A DNA stretch of 55,046 nt from Clostridia bacterium (GCA_017646825.1 JAGCLT010000045.1:1-55046); one strand, 5' to 3'. Positions 1-55,046 are shown, counted from the stretch's first letter. Notes: generated from the letters alone by a model not told the origin. Translations and numbers: made by a program.

Positions 1-591
1 AGTAATCATAAATCCGTCCTGACGGGGAACGCCGTTTATTTTACCCCCAAGACCTACGATTATATTACGAAGTGCTCTGTCGTTCATATCAACAACTCTT
101 TTGAACACAATTGAATTTACGTCAATTTTAAGAGCATTCCCCTGATGTATGTGATTATCTATCATTGCACAAAGAAGGTTGTTTGCAGCAGAGATTGCGT
201 GCATATCACCTGTGAAATGCAGGTTAATGTCATCCATAGGAACAACCTGAGCGTAACCGCCGCCTGCGGCACCGCCTTTAACACCCATAACGGGGCCCAT
301 TGACGGCTCACGAAGTGCAATTATCGCTTTTTTACCCATTTTATGAAAGGCCTGTCCAAGACCTACTGTTGTGGTTGTTTTGCCTTCACCTGCAGGAGTA
401 GGGTTGATTGCTGTAACCAAAATTAATTTTCCGTCTTTATTATTCTGTGTTTTTTTGATAAGTTCGTCTGAAAGTTTTGCTTTGTATTTGCCGTAAAATT
501 CAAGCATATCTTTATCTATGCCGATAGTTTTTGCCACCTCTTCAATAGGTAACATTTTTGCATTCTGCGCTATTTGAATGTCAGTTAACAT
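1..591 (-). CDS. fhs: Formate--tetrahydrofolate ligase, N-terminal part (gene continues beyond the window start)
   Basis: My reverse-complement translation from the ATG at 591 reads [25 protein letters not shown]...[21 protein letters not shown]...[39 protein letters not shown]. This is the characteristic Fhs N-terminus with its P-loop. The frame is open to base 1. Confidence 0.9.
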
Positions 592-1213
592 CTACAAATC
601 TCCCCTCATTATGTTTATTTATTTTAACCTTGCCGTTTGTGGCGTCGGTCAGTTTCTCACTAAAATCCGTAATATGATACGGAACGTAACATTTTACAGT
701 TACCTTGTCCGTGTATTGTGTTTCTCCCAAAATACAACCGTATGACATTATTTCGTTTTGTATCTTGCCAAGGAGTGTATAATCCGCATCTATTTCGTAA
801 CAGTAGCAGTACATTCTCTCTAATATTCCGCTTGTATCAACGCCCATTTTTGCAGATTTGGAATATGCACGAACGAGGCCTCCTGCACCAAGGAGTGTTC
901 CGCCGAAATACCTTGTTACTACAAGGCACACGTCAACCAAATCTTCTTTTAGTATAACGTCTAAAACTGGTACCCCTGCCGTGCCTGACGGCTCACCGTC
1001 ATCACTGTAACGCCTGATGTTATTCTCTTTTAAAACATAGGCATACACGTTATGTGTGGCGTCATAATGTTTTTTACTTATTTTTGCTATAAAGTCAAGG
1101 GCTTGTTGTTCATTTGTGACAGGACAGGCATAGCAGATAAATCTTGATTTTTTCTCGATGAACTCGCAGTTGTCCTCTTTTTTGATTGTTTTGTAATTAT
1201 ATAATATAATCAT
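581..1213 (-). CDS. YigZ / IMPACT-family protein (UPF0029)
   Basis: 210 aa ORF. It carries the KKSRFI...HNVYAY...[11 protein letters not shown] motif typical of the YigZ family. It overlaps the fhs start by 11 nt. Confidence 0.8.
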
Positions 1214-2456
1214 TCACCAACCTTTTTGTCTGTTGGTCTATAATAATCTCAAGTTCAGTACCCTTTTCGGTATGGTTTTCACTGAGGATTTTTGCATCTT
1301 TGTAAAGAACTGAAATTATATTTCCTTTATCATAGGGGATTAACACCTTTAGTTTCACACGCTGATAAGGTGAAATTTCTACTATTTTATTTAAAAGGCC
1401 GTCAACATTGTGACCTGTCTTTGCGCTTATTAATATGTGAGGGCTGTCGAGTCCGATAACATCGGGAGCACCTTTGTCGCACTTATTAAACACCGTAATT
1501 GTAGGCTTGTTGTCTGCTTTTAATTCTTTTAACAGTTGTTGTGCAACAGTTATATTGTTTGCCATCTCAGGAGATGTGCCGTCAACAACGTGTATTAGCA
1601 TATCCGCAACTACCGCTTCTTCAAGAGTTGATTTAAAAGCGTTTATCAAGTGGTGTGGCAGTTTCCTTATAAAGCCAACGGTATCAGTCAGTACCGCATT
1701 TGTGCCGTCAGGCAAAGTAAGTTTTCGGGAAGTGGGGTCTAAAGTTGCAAACAACTTGTCCTCAGCCAGTACCCCTGCATCAGTAAGATAATTTAAAAGA
1801 GTTGACTTTCCCGCATTGGTATAGCCAACAATGGCTATTTGCAAAACGCCCTCTTTAATACGTTTTTTACGCATTGTTTGTCTGTTTTTTTCAACTTCCG
1901 CTAATTCTTGTTTAAGTGCAGAAATTCTGTTTCTTATATGACGTCTGTCAGTTTCAAGTTTTGTTTCACCGGGGCCTCTTGTACCGATACCGCCGCCCTG
2001 ACGGGATAGATTTACAAAGGAGCCGGTAAGACGTGACAGATAATATTTTAGTTGTGCAAGTTCAACCTGAAATTTACCCTCTGCTGTTTTTGCTCGGGAA
2101 GCGAAAATATCAAGAATAAGAGAACTTCTGTCCATTACTCTGACTTCGAGAAGTTCTTCAAGATTTCGTATCTGTGTGCCTGTTAATTCGTCATCAAATA
2201 TAGCGATTTCTACGTCATTATCAAGGCAAAAAAGGCGAATATCATTCGCCTTTCCTTCTCCAATATATGTTGCGCTGTCGGGAGTTTGCTTATTTTGCAC
2301 AAAACGGCCCACACATACTGCTCCTGCGGTATGTGCAAGTAATTCCAATTCATCAAGTGATTGTTCGGTACAGTCGTTTATTTCGTCACCGTTTCCTGTG
2401 TGCACTCCGACAATTACTACAGAACTTTGTTTTTTTTCTGTGTCAAAAAGTTCCAT
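1197..2456 (-). CDS. hflX: GTPase HflX
   Basis: 419 aa. It has the HflX N-terminal domain, the G1 motif GYTNAGKSTL, DTVGF and NKCD. Confidence 0.9.
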   Translation of the reverse strand: MELFDTEKKQSSVVIVGVHTGNGDEINDCTEQSLDELELLAHTAGAVCVGRFVQNKQTPDSATYIGEGKANDIRLFCLDNDVEIAIFDDELTGTQIRNLEELLEVRVMDRSSLILDIFASRAKTAEGKFQVELAQLKYYLSRLTGSFVNLSRQGGGIGTRGPGETKLETDRRHIRNRISALKQELAEVEKNRQTMRKKRIKEGVLQIAIVGYTNAGKSTLLNYLTDAGVLAEDKLFATLDPTSRKLTLPDGTNAVLTDTVGFIRKLPHHLINAFKSTLEEAVVADMLIHVVDGTSPEMANNITVAQQLLKELKADNKPTITVFNKCDKGAPDVIGLDSPHILISAKTGHNVDGLLNKIVEISPYQRVKLKVLIPYDKGNIISVLYKDAKILSENHTEKGTELEIIIDQQTKRLVNDYII

Positions 2457-2911
2457 TAATTAAATTCCTTTTCTAATATACTCATTACTTTGTCTGCATC
2501 TGAATAATCTACAAGTACAGATATTTCCACATCTGAAGTAGTTATTAATTTTATGTGCAAATCGTTATTGCTAAGAGCAGTAAACAATTTCCCTGCAATA
2601 CCGCTTTCGGTTTTTAAAATCTCGCTGAATATTGTGATTTTGGTGTTGCCGCCGTTTATTTCTGTTACCAAACCGTCTTGGGTTTTTTTGATGTTTCCGA
2701 CTGTTGTAAGGGTTTTTGAAAGGTCGGAATTATCAATGGTAAAGGAAAGATTAATTGTGTCTTTGTAAGGTGCGGTCTGGCAAATCATATCCACATTTAT
2801 TTTGGATTCACCTACTGAGTTAAAAATATCTGCCAAAGCGTGAGCGGTATTTTTAACATTATTAATAGTTACCAGTACCACATCATCTATTCTGTTTAAG
2901 ATAAAACTCAT
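2456..2911 (-). CDS. Stand-alone tandem ACT-domain protein (resembles an aspartate kinase regulatory/beta subunit)
   Basis: 151 aa with no kinase domain. It has two ACT-like halves (GESKINVDMI... and GIAGKLFTALSNNDLHIKLITTSDVEISVLV). It sits directly downstream of dapB. Confidence 0.6.
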   Translation of the reverse strand: MSFILNRIDDVVLVTINNVKNTAHALADIFNSVGESKINVDMICQTAPYKDTINLSFTIDNSDLSKTLTTVGNIKKTQDGLVTEINGGNTKITIFSEILKTESGIAGKLFTALSNNDLHIKLITTSDVEISVLVDYSDADKVMSILEKEFN

Positions 2912-2915
2912 AAAA

Positions 2916-3671
2916 TCACCCGTTAATCAAGTCTGTCATACTGTAAAGTCCGTTTGGTTTATTGTATAAAAACTTTGCGGCTTTTACAGCGCCTACTGCA
3001 AATACTTCTTTAGAGGTTGCCTGATGCTTTATTTCAACAACCTCGTCTGTTCCTGCAAAAATTACAGAGTGTTCGCCTACGATGTTTCCTCCGCGAACTG
3101 CGTGGATACCAATTTCTTTAGCACCGCGTTTTTTCCTTACGGAATGTCTGTCGTAAACATATTCAGTTTCAAAATCTACTGATTTTGAAATGGCGTCTGC
3201 AATAGCAAGAGCAGTACCGCTTGGTGCATCAATTTTCTGATTGTGGTGTTTTTCTATTATTTCAATATCAAAGTTTTCCTGCAAAAGTTTTGACGCTTGG
3301 GAAACAAGGTTAATAATTAAGTTTACACCAAGGGACATATTTGCAGAGAAAAACAACGGAACATCTTTTGAACAATTTTCTATGTTTGAAAGTTGTTCTT
3401 TTGCAAGACCTGTAGTTGCAATAACTGCAGGTGTTTTTGTTTTTACCGCATAAGAAATAACAGAGTCGGTACATGAGGGATGAGAAAAATCAATGATTAC
3501 ATCGGCTTTTCCGTTATATTCATCGCAATTTTTAAAAACGGGATACTGGAAAACCTGATTTGTATTTATATCAATACCGCAAACGATTTCGCAGTCTTTT
3601 TGATTTTCAACTAATTTGCTTATGGCATATCCCATTTTACCGTTACAGCCACATAACATTATTTTTATCAT
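2916..3671 (-). CDS. dapB: 4-hydroxy-tetrahydrodipicolinate reductase
   Basis: 251 aa. The N-terminal Rossmann motif is GCNGKMG, followed by the EKHHNQKIDAPSGTA signature of DapB. Confidence 0.9.
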   Translation of the reverse strand: MIKIMLCGCNGKMGYAISKLVENQKDCEIVCGIDINTNQVFQYPVFKNCDEYNGKADVIIDFSHPSCTDSVISYAVKTKTPAVIATTGLAKEQLSNIENCSKDVPLFFSANMSLGVNLIINLVSQASKLLQENFDIEIIEKHHNQKIDAPSGTALAIADAISKSVDFETEYVYDRHSVRKKRGAKEIGIHAVRGGNIVGEHSVIFAGTDEVVEIKHQATSKEVFAVGAVKAAKFLYNKPNGLYSMTDLING

Positions 3672-3685
3672 CTGTTATACCTCAC

Positions 3686-4570
3686 TTATATTAAACCGAA
3701 ATGTCTTAACTGTTCTTTTAAAAATTCTAAGTTTTTCTCTTCCATATCGTATAAAGGAAGACGAAGAGGACCTACATTCATGCCCATTAAATTCATAGCA
3801 GTTTTAACGGGAATGGGGTTTACTTCAATAAACAATGCTTTAACAAGGTCTAAAACTTTAAGTTGCAGTGCTGAGCTTTCATCAGTTTTCTTGTCAAAGA
3901 AAAGTTGACAGATGTTATGTGTGTCCTGAGGCAAAACATTTGCAAGAACTGAAATAACACCTTTGCAACCCATAGCAAGCATAGGAACAATCATATCGTC
4001 GTTTCCGATATACATATCAATTTCGTCTCCGCATTCTTTCATTACTTCCATAGCATAAGATATGTTACCGCTTGCTTCTTTAAGTCCTACAATGTTTTTG
4101 TGTTTTGCAAGTTCTTTCATACATGATACTGATATATTAAGACCAGTTCTTGATGGAACGTTATAAAGTATCATGGGAATATTTACTGCATCTGCTACAA
4201 TTTCAAAGTGTTTTTGCAAACCCTTCTGAGAAGTTTTGTTATAGTATGGAGTAACAAGCAAAAGTGCATCAGCACCCAGTTTTTCAGCTTGAACCGAAAG
4301 GTTTGTGCAGTGTCTTGTGTCGTTACCGCCTGTACCTGCAATTAAAGGTACTCTTTTATTTACTTTTTTAACTGCATATTCTATAACACTTAAATGCTCT
4401 TCGTCAGGCATTGTTGCAGGTTCACCTGTTGTACCGCACACAACAATTGCATCTGTGCCGTTATCAATATGCCATTCTATCAGTTCGCCAAGTTTTTGGA
4501 AGTCAACGCCGTTCTCGTTAAAAGGTGTTACCAAAGCAACGGCTGAACCGGTAAAAACTGTGTTTTTCAT
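3686..4570 (-). CDS. dapA: 4-hydroxy-tetrahydrodipicolinate synthase
   Basis: 294 aa. Motifs are GSAVALVTPF, VCGTTGE, the YYNK active-site region and GLKEASG. Confidence 0.92.
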   Translation of the reverse strand: MKNTVFTGSAVALVTPFNENGVDFQKLGELIEWHIDNGTDAIVVCGTTGEPATMPDEEHLSVIEYAVKKVNKRVPLIAGTGGNDTRHCTNLSVQAEKLGADALLLVTPYYNKTSQKGLQKHFEIVADAVNIPMILYNVPSRTGLNISVSCMKELAKHKNIVGLKEASGNISYAMEVMKECGDEIDMYIGNDDMIVPMLAMGCKGVISVLANVLPQDTHNICQLFFDKKTDESSALQLKVLDLVKALFIEVNPIPVKTAMNLMGMNVGPLRLPLYDMEEKNLEFLKEQLRHFGLI

Positions 4571-4594
4571 AAAACCATCCCTTTCAAAAAAACA

Positions 4595-5587
4595 TTAGTT
4601 TTTGTTCATAATTTTTTCTGCAATCTGTACTGCGTTTGTTGCCGCACCTTTTCTTATGTTATCTGCAACTACCCACAAGTTAAGTCCGTTGTCAACACTT
4701 TCGTCACGTCTTATTCTGCCTACATAAGTAGCATCTGTTCCTGTTGCTGTAATAGCCATAGGATAAATGTTGTTTTTAACATCGTCCTGTACTACGATAC
4801 CTTCTGAATTTCTTAACAACTCAAATACTTCATCCAATTCGAATGGTTTCTTAAGTTCTACGTTGATTGATTCACTGTGGCTGTTAAATACCGGTACTCT
4901 TACTGTTGTTGCTGTGATTCTGATTTCATCGTCACCTAAGATTTTTCTTGTTTCGTTAACCATTTTCATTTCTTCTTTTGTGTAACCGTTGTCACAGAAT
5001 ACGTCAATGTGAGGAAGACAGTTACCTGCAATAGGATAAGGGAATTTTTTTGGTGCTTCGCCTTTTAAACCGTTTTCCAGATCCTGATATCCTGCAAGAC
5101 CCGCACCAGATACTGCCTGATATGTTGAATAAACAACTCTTTTAATTCCGTATTTTCTGTGTAGAGGAGCAAGTGCAACCATAGCCTGAATTGTTGAACA
5201 GTTGGGGTTTGCAATAATACCGTTGTTCCATTCAATATCCTGGGGGTTAACTTCGGGAACTACCAAAGGAACTTTGGGGTCCATTCTCCACGCACTGCTG
5301 TTGTCAATTACGATACAACCTTTACTTGCTGCAATAGGAGCAAATTTTTCTGAAGTACTGCCACCTGCAGAGAATAATGCAATATCAATACCTCTGTCAA
5401 ATGAATTTTCAGTTAATTCTTCAACAACATATTCTTTACCCATAAATTTTATTTTAGAACCTGCTGAACGGGCAGATGAAAACAAATAGTAATTCTCTAC
5501 CGGCAGATTTTTCTCTTCCAACACTTTTAAGAATGTTCTTCCAACCATTCCTGTTGCGCCTACAACTGCAACATTATACTTTTTCAT
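4595..5587 (-). CDS. asd: Aspartate-semialdehyde dehydrogenase
   Basis: MKKYNVAVVGATGMVG..., the NPNCSTI active site and the SGAG motif. I prefer the ATG at 5587, which is preceded by GGAGGA. The ORF-track start at 5632 lies upstream of the predicted promoter -10. Confidence 0.92.
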   Translation of the reverse strand: MKKYNVAVVGATGMVGRTFLKVLEEKNLPVENYYLFSSARSAGSKIKFMGKEYVVEELTENSFDRGIDIALFSAGGSTSEKFAPIAASKGCIVIDNSSAWRMDPKVPLVVPEVNPQDIEWNNGIIANPNCSTIQAMVALAPLHRKYGIKRVVYSTYQAVSGAGLAGYQDLENGLKGEAPKKFPYPIAGNCLPHIDVFCDNGYTKEEMKMVNETRKILGDDEIRITATTVRVPVFNSHSESINVELKKPFELDEVFELLRNSEGIVVQDDVKNNIYPMAITATGTDATYVGRIRRDESVDNGLNLWVVADNIRKGAATNAVQIAEKIMNKN

Positions 5588-5622
5588 TACATATTCCTCC
5601 AAACTAATTTTTTCATACTTAT

Positions 5623-5651
5623 ATATTACCATTTTTCGCTTTTTATGTCAA
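5623..5651 (-). promoter_or_regulatory. Sigma-A-type promoter for the asd-dap operon
   Basis: On the minus strand: TTGACA (5651-5646), 17-nt spacer, TGgTAATAT (-10 at 5628-5623). Confidence 0.5.
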
Positions 5652-5722
5652 ATGTTTTTGTCATAAAATTGTAAGTAGATTTTTGTAAATTTTTGTGCTA
5701 TAATGATAAATAGGTGATTTTG

Positions 5723-6907
5723 ATGAAAAAATTAATGTTGATATTTACTATAATTTGTATTTGTTTTACCGTAAATGTATATGCGGAAGAAGATGTCATT
5801 ATTCGCGTAGGACTTTATTACGGCTCAAGTGCAAAAGACTCCGTGGAAATTAATGTTGACGGAGAAATTACTACATACTATCCCGACGATATAGACGGAC
5901 AAGTTGATATTGTGCCCGAGGAATTTGTAAAAGTAAACACCTCTCAGTATCGCGGTTCTATCCGCCTTGTACGAAATTCAGACAACAAAATAAACATAAT
6001 CAATGTTGTTGATATTGAGGACTATTTAGCGTCAGTTATTTCCAAGGAAATGTCACCGTATTTTGAAGAAGAAGCATTAAAGGCCCAGGCGGTTGCTTCA
6101 AGAACTTACGCTATGGCTCACCTTAACAAACATAAAAACGACGGATTTGATGTGTGTCAGTACATACACTGTCAGGTATATGGCGGAGTTTCAATGGAGA
6201 ACCCGAAAACCACCAAAGCGGTTGATGACACAAAAGGACAGGTTATTAAATACGACGGACAACTTATAAGTGCCGTTTATTCCGCATCAAGCGGAGGTTA
6301 TACGGAAAGTGCGGTAAACGTGTGGGGGAACGATATCCCCTATTTACAGGCAGTTTCCGACGAGCATGAGGAAGAAGATGTATTCGGACACAAGTGGACT
6401 TACGAACTTACTGTTTCAAAAGCCACGGAAATTATGGAGAGTAAGGGCTACGAAATCGGCACAGTTACTGACATAGTGATAAACGAAACAACAGAGCGCG
6501 GTGTCGTGACAAAAATGACGATTAAAGGCACAAAAGGCGAAAAAGTGTTTAAAAAGGAAAGTTGCAGAGGAGTTTTTCCTAATCACACCATAAGCCAGGC
6601 GTTTACAGTTACGCCTGTTGGTGAAAATACTACCATATACACAACCTCTGGAGTAGCTAATAAAAGCGAGATGTATATTTTGTCAGCGAATGGATTAAGC
6701 AAAAGCATTTTAAACTCAGTATCTTTCCTTGACAAAAAAGGAGTTCATTCTGTGCCACAAACCAATTATACTAAATTTGTGTTCGAGGGAAGAGGATACG
6801 GGCATCTGGTAGGAATGAGCCAGAATGGTGCGAACGGAATGGCAAAACAGGGTTACGATTACGTACAGATACTTACACATTATTATCAAGGGACTGAAAT
6901 AGATTGA
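5723..6907 (+). CDS. spoIID: Stage II sporulation protein D (SpoIID/LytB-domain lytic transglycosylase)
   Basis: Signal peptide [21 protein letters not shown]. SpoIID motifs are [28 protein letters not shown] and [11 protein letters not shown]. The ORF track starts 9 nt earlier at a GTG (5714). Confidence 0.85.
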
Positions 6908-7926
6908 AATTAAGTGAATTTGATTACCAATTACCACAGGAACTGATTGCACAAAAACCATTACAGCAAAGAGACAGTTCCAGAATGCTTGTTATGGACA
7001 AAAACACAGGGGAACTTACCCACAGGCATTTTTACGATATTTTAGAATATTTAAACGAGGGCGACTGTCTTATATTAAACAACAGCCGTGTTATTCCTGC
7101 ACGTCTTTTCGGGGTAAGAGAGGACACAGGATCACCCATTGAGTTTCTACTGTTAAGCAGAAAAGAAACAGATGTATGGGAAGTAATATTAAAACCGGGT
7201 AAGAAAGCTAAAATAGGAAAAAGATTTGTATTTGGTGAGGGAAAACTGAAAGCGGAAGTTATAGATATTGTAAACGACGGAAACAGACTTGTAAGATTTG
7301 AATACGAAGGTCTTTACGAAAATATAATTGACGAAATAGGCGAAATGCCCCTGCCACCATATATAAAAGAGAAGTTGCAGGATAAGGAACGCTACCAGAC
7401 TGTTTATTCCAAAATTGACGGTTCTTCTGCAGCACCTACGGCAGGTCTTCATTTTACCGAAGCATTACTGGAAAAAGCAAAACAAAAAGGTGTAAATGTT
7501 GGTTTTGTGACTTTGCACGTTGGTCTTGGAACATTCAGACCTGTTAAAGAAGATGTTGTTGAAAATCACAAAATGCACAGCGAGTTTTATGAACTGTCTC
7601 AGGAAACGGCAGACTTGATTAACAATACTAAAAAAAGCGGAAACAAAGTTGTTGCGGTGGGCACCACTACCTGCAGAACTCTGGAAACTGTTGCACAAAA
7701 AGGTGAACTTAAAGCAAGTACGGGGTGGACTGATATTTTCATTTACCCGCCTTATGAATTTAAAGTAATTGACAGGCTGATTACCAATTTTCACCTGCCT
7801 CAGTCAACGTTGCTTATGCTTATAAGTGCATTTGCGGGAAAAGAAAACGTGTTTAATGCCTACGAAGAAGCGATTAAAGAACAATACCGTTTCTTTAGTT
7901 TCGGCGATGCTATGTTTATTATGTAA
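6904..7926 (+). CDS. queA: S-adenosylmethionine:tRNA ribosyltransferase-isomerase
   Basis: [20 protein letters not shown]..., PLPPYI, TAGLHFT and [10 protein letters not shown]. The TTG start overlaps the spoIID stop. Confidence 0.92.
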
Positions 7927-7937
7927 AGGAGCAAATT

Positions 7938-9068
7938 ATGTTCAAGTTACACACAAAAGAAAATAATGCAAGACGTGGAGAATTTGTTACTCCTCACGGC
8001 ACTGTCCAGACTCCTGTATTTATGAATGTAGGAACTGTAGGGGCAATAAAAGGTGCAGTATCGTCCCTTGACCTTAATGATTTAAAGTGTCAGGTGGAGT
8101 TATGTAACACATATCATCTGCATTTGCGTCCCGGGGACAAAACCGTTAAGGAATTAGGGGGACTTCACAAGTTTATGAACTGGCAAAAACCCATACTTAC
8201 CGACAGCGGCGGTTTTCAGGTGTTTTCCCTTTCAAACTTAAGAAAAATAAAAGAAGAGGGAGTATATTTTGCATCTCATATTGACGGACACAAGATTTTT
8301 ATGGGTCCCGAAGAAAGTATGCAAATTCAGAGCAATCTTGCCTCAACCATTGCTATGGCATTTGACGAGTGTGTTGAAAACACGTCGCCTTACGACTACG
8401 TTTCTGCATCTGCCAACAGAACTGTAAGATGGCTTGAAAGATGTATAAAAGAAATGAAAAGGCTTAACTCTCTTGATGATACTATTAACAAACAGCAAAT
8501 GCTTTTTGGCATAAATCAGGGTGGAACGTACAAAGATTTGCGAGTAGATAATATGAAAAAAATTGCAGACCTTGACTGTAACGGCTTTGCAATCGGCGGT
8601 CTTGCGGTGGGAGAGTCAACAGAGGTAATGTATGACATTATTGAAACCGTTGAGCCTTATATGCCAAAAGATAAGCCAAGATATTTAATGGGCGTGGGCA
8701 CTCCTGCAAATATTTTAGAAGCAGTTGACAGAGGTGTTGATTTCTTCGACTGCGTTATGCCAAGCAGAAATGCACGTCACGGATGTCTTTTTACATCTAA
8801 AGGAATAATAAATATAAACAACAGCAAGTACGAAAAAGACGACAGTCCCATAGACGAAAACTGTGATTGTCCTACCTGTCGTAATCATTCAAAGGCATAT
8901 TTAAGGCATTTGTTAAAAGCAAACGAAATGCTTGGTATGCGACTTGCGGTAATGCACAATCTTTATTTCTACAACAATATGATGGAGGAAATAAGAAACG
9001 CCCTTGACAATGGCAATTTTGCAACTTATAAAAAGGAAAAACTGGAAACAGTAAGCACCAGAATATAA
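7938..9068 (+). CDS. tgt: Queuine tRNA-ribosyltransferase
   Basis: 376 aa. Motifs are TDSGGFQV, GLAVGE and the zinc site CDCPTC...H. Confidence 0.95.
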   Translation: MFKLHTKENNARRGEFVTPHGTVQTPVFMNVGTVGAIKGAVSSLDLNDLKCQVELCNTYHLHLRPGDKTVKELGGLHKFMNWQKPILTDSGGFQVFSLSNLRKIKEEGVYFASHIDGHKIFMGPEESMQIQSNLASTIAMAFDECVENTSPYDYVSASANRTVRWLERCIKEMKRLNSLDDTINKQQMLFGINQGGTYKDLRVDNMKKIADLDCNGFAIGGLAVGESTEVMYDIIETVEPYMPKDKPRYLMGVGTPANILEAVDRGVDFFDCVMPSRNARHGCLFTSKGIININNSKYEKDDSPIDENCDCPTCRNHSKAYLRHLLKANEMLGMRLAVMHNLYFYNNMMEEIRNALDNGNFATYKKEKLETVSTRI

Positions 9069-9102
9069 AAAATAAACCTCTCGAAAGAGAGGTTTATTTT
9101 TT
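9067..9102. terminator. Bidirectional intrinsic terminator between convergent tgt and the radical SAM gene
   Basis: AAACCTCTC-GAAA-GAGAGGTTT (9074-9095) forms a 9-bp stem with a GAAA loop. An A-run lies 5' and ATTTTTT lies 3'. Confidence 0.75.
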
Positions 9103-9979
9103 ATATTCCTGTTAAATCAAATGGTGGTGTATATATTTTTTTGGCACTTTTCTTGTCTTGCATATAACTGTCTGCAAAGCCCAAATCAAGAGCTTCGTCA
9201 ATAACTCTGTTGTATTCAAGACTTGTGATTTTTCTGTTTAGTTCTTTAAATGGCAATTCTTTATAAGGAGTATATTGGCTCATAATACTTAATATAAACT
9301 TGCCTGTGCCGTAACGTTGTTTTAAAAATCTTAAAAGATTTATACTGTCATCTTTGTGGCCCGGTAAAACCATGTGTCGCACAATTACCCCTGATTTTAA
9401 AAGTCCGTTTTGGTCTTTTACAGGCTTTGGTTTTTGCGTAAGCATTTCGTCAAGGGCAGAAATTGCAATTTCAAAATAGTCTTTTGCATTACTGTATTTT
9501 TCTGCCAACGAATTATCATAATACTTAATGTCTGTTAAATAAACGTCAACATAATTCTTGGCATACTTTAACGAGGACACTTTTTCATACCCACCGCAGT
9601 TATACACAACGGGAATTTGCAGTTTATCTTTTACAAGGTCCAATGCTTTTGCTATCTGCAAGAGATAGTGGGAGGGAGTAACAAGGTTAATGTTGTGTGC
9701 CTTGTTTTCCTGCAATTTAATAAATATATCTGCCAATTCTTTTACGGTTATTTCTTTGCCGAAAAGATGGTGGCTTATTTTTTCGTTCTGGCAGTAACAA
9801 CAACGAAGATTGCACCCCGAAAAGAATACTGTTCCGCTGCCGTTTGTTCCGCTTATGCAGGGTTCTTCCCACAAGTGTAGAGATGCTCTTGCAACTTTTA
9901 CAGTATTTGCAGTACCGCAAAAACCCACGGTTTCATCTCTATTAATATTGCAATTTCTCGGACATATATTACAGTTCAT
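9101..9979 (-). CDS. Radical SAM protein, PflX-like (homologue of pyruvate formate-lyase activating enzymes)
   Basis: 292 aa. It has an N-terminal Cys cluster (CNICPRNCNINR...C) plus a CNLRCCYCQN radical-SAM CxxxCxxC motif. Confidence 0.75.
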   Translation of the reverse strand: MNCNICPRNCNINRDETVGFCGTANTVKVARASLHLWEEPCISGTNGSGTVFFSGCNLRCCYCQNEKISHHLFGKEITVKELADIFIKLQENKAHNINLVTPSHYLLQIAKALDLVKDKLQIPVVYNCGGYEKVSSLKYAKNYVDVYLTDIKYYDNSLAEKYSNAKDYFEIAISALDEMLTQKPKPVKDQNGLLKSGVIVRHMVLPGHKDDSINLLRFLKQRYGTGKFILSIMSQYTPYKELPFKELNRKITSLEYNRVIDEALDLGFADSYMQDKKSAKKIYTPPFDLTGI

Positions 9980-9980
9980 A

Positions 9981-11180
9981 TTATTTGATTACATAGATAG
10001 TCATTTCTGCTAATTTTCCGTCTATTTCGCGGGCTACAACAAAGGCGGTTGTAACCTGCTCAGAGCCAAGGTAAATGTTTCCGTCTTCAAATTCCAATGC
10101 TTCCTTATCGTCTATATACAGGTTATTTCTTTCGTTTGCACCTGTGTAGTAGAAATATGTTTCTGCATCGGATTTTGCTGCGAAATCAAGACCGAAAGAG
10201 CCTGTTGATTTGGCATTGTCTTTTAATGTAACAGTATTTCTTTCGATGCTTTCTATTTCGCCAAAATAGTATTTTGATTTATTGCTTGTGGTGTTAACTT
10301 CTGTCATATATTCTGTGCCGAAATTAACTGTGCTTCCATCGCAGGTTGCAAGAATTCTTACAGATTTAACAAAGTTTTTGTTGTTGAAAACAGGGATTAT
10401 TGTATCTCCTCTTTTTACTTCCTGGTCAAAACTTTCAGTTGAAAGGAATGTTACGTCTTTTTCTGTTTTAATTCCGTTAATCTGTTTTACTTCGTTTCCG
10501 TTATCATTAGTTGTAAGTGATACTGATGATACGGGAATAAAGTTACTTACAGTTACCTTTTCTTCTTCAACTTCTGGAACTTCAGGTTCAACTTTTTCTT
10601 CTTCAACAACTGTTTCATAAGATACTTTTAGAAGTTTTGCAAATTCTGCTCTTGTAAGCGGAATGTCAGGTCTTATTGTGCTGTCTTCATAACCTATTGC
10701 AATTTCTTTTTCTTTTGCAAATGCAACGGCAGTTTTTGCGTAATCGGAAATTTTGTATGCGTCTTTATAAAAATCAACAGTGATTTCGTCCGCAGTAACC
10801 TCGCCGAATTTCGCTTTTACTATTGCATAAATTGCATCCTGTCTTGTTATTTCTGCATCAGGATTAAAGTTGTTGCCTAAGAATGGAGGCATAACGCTGT
10901 GTCCGTCTTTAATGTATGTATAATGCCAGTCTGTTTCTTTTACGTCATCAAATTCTTTTTTTTCGCTTGTTACATTAAACAAAACAGTAACAGTTTTTAA
11001 TGCCTCGGCACGAGTAATGAAATCGTCAGGCTTGAATGTACCGTCGGGATAGCCGTTCATTGCTTTGACCTCTTTAGCCCATTTGATTTCCTCTGTTGCC
11101 CAGTGTCCTTGTGTATCTGCAGCGTATGCAATTGTAAACAGCATACATACCGCTAAAATTAATGAAGTAATCTTTTTCAT
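9981..11180 (-). CDS. Secreted S-layer-homology (SLH) domain protein with a C-terminal domain of unknown function
   Basis: Signal peptide MKKITSLILAVCMLFTIAYA. There are three SLH-like repeats (...GYPDGTFKPDDFITRAEALK..., ...ITRQDAIYAIVK..., ...GYEDSTIRPDIPLTRAEFAKLL), then an E/P/V-rich linker. I prefer the start at 11180 because GGGGG precedes it; the ORF track extends to 11240. Confidence 0.75.
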   Translation of the reverse strand: MKKITSLILAVCMLFTIAYAADTQGHWATEEIKWAKEVKAMNGYPDGTFKPDDFITRAEALKTVTVLFNVTSEKKEFDDVKETDWHYTYIKDGHSVMPPFLGNNFNPDAEITRQDAIYAIVKAKFGEVTADEITVDFYKDAYKISDYAKTAVAFAKEKEIAIGYEDSTIRPDIPLTRAEFAKLLKVSYETVVEEEKVEPEVPEVEEEKVTVSNFIPVSSVSLTTNDNGNEVKQINGIKTEKDVTFLSTESFDQEVKRGDTIIPVFNNKNFVKSVRILATCDGSTVNFGTEYMTEVNTTSNKSKYYFGEIESIERNTVTLKDNAKSTGSFGLDFAAKSDAETYFYYTGANERNNLYIDDKEALEFEDGNIYLGSEQVTTAFVVAREIDGKLAEMTIYVIK

Positions 11181-11309
11181 TTTAATTCCCCCTTTTTTAT
11201 TATAATAACAAAAAATCAAATAATAATCAATGGCTGACACAAAAATTTAACAAACTTGTCGCGCACTGTCGTATTTTTCGTGATAGATTAAACACAAGGA
11301 GGTGAAAAA

Positions 11310-11948
11310 ATGAAGATAACAAATATTCCAAATCAGATAATAAGAGGTGCCTTTGCACCTGTAAACAAAGGAAAAATTGACACTATTGTTTTGCACCATA
11401 TGGCACACAAAACTGCAGGTGTGAAAGAGGTTGAAAGGTGGCACATAAATAACGGCTGGACCGCTATCGGCTACAACTATTTTATTTGTTTTGACGGCAC
11501 GATTTATAAAGGCAGAGGGTTAAATGTGGGAGCAGGTGTGGCAAATCACAACAGCCACATAATAAGCATCGGTTTTCAGGGTGATTACCATTCAGCAAAA
11601 GTTTCTATGCCTGACAGTCAGTTTAACAGCGGTGTGGAACTTATTTCCTATTTGCAAAGCATACTGCCCAATGCAAAAAAGGTAGAGGGGCACAGATACT
11701 TTGGCGGGTCTGTATGCCCCGGGACGTATTTCCCACTTGAAGAAATGAAAAAACTAAAGAAAAGAGGTGAAACTATGGAAAAAACATATAATAAGGTTAA
11801 CGATTGCCCTGACTGGTCACGGGCAACCGTGCAAAAATTAATTGGCAAAGGTTACTTAAAGGGCGACGAAAACGGCAACCTTGGTCTTAATGACACAATG
11901 ATTAAAATTCTTGTTATTAACGACAGAGCAGGAATTTACGGAAATTAA
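11310..11948 (+). CDS. N-acetylmuramoyl-L-alanine amidase (Amidase_2/PGRP type) with a short SLH-like C-terminal tail
   Basis: 212 aa. Motifs are TIVLHHMA, WHINNGWTAIGYNYFI, HNSHIISIGFQG and HRYFGGSVCPG. The C-terminus reads ...ATVQKLIGKGYLKGDENGNL. Confidence 0.8.
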   Translation: MKITNIPNQIIRGAFAPVNKGKIDTIVLHHMAHKTAGVKEVERWHINNGWTAIGYNYFICFDGTIYKGRGLNVGAGVANHNSHIISIGFQGDYHSAKVSMPDSQFNSGVELISYLQSILPNAKKVEGHRYFGGSVCPGTYFPLEEMKKLKKRGETMEKTYNKVNDCPDWSRATVQKLIGKGYLKGDENGNLGLNDTMIKILVINDRAGIYGN

Positions 11949-11958
11949 TAAAAAACTA

Positions 11959-11987
11959 TTGACAAGTGTTCGTTTATTATGTATAAT
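11959..11987 (+). promoter_or_regulatory. Consensus sigma-A promoter for the ylxM-ffh array
   Basis: TTGACA (11959-11964), 17-nt spacer, TATAAT (11982-11987). Confidence 0.65.
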
Positions 11988-12028
11988 TGTAAAGTACTTT
12001 TGCTTTACAGCGTGTGTGAGGTGTGCTT

Positions 12029-12376
12029 ATGAGTAAAAATCTTGATATAATAATGCTTTATGATTTTTATCACGATATGTTAACAGATAAGCAGGCGGAA
12101 GTTATAGATTTGTACTATAACGAGGACCTTTCACTTGCAGAAATAAGCGAACATTTGTCAATTACCCGTCAAGGTGTGAGAGATAATATAAAACGTGCTG
12201 AAAACATACTTCTGGAACTGGAAAGCAAAATAGGTGCTTTGTCAAGATACCAAAAGCAACGGGGTGAAGTTTTAAAGGCAAAGGACATTGCATTAAAGCT
12301 TCTTGAAAACACGGGTGGCGAAGTACATAGTGAAATTGAAAAAATATATACGTTGTTATGCGGAATAGAGGAATAA
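12029..12376 (+). CDS. ylxM: YlxM (UPF0122) helix-turn-helix protein associated with the SRP operon
   Basis: LYDFYHDMLTDKQAEVIDLYYNEDLSLAEISEHLSITRQGVRDNIKR, immediately upstream of ffh. ATG 12029 is preceded by GAGGTG; the ORF track begins at GTG 12023. Confidence 0.85.
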   Translation: MSKNLDIIMLYDFYHDMLTDKQAEVIDLYYNEDLSLAEISEHLSITRQGVRDNIKRAENILLELESKIGALSRYQKQRGEVLKAKDIALKLLENTGGEVHSEIEKIYTLLCGIEE

Positions 12377-12377
12377 A

Positions 12378-13709
12378 ATGAGCAACTTATCTGAGAAACT
12401 GCAAGGTGTTTTTAAAAAGTTAAGAGGCAAAGGTAAAATATCCGAAGCAGACTTGAAAGAGGGCATGCGAGAGGTAAAACTTGCGCTTTTGGAGGCAGAC
12501 GTTAACTTTAAAGTGGTAAAGGAATTTATCGCTTCTGTTACGGAAAGAGCATCAGGCGCAGAGGTTATGGAATCTCTTACTCCCGGACAACAGATAGTTA
12601 AAATAGTAAACGAGGAATTAACCGCACTTATGGGCGGTGAAAATGCAAAAATCAGTATATCATCAAAACCGCCGACGGTTATTATGATGACAGGTTTGCA
12701 GGGTGCAGGTAAAACTACCACCGCAGGAAAACTGGGCGGTATGTTTAAAAAACAGGGAAGACGTCCTTTACTTGTTGCTTGTGACGTTTACAGACCTGCG
12801 GCAATTGACCAGTTATGCGTTGTTGGTGAAAAACTTGAAATCCCGGTATTTAAAATTCCCGAAAGCAAAAATCCCGTTGATATTTCAAAACAGGCTATAG
12901 AACACGCCAAAAAGTACGGCAACGATATAGTTATTATTGATACTGCCGGACGACTTCATATTGACGAAGATTTAATGCAGGAGTTAAAGAACATTAAAAG
13001 TTCTGTTAACATAAATGAAACATTGCTTGTGGTTGATGCTATGACAGGTCAGGACGCATCAAACGTTGCCGAAAGTTTTAACTCACAGTTGGAAATCGAC
13101 GGCGTAATTCTTACAAAATTAGACGGCGATGCCCGAGGCGGTGCGGCGTTATCAGTAAGAAAAATCACAGGCAAACCAATTAAGTTTATTGGTGCAGGAG
13201 AAAAACTTGAAGACTTTGAGCCCTTTTATCCTGACAGAATGGCGTCAAGAATTCTTGGAATGGGCGATGTTTTGTCTTTGATTGAAAAGGCAGAACAGGC
13301 ATTTGACGAAAAGAAAGCTTTAGAGTTGGAAGAAAAACTTCGCAAACAGCAGTTTGACCTTGATGATTTTTTAGACCAGATGGAGCAAATGAAAAAAATG
13401 GGTCCTTTAGAAAATCTTCTTGGTATGATACCAGGTGTTGATGCAAAAGCACTTCAGGGTGCAACAGTTGATGAGAAGAAACTGGCTCACATTGAAGCAA
13501 TAATTAAGAGTATGACAAAAAAAGAACGTTCCAATCCGTCAATTATAAATTCCAGCAGAAAAAGAAGAATTGCGGCAGGAAGCGGAACAAACGTTCAGCA
13601 GGTTAACGCTTTACTAAAACAGTTTGAGCAGATGCAGAAAATGGTTAAACAGTTTGGTAAAATGAACAAAAAAGGTGCCTTTAGGAAAATGAAATTTCCT
13701 TTAGCATAG
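12378..13709 (+). CDS. ffh: Signal recognition particle protein Ffh
   Basis: 443 aa. It has [25 protein letters not shown] and a Met-rich M domain. Confidence 0.95.
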
Positions 13710-13737
13710 ATTAATTAATTTCGGAGGTGAATTTAAG

Positions 13738-13971
13738 ATGGCAGTAAAAATTCGTTTAAAGAGAATGGGTGCTAAAAAAAGTCCTTTTTACCGTGTTGTA
13801 GTTGCTGACTCAAGATATCCACGTGATGGTCGTTTTATCGAAGAAATCGGCACATACAATCCTTTGACAGACCCTTCAACAATCAACATTGACAAAGAAA
13901 AAGCAGAAAAATGGATTAAGAACGGTGCACAACCTACAGAAACCGTAAAGAAATTGCTTAAAGAATGCTAA
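13738..13971 (+). CDS. rpsP: 30S ribosomal protein S16
   Basis: [26 protein letters not shown]... Confidence 0.95.
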
Positions 13972-13993
13972 GAAGCAAAAGGAGTATTAATCT

Positions 13994-14221
13994 ATGAAAG
14001 AACTATTGGAGTTTATTGCCAAATCACTTGTTGATGACAAAGACGCCGTAACAGTTACTGAAAGTGAAACAGAAACTACAATAACTTTGGAACTGCGCGT
14101 GTCTGAAGGTGATATGGGCAAGGTTATCGGCAAACAGGGAAGAATTGCAAAAGCAATTCGTACCGTTATCCGTAGTGCTTCTGCTAAAACGGGTAAAAAG
14201 GTTATTGTTGATATTATATAA
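13994..14221 (+). CDS. khpA: KH-domain RNA-binding protein (YlqC/KhpA family)
   Basis: 75 aa with a GKVIGKQGRIAKAIRTV KH motif. Its position between rpsP and rimM is conserved. Confidence 0.85.
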   Translation: MKELLEFIAKSLVDDKDAVTVTESETETTITLELRVSEGDMGKVIGKQGRIAKAIRTVIRSASAKTGKKVIVDII

Positions 14222-14282
14222 GTAAGGGGAGGAAACTTAATTGTTTTCTTCCCTAAAATGCTTTTTTGAAGAGGAGATTTTT

Positions 14283-14774
14283 ATGCTTGAAATCGGGAAA
14301 ATTGTGAATACACACGGCTTAAAAGGTGAAATGAAAATTGCACCCTGGTGTGATGGTTTTGACTTTTTTAAGCAGGTAAAAACTGTATTTATTAACGAAA
14401 AACAGTACGAAATCACAAATTCCCGTCAGCAAAAAAACCTGTTTATTATTAAACTTTCCGGAGTTGATTCTATTGACGATACTCCGGGGTTTATAAACAA
14501 GGTGGTTTATGCAAAAAAATCAACTTTACCCAAACTTCCCGAAAACACCTATTACATTGTTGATTTAATAGGTCTTGGCGTTTACAATGACGGCGAGTTG
14601 TTGGGGGAAGTGCAGGAGGTTTTGCAGTTAAAGGCAAATGACGTCTATGTTGTAAAATCCGGGGACGGAAAAGAAATACTTGTTCCTGCAATCAAAGAAG
14701 TAGTTAAAAATATAAGTATCGACAGTAAAAGAATTGATGTTTGCCTGATGGAGGAATACAAAGATGAGAATTGA
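14283..14774 (+). CDS. rimM: 16S rRNA processing protein RimM
   Basis: MLEIGKIVNTHGLKGEMKI... The ATG at 14283 is preceded by GAGGAG. The ORF-track TTG at 14241 adds 14 unlikely residues. Confidence 0.9.
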   Translation: MLEIGKIVNTHGLKGEMKIAPWCDGFDFFKQVKTVFINEKQYEITNSRQQKNLFIIKLSGVDSIDDTPGFINKVVYAKKSTLPKLPENTYYIVDLIGLGVYNDGELLGEVQEVLQLKANDVYVVKSGDGKEILVPAIKEVVKNISIDSKRIDVCLMEEYKDEN

Positions 14775-15453
14775 TATTCTTACTTTATTCCCCGAAATGG
14801 AAGATAATATTTTGTCGGAAAGCATAATTGGAAGGGCTAGGGCAAACAATAAAATAGAGATAAATTGCATTAACATTCGCGACTTTTCTAAGGACAAGCA
14901 CCGCCGTGTTGACGATTATCCATACGGCGGAGGTATGGGAATGGTAATGCAACCCCAACCAATTTACGATGCCTATAAAAGCATTGTTGACAGTTGTGAA
15001 ACAAAGCCCACGGTTATTTATATGTCTCCCCAAGGCAAGGTGTTTAATCAGGAAATTGCAAAAGAACTTGCAGGTTACGAACACATAATATTGCTTTGCG
15101 GACATTACGAGGGCGTTGACGAAAGAATTATCGAAGAAATAGTTGACTTTGAATTGTCAATCGGTGATTACGTGCTGACCGGCGGTGAACTTCCTGCAGC
15201 AGTTGTTGCTGACTGTGTGGCACGGCTTGTGCCGGGCGTATTATCTGATGATATGTCATTTATTGATGAGTCTCATTACAATAATTTGCTTGAGTATCCT
15301 CAATACACAAGACCGCCTGAATTTATGGGCAGAAAAGTACCCGAGGTGCTTTTAAGCGGTCATCACAAAAACATTGAGGCGTGGAGAAAAGAACAGAGTA
15401 TTAAAAGAACAAAAACAAAAAGACCTGATTTAATAGGTGGAAAAAATGAATAA
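14764..15453 (+). CDS. trmD: tRNA (guanine37-N1)-methyltransferase
   Basis: MRIDILTLFPEM..., DDYPYGGGMGMVM, GHYEGVDERI and LTGGELPA. Confidence 0.95.
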   Translation: MRIDILTLFPEMEDNILSESIIGRARANNKIEINCINIRDFSKDKHRRVDDYPYGGGMGMVMQPQPIYDAYKSIVDSCETKPTVIYMSPQGKVFNQEIAKELAGYEHIILLCGHYEGVDERIIEEIVDFELSIGDYVLTGGELPAAVVADCVARLVPGVLSDDMSFIDESHYNNLLEYPQYTRPPEFMGRKVPEVLLSGHHKNIEAWRKEQSIKRTKTKRPDLIGGKNE

Positions 15454-16054
15454 AATCGGTATTTTGGGAGGAACATTCGACCCCATTCACAACGGTCATC
15501 TGTATATGGCAGAACTTGCTATGGAACAGGCAGACCTTGATGAAGTTATTTTTGTCCCAACGGGTACTGTTCCTCATAAAGACAACAGCGGAATAACAGG
15601 AAAAAAGCACAGATATAATATGGTTTTATGTGCAGTAAATGAATATGAAAATTATATGGTATCGGATATAGAGATAAACCGTGACGGTGTGTGCTATACC
15701 TATGAAACCTTAAAGGTTCTTTCAAAGAAGTATAAAAACGACAAGTTGTACTTTATTGTAGGTGCAGACTGTGTTTTTGACATTGACGAGTGGAAAGAGC
15801 CGGGGGAAATATTTAAGTATGCCACCCTTTTAGTTATCAACAGAAAGTCGGATACCTGTTTTAATATAAAAGAAGAGTGCCAAAAGGTACAAAAACGGTA
15901 CGGCGGTGAAATAGTGCTGTTAGACGGATGCGGTCCCGAAATTTCTTCAACTATGATACGGGAAGCATTAAAGAAAAACGAAAACACAGAAGAATTTATA
16001 CCAAAGTGTGTTTATGATTACATTGCAATAAATGATTTATATAAAAAGGACTAA
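15446..16054 (+). CDS. nadD: Nicotinate-nucleotide adenylyltransferase
   Basis: MNKIGILGGTFDPIHNGH... and the ISST motif. An alternative GTG lies at 15437. The gene overlaps the trmD stop. Confidence 0.9.
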   Translation: MNKIGILGGTFDPIHNGHLYMAELAMEQADLDEVIFVPTGTVPHKDNSGITGKKHRYNMVLCAVNEYENYMVSDIEINRDGVCYTYETLKVLSKKYKNDKLYFIVGADCVFDIDEWKEPGEIFKYATLLVINRKSDTCFNIKEECQKVQKRYGGEIVLLDGCGPEISSTMIREALKKNENTEEFIPKCVYDYIAINDLYKKD

Positions 16055-16060
16055 CGAAAA

Positions 16061-16624
16061 ATGGATTACGAAAAATACATTGAAAAATTAATGTCCCCAA
16101 AAAGATACAGGCACAGTCTGGGTGTAAGGGATATGGCTGTATCTCTTGCGGAAAAATACGGTGCAGACAAAGAAAAAGCATATCTGGCGGGACTTTTGCA
16201 CGACGTAGTAAAAGATTTTTCTTACGAAGAAATGATAGACTATGCCAACAAGAACGGGTTTAAGCTTGAAGAGTTTATTATAAAAGAGCCAAAACTTTTG
16301 CATGCCGTGGTAGGTGCTTATTATGTAAAGCTGGAATTGGGCATAGACGACCCTGAAATTTTTGACGCAATATACTATCACACCACATCAAAAGCAGAAA
16401 TGCCGCTTCTTACAAAGATTATATACATTGCAGATGCTATTGAATGCAACAGAGACTACCCTGAGGTTGAAAGCATAAGAAAAAAAGCTTTTGAAAAGTT
16501 GGACGAAGCAATTTTTATGGTTTTAAAATACACAATTTTAAAACTTGTTTCATCAAACAGAATGTTACATACTGAAACAGTAAATGCAATGAATCATTTT
16601 TTAATGAAAGGATGTAAAATATGA
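16061..16624 (+). CDS. yqeK: HD-domain bis(5'-nucleosyl)-tetraphosphatase YqeK
   Basis: RYRHSLGV...LLHD HD motif. The position after nadD is conserved. Confidence 0.85.
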   Translation: MDYEKYIEKLMSPKRYRHSLGVRDMAVSLAEKYGADKEKAYLAGLLHDVVKDFSYEEMIDYANKNGFKLEEFIIKEPKLLHAVVGAYYVKLELGIDDPEIFDAIYYHTTSKAEMPLLTKIIYIADAIECNRDYPEVESIRKKAFEKLDEAIFMVLKYTILKLVSSNRMLHTETVNAMNHFLMKGCKI

Positions 16625-16977
16625 GTCTGGAAATGGTTAAAACCGCAGTAAAAGCGTTAGATTCAAAAAAAGGAAACGATATTCAGGTAATAGATATAAG
16701 AGAAGTAAGTCAGCTTGGTGATTATCTTGTTATTTGCACAGGTACTTCTTCAACCCACGTTAAAGCTCTTGCAGACGAAGTTGAGTACTGTATGGAGGGA
16801 CACGAGGCAGAAGTAGGGTATCACAAAGAGGGCTATGGCACAGGCACATGGGTACTACTTGATTACAAAGACATTATTGTTCACATAATGTACGGGGAAA
16901 CAAGAGATTTTTACAATCTTGAACATTTGTGGTCTGACGGCAAACAAGTTGATATTTCAAAACTATTGGAGGATTAA
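16621..16977 (+). CDS. rsfS: Ribosome silencing factor RsfS
   Basis: 118 aa. Motifs are [33 protein letters not shown] and YNLEHLW. Confidence 0.9.
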
Positions 16978-16979
16978 TT

Positions 16980-19391
16980 ATGAATTACAATTATAAGGAA
17001 ATTGAGAAAAAATGGCAAAACCACTGGGACGAAAACGAAACATTTAAAGCAGGAGAGGACTATTCAAAACCGAAATTTTACGGTCTTGTTGAGTTCCCCT
17101 ATCCTTCAGGACACGGACTTCATGTAGGTCACCCCAGAGGTTACACTGCAATTGATATTATTTCAAGAAAGAAACGCCTTGAGGGGTATAACGTGTTGTT
17201 CCCTATGGGCTGGGACGCATTTGGTCTTCCTACAGAAAACTTTGCAATTAAAAACAACATTCATCCTGAAATTGTAACTGCCGACAACATTAAGAATTTT
17301 AAAAGACAGTTAAAAATGCTTGGTTTTTCTTTTGACTGGTCAAAAGAAATCAATACTACAGACCCCAACTACTACAAATGGACACAATGGATTTTCTTAA
17401 AATTATTTGAAAAAGGTCTTGCATACAAAACAAAAATGCCTATCAACTTCTGCACAGGCTGTAAAGTAGGTCTTGCAAACGAAGAAGTTGTAAACGGCGT
17501 TTGTGAACGTTGCGGAAGCGAAGTTGTTCAAAAGGAAAAATCACAGTGGATGCTTAAAATCACAGAGTATGCACAGCGTTTAATTGACGATTTGGACGAA
17601 CTTGATTTCCTTGAAAAAATTAAATTGCAACAGAAAAACTGGATTGGCCGTTCTGAGGGTGCTGAAGTTAAATTTGCCATCAAGGACTGCGAAGATTTAA
17701 TTACAGTTTACACTACAAGACCAGATACATTGTTCGGTGCTACATATATGGTATTGTCACCCGAACACGCTTTCATTGACAAATATAAAGATAAAATTGA
17801 AAATTACGACGAAGTTTTAGAATACAAGACAATGGCGTCTAAAAAGAGCGAGTTTGAAAGAGTTGAACTTGCAAAAGACAAAACAGGCGTAATGTTAAAA
17901 GGTATTACAGCAATCAACCCCGTTAACGGTGCTGAAATTCCTGTATGGATTTCAGACTATGTACTTGTAACATACGGCACAGGTGCTATTATGGCTGTTC
18001 CTGCTCACGATACCCGTGACTGGGATTTTGCTAAAAAATTCAATATGCCTATTATTGAAGTTGTTGCAGGCGGGGAAGATGTGCAAAAAGAAGCATATAC
18101 CGATGTTGAAGACGGTGTTATGGTTAATTCGGGCTTCTTAAACGGAATGTCAGTTGCACAGGCTAAAACTGCAATTATTGAAGATTTGGCTAAAAAAGGC
18201 GTAGGCGTTAAAAAGGTTAACTTCAAACTTCGTGACTGGGTATTCTCAAGACAAAGATATTGGGGTGAGCCAATCCCTCTTGTATGGTGCGACAAGTGCG
18301 GTTGGGTACCTGTACCTTACGAACAGCTGCCTTTAACATTGCCAAAAACCGAGCATTTTGAACCGGGTGAAGACGGGGAGTCACCGCTTGTTAAACTTAC
18401 AGACTGGGTTAATACAACTTGCCCGAAATGCGGCGGAGAAGCAAAAAGAGAAACAGATACTATGCCTCAGTGGGCAGGTTCTTCATGGTATTTCTTAAGA
18501 TATATAGACCCTGATAATAATGATGAATTAGCATCACAGGAAAAACTAAATTACTGGTTACCCGTTGACTGGTACAACGGCGGTATGGAGCACACAACAC
18601 TTCACTTGTTGTACTCAAGATTCTGGCACAAAGCGTTATTTGACATCGGTGCAGTTCCCACAAAAGAGCCTTATTTCAAGAGAACATCACACGGTATGAT
18701 TTTAGGCGAGAACGGCGAAAAAATGTCAAAATCAAGGGGTAATGTAATTAACCCTGATGATGTTGTAAATGATTACGGTGCAGATACATTCAGAGCATAC
18801 GAAATGTTTATCGGTGCTTTTGACCAGGCAACACCATGGTCAATGAATGGTGTTAAAGGTTGTTACAAGTTCTTAGAAAGAGTATGGAATTTGCAGGACA
18901 TTTTAGTTGACGATATGTCATATTCAACCGAACTTGAATCAGAAATGCACAAAACAATCAAAAAGGTTACAACAGATATTGATAAAATGAAGTTTAATAC
19001 TGCAATCGCTTCACTTATGGCACTTATTAACGAGGTAAGCAAAGCAGGTAAAATTACAAAAGGTGAATTTAAAACATTTATTACTTTGTTAAACCCCATA
19101 GCACCTCATATTACAGAAGAATTATGGGAAATTGCAGGTTTTGAAGGTCACATTACAGATTCTTCATGGCCGCAGTATGATGAGGAAAAAACAAAAGACG
19201 ACACTTATGAAATAGTTGTTCAGATTAATGGTAAGATTAAGAGCAAAGTAGTTATTTCCGCAACTGCAACTAAAGACGAAATAGAAAAAATTGCTCTTGC
19301 TGATGAGAAAATTGCAGAACTTATCAGCGGGAAAGATGTAGTAAAAACCATTGTTATTCCTAATAAGTTGGTTAATATTGTTGTTAAATAA
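16980..19391 (+). CDS. leuS: Leucine--tRNA ligase
   Basis: 803 aa. It has the HVGH (HIGH-type) motif at [12 protein letters not shown], and KMSKS. Confidence 0.97.
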
Positions 19392-19408
19392 AAGGAGAAA
19401 GTATTACA

Positions 19409-21046
19409 ATGCCAATTACCGACATTCTAAACAAAAATGCAGATTTATATCCCGATGACGTTGCGTTGGTGGAGATAAATCCAAAATATGAAAATCAGTC
19501 TAAAACGACCTGGCGTGAGTATTCATTGATTGAATCAAGCCAAAATGAGTCATACAGAACTGAAATAACCTGGAGTGAGTTTGACAAAAGGTCAAATCGC
19601 TTTGCTAATCTTTTACTTGCACGAGGAATAAAAAAAGGTGACAAAGTTGCTATTTTACTTATGAACTGCCTTGAGTGGCTGCCAATATATTTTGGCGTTT
19701 TAAAGGCGGGAGCAATGGCTGTTCCCTTAAATTACAGATATGCTGCAGATGAAATTGAATATTGCTTAAAACTTGCAGACTGCGATGTTCTGATATTTGG
19801 CCCTGAGTTTATAGGACGTGTTGAGGAAATATGCGACTGCATTCCAAGAGTACATACAAAACTTTATGTTGGAGACGATTGCCCAACTTTTGCAGAAAAC
19901 TATTACAGCCTTGTAACTTATTGCTCTTCAAAAACTCCCATGGTTTCTATGACTGATGATGATTTGGCAGCAATTTACTTTTCATCTGGAACAACAGGTT
20001 TCCCCAAGGCAATAGTACATGCACACAGAAGCCTTATGCATGCAGTTAAGACAGAACAAAATCACCATCAGCAAACAAAGGACGACGTGTTCTTATGTAT
20101 TCCTCCCCTTTACCATACAGGCGCAAAAATGCACTGGTTCGGCAGTTTTATGGTCGGCGGTAAAGCGGTGCTTTTAAAAGGTGTTAAGCCAGAGTGGATT
20201 TTAAGGGCTGTTTCAGAGGAAAAATGCACAATAGTGTGGTTGCTTGTACCGTGGGCTCAGGACTTGCTTGACGCTCTTGACAGAGGAGAAATAAATTTAG
20301 ATGATTATTGTTTAGACCAATGGAGACTTATGCACATTGGAGCACAGCCTGTTCCCCCCAGTATGATTAAACGCTGGAAAACTGTTTTCCCGAACCATAA
20401 ATATGATACTAACTATGGACTTAGTGAATCTATAGGTCCCGGTTGCGTTCACCTTGGTATGGATAATATTGACCATGTTGGTGCTATAGGTAAGGCAGGA
20501 TATGGCTGGGAAGTTAAAATAGTTGATGAGAACGGACAGCCGGTACAAAAAGGCGATGTGGGCGAACTTGCAGTTAAAGGCCCCGGCGTAATGCTATGCT
20601 ATTACAAGGATGAAAAGGCAACTAATGAAGTCTTAAAAGACGGCTGGCTGTTTACAGGGGATATGGCTCAGGAAGACGAAGAAGGTTTTATATATCTTGT
20701 TGACAGAAAGAAAGATGTTATTATATCAGGCGGTGAAAATCTGTATCCGGTGCAGATAGAGGATTATTTGCGTAAGAACAGTAAAATAAGCGATACTGCG
20801 GTTATCGGTTTGCCTGATGCCCGTCTTGGCGAAATTGCCGCCGCTATTATTCAGGTTAAAGAAGGGGAAACAATGACAGAAGAGGAAATCACAGGTTTCT
20901 GTCAAAAATTGCCCAGATATAAAAGACCGCACAGGTTTATTTTTGCCCCTGTGCCCAGAAATGCTACAGGTAAAATAGAAAAGCCGAAGCTGAGAAAAAT
21001 GTACAGCACTGAAAATCTTGTAGCAAAGCAAAATGAAATTCAATAG
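19409..21046 (+). CDS. AMP-forming acyl-CoA synthetase (class I adenylate-forming enzyme); substrate unknown
   Basis: 545 aa. It has the AMP-binding motif YFSSGTTGFPKA, then YGLSE, TGD and a C-terminal GKI.K. Confidence 0.8.
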   Translation: MPITDILNKNADLYPDDVALVEINPKYENQSKTTWREYSLIESSQNESYRTEITWSEFDKRSNRFANLLLARGIKKGDKVAILLMNCLEWLPIYFGVLKAGAMAVPLNYRYAADEIEYCLKLADCDVLIFGPEFIGRVEEICDCIPRVHTKLYVGDDCPTFAENYYSLVTYCSSKTPMVSMTDDDLAAIYFSSGTTGFPKAIVHAHRSLMHAVKTEQNHHQQTKDDVFLCIPPLYHTGAKMHWFGSFMVGGKAVLLKGVKPEWILRAVSEEKCTIVWLLVPWAQDLLDALDRGEINLDDYCLDQWRLMHIGAQPVPPSMIKRWKTVFPNHKYDTNYGLSESIGPGCVHLGMDNIDHVGAIGKAGYGWEVKIVDENGQPVQKGDVGELAVKGPGVMLCYYKDEKATNEVLKDGWLFTGDMAQEDEEGFIYLVDRKKDVIISGGENLYPVQIEDYLRKNSKISDTAVIGLPDARLGEIAAAIIQVKEGETMTEEEITGFCQKLPRYKRPHRFIFAPVPRNATGKIEKPKLRKMYSTENLVAKQNEIQ

Positions 21047-21059
21047 GAGGTAAGGTTTT

Positions 21060-22796
21060 ATGAAAAAACTTTTGCTTGGCAATGAAGCGGTTGCCCGTGG
21101 TATATTTGAGGCAGGTGTAAAAGTTGTTGCTTCATACCCCGGTACACCAAGTACTGAAATTACTGAAAACGTTGCAAAATATGACGAAATATATTCCGAA
21201 TGGGCACCTAACGAAAAGGTTGCTGCTGAAGTTGCAATAGGCGCATCTTTTGGTGGAAGCCGTGCGGCAACATGTATGAAACACGTTGGTTTTAACGTGG
21301 CTGCTGACCCGCTTTTTACTGCTTCATATACAGGTGTTAACGGCGGTTTGGTTGTTTGTGTTGCGGACGACCCCGGTATGCACAGTTCACAAAACGAGCA
21401 GGATACCAGAATGGTTGCAATGGCGGCAAAAATCCCCGTTATTGAGCCATCAGACAGCGGCGAGTGTAAAGAGTACATAAAGCTTGCTTATGATTTAAGC
21501 GAAAAGTATGACACTCCAATTATTTTCAGACTTACAACAAGAGTTGCACATTCACAAAGTCTTGTTGAAATTTCCGACAGAGTCGAAAAAGAGTTTAAGC
21601 CATATGAAAAGAACCCCGTAAAGACTGTTATGATGCCTGCTATGGCAAAGAAACGTCACGTTTTTGTAGAACAGCGTTTAAAAGATATGGCACAGTATGC
21701 TGAAAACTGTCCTTTAAATACTGTGGAAATCAATGATACAAAAATCGGTATTATAACTTCCGGTATTTGCTACCAGTATGCAAAAGAAGCATTCCCAAAT
21801 GCGTCATTCTTAAAACTTGGTATGGTTTATCCTATGCCTGAAAAACTGATTAAAGATTTTGCAAGCAAAGTTGACAAGGTTTATGTTATCGAAGAATTAG
21901 ACCCTGTTATTGAAAACCATTGCAAAATTTTAGGTATAGATGTTATCGGAAAAGAACTGTTCAGTCTTCTTGGAGAATACAGTACAAACTTTATTAAAAA
22001 GGCAATAGACGGAGAAGATGTAAGCACATTTACAATAGATGAAAATGTTCCCATAAGACCTCCTGTTATGTGTCCAGGTTGTCCTCACAGAGGAATGTTC
22101 TATGTTCTTAAAAAACTTGGTATGTCAGTTTGCGGTGACATCGGTTGCTACACATTGGGAGCATTGGCACCACTGCAGAGCATTGATTTTTGCGTATGTA
22201 TGGGTGCAAGTATCGGTATGGCACACGGCATTGAAAAAACAGGCAATCAGGAATTTAAAAATAAGACCGTTGCAATTATCGGTGACTCAACATTTATGCA
22301 CAGCGGTATTACAGGAATAGTTGATATTGTTTACAACAAAGGCGTAAGCACAGTTATTATTCTTGATAATTCCATAACAGGTATGACAGGTCATCAGGAC
22401 AATCCTACAACTGGCTTTACTATTAAAAAAGAACCTACAAATCAGGTTAATCTGGTTAAACTTTGTGAGGCTATAGGTATAAACAATGTAGTGGTTGCTG
22501 ACCCATTTGATGTAGAAAACTTTGAAAAAATAGTTAAAGAAGAAGTTAAAAAGGAAGAGCCGTCAGTAATTATTTCACAAAGACCATGTGCACTGTTAAA
22601 GGGTGTTAAATTCCCGGGACCTCTTACCATTAACAAAGACAAATGCGTAAACTGCAAACAGTGTATGAAAATAGGCTGTCCTGCAATTTCATTAAAAGAC
22701 GGAAAAGTTGAAATTGACAAAACACAGTGTAATGGTTGCGGTTTGTGTACTAAAATGTGTAAATTAGGTGCAATCGGAGGTGGCAACAATGAATAA
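21060..22796 (+). CDS. iorA: Indolepyruvate:ferredoxin oxidoreductase subunit alpha
   Basis: 578 aa. N-terminus is LLGNEAVARGIFEAGV..SYPGTPSTEI. It has a TPP-binding GDSTF region and two C-terminal 4Fe-4S motifs (CVNCKQCMKIGCP, CNGCGLCTKMC). Confidence 0.85.
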   Translation: MKKLLLGNEAVARGIFEAGVKVVASYPGTPSTEITENVAKYDEIYSEWAPNEKVAAEVAIGASFGGSRAATCMKHVGFNVAADPLFTASYTGVNGGLVVCVADDPGMHSSQNEQDTRMVAMAAKIPVIEPSDSGECKEYIKLAYDLSEKYDTPIIFRLTTRVAHSQSLVEISDRVEKEFKPYEKNPVKTVMMPAMAKKRHVFVEQRLKDMAQYAENCPLNTVEINDTKIGIITSGICYQYAKEAFPNASFLKLGMVYPMPEKLIKDFASKVDKVYVIEELDPVIENHCKILGIDVIGKELFSLLGEYSTNFIKKAIDGEDVSTFTIDENVPIRPPVMCPGCPHRGMFYVLKKLGMSVCGDIGCYTLGALAPLQSIDFCVCMGASIGMAHGIEKTGNQEFKNKTVAIIGDSTFMHSGITGIVDIVYNKGVSTVIILDNSITGMTGHQDNPTTGFTIKKEPTNQVNLVKLCEAIGINNVVVADPFDVENFEKIVKEEVKKEEPSVIISQRPCALLKGVKFPGPLTINKDKCVNCKQCMKIGCPAISLKDGKVEIDKTQCNGCGLCTKMCKLGAIGGGNNE

Positions 22797-23361
22797 AAGT
22801 ATTATGATTGTAGGCGTTGGCGGACAAGGTACACTACTTGCCAGCAGAATTTTAGGTAATGTTGCTATCAAACAGGGTTTTGACGTTAAAGTTTCAGAAG
22901 TTCACGGTATGAGCCAGAGAGGCGGTAGCGTTGTTACTTATGTCCGTTACGGCGAAAAAGTGTATGCTCCAATTATTGACAAAGGCGGTGCAGATATTAT
23001 CCTTGCCTTTGAACAGTTAGAAGCATACAGATACCTTGATTATCTTAAAAACGACGGCAAGTTAATTGTTAATACACAACAAATTGACCCTATGCCTGTT
23101 ATAACAGGTGCAGAAAAGTATCCCGAAAACATAATAGAAAAGATAGAACAAAAAGGAGTTTCTATGATTTCTGTTGATGCAACAAAACTGGCACTTGAAG
23201 CAGGAAACGTAAAGGCAGTTAACGTGGCTTTAATCGGCGTACTTGCATCAAAAATGAACATCGACAAACAGGTGTGGCTTGATGTTATAAAAGAAACAGT
23301 TCCCGAAAAGTTTTATGAAGTAAATATAGCAGCTTTTGAACTTGGATACAACTGTAAGTAA
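22789..23361 (+). CDS. iorB: Indolepyruvate:ferredoxin oxidoreductase subunit beta
   Basis: MNKSIMIVGVGGQGTLLASRILG...SEVHGMSQRGGSV. The ATG at 22789 is preceded by GGAGGTGG; the ORF track starts at 22768. Confidence 0.85.
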   Translation: MNKSIMIVGVGGQGTLLASRILGNVAIKQGFDVKVSEVHGMSQRGGSVVTYVRYGEKVYAPIIDKGGADIILAFEQLEAYRYLDYLKNDGKLIVNTQQIDPMPVITGAEKYPENIIEKIEQKGVSMISVDATKLALEAGNVKAVNVALIGVLASKMNIDKQVWLDVIKETVPEKFYEVNIAAFELGYNCK

Positions 23362-23388
23362 TTAATTAAAAGTTTTTTAAAAAAAGAC

Positions 23389-23417
23389 TTGATTATTTAA
23401 AGTTTTTGTGGTATAAT
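23389..23417 (+). promoter_or_regulatory. Strong sigma-A promoter for the rimP-nusA-infB array
   Basis: TTGATT (23389-23394), 17-nt spacer, extended -10 TGgTATAAT (23409-23417). Confidence 0.65.
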
Positions 23418-23440
23418 AAGTTTACATTATAAGGTTTTTG

Positions 23441-23471
23441 CAAAGAGTGGGTTTTACCCACTCTTTGTTTT
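23441..23471 (+). terminator. Terminator-like hairpin in the rimP-nusA leader (candidate attenuator)
   Basis: CAAAGAGTGGG-TTTTA-CCCACTCTTTG forms an 11-bp perfect stem (23441-23467) followed by TTTT. It lies downstream of the promoter and directly before the rimP ribosome-binding site. Confidence 0.55.
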
Positions 23472-23489
23472 ATGAAGGGAGTGAAAACT

Positions 23490-23945
23490 GTGTCTTACTC
23501 AAAAACAGAAGAGATTGTTTTTGCACAGGGCGAATTAATTTCACAAAATTATGGTTACAGTATTTACGATGTTGAATTTGTAAAAGAGGGACCGCATAAG
23601 TTTTTGCGTGTTTATGTCTGGAGCGAAGAAGGTGTTGACCTTGATATCTGCGAAAAAATAAGCAGGGAATTAAGCGACTATTTAGACCGCGAAGACTTAA
23701 TACCCGATGCTTACTTTTTAGAGGTTTCATCACCGGGTATCGAAAGAGTGCTTAAAACTGACAAACATTTCGAGGGTGCTATCGGCGAAGAAATAAAAGT
23801 TAAGGTAATAAAAGGTCAGGACAAGGAAGTTACAGGCGAACTTTTAAGTGCTGACGATATGACTGTCACTTTACTTAGTGACGGTGAAGAAGTGAAAATT
23901 GAAAGAAAAAATATTGCGAAAGCAAATGTAGTTTTTAAATTTTAA
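23490..23945 (+). CDS. rimP: Ribosome maturation factor RimP
   Basis: ...GYSIYDVEFVKEGPHKFLRVYV...EVSSPGIER... A GTG at 23490 lies 8 nt after AAGGGAG. The ORF-track ATG at 23472 has no SD and abuts the hairpin. Confidence 0.85.
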   Translation: MSYSKTEEIVFAQGELISQNYGYSIYDVEFVKEGPHKFLRVYVWSEEGVDLDICEKISRELSDYLDREDLIPDAYFLEVSSPGIERVLKTDKHFEGAIGEEIKVKVIKGQDKEVTGELLSADDMTVTLLSDGEEVKIERKNIAKANVVFKF

Positions 23946-23964
23946 CAGGGAGTGATTTTAAAAA

Positions 23965-24999
23965 ATGAGCGAAGATTTTGTTACATTATTAGAGCAGTTT
24001 GAAAAGGAAAAAGGTATAAGCAGAGACGTACTTATTGAAGCCCTTGAACAGGCACTTGTATCTGCTTACAAAAAGAATTACGGAAGCAACAAAAACGTAA
24101 GAGTTGAAATTGACAGAAAAACAGGCAGTATGAATGTTTTTATAAGAAAAGACGTTGTAGCGGAAGTTACTGTGCCTGACTGTGAAATTTCAGTTAAAGA
24201 TGCAAAGAAGATTAACCCTAAATTTGAAGAGGGCGACGTTGTTGAAGAACAGACAGTTCCACAGACTTTCGGCAGAATTGCTGCACAAACTGCCCGTCAG
24301 GTAGTTACACAGCGTATAAGAGAAGCAGAAAGAACAATGGTTTATAACGAATTTTCTGACAAGGTTAACAACATTGTTTCAGGTATTGTTCAAAGAGTGG
24401 AAAGAAAGAGCATTATGATTAATTTCGGTAATGTGGAAGCAATGCTTATGCCACAAGAACAGGTTGAAACAGATAATTACAAACCTAACCAGAGAATAAA
24501 GGTATATGTAGTTGAAGTTCAGAAAACCACAAAAGGACCGCAGATTGTTATTTCAAGAACTCATTCAGGTTTAGTCAGAAAACTGTTTGAACTTGAAGTT
24601 CCCGAAATTCAGTCCGGTATTGTTGAAATCAAAAGCATTTCAAGAGAAGCAGGTTCAAGAACAAAAATTGCGGTTTATTCAGCAGACGAAAATGTTGATC
24701 CGATCGGTGCTTGTGTAGGCTCTAAAGGAACAAGAGTTCAGAATATCGTTGATGAACTAAACGGCGAAAAAATTGATATTATTAAGTATAGCGAAAATCC
24801 TGCAGAATACATTGCTGCAGCACTTGCTCCTGCAGACGTACAAAGCGTAACAGTTGATGAAGAAAACAAAATCTGTACTGCAGTTGTTGCAAAAAGCCAG
24901 TTGTCTCTTGCAATAGGTAAAGAGGGACAAAACGCAAGACTTGCAGCAAAACTTACAGGCTGGAAAATAGATATTATTAAAGGCGAAGAAGATGATTAA
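23965..24999 (+). CDS. nusA: Transcription termination/antitermination factor NusA
   Basis: 344 aa with an N-terminal domain, S1 and two KH domains (GACVGSKGTRVQNI, AIGKEGQNARLAAKLTGWKIDI). Confidence 0.95.
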   Translation: MSEDFVTLLEQFEKEKGISRDVLIEALEQALVSAYKKNYGSNKNVRVEIDRKTGSMNVFIRKDVVAEVTVPDCEISVKDAKKINPKFEEGDVVEEQTVPQTFGRIAAQTARQVVTQRIREAERTMVYNEFSDKVNNIVSGIVQRVERKSIMINFGNVEAMLMPQEQVETDNYKPNQRIKVYVVEVQKTTKGPQIVISRTHSGLVRKLFELEVPEIQSGIVEIKSISREAGSRTKIAVYSADENVDPIGACVGSKGTRVQNIVDELNGEKIDIIKYSENPAEYIAAALAPADVQSVTVDEENKICTAVVAKSQLSLAIGKEGQNARLAAKLTGWKIDIIKGEEDD

Positions 25000-25001
25000 T
25001 T

Positions 25002-25271
25002 TTGAAACACAAAAAAATCTACAATGACGGCAAATATGTTCCTCAAAGAATGTGCATATCCTGCAGAAGTGTTTTGCCGAAAGAACAACTTTTGAGAGTT
25101 GCAAAAATGAAAGACGGCACAGTTGAAGTAGCGGACAAAGGCGGAAGAGGTGTATATGTCTGCAACAATCAGGACTGCATTTTAAAACTAAAGAAATCAA
25201 ACGGATTGTCACGGGGCCTCAAAACTAATGTTCCCGATGAAATATATGAGGAGTGCAGTAATGTTAGATAA
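25002..25271 (+). CDS. ylxR: YlxR/RnpM family (DUF448) RNA-binding protein
   Basis: PQRMCISCRSV.PKEQLLRV...GRGVYVC motif. The TTG start lies directly after the nusA stop. Confidence 0.85.
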   Translation: MKHKKIYNDGKYVPQRMCISCRSVLPKEQLLRVAKMKDGTVEVADKGGRGVYVCNNQDCILKLKKSNGLSRGLKTNVPDEIYEECSNVR

Positions 25272-25569
25272 TAAAGTGTTAGGATACTTAGGCCTTGCAA
25301 AAAAAGCGGGTCTTTTGGCTGACGGAACAGAAAGCGTGGTAACAAGTGTAAGAGGTAACAAAAGCAAACTTGTAATACTGGCTATTGATGCTTCTCCGTC
25401 AACTGTTAAAAAAGTTACCGACAAGTGCAGTTATTATAAGGTTAAACTGGTAACTGCAGGTACAATGTCCGTTTTGGGAAACGCATTGGGACGCGAACTT
25501 ACGGCGTGCGTTTCGGTTAATGATGAAAAATTTGCAGAAGTAATTGGTAAGTTTGTAACAACAAACTGA
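25261..25569 (+). CDS. ylxQ: L7Ae/L30e-family k-turn-binding protein (YlxQ type)
   Basis: MLDNKVLGYLGLAKKAGLLADGTESV...KLVILAIDASPST. The position between ylxR and infB is conserved. The ORF track starts at 25228. Confidence 0.8.
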   Translation: MLDNKVLGYLGLAKKAGLLADGTESVVTSVRGNKSKLVILAIDASPSTVKKVTDKCSYYKVKLVTAGTMSVLGNALGRELTACVSVNDEKFAEVIGKFVTTN

Positions 25570-25584
25570 TGAAAGGGTGATTAT

Positions 25585-27822
25585 ATGGCAGTAGCAAAAA
25601 TTAAAATTAGTTCATTTGCCAAAGATTTAGGTGTTGACAAGAACGAGGTTATGGAATTATTAACCAAATTTGGAAGTAAAGCCAAAACTACCTCAAGTTC
25701 AATTTCAAATAATGAACTTGACATCATTTTGGAGTACTTTACCCAAAAACACCAGGTTGAAGAATTTGATTTCATATTGAAAAAACTTGACGAAAAGCCT
25801 AAAAAAGAAAAGAAAAAGGAAGAAGTTCCTACCAATGAAGAGGCTGAAACTACAACAATCAGCAAAAAGGAAAAACATTACGTTGATACAAGAAAGTCCA
25901 ATGTTGACCTTGACAAATACGATACTGAAAAAATCGAGGAACTTGTACCTGACAATATAAAAAGCGATAATTTAGCAGGCGGAAAACAGAAAATCAAAAA
26001 GGGCAAGAAAAACGAAAAGTTTGATAAAGAAGAAATCAAAGTAAACAAAGAGAAAAAACAAAAGGCAGAAAAAATTACTGTAGCAATCGGTGACGAAATT
26101 TCTGTAGGCGATTTTGCGGAAAAACTTGGCAGACCTGCTGCAGAGGTAGTTAAATGCCTTATGATGATTGGCGTTATGGCATCTGTAAGCCAGACAATCG
26201 ACTTTGATACTGCGGCGTTAATTGCAACTGAATTTAACGCAGAAGTTGAAAAAGAAGTAATAATTACAGATGAAGATATTTTATTTAACGACGTAGAAGA
26301 CAAGGAAGAAGATTTGGTTGACCGTTCACCAGTCGTTGTTGTTATGGGACACGTTGACCACGGTAAAACAAAACTTCTTGACAGTATCAGAAAAACAAAC
26401 GTAATTGATACTGAAGCAGGTGGTATTACTCAGCACATCGGTGCTTACAGAGTAAGAATCAACGACAGGGACATTACTTTCCTTGATACACCCGGTCACG
26501 AAGCGTTTACTTCTATGAGAGCAAGAGGTGCTCAGGTTACAGACGTTGCTATTTTGGTAGTTGCGGCAGACGATGGTATTATGCCCCAGACAGTTGAGGC
26601 AATAAATCACGCAAAAGCTGCAAATATTAATATTATAGTCGCTATTAATAAAATTGATAAAGAAACTGCAAACCCGGATCTTGTAAAACAACAACTTACA
26701 GAGTATGGACTTGTTCCTGAAGAATGGGGCGGTGACACAATCTGCGTACCTATTTCAGCGTTAAAAGGTGAAAATGTTGATACTTTACTTGAAATGGTGC
26801 TTTTGGTTGCAGATATGAAAGAATTAAAAGCAAACCCCAACAGACTTGCAAAAGGTACTGTTATCGAAGCAAAACTTGACAAGGGCAGAGGTCCTGTTGC
26901 TACAGTTTTAGTACAAAATGGTACACTAAAAACAGGAGATATTGTTGTCGCAGGTACTGCAGTAGGTAAAGTAAGAGCAATGACAGATGACAAGGGCAGA
27001 AAAGTTAAAACTGCAGGTCCTTGTGTTCCTGTCGAGCTTATCGGCTTAAGCGAAACACCTGAGGGCGGCGATTTATTCTACGTTGTAACAGATGAGCGTA
27101 AAGCCCGTGAAGTTGTTGAAAACAGAAAGCAGAAAATCAAAGAAGAATACAACAAGTCAACTCAGCAGGTTATCTCTCTTGACGCGTTGTTTGACCAGAT
27201 TGAACAAGGTCAGATTAAAGACTTAAATATTATTGTTAAGGCAGACGTACAGGGCTCTGTTGAAGCGGTTACACAGTCACTTGTTAAACTTTCAAATGAC
27301 GAGGTGAGAATTAATGTAATTCACGGTGCCGTTGGTACAGTAAACGAGTCCGACATTATGCTTGCATCTGCATCAAATGCTATTATTGTTGGCTTTAACG
27401 TAAGACCCTCTGCGGCTACAATGGATTCTGCTGCACTTAAAAATGTTGAAATCAGACTTTACCGTATTATTTATCAGGCAATTGAAGAAATTGAAGCGGC
27501 TATGAAAGGTATGCTTGAACCAACTTACCGCGAAAACGTAATAGGCCATGCGGAAATCAGACAGACATTCAAAGTTTCAGGTGTAGGTACTATTGCAGGT
27601 TGCTACGTTACTGATGGTAAAATTCAGCGTAACAGCGAAGTACGAATTGTACGTGACGGTATTGTTATTCACGAAAGTATGCTTAACTCACTTAAGAGAT
27701 TTAAAGATGACGTTAAAGAAGTTGCATCAGGTTACGAATGCGGTCTTGGCGTTGAACGTTACAACGACATTAAAGAAGGCGACGTTATCGAATGCTTCAT
27801 AATGGAGGAAGTACCAAGATAG
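25585..27822 (+). CDS. infB: Translation initiation factor IF-2
   Basis: 745 aa. It has a K/E-rich N-terminus and a GTPase domain with [13 protein letters not shown] and NKID. Confidence 0.97.
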
Positions 27823-27831
27823 GAGTAATTT

Positions 27832-28167
27832 ATGTCAAACAGAATTAACAGAATTAACGAAGAAACAAAAAAGGAAATAAGCCAGATTATTAGAGAACTT
27901 AAAGACCCCAGAGTTAAAAAAGGTCTTGTAAGCGTTGTGGCAACAGATGTTTCCAAAGATTTAAGCAAGTGCGTGGTATTTGTAAGCGTTTTAGGTGACG
28001 AAACCGTACAAAACGATGCAATTGCGGGTCTAAACAGTGCATCAGGTTTTGTAAGACGCGAACTTGGCTCAAGATTAAAACTCAGAATTTCACCTGAAAT
28101 TACTTTTAATCTTGACCATTCAATCGAGTACGGTGCACATATAAACGAAATTTTAAAAGGACTATGA
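27832..28167 (+). CDS. rbfA: Ribosome-binding factor A
   Basis: 111 aa. ...LKDPRV...VSVVATDVSKDLS.CVVFVSV... Confidence 0.92.
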   Translation: MSNRINRINEETKKEISQIIRELKDPRVKKGLVSVVATDVSKDLSKCVVFVSVLGDETVQNDAIAGLNSASGFVRRELGSRLKLRISPEITFNLDHSIEYGAHINEILKGL

Positions 28168-28171
28168 TTTT

Positions 28172-29110
28172 ATGTTTACAGATATTGCAAATGCAATAAA
28201 AAACAGTAACAATATTATAATTCTGCCCCACAAAAGTGCAGACGGCGACTGCCTTGGCTCGTCTTATGCACTTAAACTGGGTTTATTAAAACTGGGTAAA
28301 AATGCACAGGTTGTTGTTGAAAAAAAAGACAAAGATGCAAAGTTTTTTTCAATAATAAAAGATGCTGAAACCTCGGTTTCAACACCCGATTTGGTAATTG
28401 CGGTTGACTGCGGTGATATTGACAGACTTGACACCAGACGTGATATTTTTAATTCCTGCGAAAACACAGTAAATATCGATCATCACGGCACCAACGACGG
28501 CTTTGCAAAAATTAATTACATTGATGCCAACGCCTCTGCAACAGGTGAAATAATATTTGATTTGCTTGAGTTTATGCAGATTGATATTGACGATGATATT
28601 GCACAGAATTTATATATTGCAATATCTTCTGATTCGGGACGTTTTTCTTATTCAAACACAACTAAGAAAACTCACGAAATTGCAGGAAAACTAATTGGCT
28701 ACAATATTGATTTTCCTTATCTTAATGCTTTTATATTTGATAAGAATTCTAAAAAGGAGTTATTACTTGCAAAAGAGGCGATTAAAACTCTGGATGTTGT
28801 GGCAGATGGGAAAATTGCATCTGTAACAGTTACCAAAAAAGTAATAAAGAAGTATAAGGCAACTGATTCGGAGTTGGGCGGAATAGTAAACTACCCAAGA
28901 AGTATTGACACAGTACAGATAGCTTTTTATTTTAAAGAGGTTCATGGCGGAGTTAAAGTAAGTATGCGTTCAACCGGTCCCGACGTTTCTAAAATTGCAA
29001 AAAAATATGGAGGCGGAGGACACGAAAGAGCCAGCGGATGTACTTTGAATATGCCTGTAAAAAAGGCGAAAAAGATTATGTATAACGAGGCGATGGCGGT
29101 AATATGCTAA
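28172..29110 (+). CDS. nrnA: DHH/DHHA1 phosphoesterase (NrnA-type oligoribonuclease/pAp phosphatase)
   Basis: HKSADGDCLGS, DCGD, IDHH and GGGHERASG motifs. Confidence 0.8.
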   Translation: MFTDIANAIKNSNNIIILPHKSADGDCLGSSYALKLGLLKLGKNAQVVVEKKDKDAKFFSIIKDAETSVSTPDLVIAVDCGDIDRLDTRRDIFNSCENTVNIDHHGTNDGFAKINYIDANASATGEIIFDLLEFMQIDIDDDIAQNLYIAISSDSGRFSYSNTTKKTHEIAGKLIGYNIDFPYLNAFIFDKNSKKELLLAKEAIKTLDVVADGKIASVTVTKKVIKKYKATDSELGGIVNYPRSIDTVQIAFYFKEVHGGVKVSMRSTGPDVSKIAKKYGGGGHERASGCTLNMPVKKAKKIMYNEAMAVIC

Positions 29111-29964
29111 ACGGAATTATAAATATATTAAAACCGCCCGGTATGACCTCTCACGATGTTATATACAAAGTAAGACGTATTACGGGGATTAAAAAAGTAG
29201 GACATACAGGAACTCTGGACCCTGATGCACAGGGTGTACTGCCCGTTTGCATCGGCAACGGTACAAAGTTATCCGATATGCTTACTGTTACTGACAAAAG
29301 ATACACGGCGGTTATGCGTCTTGGGGTGGTTACTGATACTCAGGACATTTCGGGAAATGTTCTTTGTGAAACAATACCGAATGTGACAAAAGATGACATA
29401 GCAGGGGTTTTACCACAGTTTACAGGTGAGATTTTTCAAATACCGCCTATGTTTTCTGCCATAAAAGTAAACGGCAAAAAGTTGTACGAATTAGGCAGAA
29501 AAGGTATCGAAATAGAAAGAGAACCACGAAAAATTACAGTATATAGTATTGAAATATTAAAAATTGACGGAAACGATGTTACACTAGATATTTCCTGTTC
29601 AAAGGGAACTTATGTAAGAACTTTGTGCCACGATATAGGTGAGAAGTTAGGCGTCGGTGCATGTATGGCAAGTCTTACAAGGACAGAAAGTGCAGGGTTT
29701 ACAATTAATGATGCTGTTACTCTTGAAACATTGGAAAAAGACGGTGCAGAAAAATACTTAATACCTGTTGAAGAAATGTTTCCCTATGATAAAATTATTG
29801 TCAGGGGTGATACTTTAAGAAAGGTCTTGAACGGAACACCCATTTCTGTTTCAAATCTTAAAGAAGATGAAGTGTATAAGGTATATGACGACAGCGGAAA
29901 GTTTCTTTGCGTATCAAAAGAACAAAAGGGCTTGTTAAAAATGGTTAAATGCTTTTTCGGTTAG
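29104..29964 (+). CDS. truB: tRNA pseudouridine55 synthase
   Basis: GIINILKPPGMTSHDV...GHTGTLDP...QIPPMFSAIK. Confidence 0.93.
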   Translation: MLNGIINILKPPGMTSHDVIYKVRRITGIKKVGHTGTLDPDAQGVLPVCIGNGTKLSDMLTVTDKRYTAVMRLGVVTDTQDISGNVLCETIPNVTKDDIAGVLPQFTGEIFQIPPMFSAIKVNGKKLYELGRKGIEIEREPRKITVYSIEILKIDGNDVTLDISCSKGTYVRTLCHDIGEKLGVGACMASLTRTESAGFTINDAVTLETLEKDGAEKYLIPVEEMFPYDKIIVRGDTLRKVLNGTPISVSNLKEDEVYKVYDDSGKFLCVSKEQKGLLKMVKCFFG

Positions 29965-29972
29965 GAGATAAT

Positions 29973-30851
29973 ATGGTTATTACAAACAATGATATTACTC
30001 TGTTAAGTAATACTGCGGTGGCGTTAGGTGCCTTTGACGGTGTTCATATTGCTCACGGAGTGCTTATAAATAACGCCGTAATGTATGCAAAAGAAAATAG
30101 AGTAAAATCCTGTGTTTTTACTTTTGACGTTAATCCCAAAGACAGTAAATTGATTACTACAAACAAAGAACGTCAGGATATTTTTGAACTTATGGGTGCG
30201 GATGTTTTGTTTTTAAAACAGTTTGACGACAGTTTGAAAAACCTTGAGCCTGCAGAGTTTCTTAATATGTATCTTAAAAACTGCAGATACATCTGTGTAG
30301 GATTTAATTTTAAATTCGGTAAAGACAGAAAAGGAAGCACAAAAGATATTGAGGAATTTTGCAAAAATAACAATATAGATTTTGATATTGTTGATGCAGT
30401 TGAATACAACGGCGAAGTTGTTAGCAGTTCATTAATCCGCGAAAATGTAGCAAAGAGTGATTTTAATACTGCCAAAGAAATGCTTGGCAGAAACTACTTT
30501 GTTACGGGTACAGTTGAAAAAGGTGACAAAATAGGGGTAACTTTAGGATTTCCTACTGCAAATATTGTGCCCGACAGCATTATTACAGGGGACGGGGTTT
30601 ATCTTACATACACAACCGTTGACGGAAAAAGATACAAGTCCGTAACCAATGTAGGAGGAAAACCCACAATAAGAGGCGGAGTTAACAGAGTGGAAACTCA
30701 TATAATCGATTACTCCGGCGATGCATACGGAAAAGAGATAAAAGTGGAATTTATAAAGAAAATAAGAGACACTATAAAATTTGAAAATACAGACAGTTTA
30801 AAAAGTCAGTTAAAAAACGACGTAAATATTGCAAAGACAGAATTATTATGA
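29973..30851 (+). CDS. ribF: Bifunctional riboflavin kinase / FMN adenylyltransferase
   Basis: ALGAFDGVHIAHG..., SSSLIR, GFPTANI and ETHIIDYSGDAYG. ATG 29973 is preceded by AGGAG; the ORF track begins at 29949. Confidence 0.9.
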   Translation: MVITNNDITLLSNTAVALGAFDGVHIAHGVLINNAVMYAKENRVKSCVFTFDVNPKDSKLITTNKERQDIFELMGADVLFLKQFDDSLKNLEPAEFLNMYLKNCRYICVGFNFKFGKDRKGSTKDIEEFCKNNNIDFDIVDAVEYNGEVVSSSLIRENVAKSDFNTAKEMLGRNYFVTGTVEKGDKIGVTLGFPTANIVPDSIITGDGVYLTYTTVDGKRYKSVTNVGGKPTIRGGVNRVETHIIDYSGDAYGKEIKVEFIKKIRDTIKFENTDSLKSQLKNDVNIAKTELL

Positions 30852-30910
30852 TAAAATTATTTAATAATGAAAATAATTAATTTTTAAATATAGACAGGAG
30901 TTGGTTAAAA

Positions 30911-33685
30911 ATGGCACAAGATTACAGCAAATCTTTAAATTTGCCAAATACTGAATTTCCTATGCGTGCAGGACTACCCAAAAAGGAACCTGAAACTTTG
31001 GAAGTATGGGAAAAATCAGACTTGTACAACAAAATGCTAAAGAAAAACGAAGGAAAACCATCATTTATTTTACATGACGGTCCTCCTTTTGCTAACGGCG
31101 ACATACACATCGGTCACGCCCTTAACAAAGTTTTAAAAGATATTATTATCAAACATAAAAGTATGACAGGCTACAATGCACCATACATTCCCGGCTGGGA
31201 TACACACGGCTTGCCTATTGAAAGACAAGCCATCAAAAAACTTGGTATTAACAGAAGTGAAGTAACTCCAGCACAGTTCAGAAAAGTTTGTAAGGAGTTT
31301 GCTGAAAAGTACATTGACAATCAGCGTACACAGTTTAAACGTCTTGGCGTTTTTGGTAAGTGGGATGTTCCTTATGTTACATTGCAACCAGAATACGAAG
31401 GTAAGCAGATTGAGACATTCTGCGCTATGGCTAAAAACGGCTACATTTACAAGGGCTTAAAACCCGTTATCTGGTGTACTGACTGCGAAACTGCTCTTGC
31501 TGAAGCAGAAATCGAGTACAAAGACGACACAACAAATTCAATTTATGTAAAATTCAAAGTAAAAGAAGACAACGGTTTGTTTGGTGATTTAAAAGACAAA
31601 GTATATTTTGTTATCTGGACAACCACCACATGGACATTGCCCGGTAACGTTGCTATTGCACTTAACGGTAACTTTGAATATTCTCTTGTTAAAGTTGAAA
31701 ATGGAGATATTTATGTTTTAGCATCAGAACTTATTGACGCGGTTCAAAAAGCAGTAGGCTTTGGTGAGTATGAAGTCGTAAAAACATTTAAGGGCAGAGA
31801 CCTTGATAAAATGGTATGTGCTCATCCGTTCCTTGACAGAGACTCACTTGTAATTAACGGCGACCACGTTACATTAGATGCAGGTACAGGTTGCGTTCAT
31901 ACTGCTCCCGGTCATGGTGCAGAGGACTATATGGCTTGTAAAAACTACGATGTTCCTATGATTGTTCCTGTTGACTCAAAAGGTGTGCTTAATGAACACG
32001 CAGGTCAGTTCTCAGGAATGTACTATAAAAAATCAAACGATGCAATTATTGAACAGTTAAAGTCAACTGAATCATTACTTGCAATCGAGCCAATAACTCA
32101 CAGTTATCCTTTCTGCTGGAGATGTGGTAACCCAATTATTTTCCGTGCTGCGGAACAATGGTTTGCATCAGTTGACGGCTTTAAGGACAAGGCTTTAGAA
32201 GCAATCAAAAATGTTAACTGGATTCCTGCATGGGGTGAAGACAGAATTTCAAGCATGGTTGCTGAAAGAAGCGACTGGTGTATTTCACGTCAGAGATTAT
32301 GGGGAGTACCTATCCCGATTTTCTACTGTGCTGACTGTAAAAAGCCAATTATTGACCCCGATGCAATTGATTACGTTGCTAAAATCTTTGGCGAAAAAGG
32401 AACAAACGCATGGTTTGAACTTGATGCAAAAGACTTGATGCCTGAGGGTTACAAGTGTTCTTGTGGTGGAACAGAATTTGTTAAAGAAACAGACACAATG
32501 GACGTTTGGTTTGACAGCGGTTCATCACACGAAGCAGTTATTAGACAACGCCCCGAACTTGACTTCCCTGCAGACTTGTATTTGGAGGGTAACGACCAGT
32601 ACAGAGGTTGGTTCCAGTCTTCACTATTAACTTCTGTTGCTAAAAACGGTGTTGCACCGTACAAAACTGTATTAACACACGGCTTTGTTATAGACGAAGA
32701 AAAGAGAAAGATGTCAAAATCTTTGGGTAACGGTCTTCCGCCAATCGAAATTATCAACGAATACGGCGCAGATATTTTAAGACTATGGGCTGCTTCTTCC
32801 GACTACAAATCAGATGTTAAAATTTCAAAAGATTTGCTAAAACAGTTGTCAGAAGTTTACAGAAAGATTAGAAATACTGCAAGATACATTTTAGGCTCTA
32901 TTTCTGACTTTAATCCTGACTGCGATATGGTAGAAAATCTTGAGGAAATTGACAGATATATCTTAATGAGACTTAATAAATTAATAGAAAAAGTAAATGC
33001 TGCATACGACAGTTACGAATTCTATTTAATTTATCACGCTATCCACAACTTCTGCGTAGTTGATTTAAGTAACTTCTATTTAGATGTAATTAAAGACAGA
33101 ACATACTGCGAGAAGAAAGATGACAAGTTAAGACGTTCATCACAGACTGCAATGTATATAATTCTTGATGCACTTGTAAGAATGATTGCACCTATTCTTT
33201 CATTTACTGCAGAAGAAATCTGGAGTTATATGCCTCATAAGAAAGAAGATGATGCAGAAAGCGTATTCTTAACAGATATGAAGAAGGCTGACGAAAGTAC
33301 TTTTGACAGCACTTTGGAAGAAAAATGGAACAAGATTTTAGACTTAAGAGATGACGTTTCAAAAGCACTTGAAATTGCAAGAGCAGAAAAATTAATCGGT
33401 CATCCTTTAGGTGCAAATGTTTTTGTATATGCAGACGACAAAAACTTTGATTTTATTAAATCAATAGAAAGTGAACTTGCTACAATCTTCATTACTTCAG
33501 GGGCAGAACTAAAATCAATAGACGAAGCACCTGAGAATGCTTACAAAGCAGAAAACCTTGCAGGAGTTAAGATTTCTGTTACTGCACCAAAAGGCGAAAA
33601 ATGTGCACGTTGCTGGATGTACAGCGAAACCGTAGGCAAGACAAAAGAAGAATTATGTGACAGATGTGCAGGTGTAGTAGAATAA
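30911..33685 (+). CDS. ileS: Isoleucine--tRNA ligase
   Basis: 924 aa. It has PPFANGDIHIGH, KMSKS and a C-terminal zinc motif CARC...CDRC. Confidence 0.97.
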   Translation: MAQDYSKSLNLPNTEFPMRAGLPKKEPETLEVWEKSDLYNKMLKKNEGKPSFILHDGPPFANGDIHIGHALNKVLKDIIIKHKSMTGYNAPYIPGWDTHGLPIERQAIKKLGINRSEVTPAQFRKVCKEFAEKYIDNQRTQFKRLGVFGKWDVPYVTLQPEYEGKQIETFCAMAKNGYIYKGLKPVIWCTDCETALAEAEIEYKDDTTNSIYVKFKVKEDNGLFGDLKDKVYFVIWTTTTWTLPGNVAIALNGNFEYSLVKVENGDIYVLASELIDAVQKAVGFGEYEVVKTFKGRDLDKMVCAHPFLDRDSLVINGDHVTLDAGTGCVHTAPGHGAEDYMACKNYDVPMIVPVDSKGVLNEHAGQFSGMYYKKSNDAIIEQLKSTESLLAIEPITHSYPFCWRCGNPIIFRAAEQWFASVDGFKDKALEAIKNVNWIPAWGEDRISSMVAERSDWCISRQRLWGVPIPIFYCADCKKPIIDPDAIDYVAKIFGEKGTNAWFELDAKDLMPEGYKCSCGGTEFVKETDTMDVWFDSGSSHEAVIRQRPELDFPADLYLEGNDQYRGWFQSSLLTSVAKNGVAPYKTVLTHGFVIDEEKRKMSKSLGNGLPPIEIINEYGADILRLWAASSDYKSDVKISKDLLKQLSEVYRKIRNTARYILGSISDFNPDCDMVENLEEIDRYILMRLNKLIEKVNAAYDSYEFYLIYHAIHNFCVVDLSNFYLDVIKDRTYCEKKDDKLRRSSQTAMYIILDALVRMIAPILSFTAEEIWSYMPHKKEDDAESVFLTDMKKADESTFDSTLEEKWNKILDLRDDVSKALEIARAEKLIGHPLGANVFVYADDKNFDFIKSIESELATIFITSGAELKSIDEAPENAYKAENLAGVKISVTAPKGEKCARCWMYSETVGKTKEELCDRCAGVVE

Positions 33686-33687
33686 TT

Positions 33688-33722
33688 TTAAAAGAGATGT
33701 GATTTTCACATCTCTTTTTTTG
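33688..33722 (+). terminator. Intrinsic terminator after ileS
   Basis: AAAGAGATGTG-ATTTT-CACATCTCTTT forms an 11-bp stem followed by a T-run (33715-33721). Confidence 0.8.
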
Positions 33723-33756
33723 TAAACTTTTACATACAAAAAATTGTTAATTTCAG

Positions 33757-33785
33757 TTGCAAACAGAAAAATTGTATGATATACT
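33757..33785 (+). promoter_or_regulatory. Sigma-A promoter for nagA
   Basis: TTGCAA (33757-33762), 17-nt spacer, extended -10 TGaTATACT (33777-33785). Confidence 0.55.
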
Positions 33786-33809
33786 GTAGAATAGAGGAGT
33801 GAGGGTAAA

Positions 33810-34952
33810 ATGAAAGCAATTATTAACGGAAAAATCATTTTAAAAGACAGAATTGCCAAAGACTGTGCTCTTTTATATTCAGATGTTATTTTAGGTATAG
33901 TGCCAAAGGACGATGTTCCTGCAGATGCTGAAATAATTGATGCAAAAGGCGGATATGTTTCTCCGGGACTTATTGATTTGCACATTCACGGTTATATGGG
34001 GAAAGACGTTTGCGACGGCGAAGAAGAAAGTATAAGAGTTATTTCAAATGCGCTTCTTAAAAACGGTGTTACAGGTTATCTTCCTACAACTATGACAGAA
34101 GATATGTCTGTAATAAAAAAAGCACTTGAAGTATTAAGAAACCTTAAAAAAGAAAGCGAATCCTGGGAGGGCAGTACCATTTTGGGTTGCCACGCTGAGG
34201 GACCATTCATAAGTGCTTCAAAAAAAGGTGCTCAGGACGAAAAATACATATTAAAGCCGGATTTCAACTTTGTTAAGGAATATTCAGATATTATCAAAAT
34301 TATAACACTTGCTCCTGAGGAAGATGTTGGTAATTTTGATGAAATAAGAAAAATGAAAAACGAGACTGATGTGGTTATTTCTATGGGACACACATCTGCT
34401 GATTATAACTGTGCTATGGAGTCAACTAAAAACGGAGTTTCTCATGCAACACATCTGTTTAATGCTATGACACCTCTTGCACACAGAGCGCCGGGTGTGG
34501 TTACAGCAGTTTTCAATTCCGATGTATCATGTGAACTTATTGTTGACACATTCCACGTTTCTACCGCACTTTATGATATGCTGTGGAAACTAAAGGGCAG
34601 AAAATTATGCTTTATTACCGACTGTTTACCTGCAGGCGGTTTGCCCTACGGCGAATATACTTTAGGCGGACAGAAAATCATTTATAGAGACATTGTATGC
34701 AGACTTGAAGATGGCACTGTTGCAGGAAGTGTGTTGCCGTTAAACCGCGGTGTATGGAACGCTTACACAAATTCACAGATTCCTCTTTGGGAATGTGTAA
34801 ACTGTGCATCACTAAATCCTGCCACAACTATTGGTATTGCGGACAAAAAGGGCTCACTTGAAGTTGGCAAAGATGCAGATATTATAATTTGTGATGATGA
34901 ATTTAATGTGTTAAATACTATTATAAAGGGAGAGGTAAAATATGAATCTTAA
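33810..34952 (+). CDS. nagA: N-acetylglucosamine-6-phosphate deacetylase
   Basis: 380 aa. Motifs are GLIDLHIHG, HAEGPF, GHTSA, THLFNAM and DADI. Confidence 0.9.
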   Translation: MKAIINGKIILKDRIAKDCALLYSDVILGIVPKDDVPADAEIIDAKGGYVSPGLIDLHIHGYMGKDVCDGEEESIRVISNALLKNGVTGYLPTTMTEDMSVIKKALEVLRNLKKESESWEGSTILGCHAEGPFISASKKGAQDEKYILKPDFNFVKEYSDIIKIITLAPEEDVGNFDEIRKMKNETDVVISMGHTSADYNCAMESTKNGVSHATHLFNAMTPLAHRAPGVVTAVFNSDVSCELIVDTFHVSTALYDMLWKLKGRKLCFITDCLPAGGLPYGEYTLGGQKIIYRDIVCRLEDGTVAGSVLPLNRGVWNAYTNSQIPLWECVNCASLNPATTIGIADKKGSLEVGKDADIIICDDEFNVLNTIIKGEVKYES

Positions 34953-36318
34953 GGTTAATGCAAAACTTGACCCCCAGTTTGCACCGTTGTCAGTTGTGTG
35001 CAGAGATATGAGGGAAGCAACAAAGGATCAGGGACAGGACATTATCATTGCAATCGAAAGAAACAAAGGTTACACAGTTACATACAAAACACGTGTTTTT
35101 GTTGACGGTACAGGACGCGACGAAGATAACTTTAAATTTATAGAAAGAATGACAAAAGCCCTTTTATGGGTTGCAGGCGGTTACAAAATTTACATTGCAG
35201 GAAGCGAAGTAATCGGTAACAAAATTAAAGATGCATTTAAAGACAAAGGCACACGTGATTTTGATGTTCACTTTATGGAAAAAGTATATGAGAAACCTTT
35301 TGAAGTAATAGTTTGCAAATTGGAAGATGCACCAAAGGACAAATCTGCCGCTGCACCTATCGGCAGACATTTAGACGGTTGCAGAATCGGTTTTGACGCA
35401 GGGGGAAGTGACAGAAAAGTAAGTGCTGTTGTTAACGGCGAGAGCGTATTTTCTGAAGAAGTTGTATGGTTTCCCAAAATTAACGAAGACCCCGACTACC
35501 ATTATCAGGGTATTTTAGATGCTATGAAAACTGCTGCATCATATATGCCGAGAGTTGACGCTATCGGCGTATCAAGTGCTGGTGTATATGTTGACAACAG
35601 AATTATGGTTGCTTCTCTTTTCTTAAAGGTTAACGAAGATGACTTTGAAAAGAAAGTTAAAAATATGTACCTTGACGTTGCAAAAGAAATCGGTGAAAAC
35701 ATCCCCGTAGAAGTTGCAAATGATGGTGACGTTACAGCCTTAGCTGGTGCTATGGACTTAAACGATAATGCAGTTTTGGGTGTTGCTATGGGTACATCTG
35801 AAGCAGGCGGATATGTTGACCCTGAGGGTAACATCACAGGCTGGCTTAATGAACTTGCATTTGTTCCTGTTGACTTCTGCGAAAACGCAATGGTTGACGA
35901 ATGGTCAGGGGATTACGGTTGCGGTGTTAAATACTTCTCACAAGACGGTGTTATTAAACTTGCGCCATTTGCAGGAATAGAACTTGACGAAAATTTGTCA
36001 CCTGCTGAAAAACTTAAGGTTGTTCAAGGTCTTATGGAAAAAGGTGACCAGAGAGCTGCAGATATTTATGACACAATCGGTGCGTACTTTGGCTACGCTA
36101 TTGCATTCTACACAGAATTCTATTATATTAAGCACGTTTTGATTATGGGACGCGTTACATCTGGTGAAGGTGGAACAATACTTCTTTCAAGAGCTCAGGA
36201 AGTTCTTGACAAAGAATTCCCTGAACTTGCAAAGAAAATTCAGCTTCATATTCCTGACGAAAGTTCAAGAAGAGTCGGACAGTCAGTTGCAGCAGCAAGT
36301 TTACCTGAAATTAAATAA
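34942..36318 (+). CDS. ASKHA/ROK-like sugar kinase with a ~150 aa N-terminal extension (putative N-acetylhexosamine kinase)
   Basis: 458 aa. It has GFDAGGSDRKV (phosphate-1), ANDGDVTALAG and GVAMGTSEAGGYV, arranged as in ROK kinases. The canonical CxCGxxGC zinc motif is not visible. Confidence 0.6.
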   Translation: MNLKVNAKLDPQFAPLSVVCRDMREATKDQGQDIIIAIERNKGYTVTYKTRVFVDGTGRDEDNFKFIERMTKALLWVAGGYKIYIAGSEVIGNKIKDAFKDKGTRDFDVHFMEKVYEKPFEVIVCKLEDAPKDKSAAAPIGRHLDGCRIGFDAGGSDRKVSAVVNGESVFSEEVVWFPKINEDPDYHYQGILDAMKTAASYMPRVDAIGVSSAGVYVDNRIMVASLFLKVNEDDFEKKVKNMYLDVAKEIGENIPVEVANDGDVTALAGAMDLNDNAVLGVAMGTSEAGGYVDPEGNITGWLNELAFVPVDFCENAMVDEWSGDYGCGVKYFSQDGVIKLAPFAGIELDENLSPAEKLKVVQGLMEKGDQRAADIYDTIGAYFGYAIAFYTEFYYIKHVLIMGRVTSGEGGTILLSRAQEVLDKEFPELAKKIQLHIPDESSRRVGQSVAAASLPEIK

Positions 36319-36323
36319 TTATG

Positions 36324-36353
36324 AAAAAAGCCCTGTTTTCAGGGCCTTTCATT
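36324..36353 (+). terminator. Weak terminator-like hairpin after the kinase gene
   Basis: GCCCTG-TTTT-CAGGGC (36330-36345) is flanked by an A-run and CTTTCATT. The T-tract is poor. Confidence 0.4.
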
Positions 36354-36380
36354 GACATTATTTGCATTAAATGGTACAAT
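36352..36380 (+). promoter_or_regulatory. Sigma-A promoter for the GH20-like gene
   Basis: TTGACA (36352-36357), 17-nt spacer, extended -10 TGgTACAAT (36372-36380). Confidence 0.6.
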
Positions 36381-36410
36381 GTTTTCAAATACAAAAAAGG
36401 TGGTTTCGTT

Positions 36411-38858
36411 ATGTTTATAGGTTCATTATTTGATGACACAATAAGCAAGAATGTCACTTACTCTTATTTTCAGAGAGGAACTGACAAGACTTTTAACCCG
36501 ACATCAACAAAAGAAGATTTGAATCTTCCTGTTTACACTAAAGAAAACGGTAATTTGTTTGCAAGAAGACCTGTTTCATGGAACGTAAACAATATGTTGT
36601 TTAATGCTGTTGACCTTAAGGTTAACGTTGGTGAAAAGGCGTTTATTGACCATATTTATTTAAAACAAGGTACAAATGACAGTATCAATCCGTCAACATC
36701 ACATATAAAATCTATTGAAGTTTTCACAATAGTTGACGGTGAATATAAAAAAATCGGTAAATTCAATCCCGAAACAGGAATTAAAGACTGCGATAAACCT
36801 GAAATTACAATTCCTGTTGGTTATTGGTGCGATAATCTTGTAGTAAGATTTAATGCTCACCTTAAAAAATTCCATTTGGATTATATTGATATTTTTGCTG
36901 CATGGGATATGGACGACTATGTATGGCCATTACCTGAAAAATGCGAATTCTTAAAAGACAGAATTCCTTTTTCAAGCATAAATTCAATAGCAGCAACAAC
37001 AGAGGACGAAATTTTTGTTGCAAATTATTTAAACGAAAAATCAGACAACGCTTTTGAAGTCAAGGCAGACGGTAAAATTAAAATTGAAATTGAAGGTGAG
37101 GGCTATGAAGACGGCTTTGTAATTTCAGTTTCAAAAGACAAAGTTTTGTTAAAGGGTAAAAACAGAAGAAGCGTACTTTATGCTGTTGATGCATTCTTGC
37201 AGTTAATAGACGGCGACTCCGTTAAATGTGTTGAAATCGACCATACTTCATTTAAACCAATGCGCGGTATCCATATGGGACTTCCAAGCAAAAACCAGTA
37301 CGAATTTTTGAAAAACCTTGTAAAAACTGTAATTGTTCCAATGCAGTACAATATGATTTTCTTGGAAATTGCAGGTTCTATGGAATATGACAAATACCCC
37401 GAAATCAATTCTACATACTTAGAGGGTATTGCGGACTGGCGTGCAGGAAAACGTACAAGACCTACTCACGCAGGTATCACAAGTTATGATGTATGGACAA
37501 AAGCAGAAGTGAGAGAATTCTGTGAATTTATGGAAAGTTACGGCATTGAAGTTATTCCTGAAGTTCAGTGTTTTGCACATGTTCAGTACATAACAAGTGC
37601 ACATCCTGAAATGGCGGAAATCCACGCCCCAGATGTTGAGCCGGATAAAGATTTCCCCGGTTTTAACATTGGTGACCCTGGTCCCGGTAAATTTGAATAT
37701 CATGCAATGTGTCCTAATCATCCAAAATATTATGAAATGATGTTCAATATAATTGACGAAGTTATTGAAGCAGTCCAGCCTAAGAGATTTATACACATGG
37801 GACACGACGAAGTATTCCCCATGGGTGTTTGCGAAAGATGTAAAAACATTCCTAAATCAGAAATTTTTACAACAGAAGTAAACAAATTAAATGCTTACAT
37901 AAAGAGCAAAGGTTACAATATGATGATTTGGGGCGACCTTATCCAGAAAGTGTTCTACAGTGCTTCAAATGCAGTTACTACTGTTGACAAGGATATTATT
38001 ATGCTTGACTTCGTGTGGTATTATAATATGGATAAAGATATTGAAGATAACTTGTTAAAGCACGGTTTCCAGGTTATGGTAGGTAACTTATATTCAAGTA
38101 CATACCCAAGATTTGAAACGAGAATAAGAAAACCTGGTATGCTTGGGGGCGAAGTGTCCTGCTGGATTGATACTTGTGAAGAATACTGGGGCTTCTACGG
38201 AAAAATCTATGACTTTATGTACACTGCTACAATACTTAACAACACAAGTTACGACCACAATTTCAGACTTACTTACAATGAACTTATTAAGCCGATAATC
38301 AAAAAAGCAAGAATTAAACTTGCAAAATTAGGCGAAATCGTAAACGAAACAAAAGTTGACATTAAAGGGGAATTTGGCAACATTCCTTATGACATAAGAG
38401 GACTTGTTGACTATGACGGAGCAGTAGTTGCTGACTACAACGACAGAGAAAAAACTGTTGCAATAAACGGCAAGGGCAGACTTATTTCTTTCGTTCACGC
38501 AACAAAAGATTTCTACAAACGTATTCCGTGGCAAGATCCTTATGCTGTCGGTGAATACGAAATTTGCTACGAAGACGGCACATCTTATGTAAAGACTTTA
38601 GGCTATGCGAAAAACATTTTCACATATCGCAGTACTTATGCTGAGCCTGTACTTGGCGTATATTCACATCAAGGATATATAGGAACATACTTTACATTCC
38701 CGGAGAACGGCAAAACCTATGACGGTGACGAATACACATTAGGAAAATATATTATTAAAAATCCTAATCCCGACAAGGTTATTAAAGAAATCAAAATTAA
38801 ACAAAACGGAGAATCAGATGCTAACATAATAGTATTTGATATTGGTTTAATTGACTAA
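36411..38858 (+). CDS. Large cytoplasmic glycoside hydrolase, GH20-like (putative beta-N-acetylhexosaminidase)
   Basis: About 815 aa from ATG 36411 (AAGGTGG upstream). The central TIM-barrel-like region has RGIHMG... and HMGHDEV, which resembles the GH20 H-x-G-x-D-E catalytic motif. No signal peptide is visible. Neighbouring nagA supports an amino-sugar role. The ORF-track start at 36321 lies inside the upstream hairpin and promoter. Confidence 0.5.
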   Translation: MFIGSLFDDTISKNVTYSYFQRGTDKTFNPTSTKEDLNLPVYTKENGNLFARRPVSWNVNNMLFNAVDLKVNVGEKAFIDHIYLKQGTNDSINPSTSHIKSIEVFTIVDGEYKKIGKFNPETGIKDCDKPEITIPVGYWCDNLVVRFNAHLKKFHLDYIDIFAAWDMDDYVWPLPEKCEFLKDRIPFSSINSIAATTEDEIFVANYLNEKSDNAFEVKADGKIKIEIEGEGYEDGFVISVSKDKVLLKGKNRRSVLYAVDAFLQLIDGDSVKCVEIDHTSFKPMRGIHMGLPSKNQYEFLKNLVKTVIVPMQYNMIFLEIAGSMEYDKYPEINSTYLEGIADWRAGKRTRPTHAGITSYDVWTKAEVREFCEFMESYGIEVIPEVQCFAHVQYITSAHPEMAEIHAPDVEPDKDFPGFNIGDPGPGKFEYHAMCPNHPKYYEMMFNIIDEVIEAVQPKRFIHMGHDEVFPMGVCERCKNIPKSEIFTTEVNKLNAYIKSKGYNMMIWGDLIQKVFYSASNAVTTVDKDIIMLDFVWYYNMDKDIEDNLLKHGFQVMVGNLYSSTYPRFETRIRKPGMLGGEVSCWIDTCEEYWGFYGKIYDFMYTATILNNTSYDHNFRLTYNELIKPIIKKARIKLAKLGEIVNETKVDIKGEFGNIPYDIRGLVDYDGAVVADYNDREKTVAINGKGRLISFVHATKDFYKRIPWQDPYAVGEYEICYEDGTSYVKTLGYAKNIFTYRSTYAEPVLGVYSHQGYIGTYFTFPENGKTYDGDEYTLGKYIIKNPNPDKVIKEIKIKQNGESDANIIVFDIGLID

Positions 38859-38963
38859 TTTTATAGGGGATGCAAAAAAAGTCCAGACCGCAAAAAGGTA
38901 GGAATAAGAATAATTCCCATAATTAAAAAGTCGATAACTTTATAAGTTTTATTTTATATGTTG

Positions 38964-38998
38964 AAAAAGGTCTTTATAAAGACCTTTTTCTTTTGTTT
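38964..38998. terminator. Bidirectional intrinsic terminator
   Basis: AAAAAGGTCTTTA/TAAAGACCTTTTT is a perfect palindrome (38964-38989) with TTTTTCTTTTGTTTT 3' and an A-run 5'. Confidence 0.7.
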
Positions 38999-39015
38999 TA
39001 CACCTTTTTGCTATA

Positions 39016-39151
39016 AACAAACTTCACCTCTCGCTAAGTCGCAAGACTCGCTTTGGTTTAAGTTTTTATCAAACTTAAACTTATCGCTCGGTTGCTCCTT
39101 TCCCCCAAAAGTCTTGCGACTTTCGGGTAACCCCTGCGGGTTCAGTTTGTT
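39016..39151. other. G+C-rich imperfect palindrome: unassigned structured RNA or repeat element
   Basis: Three nested complementary pairs are present. AACAAACT 39016-39023 pairs with AGTTTGTT 39144-39151. AAGTCGCAAGACT 39036-39048 pairs with AGTCTTGCGACTT 39110-39122. GTTTAAGTTT 39056-39065 pairs with AAACTTAAAC 39071-39080. The right arm also carries a ~30-nt asymmetric bulge and a small AACCC/GGGTT hairpin. Confidence 0.5.
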
Positions 39152-39179
39152 CATTCTGCCTCTTTTTTTTCTATCCCCT

Positions 39180-39207
39180 TTGTTTTTTCTTTTATTTGTG
39201 TTATAAT
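39180..39207 (+). promoter_or_regulatory. Possible sigma-A promoter for pepD
   Basis: TTGTTT (39180-39185), 16-nt spacer, extended -10 TGtTATAAT (39199-39207). Confidence 0.4.
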
Positions 39208-39221
39208 AACATTGGAGGTGT

Positions 39222-40631
39222 ATGATATTGTATAAAGAAGTGTTTAAATATTTTGATGAAATATGTAAAATCCCTCACGGGTCATTTAATATGGATAAAA
39301 TAAGCAACTACTGTGTGGACTTTGCAAAGAAAAACGGTCTTAGATATGTTTGCGATGATGCAAAAAACGTAATAATATATAAAGATGGAGATAATGCCAA
39401 GACACCCGTAATTTTGCAGGGACATATTGATATGGTGTGCCAGAAAACTCCTGACAGCAATGTTGATTTTGAAACTGATGGCATTGAAGTTGTGATTGAT
39501 GGTGATTTTATAAAAGCCAACGGCACAACTTTAGGTGCTGATAACGGTATTGCAGTCGCTATGATTATGGCAATTTTAGCAAGTAAAGATTTATCACATC
39601 CTCCTATTGAAGCGGTGTTTACAACAAACGAAGAAGTAGGCATGCTTGGTGCAAGTGCCCTTGATGTCAGTCTTTTAAAAGGTAAAAGAATGATTAATCT
39701 TGATTCCGAGGAACAAGATGTTTTAACTGTTTCCTGTGCAGGAGGAAGTGATTTTAAAATTACAGTTCCAAAGACAACTGAGACTGTAAAAGGCACTAAA
39801 GTTGAAGTTACGGTAAAAGGGTTAAAAGGCGGTCATTCAGGGGTAGAAATTGACAAAGGCAGAGTTAATGCCAATATTTTAACTGCACGTATTTTAAATC
39901 ATTTAAAAGACTATTCTTTAATTGACATAAATGGCGGGGACAAGTCCAACGCCATTCCTGTAAGCAATACTTTTTCAGTAGTTGCAAAAAATCCCGAAAA
40001 ATTTGCAGAAGATATAAAAGAGTACGAAAAAATCATAAAGGCAGAAATTAAAGAAAGAGAACCTGACTTTACTATTGGTGTTGAAGTGCAGGAACAAGGA
40101 GAATTCCGTGTATTTGACAAGGAAACATCAGACAGAATTAAATATATGCTTTTGACTACACCTAATGGCATTACAGATATGAGCAAAGTTATACCAAACC
40201 TTGTTGAAACTTCGCTGAACTTAGGTGTTTTGAAAACTGAAGAAGATGTTATTTTTATGCAGTATGCACTTCGCAGTAACAAAAAAACTGCCCTTGATTT
40301 TCTTGAAGAAAGAATGGTTGTATTTGCAGAGTATAACTGTTGCAAGTGGGAGAAGTCAGGCAGATACCAACCCTGGGAATACAAAGAGAATTCTCCTCTT
40401 CGTGATTTATACAAAAAAGTGTATAAAGAAAAGTTTAATACCGAGCCCAAAGTTGAGGCAATTCACGCAGGTCTTGAGTGTGCGGTTTTCTCTTCGTCAA
40501 TTGAAGATTTAGACTGTATTGCAATAGGTCCTACTATGTTTGGTGTTCACACTGTAGAGGAAAAATTAAGCATTTCCTCAACAAAGGAAATATTTGAATT
40601 ATTATGCACTGTTCTTGAAAAATTATGTTGA
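39222..40631 (+). CDS. pepD: Aminoacyl-histidine (Xaa-His) dipeptidase, M20C family
   Basis: 469 aa. Motifs are FDEICKIPHGS, LQGHIDMV, GADNGIAVA, TTNEEVGM and a C-terminal HAGLECA. Confidence 0.9.
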   Translation: MILYKEVFKYFDEICKIPHGSFNMDKISNYCVDFAKKNGLRYVCDDAKNVIIYKDGDNAKTPVILQGHIDMVCQKTPDSNVDFETDGIEVVIDGDFIKANGTTLGADNGIAVAMIMAILASKDLSHPPIEAVFTTNEEVGMLGASALDVSLLKGKRMINLDSEEQDVLTVSCAGGSDFKITVPKTTETVKGTKVEVTVKGLKGGHSGVEIDKGRVNANILTARILNHLKDYSLIDINGGDKSNAIPVSNTFSVVAKNPEKFAEDIKEYEKIIKAEIKEREPDFTIGVEVQEQGEFRVFDKETSDRIKYMLLTTPNGITDMSKVIPNLVETSLNLGVLKTEEDVIFMQYALRSNKKTALDFLEERMVVFAEYNCCKWEKSGRYQPWEYKENSPLRDLYKKVYKEKFNTEPKVEAIHAGLECAVFSSSIEDLDCIAIGPTMFGVHTVEEKLSISSTKEIFELLCTVLEKLC

Positions 40632-40695
40632 ATTTTAATATAATTTATGATATTATAGTAGTATTATAAAATACTATATTTTTAAAGGAGTCATT

Positions 40696-42606
40696 ATGAG
40701 TAATAAAGATTTTAAACCCTATGTACCGGCAGAAAAAATAACTCCGGAATTAACAATTACATCAATCATTATGGGTATACTTTTAGCAGTGGTTTTTGGT
40801 GCGGCAAATGCTTACCTTGGACTTAGAGTAGGTATGACCGTATCTGCTTCAATTCCTGCGGCTGTTATTGCTATGGGCGTTATACGTGGTCTTATGCGTA
40901 AAAACTCAATTTTGGAAAGCAATATAGTACAAACTATCGGTTCTGCAGGTGAATCATTGGCAGCAGGTGCAATTTTCACATTACCTGCATTATTCCTGTG
41001 GGCTGCAGAGGGAAAAACAGCAAAACCTGAATTGCTTGAGATAACCTTAATCGCATTAATAGGCGGTTTGCTTGGCGTTTTCTTTATGGTGCCTTTAAGA
41101 AATGCACTGATTGTTAAAGAACACGGCGTATTGCCTTACCCCGAAGGAACAGCCTGTGCAGAAGTTTTACTGGCAGGGGAAGAAGGCGGTGCAAACGCAT
41201 CTACTGTTTTTGCAGGAATGGGCTTTGCTGCAATATTTAAGTTTATTATTGACGGAATTAAACTTGTATCAGGTGAAATATCTGCAAGTGTAAAAGGTTT
41301 TGCAGGTGAAATTGGTACACAGATTTACCCTGCAGTATTAAGTGTTGGTTATATCTGCGGAGCAAAAATTTCATCATATATGTTTGCCGGCGGTGTTTTA
41401 AGTTGGCTTGTATTGATTCCCGCTATTGTTTTATTTGGCGGAGACATTATTATGTACCCCGGTACTGCACCTATAAGCGAAATGTACGCTTCAGGCGGTG
41501 CAAGTGCAATCTGGAGTTCTTATATAAGATACATTGGTGCAGGTGCATTGGCAGCAGGAGGTATAATAAGTCTTATAAAGTCTTTACCTTTAATTGTAAA
41601 AACTTTTTCAGGTGCAATGAAAAGTATGTCAGGCAACAAGGTTACTGATAACAGCCGTACTTCAAAGGACTTGAATATGAAAGTCGTACTTTTGTCAATT
41701 GCAATTCTTACAGTACTTGTATGGCTTATTCCTGCAATCCCCGTTACATTTTTGGGTGCAGTAATTATAGTTGTATTTGGTTTCTTCTTTGCAACAGTAT
41801 CATCACGTATGGTAGGTTTAGTTGGAAGCAGTAACAACCCCGTATCAGGTATGGCAATTGCTACACTATTAATTGCAACTCTTATTTTAAAACTAACAGG
41901 AGCAACAGGTATTGCAGGTATGTGCAGTGCCATTGCAATCGGCTCTGTAATTTGTATTGTTTCTGCAATTGCAGGTGACACTTCACAAGACTTAAAGACT
42001 GGTTATCTGTTAGGTGCAACACCTAAAAAACAACAAATCGGTGAAATTATCGGTGTTGTTGCAGCGGCTCTTGCTATTGGCGGAACTTTGTATTTATTAG
42101 ACAACGCTTGGGGCTTTGGTACAGACCAACTTGCAGCACCTCAGGCAACACTTATGAAACTAATTATCGAAGGCGTTATGGAAGGAAATCTTCCATGGGG
42201 ACTTGTATTTATCGGCGTATTTATTGCAGTAGTTATTGAAGTGTTGGGTATCCCCGTACTGCCTTTTGCTATCGGTGTTTATTTGCCCGTTCAGTTAAAT
42301 GCTTGTATTATGGTGGGCGGTCTTGTAAGACTGTTACTTGATAAAATGAACAAACCTAAAGAACAAAAAGACAAAATGGTAAATGACGGAATTTTATTCT
42401 GTTCAGGTATGATTGCAGGTGAAGGTTTGGTAGGTATTTTACTTGCACTTCTTGCAGTATTCGGTATTGACAAGGTGTTTGATTTGTCTGCACGATTTGG
42501 TTTGTCACCTGCATTTATGAATATAGGCGGACTTGTACTGTTTGCAATAATAATACTCACTGTTTTAAAGTTCTCACTATGGAGAAAAAACAAAAATGAA
42601 AAATAA
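40696..42606 (+). CDS. OPT-family oligopeptide transporter
   Basis: 636 aa polytopic membrane protein. The N-terminus PELTITSIIMGILLAVVFGAANAYLGLRVGMTVSASIPAAVI is typical of bacterial OPT proteins. Confidence 0.9.
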   Translation: MSNKDFKPYVPAEKITPELTITSIIMGILLAVVFGAANAYLGLRVGMTVSASIPAAVIAMGVIRGLMRKNSILESNIVQTIGSAGESLAAGAIFTLPALFLWAAEGKTAKPELLEITLIALIGGLLGVFFMVPLRNALIVKEHGVLPYPEGTACAEVLLAGEEGGANASTVFAGMGFAAIFKFIIDGIKLVSGEISASVKGFAGEIGTQIYPAVLSVGYICGAKISSYMFAGGVLSWLVLIPAIVLFGGDIIMYPGTAPISEMYASGGASAIWSSYIRYIGAGALAAGGIISLIKSLPLIVKTFSGAMKSMSGNKVTDNSRTSKDLNMKVVLLSIAILTVLVWLIPAIPVTFLGAVIIVVFGFFFATVSSRMVGLVGSSNNPVSGMAIATLLIATLILKLTGATGIAGMCSAIAIGSVICIVSAIAGDTSQDLKTGYLLGATPKKQQIGEIIGVVAAALAIGGTLYLLDNAWGFGTDQLAAPQATLMKLIIEGVMEGNLPWGLVFIGVFIAVVIEVLGIPVLPFAIGVYLPVQLNACIMVGGLVRLLLDKMNKPKEQKDKMVNDGILFCSGMIAGEGLVGILLALLAVFGIDKVFDLSARFGLSPAFMNIGGLVLFAIIILTVLKFSLWRKNKNEK

Positions 42607-42931
42607 TGACAATTATTTGGAAAAGGTGCCCAAAAAGGCACAGCACATTTCCTGGTCAGTAAAAGATGATAAAGTAACATTGGAAATTGAAAACAAGGGA
42701 GTTTTTAACAGAATAGCCCAGGTGTTATTTAAAAAACCCAAAATCAGTTACGTTCATCTTGACGAAATGGGCAGTTTTTTGTGGCCGTTAATTGACGGCG
42801 AAAAAAATCTTATTGATTTGGGAAAATATGTTGAAATCCAGTTTGGGGACAAGGCACAGCCTTTGTATCCCAGACTTGCAAAATATTTTCAGATACTTGA
42901 CAGTTACAAATTTATAAGTTGGAATGAGTAG
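42596..42931 (+). CDS. PqqD-family (RRE-like) small protein
   Basis: 111 aa. The C-terminal half LDEMGSFLWPLIDGEKNLIDLGKYVEIQFGDKAQPLYPRLAKYFQILDSYKFISW follows the PqqD pattern. It overlaps the OPT gene stop by 11 nt. Confidence 0.5.
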   Translation: MKNNDNYLEKVPKKAQHISWSVKDDKVTLEIENKGVFNRIAQVLFKKPKISYVHLDEMGSFLWPLIDGEKNLIDLGKYVEIQFGDKAQPLYPRLAKYFQILDSYKFISWNE

Positions 42932-43883
42932 TACTATGAAAACTGTTTTTATTATCAATAAAAAGGCTGGTCAGAGGAAAGAAATTGAAAAGTTAATACG
43001 GAAAGTTCCCGAAACTGCCGAAGTGTATCTTACCAAAGCCAAAGGCGATGCAACACGTTTTATTAAAGAGTATTGCGAAAATTACGGTCCTGCAAGGTTT
43101 ATAGCCTGTGGGGGAGACGGTACAATAAACGAGGTTATAAACGGAGTTGTGAACTGTGACGGTGCAGAAGCAGGTGCAGTTCCTGTCGGTACCGGCAACG
43201 ACTTTGTGAGAAATTTTCCTGATTGTGATTTTTTTGACACCTCATTACAGATGTCTTGTGAAACTGAATCTGTTGACGCTATTTTCTACACTTCATACTT
43301 TCAGGGTGAAGAAAAATGCGGGTACGGTATTAATATGTTTAACATCGGCTTTGACTGTAATGTGGCAGACAAAAAAGAACAGATAAGTTATATCTGGGGA
43401 AAACTTGCCTATTTTGTTTCAATCTTTATCAATCTTATTGCTAAAAAAGGTGCGGATGTCAAAATTGAAATTGACGGTGAAATCATCCACAACGGCAGGT
43501 TGTTGCTTACATCTATGGCGAACGGTTGTTACTGCGGAGGCGGAATAAAAAGCAATCCCGCATCTGATATAAAAGACGGTTTAATCAATATAAATATAAT
43601 TAAAAATCTTTCCCGTATGCGGTTTATTTCATTATTGCCGAAATATATGAAAGGAACGCACACTGATTTAAAGAATATTGAAAAATATATTATATCAAAA
43701 AAGTGTAAAGAGATTATAGTTACGCCCCTTAACGGCAAAATGAATGTTTGTGTTGACGGGGAGATAATCAGTACACAAAAAATAAAGCTTGAGATAAAAC
43801 CAAAAGCATTTAAATTTGTAGTTCCAAAAAGGAAGGAGCACATACAGTATGACACGAAAACAAGCGAGAGACTTAGCGTTTAA
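42924..43883 (+). CDS. Diacylglycerol/lipid kinase family protein (YegS/BmrU type)
   Basis: 319 aa with the GGDGTINEV motif and GTGNDF. An alternative ATG lies at 42936. Confidence 0.8.
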   Translation: MSSTMKTVFIINKKAGQRKEIEKLIRKVPETAEVYLTKAKGDATRFIKEYCENYGPARFIACGGDGTINEVINGVVNCDGAEAGAVPVGTGNDFVRNFPDCDFFDTSLQMSCETESVDAIFYTSYFQGEEKCGYGINMFNIGFDCNVADKKEQISYIWGKLAYFVSIFINLIAKKGADVKIEIDGEIIHNGRLLLTSMANGCYCGGGIKSNPASDIKDGLININIIKNLSRMRFISLLPKYMKGTHTDLKNIEKYIISKKCKEIIVTPLNGKMNVCVDGEIISTQKIKLEIKPKAFKFVVPKRKEHIQYDTKTSERLSV

Positions 43884-44250
43884 ACTGCTATATCAGGCAG
43901 ATATGCAAAAAGAAACGGTTGAGGAAATTTTAAACATCTACAACTCACAAAAAGAATTAACTGATGAAAACGCAAAAAAATACATAGTTAATGCGATTTT
44001 TGGAGTTGAAATGAATTTAAAAGAAATAGACGATGAGATTTCAAAATATTCAAAAGACTGGTCTATTGACAGACTTTCAAAAATAACTCTTGCTGCACTA
44101 AGACTTGGAATATTTGAAATTAAGTATTGCGAGGATATACCAGATACCGTTGCAGCAAACGAAGCAGTTTCTCTTGTTAAAACCTATGAAGATGAAAAAA
44201 ATGCAGGTTTCGTTAACGGTATTCTGGCTTCTGTTATAGGGAGGAATTAA
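43849..44250 (+). CDS. nusB: Transcription antitermination factor NusB
   Basis: MTRKQARDLAFKLLYQ..., RLSKITLAALRLGIFE and NEAV.L.K. Confidence 0.92.
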   Translation: MTRKQARDLAFKLLYQADMQKETVEEILNIYNSQKELTDENAKKYIVNAIFGVEMNLKEIDDEISKYSKDWSIDRLSKITLAALRLGIFEIKYCEDIPDTVAANEAVSLVKTYEDEKNAGFVNGILASVIGRN

Positions 44251-44251
44251 A

Positions 44252-45427
44252 TTGACAGTTACAGTCAGTGCCCTTAATAAATACATTAAATCACTAATTG
44301 AAAATGATTTGAGTCTTATAAATATTTCTGTGAAAGGCGAACTGTCTAATTTTAAACGCCATTCTTCTGGACATTGTTATATGACTTTAAAAGACGAAAA
44401 TTCGGCTATTGCCGCAGTAATGTTTCGCGGAAGTGCCGATAAACTTCGTTTTCAGCCTGAAAACGGTATGAAAGTTATTGCAACAGGGCGTATATCTGTT
44501 TATGAACGTGACGGGCGATATCAGATTTATATTGACAGTATGCAGCCTGACGGTATTGGTGATTTGCACATTGCCTTTGAACAGTTAAAGGAGAAACTTC
44601 AAAGCGAGGGGTATTTTGACCAGTCACGGAAAAAACCGCTTCCGAAGTTTCCTAAAACTGTAGGCGTAGTGACATCTCCTACAGGGGCAGCTGTCCGTGA
44701 TATTGTAAACGTTATTTCAAGACGTTATCCTTTATGTGAGGTTTTGATTTGTCCCGTACTTGTGCAGGGAGAAAACGCTGCAAATCAGATTGCAAACGCT
44801 ATAGGATATATTAATCAGAATTCTCTTGCAGATGTTATTATAGTGGGCAGAGGGGGAGGCTCTCTTGAAGATTTATGGGCATTTAACGAATTGCCTGTGG
44901 CAATGGCGATTGTAGAGTCAGATATTCCCGTTATCTCTGCAGTAGGTCACGAAACGGACTTTTCAATATCTGATTTTGTTGCGGATTTACGTGCCCCAAC
45001 ACCATCAGCGGCGGCTGAACTTGCCGTTCCGTCTGTAGTGGAACTTTCTGCATCAATAAGCAAAAGTTACGGTTCTATGTTAAATGCGATTTTAAATAAT
45101 ATTAATTACAAACGTTCTGTATTATCACGCTTTGCAGTTAAGAGCCCTATGGATTATGTCCAGCAAAACAGAATAAGGCTTGACAACGCTGAAAAGCATC
45201 TTATAAATGCAGTTACGGCAAAATACAGCGAAAAGGCGAATAGTTTTTCTGTAAGCGTGGCAAAACTTAATTCCCTAAATCCTTTATCTGTTTTAACCAG
45301 AGGTTATGCGGTTGCATCGGGAGAAAAAGGAATAATTAAGTCGGTATCCGACATAAGTTCAGGAGACGTAATAGATTTAAGGCTATGTGACGGAAGCGCA
45401 AAATGCACGGTTAACGAAAGGGGATAA
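44252..45427 (+). CDS. xseA: Exodeoxyribonuclease VII large subunit
   Basis: SALNKYIKSLIE..., SGHCYMTLKD, GRGGGSLEDLW.FN and GHETDF. The TTG start follows GGGAGG. Confidence 0.93.
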   Translation: MTVTVSALNKYIKSLIENDLSLINISVKGELSNFKRHSSGHCYMTLKDENSAIAAVMFRGSADKLRFQPENGMKVIATGRISVYERDGRYQIYIDSMQPDGIGDLHIAFEQLKEKLQSEGYFDQSRKKPLPKFPKTVGVVTSPTGAAVRDIVNVISRRYPLCEVLICPVLVQGENAANQIANAIGYINQNSLADVIIVGRGGGSLEDLWAFNELPVAMAIVESDIPVISAVGHETDFSISDFVADLRAPTPSAAAELAVPSVVELSASISKSYGSMLNAILNNINYKRSVLSRFAVKSPMDYVQQNRIRLDNAEKHLINAVTAKYSEKANSFSVSVAKLNSLNPLSVLTRGYAVASGEKGIIKSVSDISSGDVIDLRLCDGSAKCTVNERG

Positions 45428-45429
45428 TT

Positions 45430-45651
45430 ATGGCTGATTTTGAAAAATCTATCAAAGAACTTGATGAAATAGTAAAAAAATTAGAGCAGGGAGACTTGCC
45501 TTTAGACGAAATGCTTGAACTTTTTGAAAAGGGTGTGGCGTTGTCTTCTGCATGTAACAAACTCCTTGACGAAGCGGAAAAGAAAATAAACATTCTTGTT
45601 AAAAAAGACGGCGAGATTGAAAAACAGGAATTTAAGGGATTAGATGAATAA
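45430..45651 (+). CDS. xseB: Exodeoxyribonuclease VII small subunit
   Basis: 73 aa. FEKSIKELDEIVKKLEQGDLPLDEMLELFEKGV.L...C. Confidence 0.9.
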   Translation: MADFEKSIKELDEIVKKLEQGDLPLDEMLELFEKGVALSSACNKLLDEAEKKINILVKKDGEIEKQEFKGLDE

Positions 45652-46508
45652 TGGATTTTTTAAATCAATTAAAAACTGATACTAAAATTGTTGAAGACTG
45701 GCTTTTTGAACTTTCACCCAAAGGTGACGGTTATCATAGCATAATTTTTGAAAGCGCCAATTATTCAATAAGTAACGGCGGAAAAAGAATAAGACCGATA
45801 CTTGCAATGGAAGTGTGTAAACTGTTTGGCGGAGACCTAGAAAATGTTAAACATTTTGCCTGTGCGTTAGAGTTTATTCACACATACTCATTAATTCACG
45901 ACGATTTGCCCTGTATGGACAATGACGATTTAAGGCGTGGAAAACCTACCAATCACAAGGTTTACGGTGATGCTATAGCGGTACTTGCAGGAGACGGTCT
46001 TTTAACTTATGCTTTTGAAACAGTTTTAAAATCACCTTGCCATAAAAGAGCAGAGGCAGGGCTTTGCCTTGCAAAACTGTCAGGTTTTGACGGCATGGTA
46101 GGCGGTCAGGTAATTGACATTAAAGGTGCAACGGACAAAGAAATGCTTATAGATTTACACAAAAGAAAAACCGGGGCGTTAATTTGTGCAGGTGCATACC
46201 TTGGTGCACTGTCTGCCGATGCAGCTCAAAAAGATATAGACAATGTAACACAGTTTGCTGAAAATCTTGGCCTTGCTTTTCAGATTAAAGACGATTTGTT
46301 AGACGTTTTAGGTGACGAAAAAACTCTTGGCAAACCGGTTGGAAGTGACATGGACAAACAAACATTCGTTGATTTTTACGGCATTGACAAAGCAACAGAA
46401 AAACTTAATGAAATAAGTGAAAAAGCAAAAGACATAATTTCCTGTTACGGAGATAAAAGTAAATTTTTAACAGAACTTACTGATTATTTAATTAACAGAA
46501 ATTATTGA
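45651..46508 (+). CDS. ispA: Farnesyl diphosphate synthase (polyprenyl synthetase)
   Basis: 285 aa. First DDxxD is LIHDDLPCMDNDDLRRG; second is FQIKDDLLD. Confidence 0.9.
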   Translation: MDFLNQLKTDTKIVEDWLFELSPKGDGYHSIIFESANYSISNGGKRIRPILAMEVCKLFGGDLENVKHFACALEFIHTYSLIHDDLPCMDNDDLRRGKPTNHKVYGDAIAVLAGDGLLTYAFETVLKSPCHKRAEAGLCLAKLSGFDGMVGGQVIDIKGATDKEMLIDLHKRKTGALICAGAYLGALSADAAQKDIDNVTQFAENLGLAFQIKDDLLDVLGDEKTLGKPVGSDMDKQTFVDFYGIDKATEKLNEISEKAKDIISCYGDKSKFLTELTDYLINRNY

Positions 46509-46510
46509 TA

Positions 46511-46539
46511 TAGACATTAAATATTTAATATGGTAAAAT
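46511..46539 (+). promoter_or_regulatory. Candidate dedicated promoter for the large ncRNA
   Basis: TAGACA (46511-46516), 17-nt spacer, extended -10 TGgTAAAAT (46531-46539). This would start transcription about at the 5' arm of the closing helix (46546). Confidence 0.5.
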
Positions 46540-46545
46540 AATATT

Positions 46546-47150
46546 ACAGTGGTGCAGTATCCTAGTCATATCCTGTAATTCCTAAGACGGGCCTAAAAAT
46601 CCGTAAAAGGGCACATCGATGAAGCTTGTGGTGTTTGCTTTCGACGCCCAGTCGGGGGCATATGCTGGAAGAAAGGACGTGGGGCGATCCACAATGGCAT
46701 GTGGGCGTTGACCCCTAATTCCGTGGAGACCTGATATTGTGCTTCAACATTACAGTTACGACATCTTCTGAGAAGTACGAGTCAGGATGAAACCTACTTT
46801 GCGGTGCGAAAGCGCTGTGGGTAGTGTAGCCTGCCGTGAGTGGAGACGAGTGGATAACAGAACAGACCGATTAGCGGTTGGCCGACTGCTTTTCGGTTAT
46901 AGCTGTTTGAAACCGTATCTGCAAAAGAGGCTAAGAATTATTTGGAATGTGGAGGAAAACTCCTAGGCTGTTTGAAATACAGGCGTACAATGGATTTCAG
47001 TGCAAACTAAGTGGTAATCCGCCAGCACCTATGGTAACAAGGTGACGCAAAACATAATGGGGAACCCCCTTTTCGGCGACGATCAGGTTGTTTTACGGAG
47101 AAATTCGGGCGGACCTAAGTTGCAAAGTTTACGTTGTACGCCACCACTGT
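46546..47150 (+). ncRNA. ole: OLE (ornate, large, extremophilic) RNA
   Basis: The ~605 nt span has no ORF of 60 aa or more in any frame. It is markedly more G+C-rich than its flanks: by hand count, lines 46621-46680 and 46801-46860 are 55% and 60% G+C, against 30% for 47221-47280. The terminal closing helix pairs ACAGTGGTG 46546-46554 with CACCACTGT 47142-47150. There are many local hairpins, for example a C-GAAA-G tetraloop stem at 46802-46817 and GGAG-GAAAA-CTCC at 46951-46963. The synteny nusB-xseA-xseB-ispA-RNA-small membrane protein-dxs-tlyA-nadK-argR-recN is the published genomic context of OLE RNA. Confidence 0.8.
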
Positions 47151-47175
47151 ATTTATTTTAATTAGAGGTATTTTC

Positions 47176-47748
47176 GTGAAAAACAAAAAGAAAAGAAGAA
47201 TAAAAATTAAAAATAATTCAACTGTAAAAAACGGCGGTTCCAAATGGGTAATAATTATAGTTATTCTGTCGTTTTTTATAAGTGTTTCTATGGACATATT
47301 ATCGTCGGCATTAATTCCGAAAGCGGATATTTTTACTGCACTTTTAATTTTAATTGTACTTATTTTTCTTGGAATTGTGTTTGATATTGTGGGCGTGGCT
47401 GTTGCCACTGCTGATGAAACGCCCTTTCATTCAATGGCTGCTCGTAAAGTAAAGGGCGCAACACAATCTATCTGGCTAATAAGAAACGCTGAAAAAGTTT
47501 CTAATATTTGTAATGACGTTATTGGCGATACTGTGGGTATCATAAGCGGTGCTGCAACGGCGGTTATTATTACCAAAATTATAAATGTTTACAATGTTGA
47601 CGAAATAGTACTTTCCTTATTGCTCACAGGTTTTGTTGCGTCCCTTACTATAGGCGGAAAGGCGTTGGGGAAAGGGTTCGCTATATCCAATGCAAACAGT
47701 ATTATTTACAGCGTTGCAAGAGTTATCAGTATTTTTAAGAAAAAATAA
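47176..47748 (+). CDS. oapA: OLE-associated membrane protein OapA
   Basis: About 190 aa from GTG 47176 (AGAGG 7 nt upstream). It has a basic N-terminus (KNKKKRRIKIK) and several hydrophobic helices. It lies immediately 3' of the RNA and 5' of dxs, as described for oapA. The ORF-track start at 47134 would lie inside the RNA closing helix. Confidence 0.75.
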   Translation: MKNKKKRRIKIKNNSTVKNGGSKWVIIIVILSFFISVSMDILSSALIPKADIFTALLILIVLIFLGIVFDIVGVAVATADETPFHSMAARKVKGATQSIWLIRNAEKVSNICNDVIGDTVGIISGAATAVIITKIINVYNVDEIVLSLLLTGFVASLTIGGKALGKGFAISNANSIIYSVARVISIFKKK

Positions 47749-47762
47749 AAAGAGTGAAAACT

Positions 47763-49568
47763 ATGACTGATTTTGAAAATATAAATGAATTATCATACGA
47801 AAAGCTTGATATTCTCGCAGGTGAAATACGACAAGACCTTTTAAATATTGTTTCAAAAAACGGCGGGCATCTTGCGTCAAACCTTGGTGCTGTTGAACTT
47901 ACTCTTGCATTACATAAGAGTTATAACCCGGGTAATGATAAAATAATATGGGACGTAGGGCACCAGAGTTATGTTCATAAAATGCTTACAGGCAGAAATC
48001 TTGAAAATTTAAGAACTTTCGGTGGAGTAAGTGGTTTTACAAGAACTTCCGAAAGCGACGCGGACTGTTATGATTCCGGTCACAGTAGCACCTCTATTTC
48101 TACAGCATTAGGATATGCGTATGCAAGGGATTTAAAAGGAGACAACTACAATGTAGTTGCAGTAATCGGTGACGGTGCAATGACTGGTGGTCTTGCATTT
48201 GAAGCCCTTAATAATGTTTCGAGATTAAAATCAAACGTTACTATAGTTTTGAATGACAACGAAATGTCTATATCAAAAAATGTAGGCGGTATGTCAAAGT
48301 ATTTAAGTAAAATAAGAACAGGCAAGTTTTATCACAATACAAAAAAACGTGTTAAAGACCGCTTTGGTAATACATCTTTTGGAAAAGGTTTAAAGCATAT
48401 TAAAGACACAATTAAATTTATGTTTTTAAATGATAATCTGTTTGAAATGCTTGGTATAACAAGTATTGGTCCTGTTGATGGTCACAACATCAGGGAGTTA
48501 ACAGAGGCTTTCGATATGGCTAAAAACATTGACGCCCCTGTTCTCGTACACGTTATAACAAAAAAAGGTGCAGGATACCCGTTTGCCGAACAAAACCCAA
48601 GCAAATTCCACGGAATCGGCAAGTTTGATGTTAAAACAGGAGAAGTTTTAAACAATGATTTATCTTGTGAAAAACCATCAAAAGTGTTTGGTGAAACACT
48701 TACACAACTTGCAGAACTTAACGATAAAATTGTGGCTATTACTGCCGCTATGCCTGACGGTACAGGTCTTAAGGAGTTTTCAAAAAAATACAAAGACAGA
48801 TTTTATGACGTTGGAATTGCAGAGGGACACGCTGTTACCTTTGCAGGAGGTCTTGCAAGAGGAGGTTTTACTCCTGTAGTTGCAGTGTATTCCAGTTTTA
48901 TGCAACGTGCTTACGATAATATTGTTCACGATGTTGCAATGCGTAATCTTCACGTTGTATTTGCAATAGACAGAGCAGGTCTTGTGGGAGAAGACGGAGA
49001 GTCACACCATGGGCTGCTTGATATGGCATATTTTTTGTCTATACCTAATGTTGCGGTTTTGTCACCGTGTAGTAATGAAGTTTTAAAACAGATGATACAG
49101 TTTGCGGTTAATGATTATAGCGGACCTGTTGCGATAAGGTATTCCCGCTCAACCCTTGATTGTGAAAAGTATGATGATTTTGTTTTTGGTAAAGGGTGCG
49201 TTATCCGCGAAGGAAAAGATATTACTGTAGTAACTTCAGGAAGTTGTGTTAAAAAGGTTACAGATGCTGTAAAAATCGCAGATGTTGATGCTGAAATAAT
49301 CGATATAAGAACAATTAAGCCAATAGACAAAGAGATGCTTATAAAATCATACAGTAAAACAGGGAAAATAATAACAGTCGAAGACGGTGTTGTATATGGC
49401 GGTCTTGGCTCTGTTGTAGAGTCTGTTATTGGCAGTAAAGTAACTAAAGTGGGATATGACAACGACACACTTATTACTCATGGAAGTATTAATGATTTGG
49501 AGAAACATTATAAGACAGATGCTAAAAGCATTGCAGATATTATTTTGAAAGAGGTTAACGGAAATTGA
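47763..49568 (+). CDS. dxs: 1-deoxy-D-xylulose-5-phosphate synthase
   Basis: About 600 aa. Motifs are GGHLASNLG, DVGHQSY.HK, GDGAMTGG and the GEDG.SHHG region. An alternative GTG lies at 47754. Confidence 0.95.
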   Translation: MTDFENINELSYEKLDILAGEIRQDLLNIVSKNGGHLASNLGAVELTLALHKSYNPGNDKIIWDVGHQSYVHKMLTGRNLENLRTFGGVSGFTRTSESDADCYDSGHSSTSISTALGYAYARDLKGDNYNVVAVIGDGAMTGGLAFEALNNVSRLKSNVTIVLNDNEMSISKNVGGMSKYLSKIRTGKFYHNTKKRVKDRFGNTSFGKGLKHIKDTIKFMFLNDNLFEMLGITSIGPVDGHNIRELTEAFDMAKNIDAPVLVHVITKKGAGYPFAEQNPSKFHGIGKFDVKTGEVLNNDLSCEKPSKVFGETLTQLAELNDKIVAITAAMPDGTGLKEFSKKYKDRFYDVGIAEGHAVTFAGGLARGGFTPVVAVYSSFMQRAYDNIVHDVAMRNLHVVFAIDRAGLVGEDGESHHGLLDMAYFLSIPNVAVLSPCSNEVLKQMIQFAVNDYSGPVAIRYSRSTLDCEKYDDFVFGKGCVIREGKDITVVTSGSCVKKVTDAVKIADVDAEIIDIRTIKPIDKEMLIKSYSKTGKIITVEDGVVYGGLGSVVESVIGSKVTKVGYDNDTLITHGSINDLEKHYKTDAKSIADIILKEVNGN

Positions 49569-50356
49569 AAACTCGTCTTGATGTATATTTAGTTGAGCGC
49601 GGATACGCTACAAGCAGAGAAAGAGCAAAAAGTATTATAATGTCAGGCTCTGTATTTGTAAACAATCAAAGAAGCGACAAAGCAGGAGATATGATTTCTG
49701 ATGACGCTGTTGTAGAAGTTCGTGGCGGAGAACTCAAATACGTAAGCCGTGGGGGGCTGAAACTTGAAAAAGCAATAGCGGAGTTTGGCATTTCTCTTGA
49801 AGGTAAAATATGTATGGACGTCGGTGCATCTACAGGAGGTTTTACTGACTGTATGCTTCAAAACGGTGCCAAAAAAGTATATTCTGTTGACGTTGGTTAC
49901 GGCCAGTTGGCGTGGAAATTAAGAAGTGACGAAAGAGTAACTAATTTAGAAAGAACAAATATAAGATATGTAACCAGAGAACAGGTCCCCGATGAGTTGG
50001 ATTTTTCATCAATAGACGTTGCCTTTATTTCCTTGAAACTTGTTTTGCCTGTAGTTAAGGAACTTTTAAAGAATAACGGAACAGGTGTAGCACTGATAAA
50101 ACCCCAGTTCGAGGCAGGAAGAGAAAAAGTAGGTAAAAAAGGCGTTGTACGTGAGCCCGGGACACATATTGAAGTAATCAATAATGTCTTGGAATTCACA
50201 AGAGATATGGGGCTTAATGTATCAGCGGTTACATTCTCACCCATTCGTGGTCCTGAGGGAAACATAGAGTACTTAATGTATTTTTCCAAAAATGGTGAAG
50301 ACAACGAAATAGATGTTGAAAAAATTGTAGAGATTTCTCATGAGGTGGCTATATGA
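49565..50356 (+). CDS. tlyA: TlyA/RrmJ-family rRNA 2'-O-methyltransferase (S4 domain plus FtsJ fold)
   Basis: MKTRLDVYLVERGYATSRERAK..., DVGASTGGFTDC and VDVGYGQL. The TTG start overlaps the dxs stop. Confidence 0.9.
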   Translation: MKTRLDVYLVERGYATSRERAKSIIMSGSVFVNNQRSDKAGDMISDDAVVEVRGGELKYVSRGGLKLEKAIAEFGISLEGKICMDVGASTGGFTDCMLQNGAKKVYSVDVGYGQLAWKLRSDERVTNLERTNIRYVTREQVPDELDFSSIDVAFISLKLVLPVVKELLKNNGTGVALIKPQFEAGREKVGKKGVVREPGTHIEVINNVLEFTRDMGLNVSAVTFSPIRGPEGNIEYLMYFSKNGEDNEIDVEKIVEISHEVAI

Positions 50357-51183
50357 GTAACAAAGTAAAAGAAATTGCCATAATTCCAAATTTAACTAAA
50401 GACAGCGACTTTTCTGCAACAAATAAAATTGCAGAGTTGGCGCACATAAACGGTGTAAGTGCACTTATTGACAGTGAGTATGCAGATAAGGTGAAGTTTG
50501 CAAACGGTGCATCTTACGAGGAGCTTAACAATGCACAGTTAATTGTGGTTTTAGGCGGTGACGGAACTCTTTTGTCTGCCGTTCACAGATTTTCAGATAC
50601 CAAAGCGGCATTTTTGGGAATAAACTACGGCAATCTTGGTTTTTTAACAGAAATCGAAAAAGATATGCCTGAACAATTTGTTGAAATATTAAATGGCCAT
50701 TACGGAGTTTCGGAACACTTAACGATAGAAGTCAGTTTGAACGGAAAAACATATACTGCTTTAAACGATGCAACATTGCACCGTGACGCGGTATCAAGTA
50801 TGATAAAATTCAGTGTGGCAGTAGGGGGAGAACATCTGTATTCCAGTTCTGCAGACGGAATAATAGTCTCCACACCTACAGGTTCAACGGCCTATTCTTT
50901 ATCAGCAGGCGGGCCTATTGTGGACCCCACTATTGATGCGGTTATTTTGTCCCTTATTTGTCCGCACGACTTAAACAGCCGTTCGGTAATTGTACCAACT
51001 GGTAAGGAAATTGCCCTTGTTGTTACAAACGCCGTGGGTAATTCTGCAGTAAATATTGACGGAAGAATTGCTGTTAATGTAAAAAACGGCGACGTAATTA
51101 CAATTAATGCAGGAAAAAAAGTTAAACTGGTAAGATTATCAGACAGTTTCTTTTACAAAAGACTGAAACAAAAATTGTTTTAA
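50353..51183 (+). CDS. nadK: NAD kinase
   Basis: 276 aa. Motifs are VLGGDGTLL, GNLGFL and STPTGSTAYSLSAGGP. Confidence 0.92.
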   Translation: MSNKVKEIAIIPNLTKDSDFSATNKIAELAHINGVSALIDSEYADKVKFANGASYEELNNAQLIVVLGGDGTLLSAVHRFSDTKAAFLGINYGNLGFLTEIEKDMPEQFVEILNGHYGVSEHLTIEVSLNGKTYTALNDATLHRDAVSSMIKFSVAVGGEHLYSSSADGIIVSTPTGSTAYSLSAGGPIVDPTIDAVILSLICPHDLNSRSVIVPTGKEIALVVTNAVGNSAVNIDGRIAVNVKNGDVITINAGKKVKLVRLSDSFFYKRLKQKLF

Positions 51184-51194
51184 GAGGTGCAGTA

Positions 51195-51650
51195 ATGTCA
51201 AGAAAAGAAAGACAAAGATTAATTATTGAATTAATTGAGAAAAAACCAATTGTAAGGCAGGAGGATATTGCTGAATATATTATAAGTTGCGGTATTCCTG
51301 TAACTCAGGCTACAATTTCCCGTGACATTCATAATCTTGGACTTGTAAAACAAAACATTGATGGGGTTTTACGCTACGTTGCACCTAAAAATATAGTAAG
51401 CGTTGAAACAAATCAAAGAATGAGTGATGTTTTGGTTAATAGTATTTTAACTGTTGACAGAGCAAAAAACATCGTTGTAATTAAAACGTTAAGCGGTATG
51501 GCTCAGGCGGCTGCCGCAGCCCTTGACAATCTGCACAAATCAACTGAAATTGTTGGAAGTATTGCAGGTGACGATACAATTATGGTAATTATGAGAACAG
51601 ATGAAGATGCAGAAAATGTAGTCGCAAAATTTACCAGTCTTAAAAAGTAA
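51195..51650 (+). CDS. argR: Arginine repressor
   Basis: 151 aa. It has the winged helix ATISRDI..LGLVK and C-terminal GTIAGDDTI-like SIAGDDTIMVI. Confidence 0.92.
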   Translation: MSRKERQRLIIELIEKKPIVRQEDIAEYIISCGIPVTQATISRDIHNLGLVKQNIDGVLRYVAPKNIVSVETNQRMSDVLVNSILTVDRAKNIVVIKTLSGMAQAAAAALDNLHKSTEIVGSIAGDDTIMVIMRTDEDAENVVAKFTSLKK

Positions 51651-51662
51651 CGGAGTGTTTTT

Positions 51663-53312
51663 ATGCTTTTGAATTTGCATATTAAAAATGTTGCAGTTAT
51701 AAAGCAACTTAATATTGAATTTAAAGAAGGCTTTTCTGCCCTGACTGGTGAAACAGGTGCGGGAAAGTCTATAGTCATTGATGCTCTTAATATGGCTCTT
51801 GGCGAACGAATTAATAAAGATATAATAAGACACGGCGAGGACAAGGCCTTATCAGAAGCAGTTTTTCAGATTGACAATGATGAAACCTATGGAGTCTTAG
51901 AAGAACTTGGTATAGAGCATGAGGACGGAATGGTTATTGTTTCTCGTGAAATAAATTCTGACGGCAAAAGTGCCTGCAGAATTAACGGACGTATTACAAC
52001 TGCTTCGGCGCTCAGAGACCTTGCAAAAACAGTTCTAAATATACACGGTCAGCACGATAATCAGTATTTATTAAATCAAAGCAAACATATAATGTTTTTA
52101 GACAGTTACGGCAAACTGGAACTGAACCAGTACAAAAAACTGTATGACAAAAGAAAAGAAATACTTAGAGAAATTGAATTAAACAGTATTGACAACGAAG
52201 AAAAACAAATGAAAACTGATATGCTAACATATCAGGTAAACGAACTACAAAAAGCAAACCTTGTTCCCGGGATGGAAGAAAAACTGGAGACAAGACAGAA
52301 TTATTTAAGCGAAATCAGTAATATTTCAAGCGTTGTGGGAAATGCAAAATACAAATTATCAGAGGCAGACAAAAGTGTTTATGATGTACTTTCCGGAATA
52401 TCATCTTCATTTGACAGTATTTCACAGTATGACGAAACATTAAAGGAATTGTCGGAACGATTAAACAGCGTAACCTTAGAGGTGGAGGATATTGCTTATA
52501 CTGTAGCGTCATTTGCCGATGGTATAGTGGAAGACACAGGTGAACTTGATGAAATACAGGGCAATTTAAGTACCATTTACGAATTAAAAAGAAAGTACAA
52601 GAAGAGTTCGGTTGAGGAACTTATGATGTACTATTCAAATATTAAACAGCAGCTTGACGACATCGAGCAAAACGATGAAATAATAAATAAGTTAAATGAA
52701 CAACTTAAAGAGACGGAAGAACAACTTTCAGTATGTGCAGATTATATTACAGAAAAAAGAAAAAGAAGCGGCAAAGCCCTTGAGGAACATATTTGCCGTG
52801 AATTGGAACAACTGGATATGCCTTATTGCAAATTTGTTGTTAACATTACAGATACGGACTTTAACAGTTTTGGTAAAGACGATGTTGAGTTTTTGATTTC
52901 TGCAAACCCAGGGGAGGAACCTAAACCTCTTAATAAAATTGCGTCAGGCGGTGAAATGTCCCGTATTATGCTTGCGATTAAGTCCATTTTGTCAGATGCC
53001 GATACGGTTAACACTCTTGTTTTTGACGAAATTGATGCAGGAGTAAGCGGAAGAGCTGCAGACAGGATTGCAGAAAAATTGTCAAAACTTGCAAGTAATA
53101 AGCAGGTACTTTGTATAACCCACCTTGCGCAAATTGCAAGCAAAGCAAAAAATCATTATCTGGTTGAGAAAAATGTGACGGATGATAAAACAAACACAAC
53201 AGTTAAGCTTCTCGAGGGTAATGACAGGGTATGTGAGATAGCACGTATTATGGGCGGTCATAACGTAACAGAAAACACGTTAAATGCTGCACGGGAATTA
53301 ATAGGAGAATAA
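51663..53312 (+). CDS. recN: DNA repair protein RecN
   Basis: 549 aa. It has Walker A GETGAGKS, a coiled-coil middle, the signature ASGGEMSR, and Walker B LVFDEIDAG. Confidence 0.95.
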   Translation: MLLNLHIKNVAVIKQLNIEFKEGFSALTGETGAGKSIVIDALNMALGERINKDIIRHGEDKALSEAVFQIDNDETYGVLEELGIEHEDGMVIVSREINSDGKSACRINGRITTASALRDLAKTVLNIHGQHDNQYLLNQSKHIMFLDSYGKLELNQYKKLYDKRKEILREIELNSIDNEEKQMKTDMLTYQVNELQKANLVPGMEEKLETRQNYLSEISNISSVVGNAKYKLSEADKSVYDVLSGISSSFDSISQYDETLKELSERLNSVTLEVEDIAYTVASFADGIVEDTGELDEIQGNLSTIYELKRKYKKSSVEELMMYYSNIKQQLDDIEQNDEIINKLNEQLKETEEQLSVCADYITEKRKRSGKALEEHICRELEQLDMPYCKFVVNITDTDFNSFGKDDVEFLISANPGEEPKPLNKIASGGEMSRIMLAIKSILSDADTVNTLVFDEIDAGVSGRAADRIAEKLSKLASNKQVLCITHLAQIASKAKNHYLVEKNVTDDKTNTTVKLLEGNDRVCEIARIMGGHNVTENTLNAARELIGE

Positions 53313-53313
53313 A

Positions 53314-53685
53314 GTGAAACAAGTAGGTATAGTGGTAGAAAATTTCGATGATAATGCCAAAGTACAGTTTAAAAGAGCTTCTGCCTGCGGTGAAAATTGC
53401 GCAATGTGCGGTGGTTGCGAAAAACTGAACTCCTTTGTTGTGGCAAAAAACAAAATTTCGGCTGAAGTAGGAGATACCGTTATTCTGGAAACAGATACAA
53501 AAAGAGTTCTTTTGGCAGCTTTTTTTGTGTATATTTTACCTCTGATACTTGGCATTTGTGGTTTTGCAATTTTTGGGGCAATTATTGGAACGGTTATGTT
53601 TTTCGTTCCGTTTATAGTGTTGTTTTTAGTTAACAAAAGATTGGAAGTAAAATATTTGCCTGTAATAGTGAGGAAAGTCAAATGA
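53314..53685 (+). CDS. RseC/MucC-family small membrane protein (SoxR-reducing system RseC family)
   Basis: 123 aa. The N-terminal Cys cluster is ACGENCAMCGGC, followed by two hydrophobic helices. The GTG start lies 1 nt after the recN stop. Confidence 0.7.
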   Translation: MKQVGIVVENFDDNAKVQFKRASACGENCAMCGGCEKLNSFVVAKNKISAEVGDTVILETDTKRVLLAAFFVYILPLILGICGFAIFGAIIGTVMFFVPFIVLFLVNKRLEVKYLPVIVRKVK

Positions 53686-55019
53686 GTACAATTGATATGC
53701 GTAGCGGCTCAATGTTGAAAAACATAATACGGTTTATGATTCCTGTTTTGGTCAGCAGTTTTGTTCAGAATCTTTTTAATGCTGCAGATATGATTGTTGT
53801 GGGTAATTTTGCAGGCAGTAAGTATCTTGCGGCTGTTGGTGCTACAGGCTCTTTATGCAGCACTTTAATAAACTTTTTTATAGGACTTTCTGTTGGCTGC
53901 GGTGTAACTGCATCTCATTTTTTTGGTTCCGATAATGATGAGGATTTATTTAAAGTTGTCAATATGTCTTTTTGTTCCGCTGTAATTGTTGGTGTTTTCC
54001 TTGCTCTTGTAGGAAACCTTTTCGCAGAGCCATTATTAAAATTTATCAATACCCCTGGTGACATTTTGCCTTATTCCGTAAAATATCTTAAGATTTTCTT
54101 TTTGGGTATGCCTGCGAATATGGTGTTTAACTTTATGTATTCTGTAAGCCGTTCTGTAGGAGATACAAAGAGACCTATGATTTACATTACTCTTGCAGGA
54201 ATAATAAATGTAGTATTGAACCTAGTTTTTGTTATAGGTTTTAAAATGAATGTTGAAGGTGTTGCTACTGCTACAATAATTTCGCAGTACGCGTCAGCAT
54301 TTGCTATAACTTATGCTTTTACTAAAGAACATTATCCTTTAAAACTTGAAATTTCAAATTTCAAATTTGATTTTAAAATTGTCAAAAGAATTTTTCTTGT
54401 GGGTTTACCTGCAGGGATTCAAAGTACGATTATTGGTGCTACAAATACATTGATCCAGTCCTCTATAAACGTTTTCGGTTCTCAGGCTGTTGCAGGATAT
54501 TCTGCAGGGGCTAACATTGGTAATTTCGTTTATTTTGCACTTAACTCTGTTTACCAGACGTCCATAACTATGACTGCACAAAACTACGGAAATAAAGATA
54601 TGGCTCGTGTTAAAAAAGGTTTATTCATGTGCCTTGCAGTTGTTGCAACTGTAGGTGTTGTAGTATGCTCATTATGTCTGATTTTTAAAATTCCTCTTTT
54701 GAGACTTTATACTTCTGATGTTAAGTCAATAGAGGCAGGCGTGATTTATTATAACATAGTAATAAGAACATACATGCTTTGCGGAATAATGGAAGTAATG
54801 ACAGGATGCTTAAGAGGTCTTGGCAGGTCATTGGAAGCAATGTATATCACGTTGACGGGTATGGCAGGAATAAGAATACTGTGGAACATTTTTATCTTGC
54901 CTCTTAACAACACCCTTACCAATGTTTTTTTAACATATCCTGTTACTTGGATAATTACAATAACAATTTTCTCTCTTAGACTATTTGTGGTAATCAAAAA
55001 AATGGAAAAAACCTTGTAA
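53682..55019 (+). CDS. MATE-family efflux transporter
   Basis: 445 aa with about 12 predicted TM helices. The N-terminus ...LKNIIRFMIPVLVSSFVQNLFNAADMIVVGNF is typical of MATE/NorM-DinF proteins. It shares an ATGA overlap with the upstream gene. Confidence 0.9.
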   Translation: MSTIDMRSGSMLKNIIRFMIPVLVSSFVQNLFNAADMIVVGNFAGSKYLAAVGATGSLCSTLINFFIGLSVGCGVTASHFFGSDNDEDLFKVVNMSFCSAVIVGVFLALVGNLFAEPLLKFINTPGDILPYSVKYLKIFFLGMPANMVFNFMYSVSRSVGDTKRPMIYITLAGIINVVLNLVFVIGFKMNVEGVATATIISQYASAFAITYAFTKEHYPLKLEISNFKFDFKIVKRIFLVGLPAGIQSTIIGATNTLIQSSINVFGSQAVAGYSAGANIGNFVYFALNSVYQTSITMTAQNYGNKDMARVKKGLFMCLAVVATVGVVVCSLCLIFKIPLLRLYTSDVKSIEAGVIYYNIVIRTYMLCGIMEVMTGCLRGLGRSLEAMYITLTGMAGIRILWNIFILPLNNTLTNVFLTYPVTWIITITIFSLRLFVVIKKMEKTL

Positions 55020-55046
55020 AATATAGTTTTAAAAATTTTTAAAAAA

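Follow-up and report, generated by a model that had tools for sequence, protein, structure and literature searches.

The window analysed here, a single stretch of 55,046 nucleotides of Clostridia bacterium DNA (GCA_017646825.1 JAGCLT010000045.1:1-55046), carries a gene cluster running from nusB to recN that includes a gene-free stretch immediately downstream of ispA. Using NCBIfam models, we identified nusB (43849-44250), xseA (44252-45427), xseB (45430-45651) and ispA (45651-46508, plus strand), the last of which encodes farnesyl diphosphate synthase (NF045485, 317 bits, cut-off 275) and is the upstream neighbour of the gene-free stretch. On the other side lies oapA (47164-47748, plus strand), with the ribosome-binding site AGAGG at 47164-68, a GTG start at 47176 and an ORF of 190 amino acids at 47176-47748, followed by dxs (47754-49568, plus strand; TIGR00204, 670 bits), tlyA (49565-50356), nadK (50353-51183), argR (51195-51650) and recN (51663-53312). 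The gene order read by the earlier note, nusB-xseA-xseB-ispA-OLE-190-aa membrane protein-dxs-tlyA-nadK-argR-recN, was borne out by NCBIfam. The gene-free stretch occupies the usual place of the ole gene, between ispA and oapA inside the nusB to recN cluster. Among the at least 120 OLE loci that we recovered from other genomes, 120 of which were examined in 8-kb blocks around OLE, homologues were present for ispA in 97, dxs in 86, xseB in 70 and tlyA in 65.

Between the ispA stop codon (46506-08) and the earliest position at which the next gene could plausibly start, we observed no ORF of at least 60 amino acids, as the earlier note had claimed for 46509-47133. The longest ORF lying fully inside 46509-47133 has 59 amino acids (46787-46966, plus strand), and a spurious antisense ORF (47115-47408, minus strand) overlaps only the last 19 nt of that interval. 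The same note had described a jump in G+C to 55-60%. The jump is real, and the region is the G+C maximum among all 605-nt windows of the 55 kb (mean 0.374, sd 0.027), but the figure was overstated, as positions 46546-47150 average 48.3%, compared with 37.4% for the whole window and 35-37% for ispA and oapA, and only three of the 60-nt lines reach 55-58%. On the plus strand, the predicted folding was better than that of shuffled sequences (z = -2.94, with none of 20 shuffles as good); on the minus strand it was no better than shuffles (z = -1.19).

The proposed membership of the OLE (ornate, large, extremophilic) class could be checked with the Rfam covariance model, and this check supported it in full. 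RF01071 (OLE) matched 46533-47163, flanks included, on the plus strand only, with a score of 465.8 bits, where the gathering score is 50 (E = 1.3e-133), and the match covered model positions 1-616 of 616. No other Rfam family reached its gathering score anywhere in the window. When the model was run on eleven other confirmed OLE loci, it gave 356-538 bits. Thus, the gene-free stretch is almost certainly the ole gene, predicted to encode a full-length OLE RNA of about 607 nt on the plus strand, which would extend from the 5' strand to the 3' strand of its terminal helix P1 (46545-47151). This is the correct identification of an already known RNA class and not a discovery.

To analyze conservation, we used the invariant 19-mer AAAGGGCACATCGATGAAG to scan genomes, with each species represented once, and recruited at least 120 loci in Bacilli and Clostridia. 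The comparison set consists of the 94 loci with OLE complete at both ends plus the window, giving 95 sequences; it is biased, because every locus was recruited by an exact 19-mer, and all the pairing counts given below are raw counts, made without correction for phylogeny.

The earlier note had paired the two ends of the region, ACAGTGGTG (46546-54) with CACCACTGT (47142-50). These are exact reverse complements, and the helix is in fact one pair longer, so that P1 has 10 bp, formed by the 5' strand UACAGUGGUG (46545-46554, plus strand) and the 3' strand CACCACUGUA (47142-47151, plus strand). The covariation expected of such a closing helix was found in the relatives: across the 95 OLE loci, registers -4 to +4 were 91.2% paired, compared with 75.8% (maximum 79.6%) in 500 shuffles, and pairing fell to 31-58% when the partner strand was slid. 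Several pair types occur at most positions of P1 (register 0, G-C in 58, A-U in 30 and G-U in 6; register -1, G-C in 44 and A-U in 37; register -3, four pair types). It is this covariation in the 95 loci that makes the terminal helix real, since a 9-bp inverted repeat alone is not rare in 700 nt. Indeed, a repeat scan of 46500-47200 returned three inverted pairs of at least 9 bp. For P1 and for the helix closing the 3' domain, a chance inverted repeat was ruled out by covariation; the third perfect 9-bp repeat (46600-08 with 47091-99) was only 52.6% paired in the relatives, and we treat it as chance because its pairing is not conserved.

A second long-range helix was observed, which is absent from the Rfam structure line. 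Its 5' strand (46555-46565, plus strand) reads CAG, a UAU bulge and CCUAG, contains a CUAG palindrome and pairs with CUAGG-CUG of the 3' strand CUAGGCUG (46963-46970, plus strand), which contains a second CUAG palindrome. This CAG/CCUAG helix was 99.9% paired in the 95 sequences, and its pair 46561-46967 covaries (U-A in 84, C-G in 8, the window included, and U-G in 3). The reported OapA sites are two palindromes, located within P2 and P4a or close to them (PMC12265935), and we infer that the CAG/CCUAG helix corresponds to the published P2 region and to an OapA site. Further downstream lies the 3' domain (46982-47142, plus strand), closed by GGCGUACAA (46982-90) pairing with UUGUACGCC (47134-42), a helix that was 94.9% paired, with many pair types, in the 95 sequences. 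This domain contains, on the plus strand, a P12.2-like helix (47018-23 with 47108-13), the GCGA tetraloop of P14.1 (47076-79) and a P15-like mini-helix (47098-99 with 47105-06). The P12.2, P13 and P15-like helices are all paired in the window and covary in the 95 loci.

We then located the elements reported to mediate OLE dimerization, all of which lie on the plus strand. A hairpin at 46587-46604 exposes the A-rich loop CCUAAAAA (46592-99), which aligns to the consensus CUAAAAAuCC and corresponds to the P4 loop, described as forming an A-A bridge between the two RNAs of the dimer (PMC12286853, PMC12265935). The P5/P5.1 hairpin (46625-46671) carries the loop GCCCA (46646-50), and its near-invariant basal C-G pair is G46628.G46668 here. 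The P6.1 hairpin (46689-46704), placed by alignment to the Rfam model, has the loop AUGGCA (46694-99); in the dimer the P6.1 loop kisses that of P5.1 (PMC12265935). The long P9 arm (46833-46931) has a base helix GCCGU/GAGGC and bears in its tip loop the palindrome GGCC (46880-83), which is found at the P9 tip in 88 of the 95 sequences and forms, as the L9.3 kissing loop, another bridge of the dimer (PMC12286853). All four sequence elements for dimerization, namely the P4 A-rich loop, the P5.1 and P6.1 kissing loops and the P9-tip GGCC, are therefore kept in the window.

The motifs of the known protein sites are kept as well. The J4a/5 k-turn segment AUCGAUGAAG (46615-46624, plus strand) is identical to the consensus, with C46617 as the presumed equivalent of B. 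halodurans C85, and the k-turn is the OapC site (PMC9723947). P13 (47026-44, plus strand) has a bulged A47031 two nucleotides upstream of a GUAA tetraloop (47034-37). Its loop is of the GNRA type in 94 of the 95 sequences, and OapB requires a GNRA loop plus a bulge two nucleotides upstream (PMC7936274). As for the partner genes themselves, oapB, oapC and mpfA were not found among the window ORFs scanned, all of which lie beyond position 14700. The sole ORF of the L7Ae family among them (25228-25569) was considered as OapC and rejected, as its position in a nusA-ylxR-infB context is typical of YlxQ and not of YbxF/OapC.

The protein encoded directly after OLE was examined next. Its start lies 25 nt past P1, and the length of 190 amino acids was also obtained in independent gene calls on four metagenome contigs. 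A tblastn search located homologues just downstream of OLE and on the same strand in the loci of 103 other species among the matches listed, with 37-60% identity over residues 73-190 and E values down to 2e-40, at 599-992 nt from the 19-mer anchor. The protein has four hydrophobic segments (residues about 25-43, 52-74, 115-138 and 141-161), and its first 24 residues include ten K/R and no D/E. A gene placed right after ole, four hydrophobic segments and a basic N-terminus are all as described for OapA (PMC12265935). We identified the protein as OapA because its homologues follow OLE and because it has these hydrophobic segments and this N-terminus, and it is the synteny that settles this identity. 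No NCBIfam model matched it, and its match to the Pfam CNNM domain (PF01595, residues 57-188) is weak, at 21 bits (E = 2.8e-4) against a cut-off of 28.4. The literature describes OapA as a distant relative of the CNNM domain found in Mg2+ transporters of the MpfA type (PMC12265935, PMC11332333), and it co-occurs with OLE and anticorrelates with MpfA (PMC11332333). To the MpfA/CorB/CorC family of Mg2+ transporters, the window OapA shows no more than this sub-threshold CNNM match, and it differs from them in having neither CBS nor CorC domains.

How conserved is this copy? None of the 94 other OLEs compared exceeds 68% identity to the window copy. In the 94 relatives, all recruited by the 19-mer, 193 columns show at least 97% conservation, in line with a class in which roughly a quarter of the nucleotides are near-invariant, and the window keeps 186 of these columns (96.4%). 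Five of the seven departures belong to compensated pairs (47004 with 47121, 47022 with 47109 and 47099 with 47105). In place of G-C, the window has A47004-U47121, A47099-U47105 in the P15-like mini-helix, and C47022-G47109 in P12.2, a flip that is unique among the 95 sequences. The two uncompensated departures are G46628.G46668 at the base of P5, where 92 of the 95 sequences have C-G and only the window has G.G, and G46836.A46928 at the base of P9, where 93 of the 95 have U-A.

Variation between close strains was also analyzed. The exact IspA protein is encoded on five metagenome contigs, four of which span the locus at 99.4-99.9% identity and differ from the window by 65 mismatches over 20.8 kb. 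Within OLE, a single mismatch was observed in 4 x 631 nt, compared with about 8 expected, and three of the four contigs are identical to the window in this region. The one mismatch, C47020 to U, converts a C-G pair into U-G. These results show that OLE is under purifying selection and that, among these strains, it varies less than the coding DNA on either side.

We also looked for transcription signals around the RNA. A promoter-like site (46511-46539, plus strand) consists of a -35 box TAGACA (46511-16), a 17-nt spacer, TG at 46531-32 and a -10 box TAAAAT (46534-39), the last two forming an extended -10 element (TGgTAAAAT). With 10 of 12 hexamer matches plus the TG, it is the best plus-strand site in 43500-49800, and its predicted start lies near A46546, the first base of the ACAGTGGTG strand of P1. 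The promoter scan overall returned 20 sites against 17.8 expected from shuffles, which is no enrichment, and so we regard this consensus match as a lead. Across the 95 OLE loci, -10-like boxes, often TGnTATAAT, cluster at a distance of 15-18 nt before the G that opens GUGGUG; the window box lies 9 nt from this G, compared with the mode of 15-18 nt. The clustering upstream of P1 agrees with the report that ole in B. halodurans is transcribed from its own promoter as well as with the operon (PMC9723947). The scan for terminators found no terminator-like site between OLE and oapA, and transcription would therefore continue into oapA-dxs. A terminator-like match at 46873-90 is the P9 tip hairpin and was discarded as an internal terminator. 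In our model, transcripts of ole probably arise both from an extended -10 promoter belonging to the gene, with a start at about 46546, and by read-through from the operon.

Two other accounts of the locus were weighed against a functional OLE RNA. One is that a small protein is encoded here, the obvious candidate being the 59-aa ORF (46787-46966), which is ATG-initiated and lies on the same strand as OLE. The earlier note had named a conserved reading frame in relatives as evidence that would speak against OLE, and none was observed: reading from the aligned start of this ORF, stops interrupt the frame in all 94 relatives, and in 69 of the 94 the length differs by a number that is not a multiple of three. 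The conservation takes the form of base-pair covariation and is not codon-like. The absence of frame conservation in the 94 relatives rules out a coding region, and we consider the chance of a small protein here to be negligible. It could also be argued that this OLE copy is decaying and has lost its function, as the window ranks second-lowest of the 95 sequences in its retention of near-invariant positions, places G.G and G.A at two near-invariant Watson-Crick pairs, and has an Rfam score in the lower half of the range of the confirmed loci. Against decay stand the 96.4% of invariant positions that are kept, the compensation of five of the seven departures, the intact dimer loops, protein-site motifs and oapA, and the deficit of strain mismatches within OLE, the only one of which preserves pairing. 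Decay is thus highly improbable.

The transcription signals raise an alternative of a different kind, in which the main action of OLE would be in cis. It would form a very long, structured leader at the 5' end of the oapA-dxs mRNA and would not be a free stable RNA; it could, for example, let nascent OapA bind the transcript that encodes it at the membrane, or it could control downstream expression. This reading draws on the promoter-like site directly upstream of P1, the lack of a terminator-like site before oapA, an oapA ribosome-binding site that begins 13 nt past P1, and the position of OapA after OLE on the same strand in the 103 loci among the matches listed. In B. halodurans, however, OLE is among the most abundant RNAs other than rRNA and tRNA, binds proteins in trans and localizes to the membrane (PMC12265935, PMC9723947), and P1, which covaries, delimits a compact molecule on its 5' and 3' sides. 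A mainly cis-acting leader is thus improbable, though less so than decay, and cis and trans roles of OLE can coexist. Some of the same features bear on the place of this copy within the class. Taken together, the G.G pair at the base of P5, which adjoins the k-turn switch, the G.A pair at the base of P9, the P12.2 flip, the promoter at P1 and the missing terminator could mark a sub-type of OLE, a proposal that we find unlikely. If it were true, the sub-type would depart from other OLEs in its P5/k-turn conformational switch and in its partners (OapC, bS21), and its OLE would be synthesized, and would function, as the 5' portion of the oapA transcript.

Returning to a functional OLE RNA, we compared it with the described forms of the class and with other large RNAs. 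The window RNA resembles the full-length OLE of Halalkalibacterium halodurans, Clostridium acetobutylicum and C. botulinum in its length of about 607 nt, its helices, its motifs and its position between ispA and oapA. It differs from full-length OLE in its low identity to the 94 relatives compared, in the G.G pair of P5, the G.A pair at the base of P9 and the unique 47022-47109 flip, and in the -10 box at 9 nt; compared with the RF01071 model, its P7 loop is 13 nt longer. Two truncated variants are known, variant 1 from the TANB77 clade and variant 2 from the RF39 clade, which also come from uncultured gut-type Bacillota and from metagenomes only (PMC11332333). In variant 1, P7-P9 are shortened and the OapB site is frequently missing (PMC11332333), whereas the window RNA aligns across P7, P8 and the long P9 and keeps that site; variant 2 lacks P7 and P8 (PMC11332333), across both of which the window aligns. 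Because P7, P8 and the long P9 are present and the OapB site is kept, both variants were ruled out and the window RNA is assigned to the full-length form. GOLLD, ROOL and raiA are likewise large, highly structured non-coding RNAs for which homo-oligomers are formed or possible (PMC12286853), and none of these three matched the window at the Rfam gathering score. Unlike other large ornate RNAs, OLE is a membrane-associated dimer and not a nanocage.

The host, an uncultured bacterium recorded solely in metagenomes, is probably an anaerobe of the gut or rumen rather than a classical extremophile, with the habitat read from contig names only. Among the matches listed, the most similar OLE and proteins come from Clostridia or Bacillota MAGs and Caloramator. 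The window also encodes a ferredoxin oxidoreductase, which fits an anaerobe.

What would such an RNA do? The earlier note regarded the function of OLE as unresolved, a statement that now needs qualification, as cryo-EM dimer structures and a transmembrane-RNA model have been available since 2025 (PMC12286853, PMC12265935). These comprise the dimer structure, including the GGCC kissing loop (PMC12286853), and the transmembrane model with the OapA sites and the relation to MpfA (PMC12265935). By analogy with this work, we hypothesize that the window OLE folds as two domains joined by the long-range helices P1 and P2, and that two such RNAs would dimerize via the P4 A-rich loop, the kissing loops of P5.1 (GCCCA) and P6.1 (AUGGCA), and the GGCC at the P9 tip. 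The four-helix membrane protein OapA would bind the CUAG palindromes and hold the RNA at the membrane. OapA itself may be a distant CNNM relative of MpfA-type Mg2+ exporters that lacks the cytoplasmic CBS/CorC domains, and OLE would provide this putative divalent-cation transporter with its module for sensing and regulation. Together, OLE and OapA would adjust how well the cell tolerates Mg2+, short-chain alcohols, cold and poor carbon sources. That OapA transports metal is likewise a hypothesis (PMC12265935), and we hold this transporter-regulator mechanism tentatively, giving it slightly less than an even chance.

With the identity of OLE unchanged, the RNA may instead act as a ribozyme or as an integral-membrane RNA, with a main role other than the regulation of OapA transport; it could, for example, report the state of the cell wall or membrane to partners such as bS21 and ArgR, in the manner of the proposed "bTOR" hub. 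Consistent with a role of this type, the near-invariant quarter of the nucleotides goes far beyond what the protein sites would need, conserved loops are located away from OapB (PMC7936274), and the P3 region spans the bilayer in the cryo-EM model. In addition, argR lies four genes downstream of OLE, and ArgR is a candidate partner (PMC12265935). On the other side, no catalytic activity has been reported, and the tightest evolutionary link of OLE is to OapA, both of which anticorrelate with MpfA (PMC11332333). We judge this mechanism the less likely of the two, though still a serious one, and the window sequence does not discriminate between them.

About 2,800 OLE genes have already been catalogued (PMC11332333), and the standard Rfam model finds OLE in this window at once. 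The window OLE opens no new question, and the interest lies in the class and not in the locus. What the locus adds is a divergent full-length OLE, no more than 68% identical to those compared, from an uncultured anaerobe; its compensatory changes and two tolerated mismatches could help to refine covariation models and to choose constructs. Of the bacterial RNAs that still await a biochemical role, OLE is one of the largest and best conserved, and the recent structures suggest that it may span the membrane.

Matches to the invariant OLE 19-mer were also recruited from assemblies labelled Streptomyces, TA06, Pseudomonas sp. ISL-84 and Succinivibrio sp. (loci L034, L118, L100 and L079). Rfam detected no OLE on the Streptomyces contig carrying the 19-mer, nor on the TA06 contig; we therefore attributed these two matches to chance. 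Full OLE genes were present in the Pseudomonas sp. ISL-84 (503 bits) and Succinivibrio sp. (448 bits) assemblies, which are probably mislabelled or contaminated bins. At three further loci (L005, L094 and L115), OLE was full-length, scoring 500-538 bits with at least 1.4 kb of sequence downstream, and tblastn found no homologue of the membrane protein OapA within the 8-kb block. Here, oapA may be displaced or very divergent.

As for the other partners of OLE, the window ORFs scanned, all beyond 14700, yielded no candidate for oapB, oapC or the Mg2+ exporter gene mpfA. An L7Ae-family ORF (25228-25569; PF01248) lies between nusA and infB, preceded there by a ylxR-like ORF (25002-25271), and thus occupies the position typical of YlxQ. 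This protein is a paralogue of OapC/YbxF that reportedly cannot substitute for it. Two other ORFs were noted. One, of 458 aa (34942-36318), is without a Pfam match and has an amidohydrolase (33810-34952) on one side and a GH20-domain protein (36321-38858) on the other. The second is a small PqqD-like ORF (42596-42931; 111 aa, 26 bits) directly upstream of nusB, which overlaps two genes: the end of one for an OPT transporter and the start of one for a lipid kinase of the DAGK/YegS type.

Within the window's OLE, a perfect 9-bp inverted repeat, UCCGUAAAA (46600-46608) with UUUUACGGA (47091-47099), connects the P4 hairpin, on its 3' side, with the 3' strand of P14. Because only 52.6% of cells were paired at these positions in the 94 relatives among the matches listed, this repeat is probably due to chance or lineage-specific. 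Two pairs that are near-invariantly Watson-Crick in the family are G.G (46628/46668) and G.A (46836/46928) in the window, and the four near-identical metagenome contigs all share these bases. The pair 47022-47109 is C-G in the window alone and invariantly G-C elsewhere among the matches listed.

Upstream of OLE, -10-like boxes, frequently of the extended form TGnTATAAT, cluster 15-18 nt 5' of the G that opens GUGGUG in the 95 OLE loci among the matches listed, with counts of 20, 14, 9 and 9 at these offsets and approximately 1-3 per offset farther upstream. The box in the window (46531-46539) is unusually near, at offset 9.

Finally, we compared window 43849-49568 with strain-level variants from four metagenome samples (L121-L124). 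Over 20.8 kb, 65 mismatches were counted, of which a single one falls within OLE: a C-to-U change at 47020 that yields a G-U pair. Thus, across strain variants, OLE is more conserved than the adjoining protein-coding DNA.
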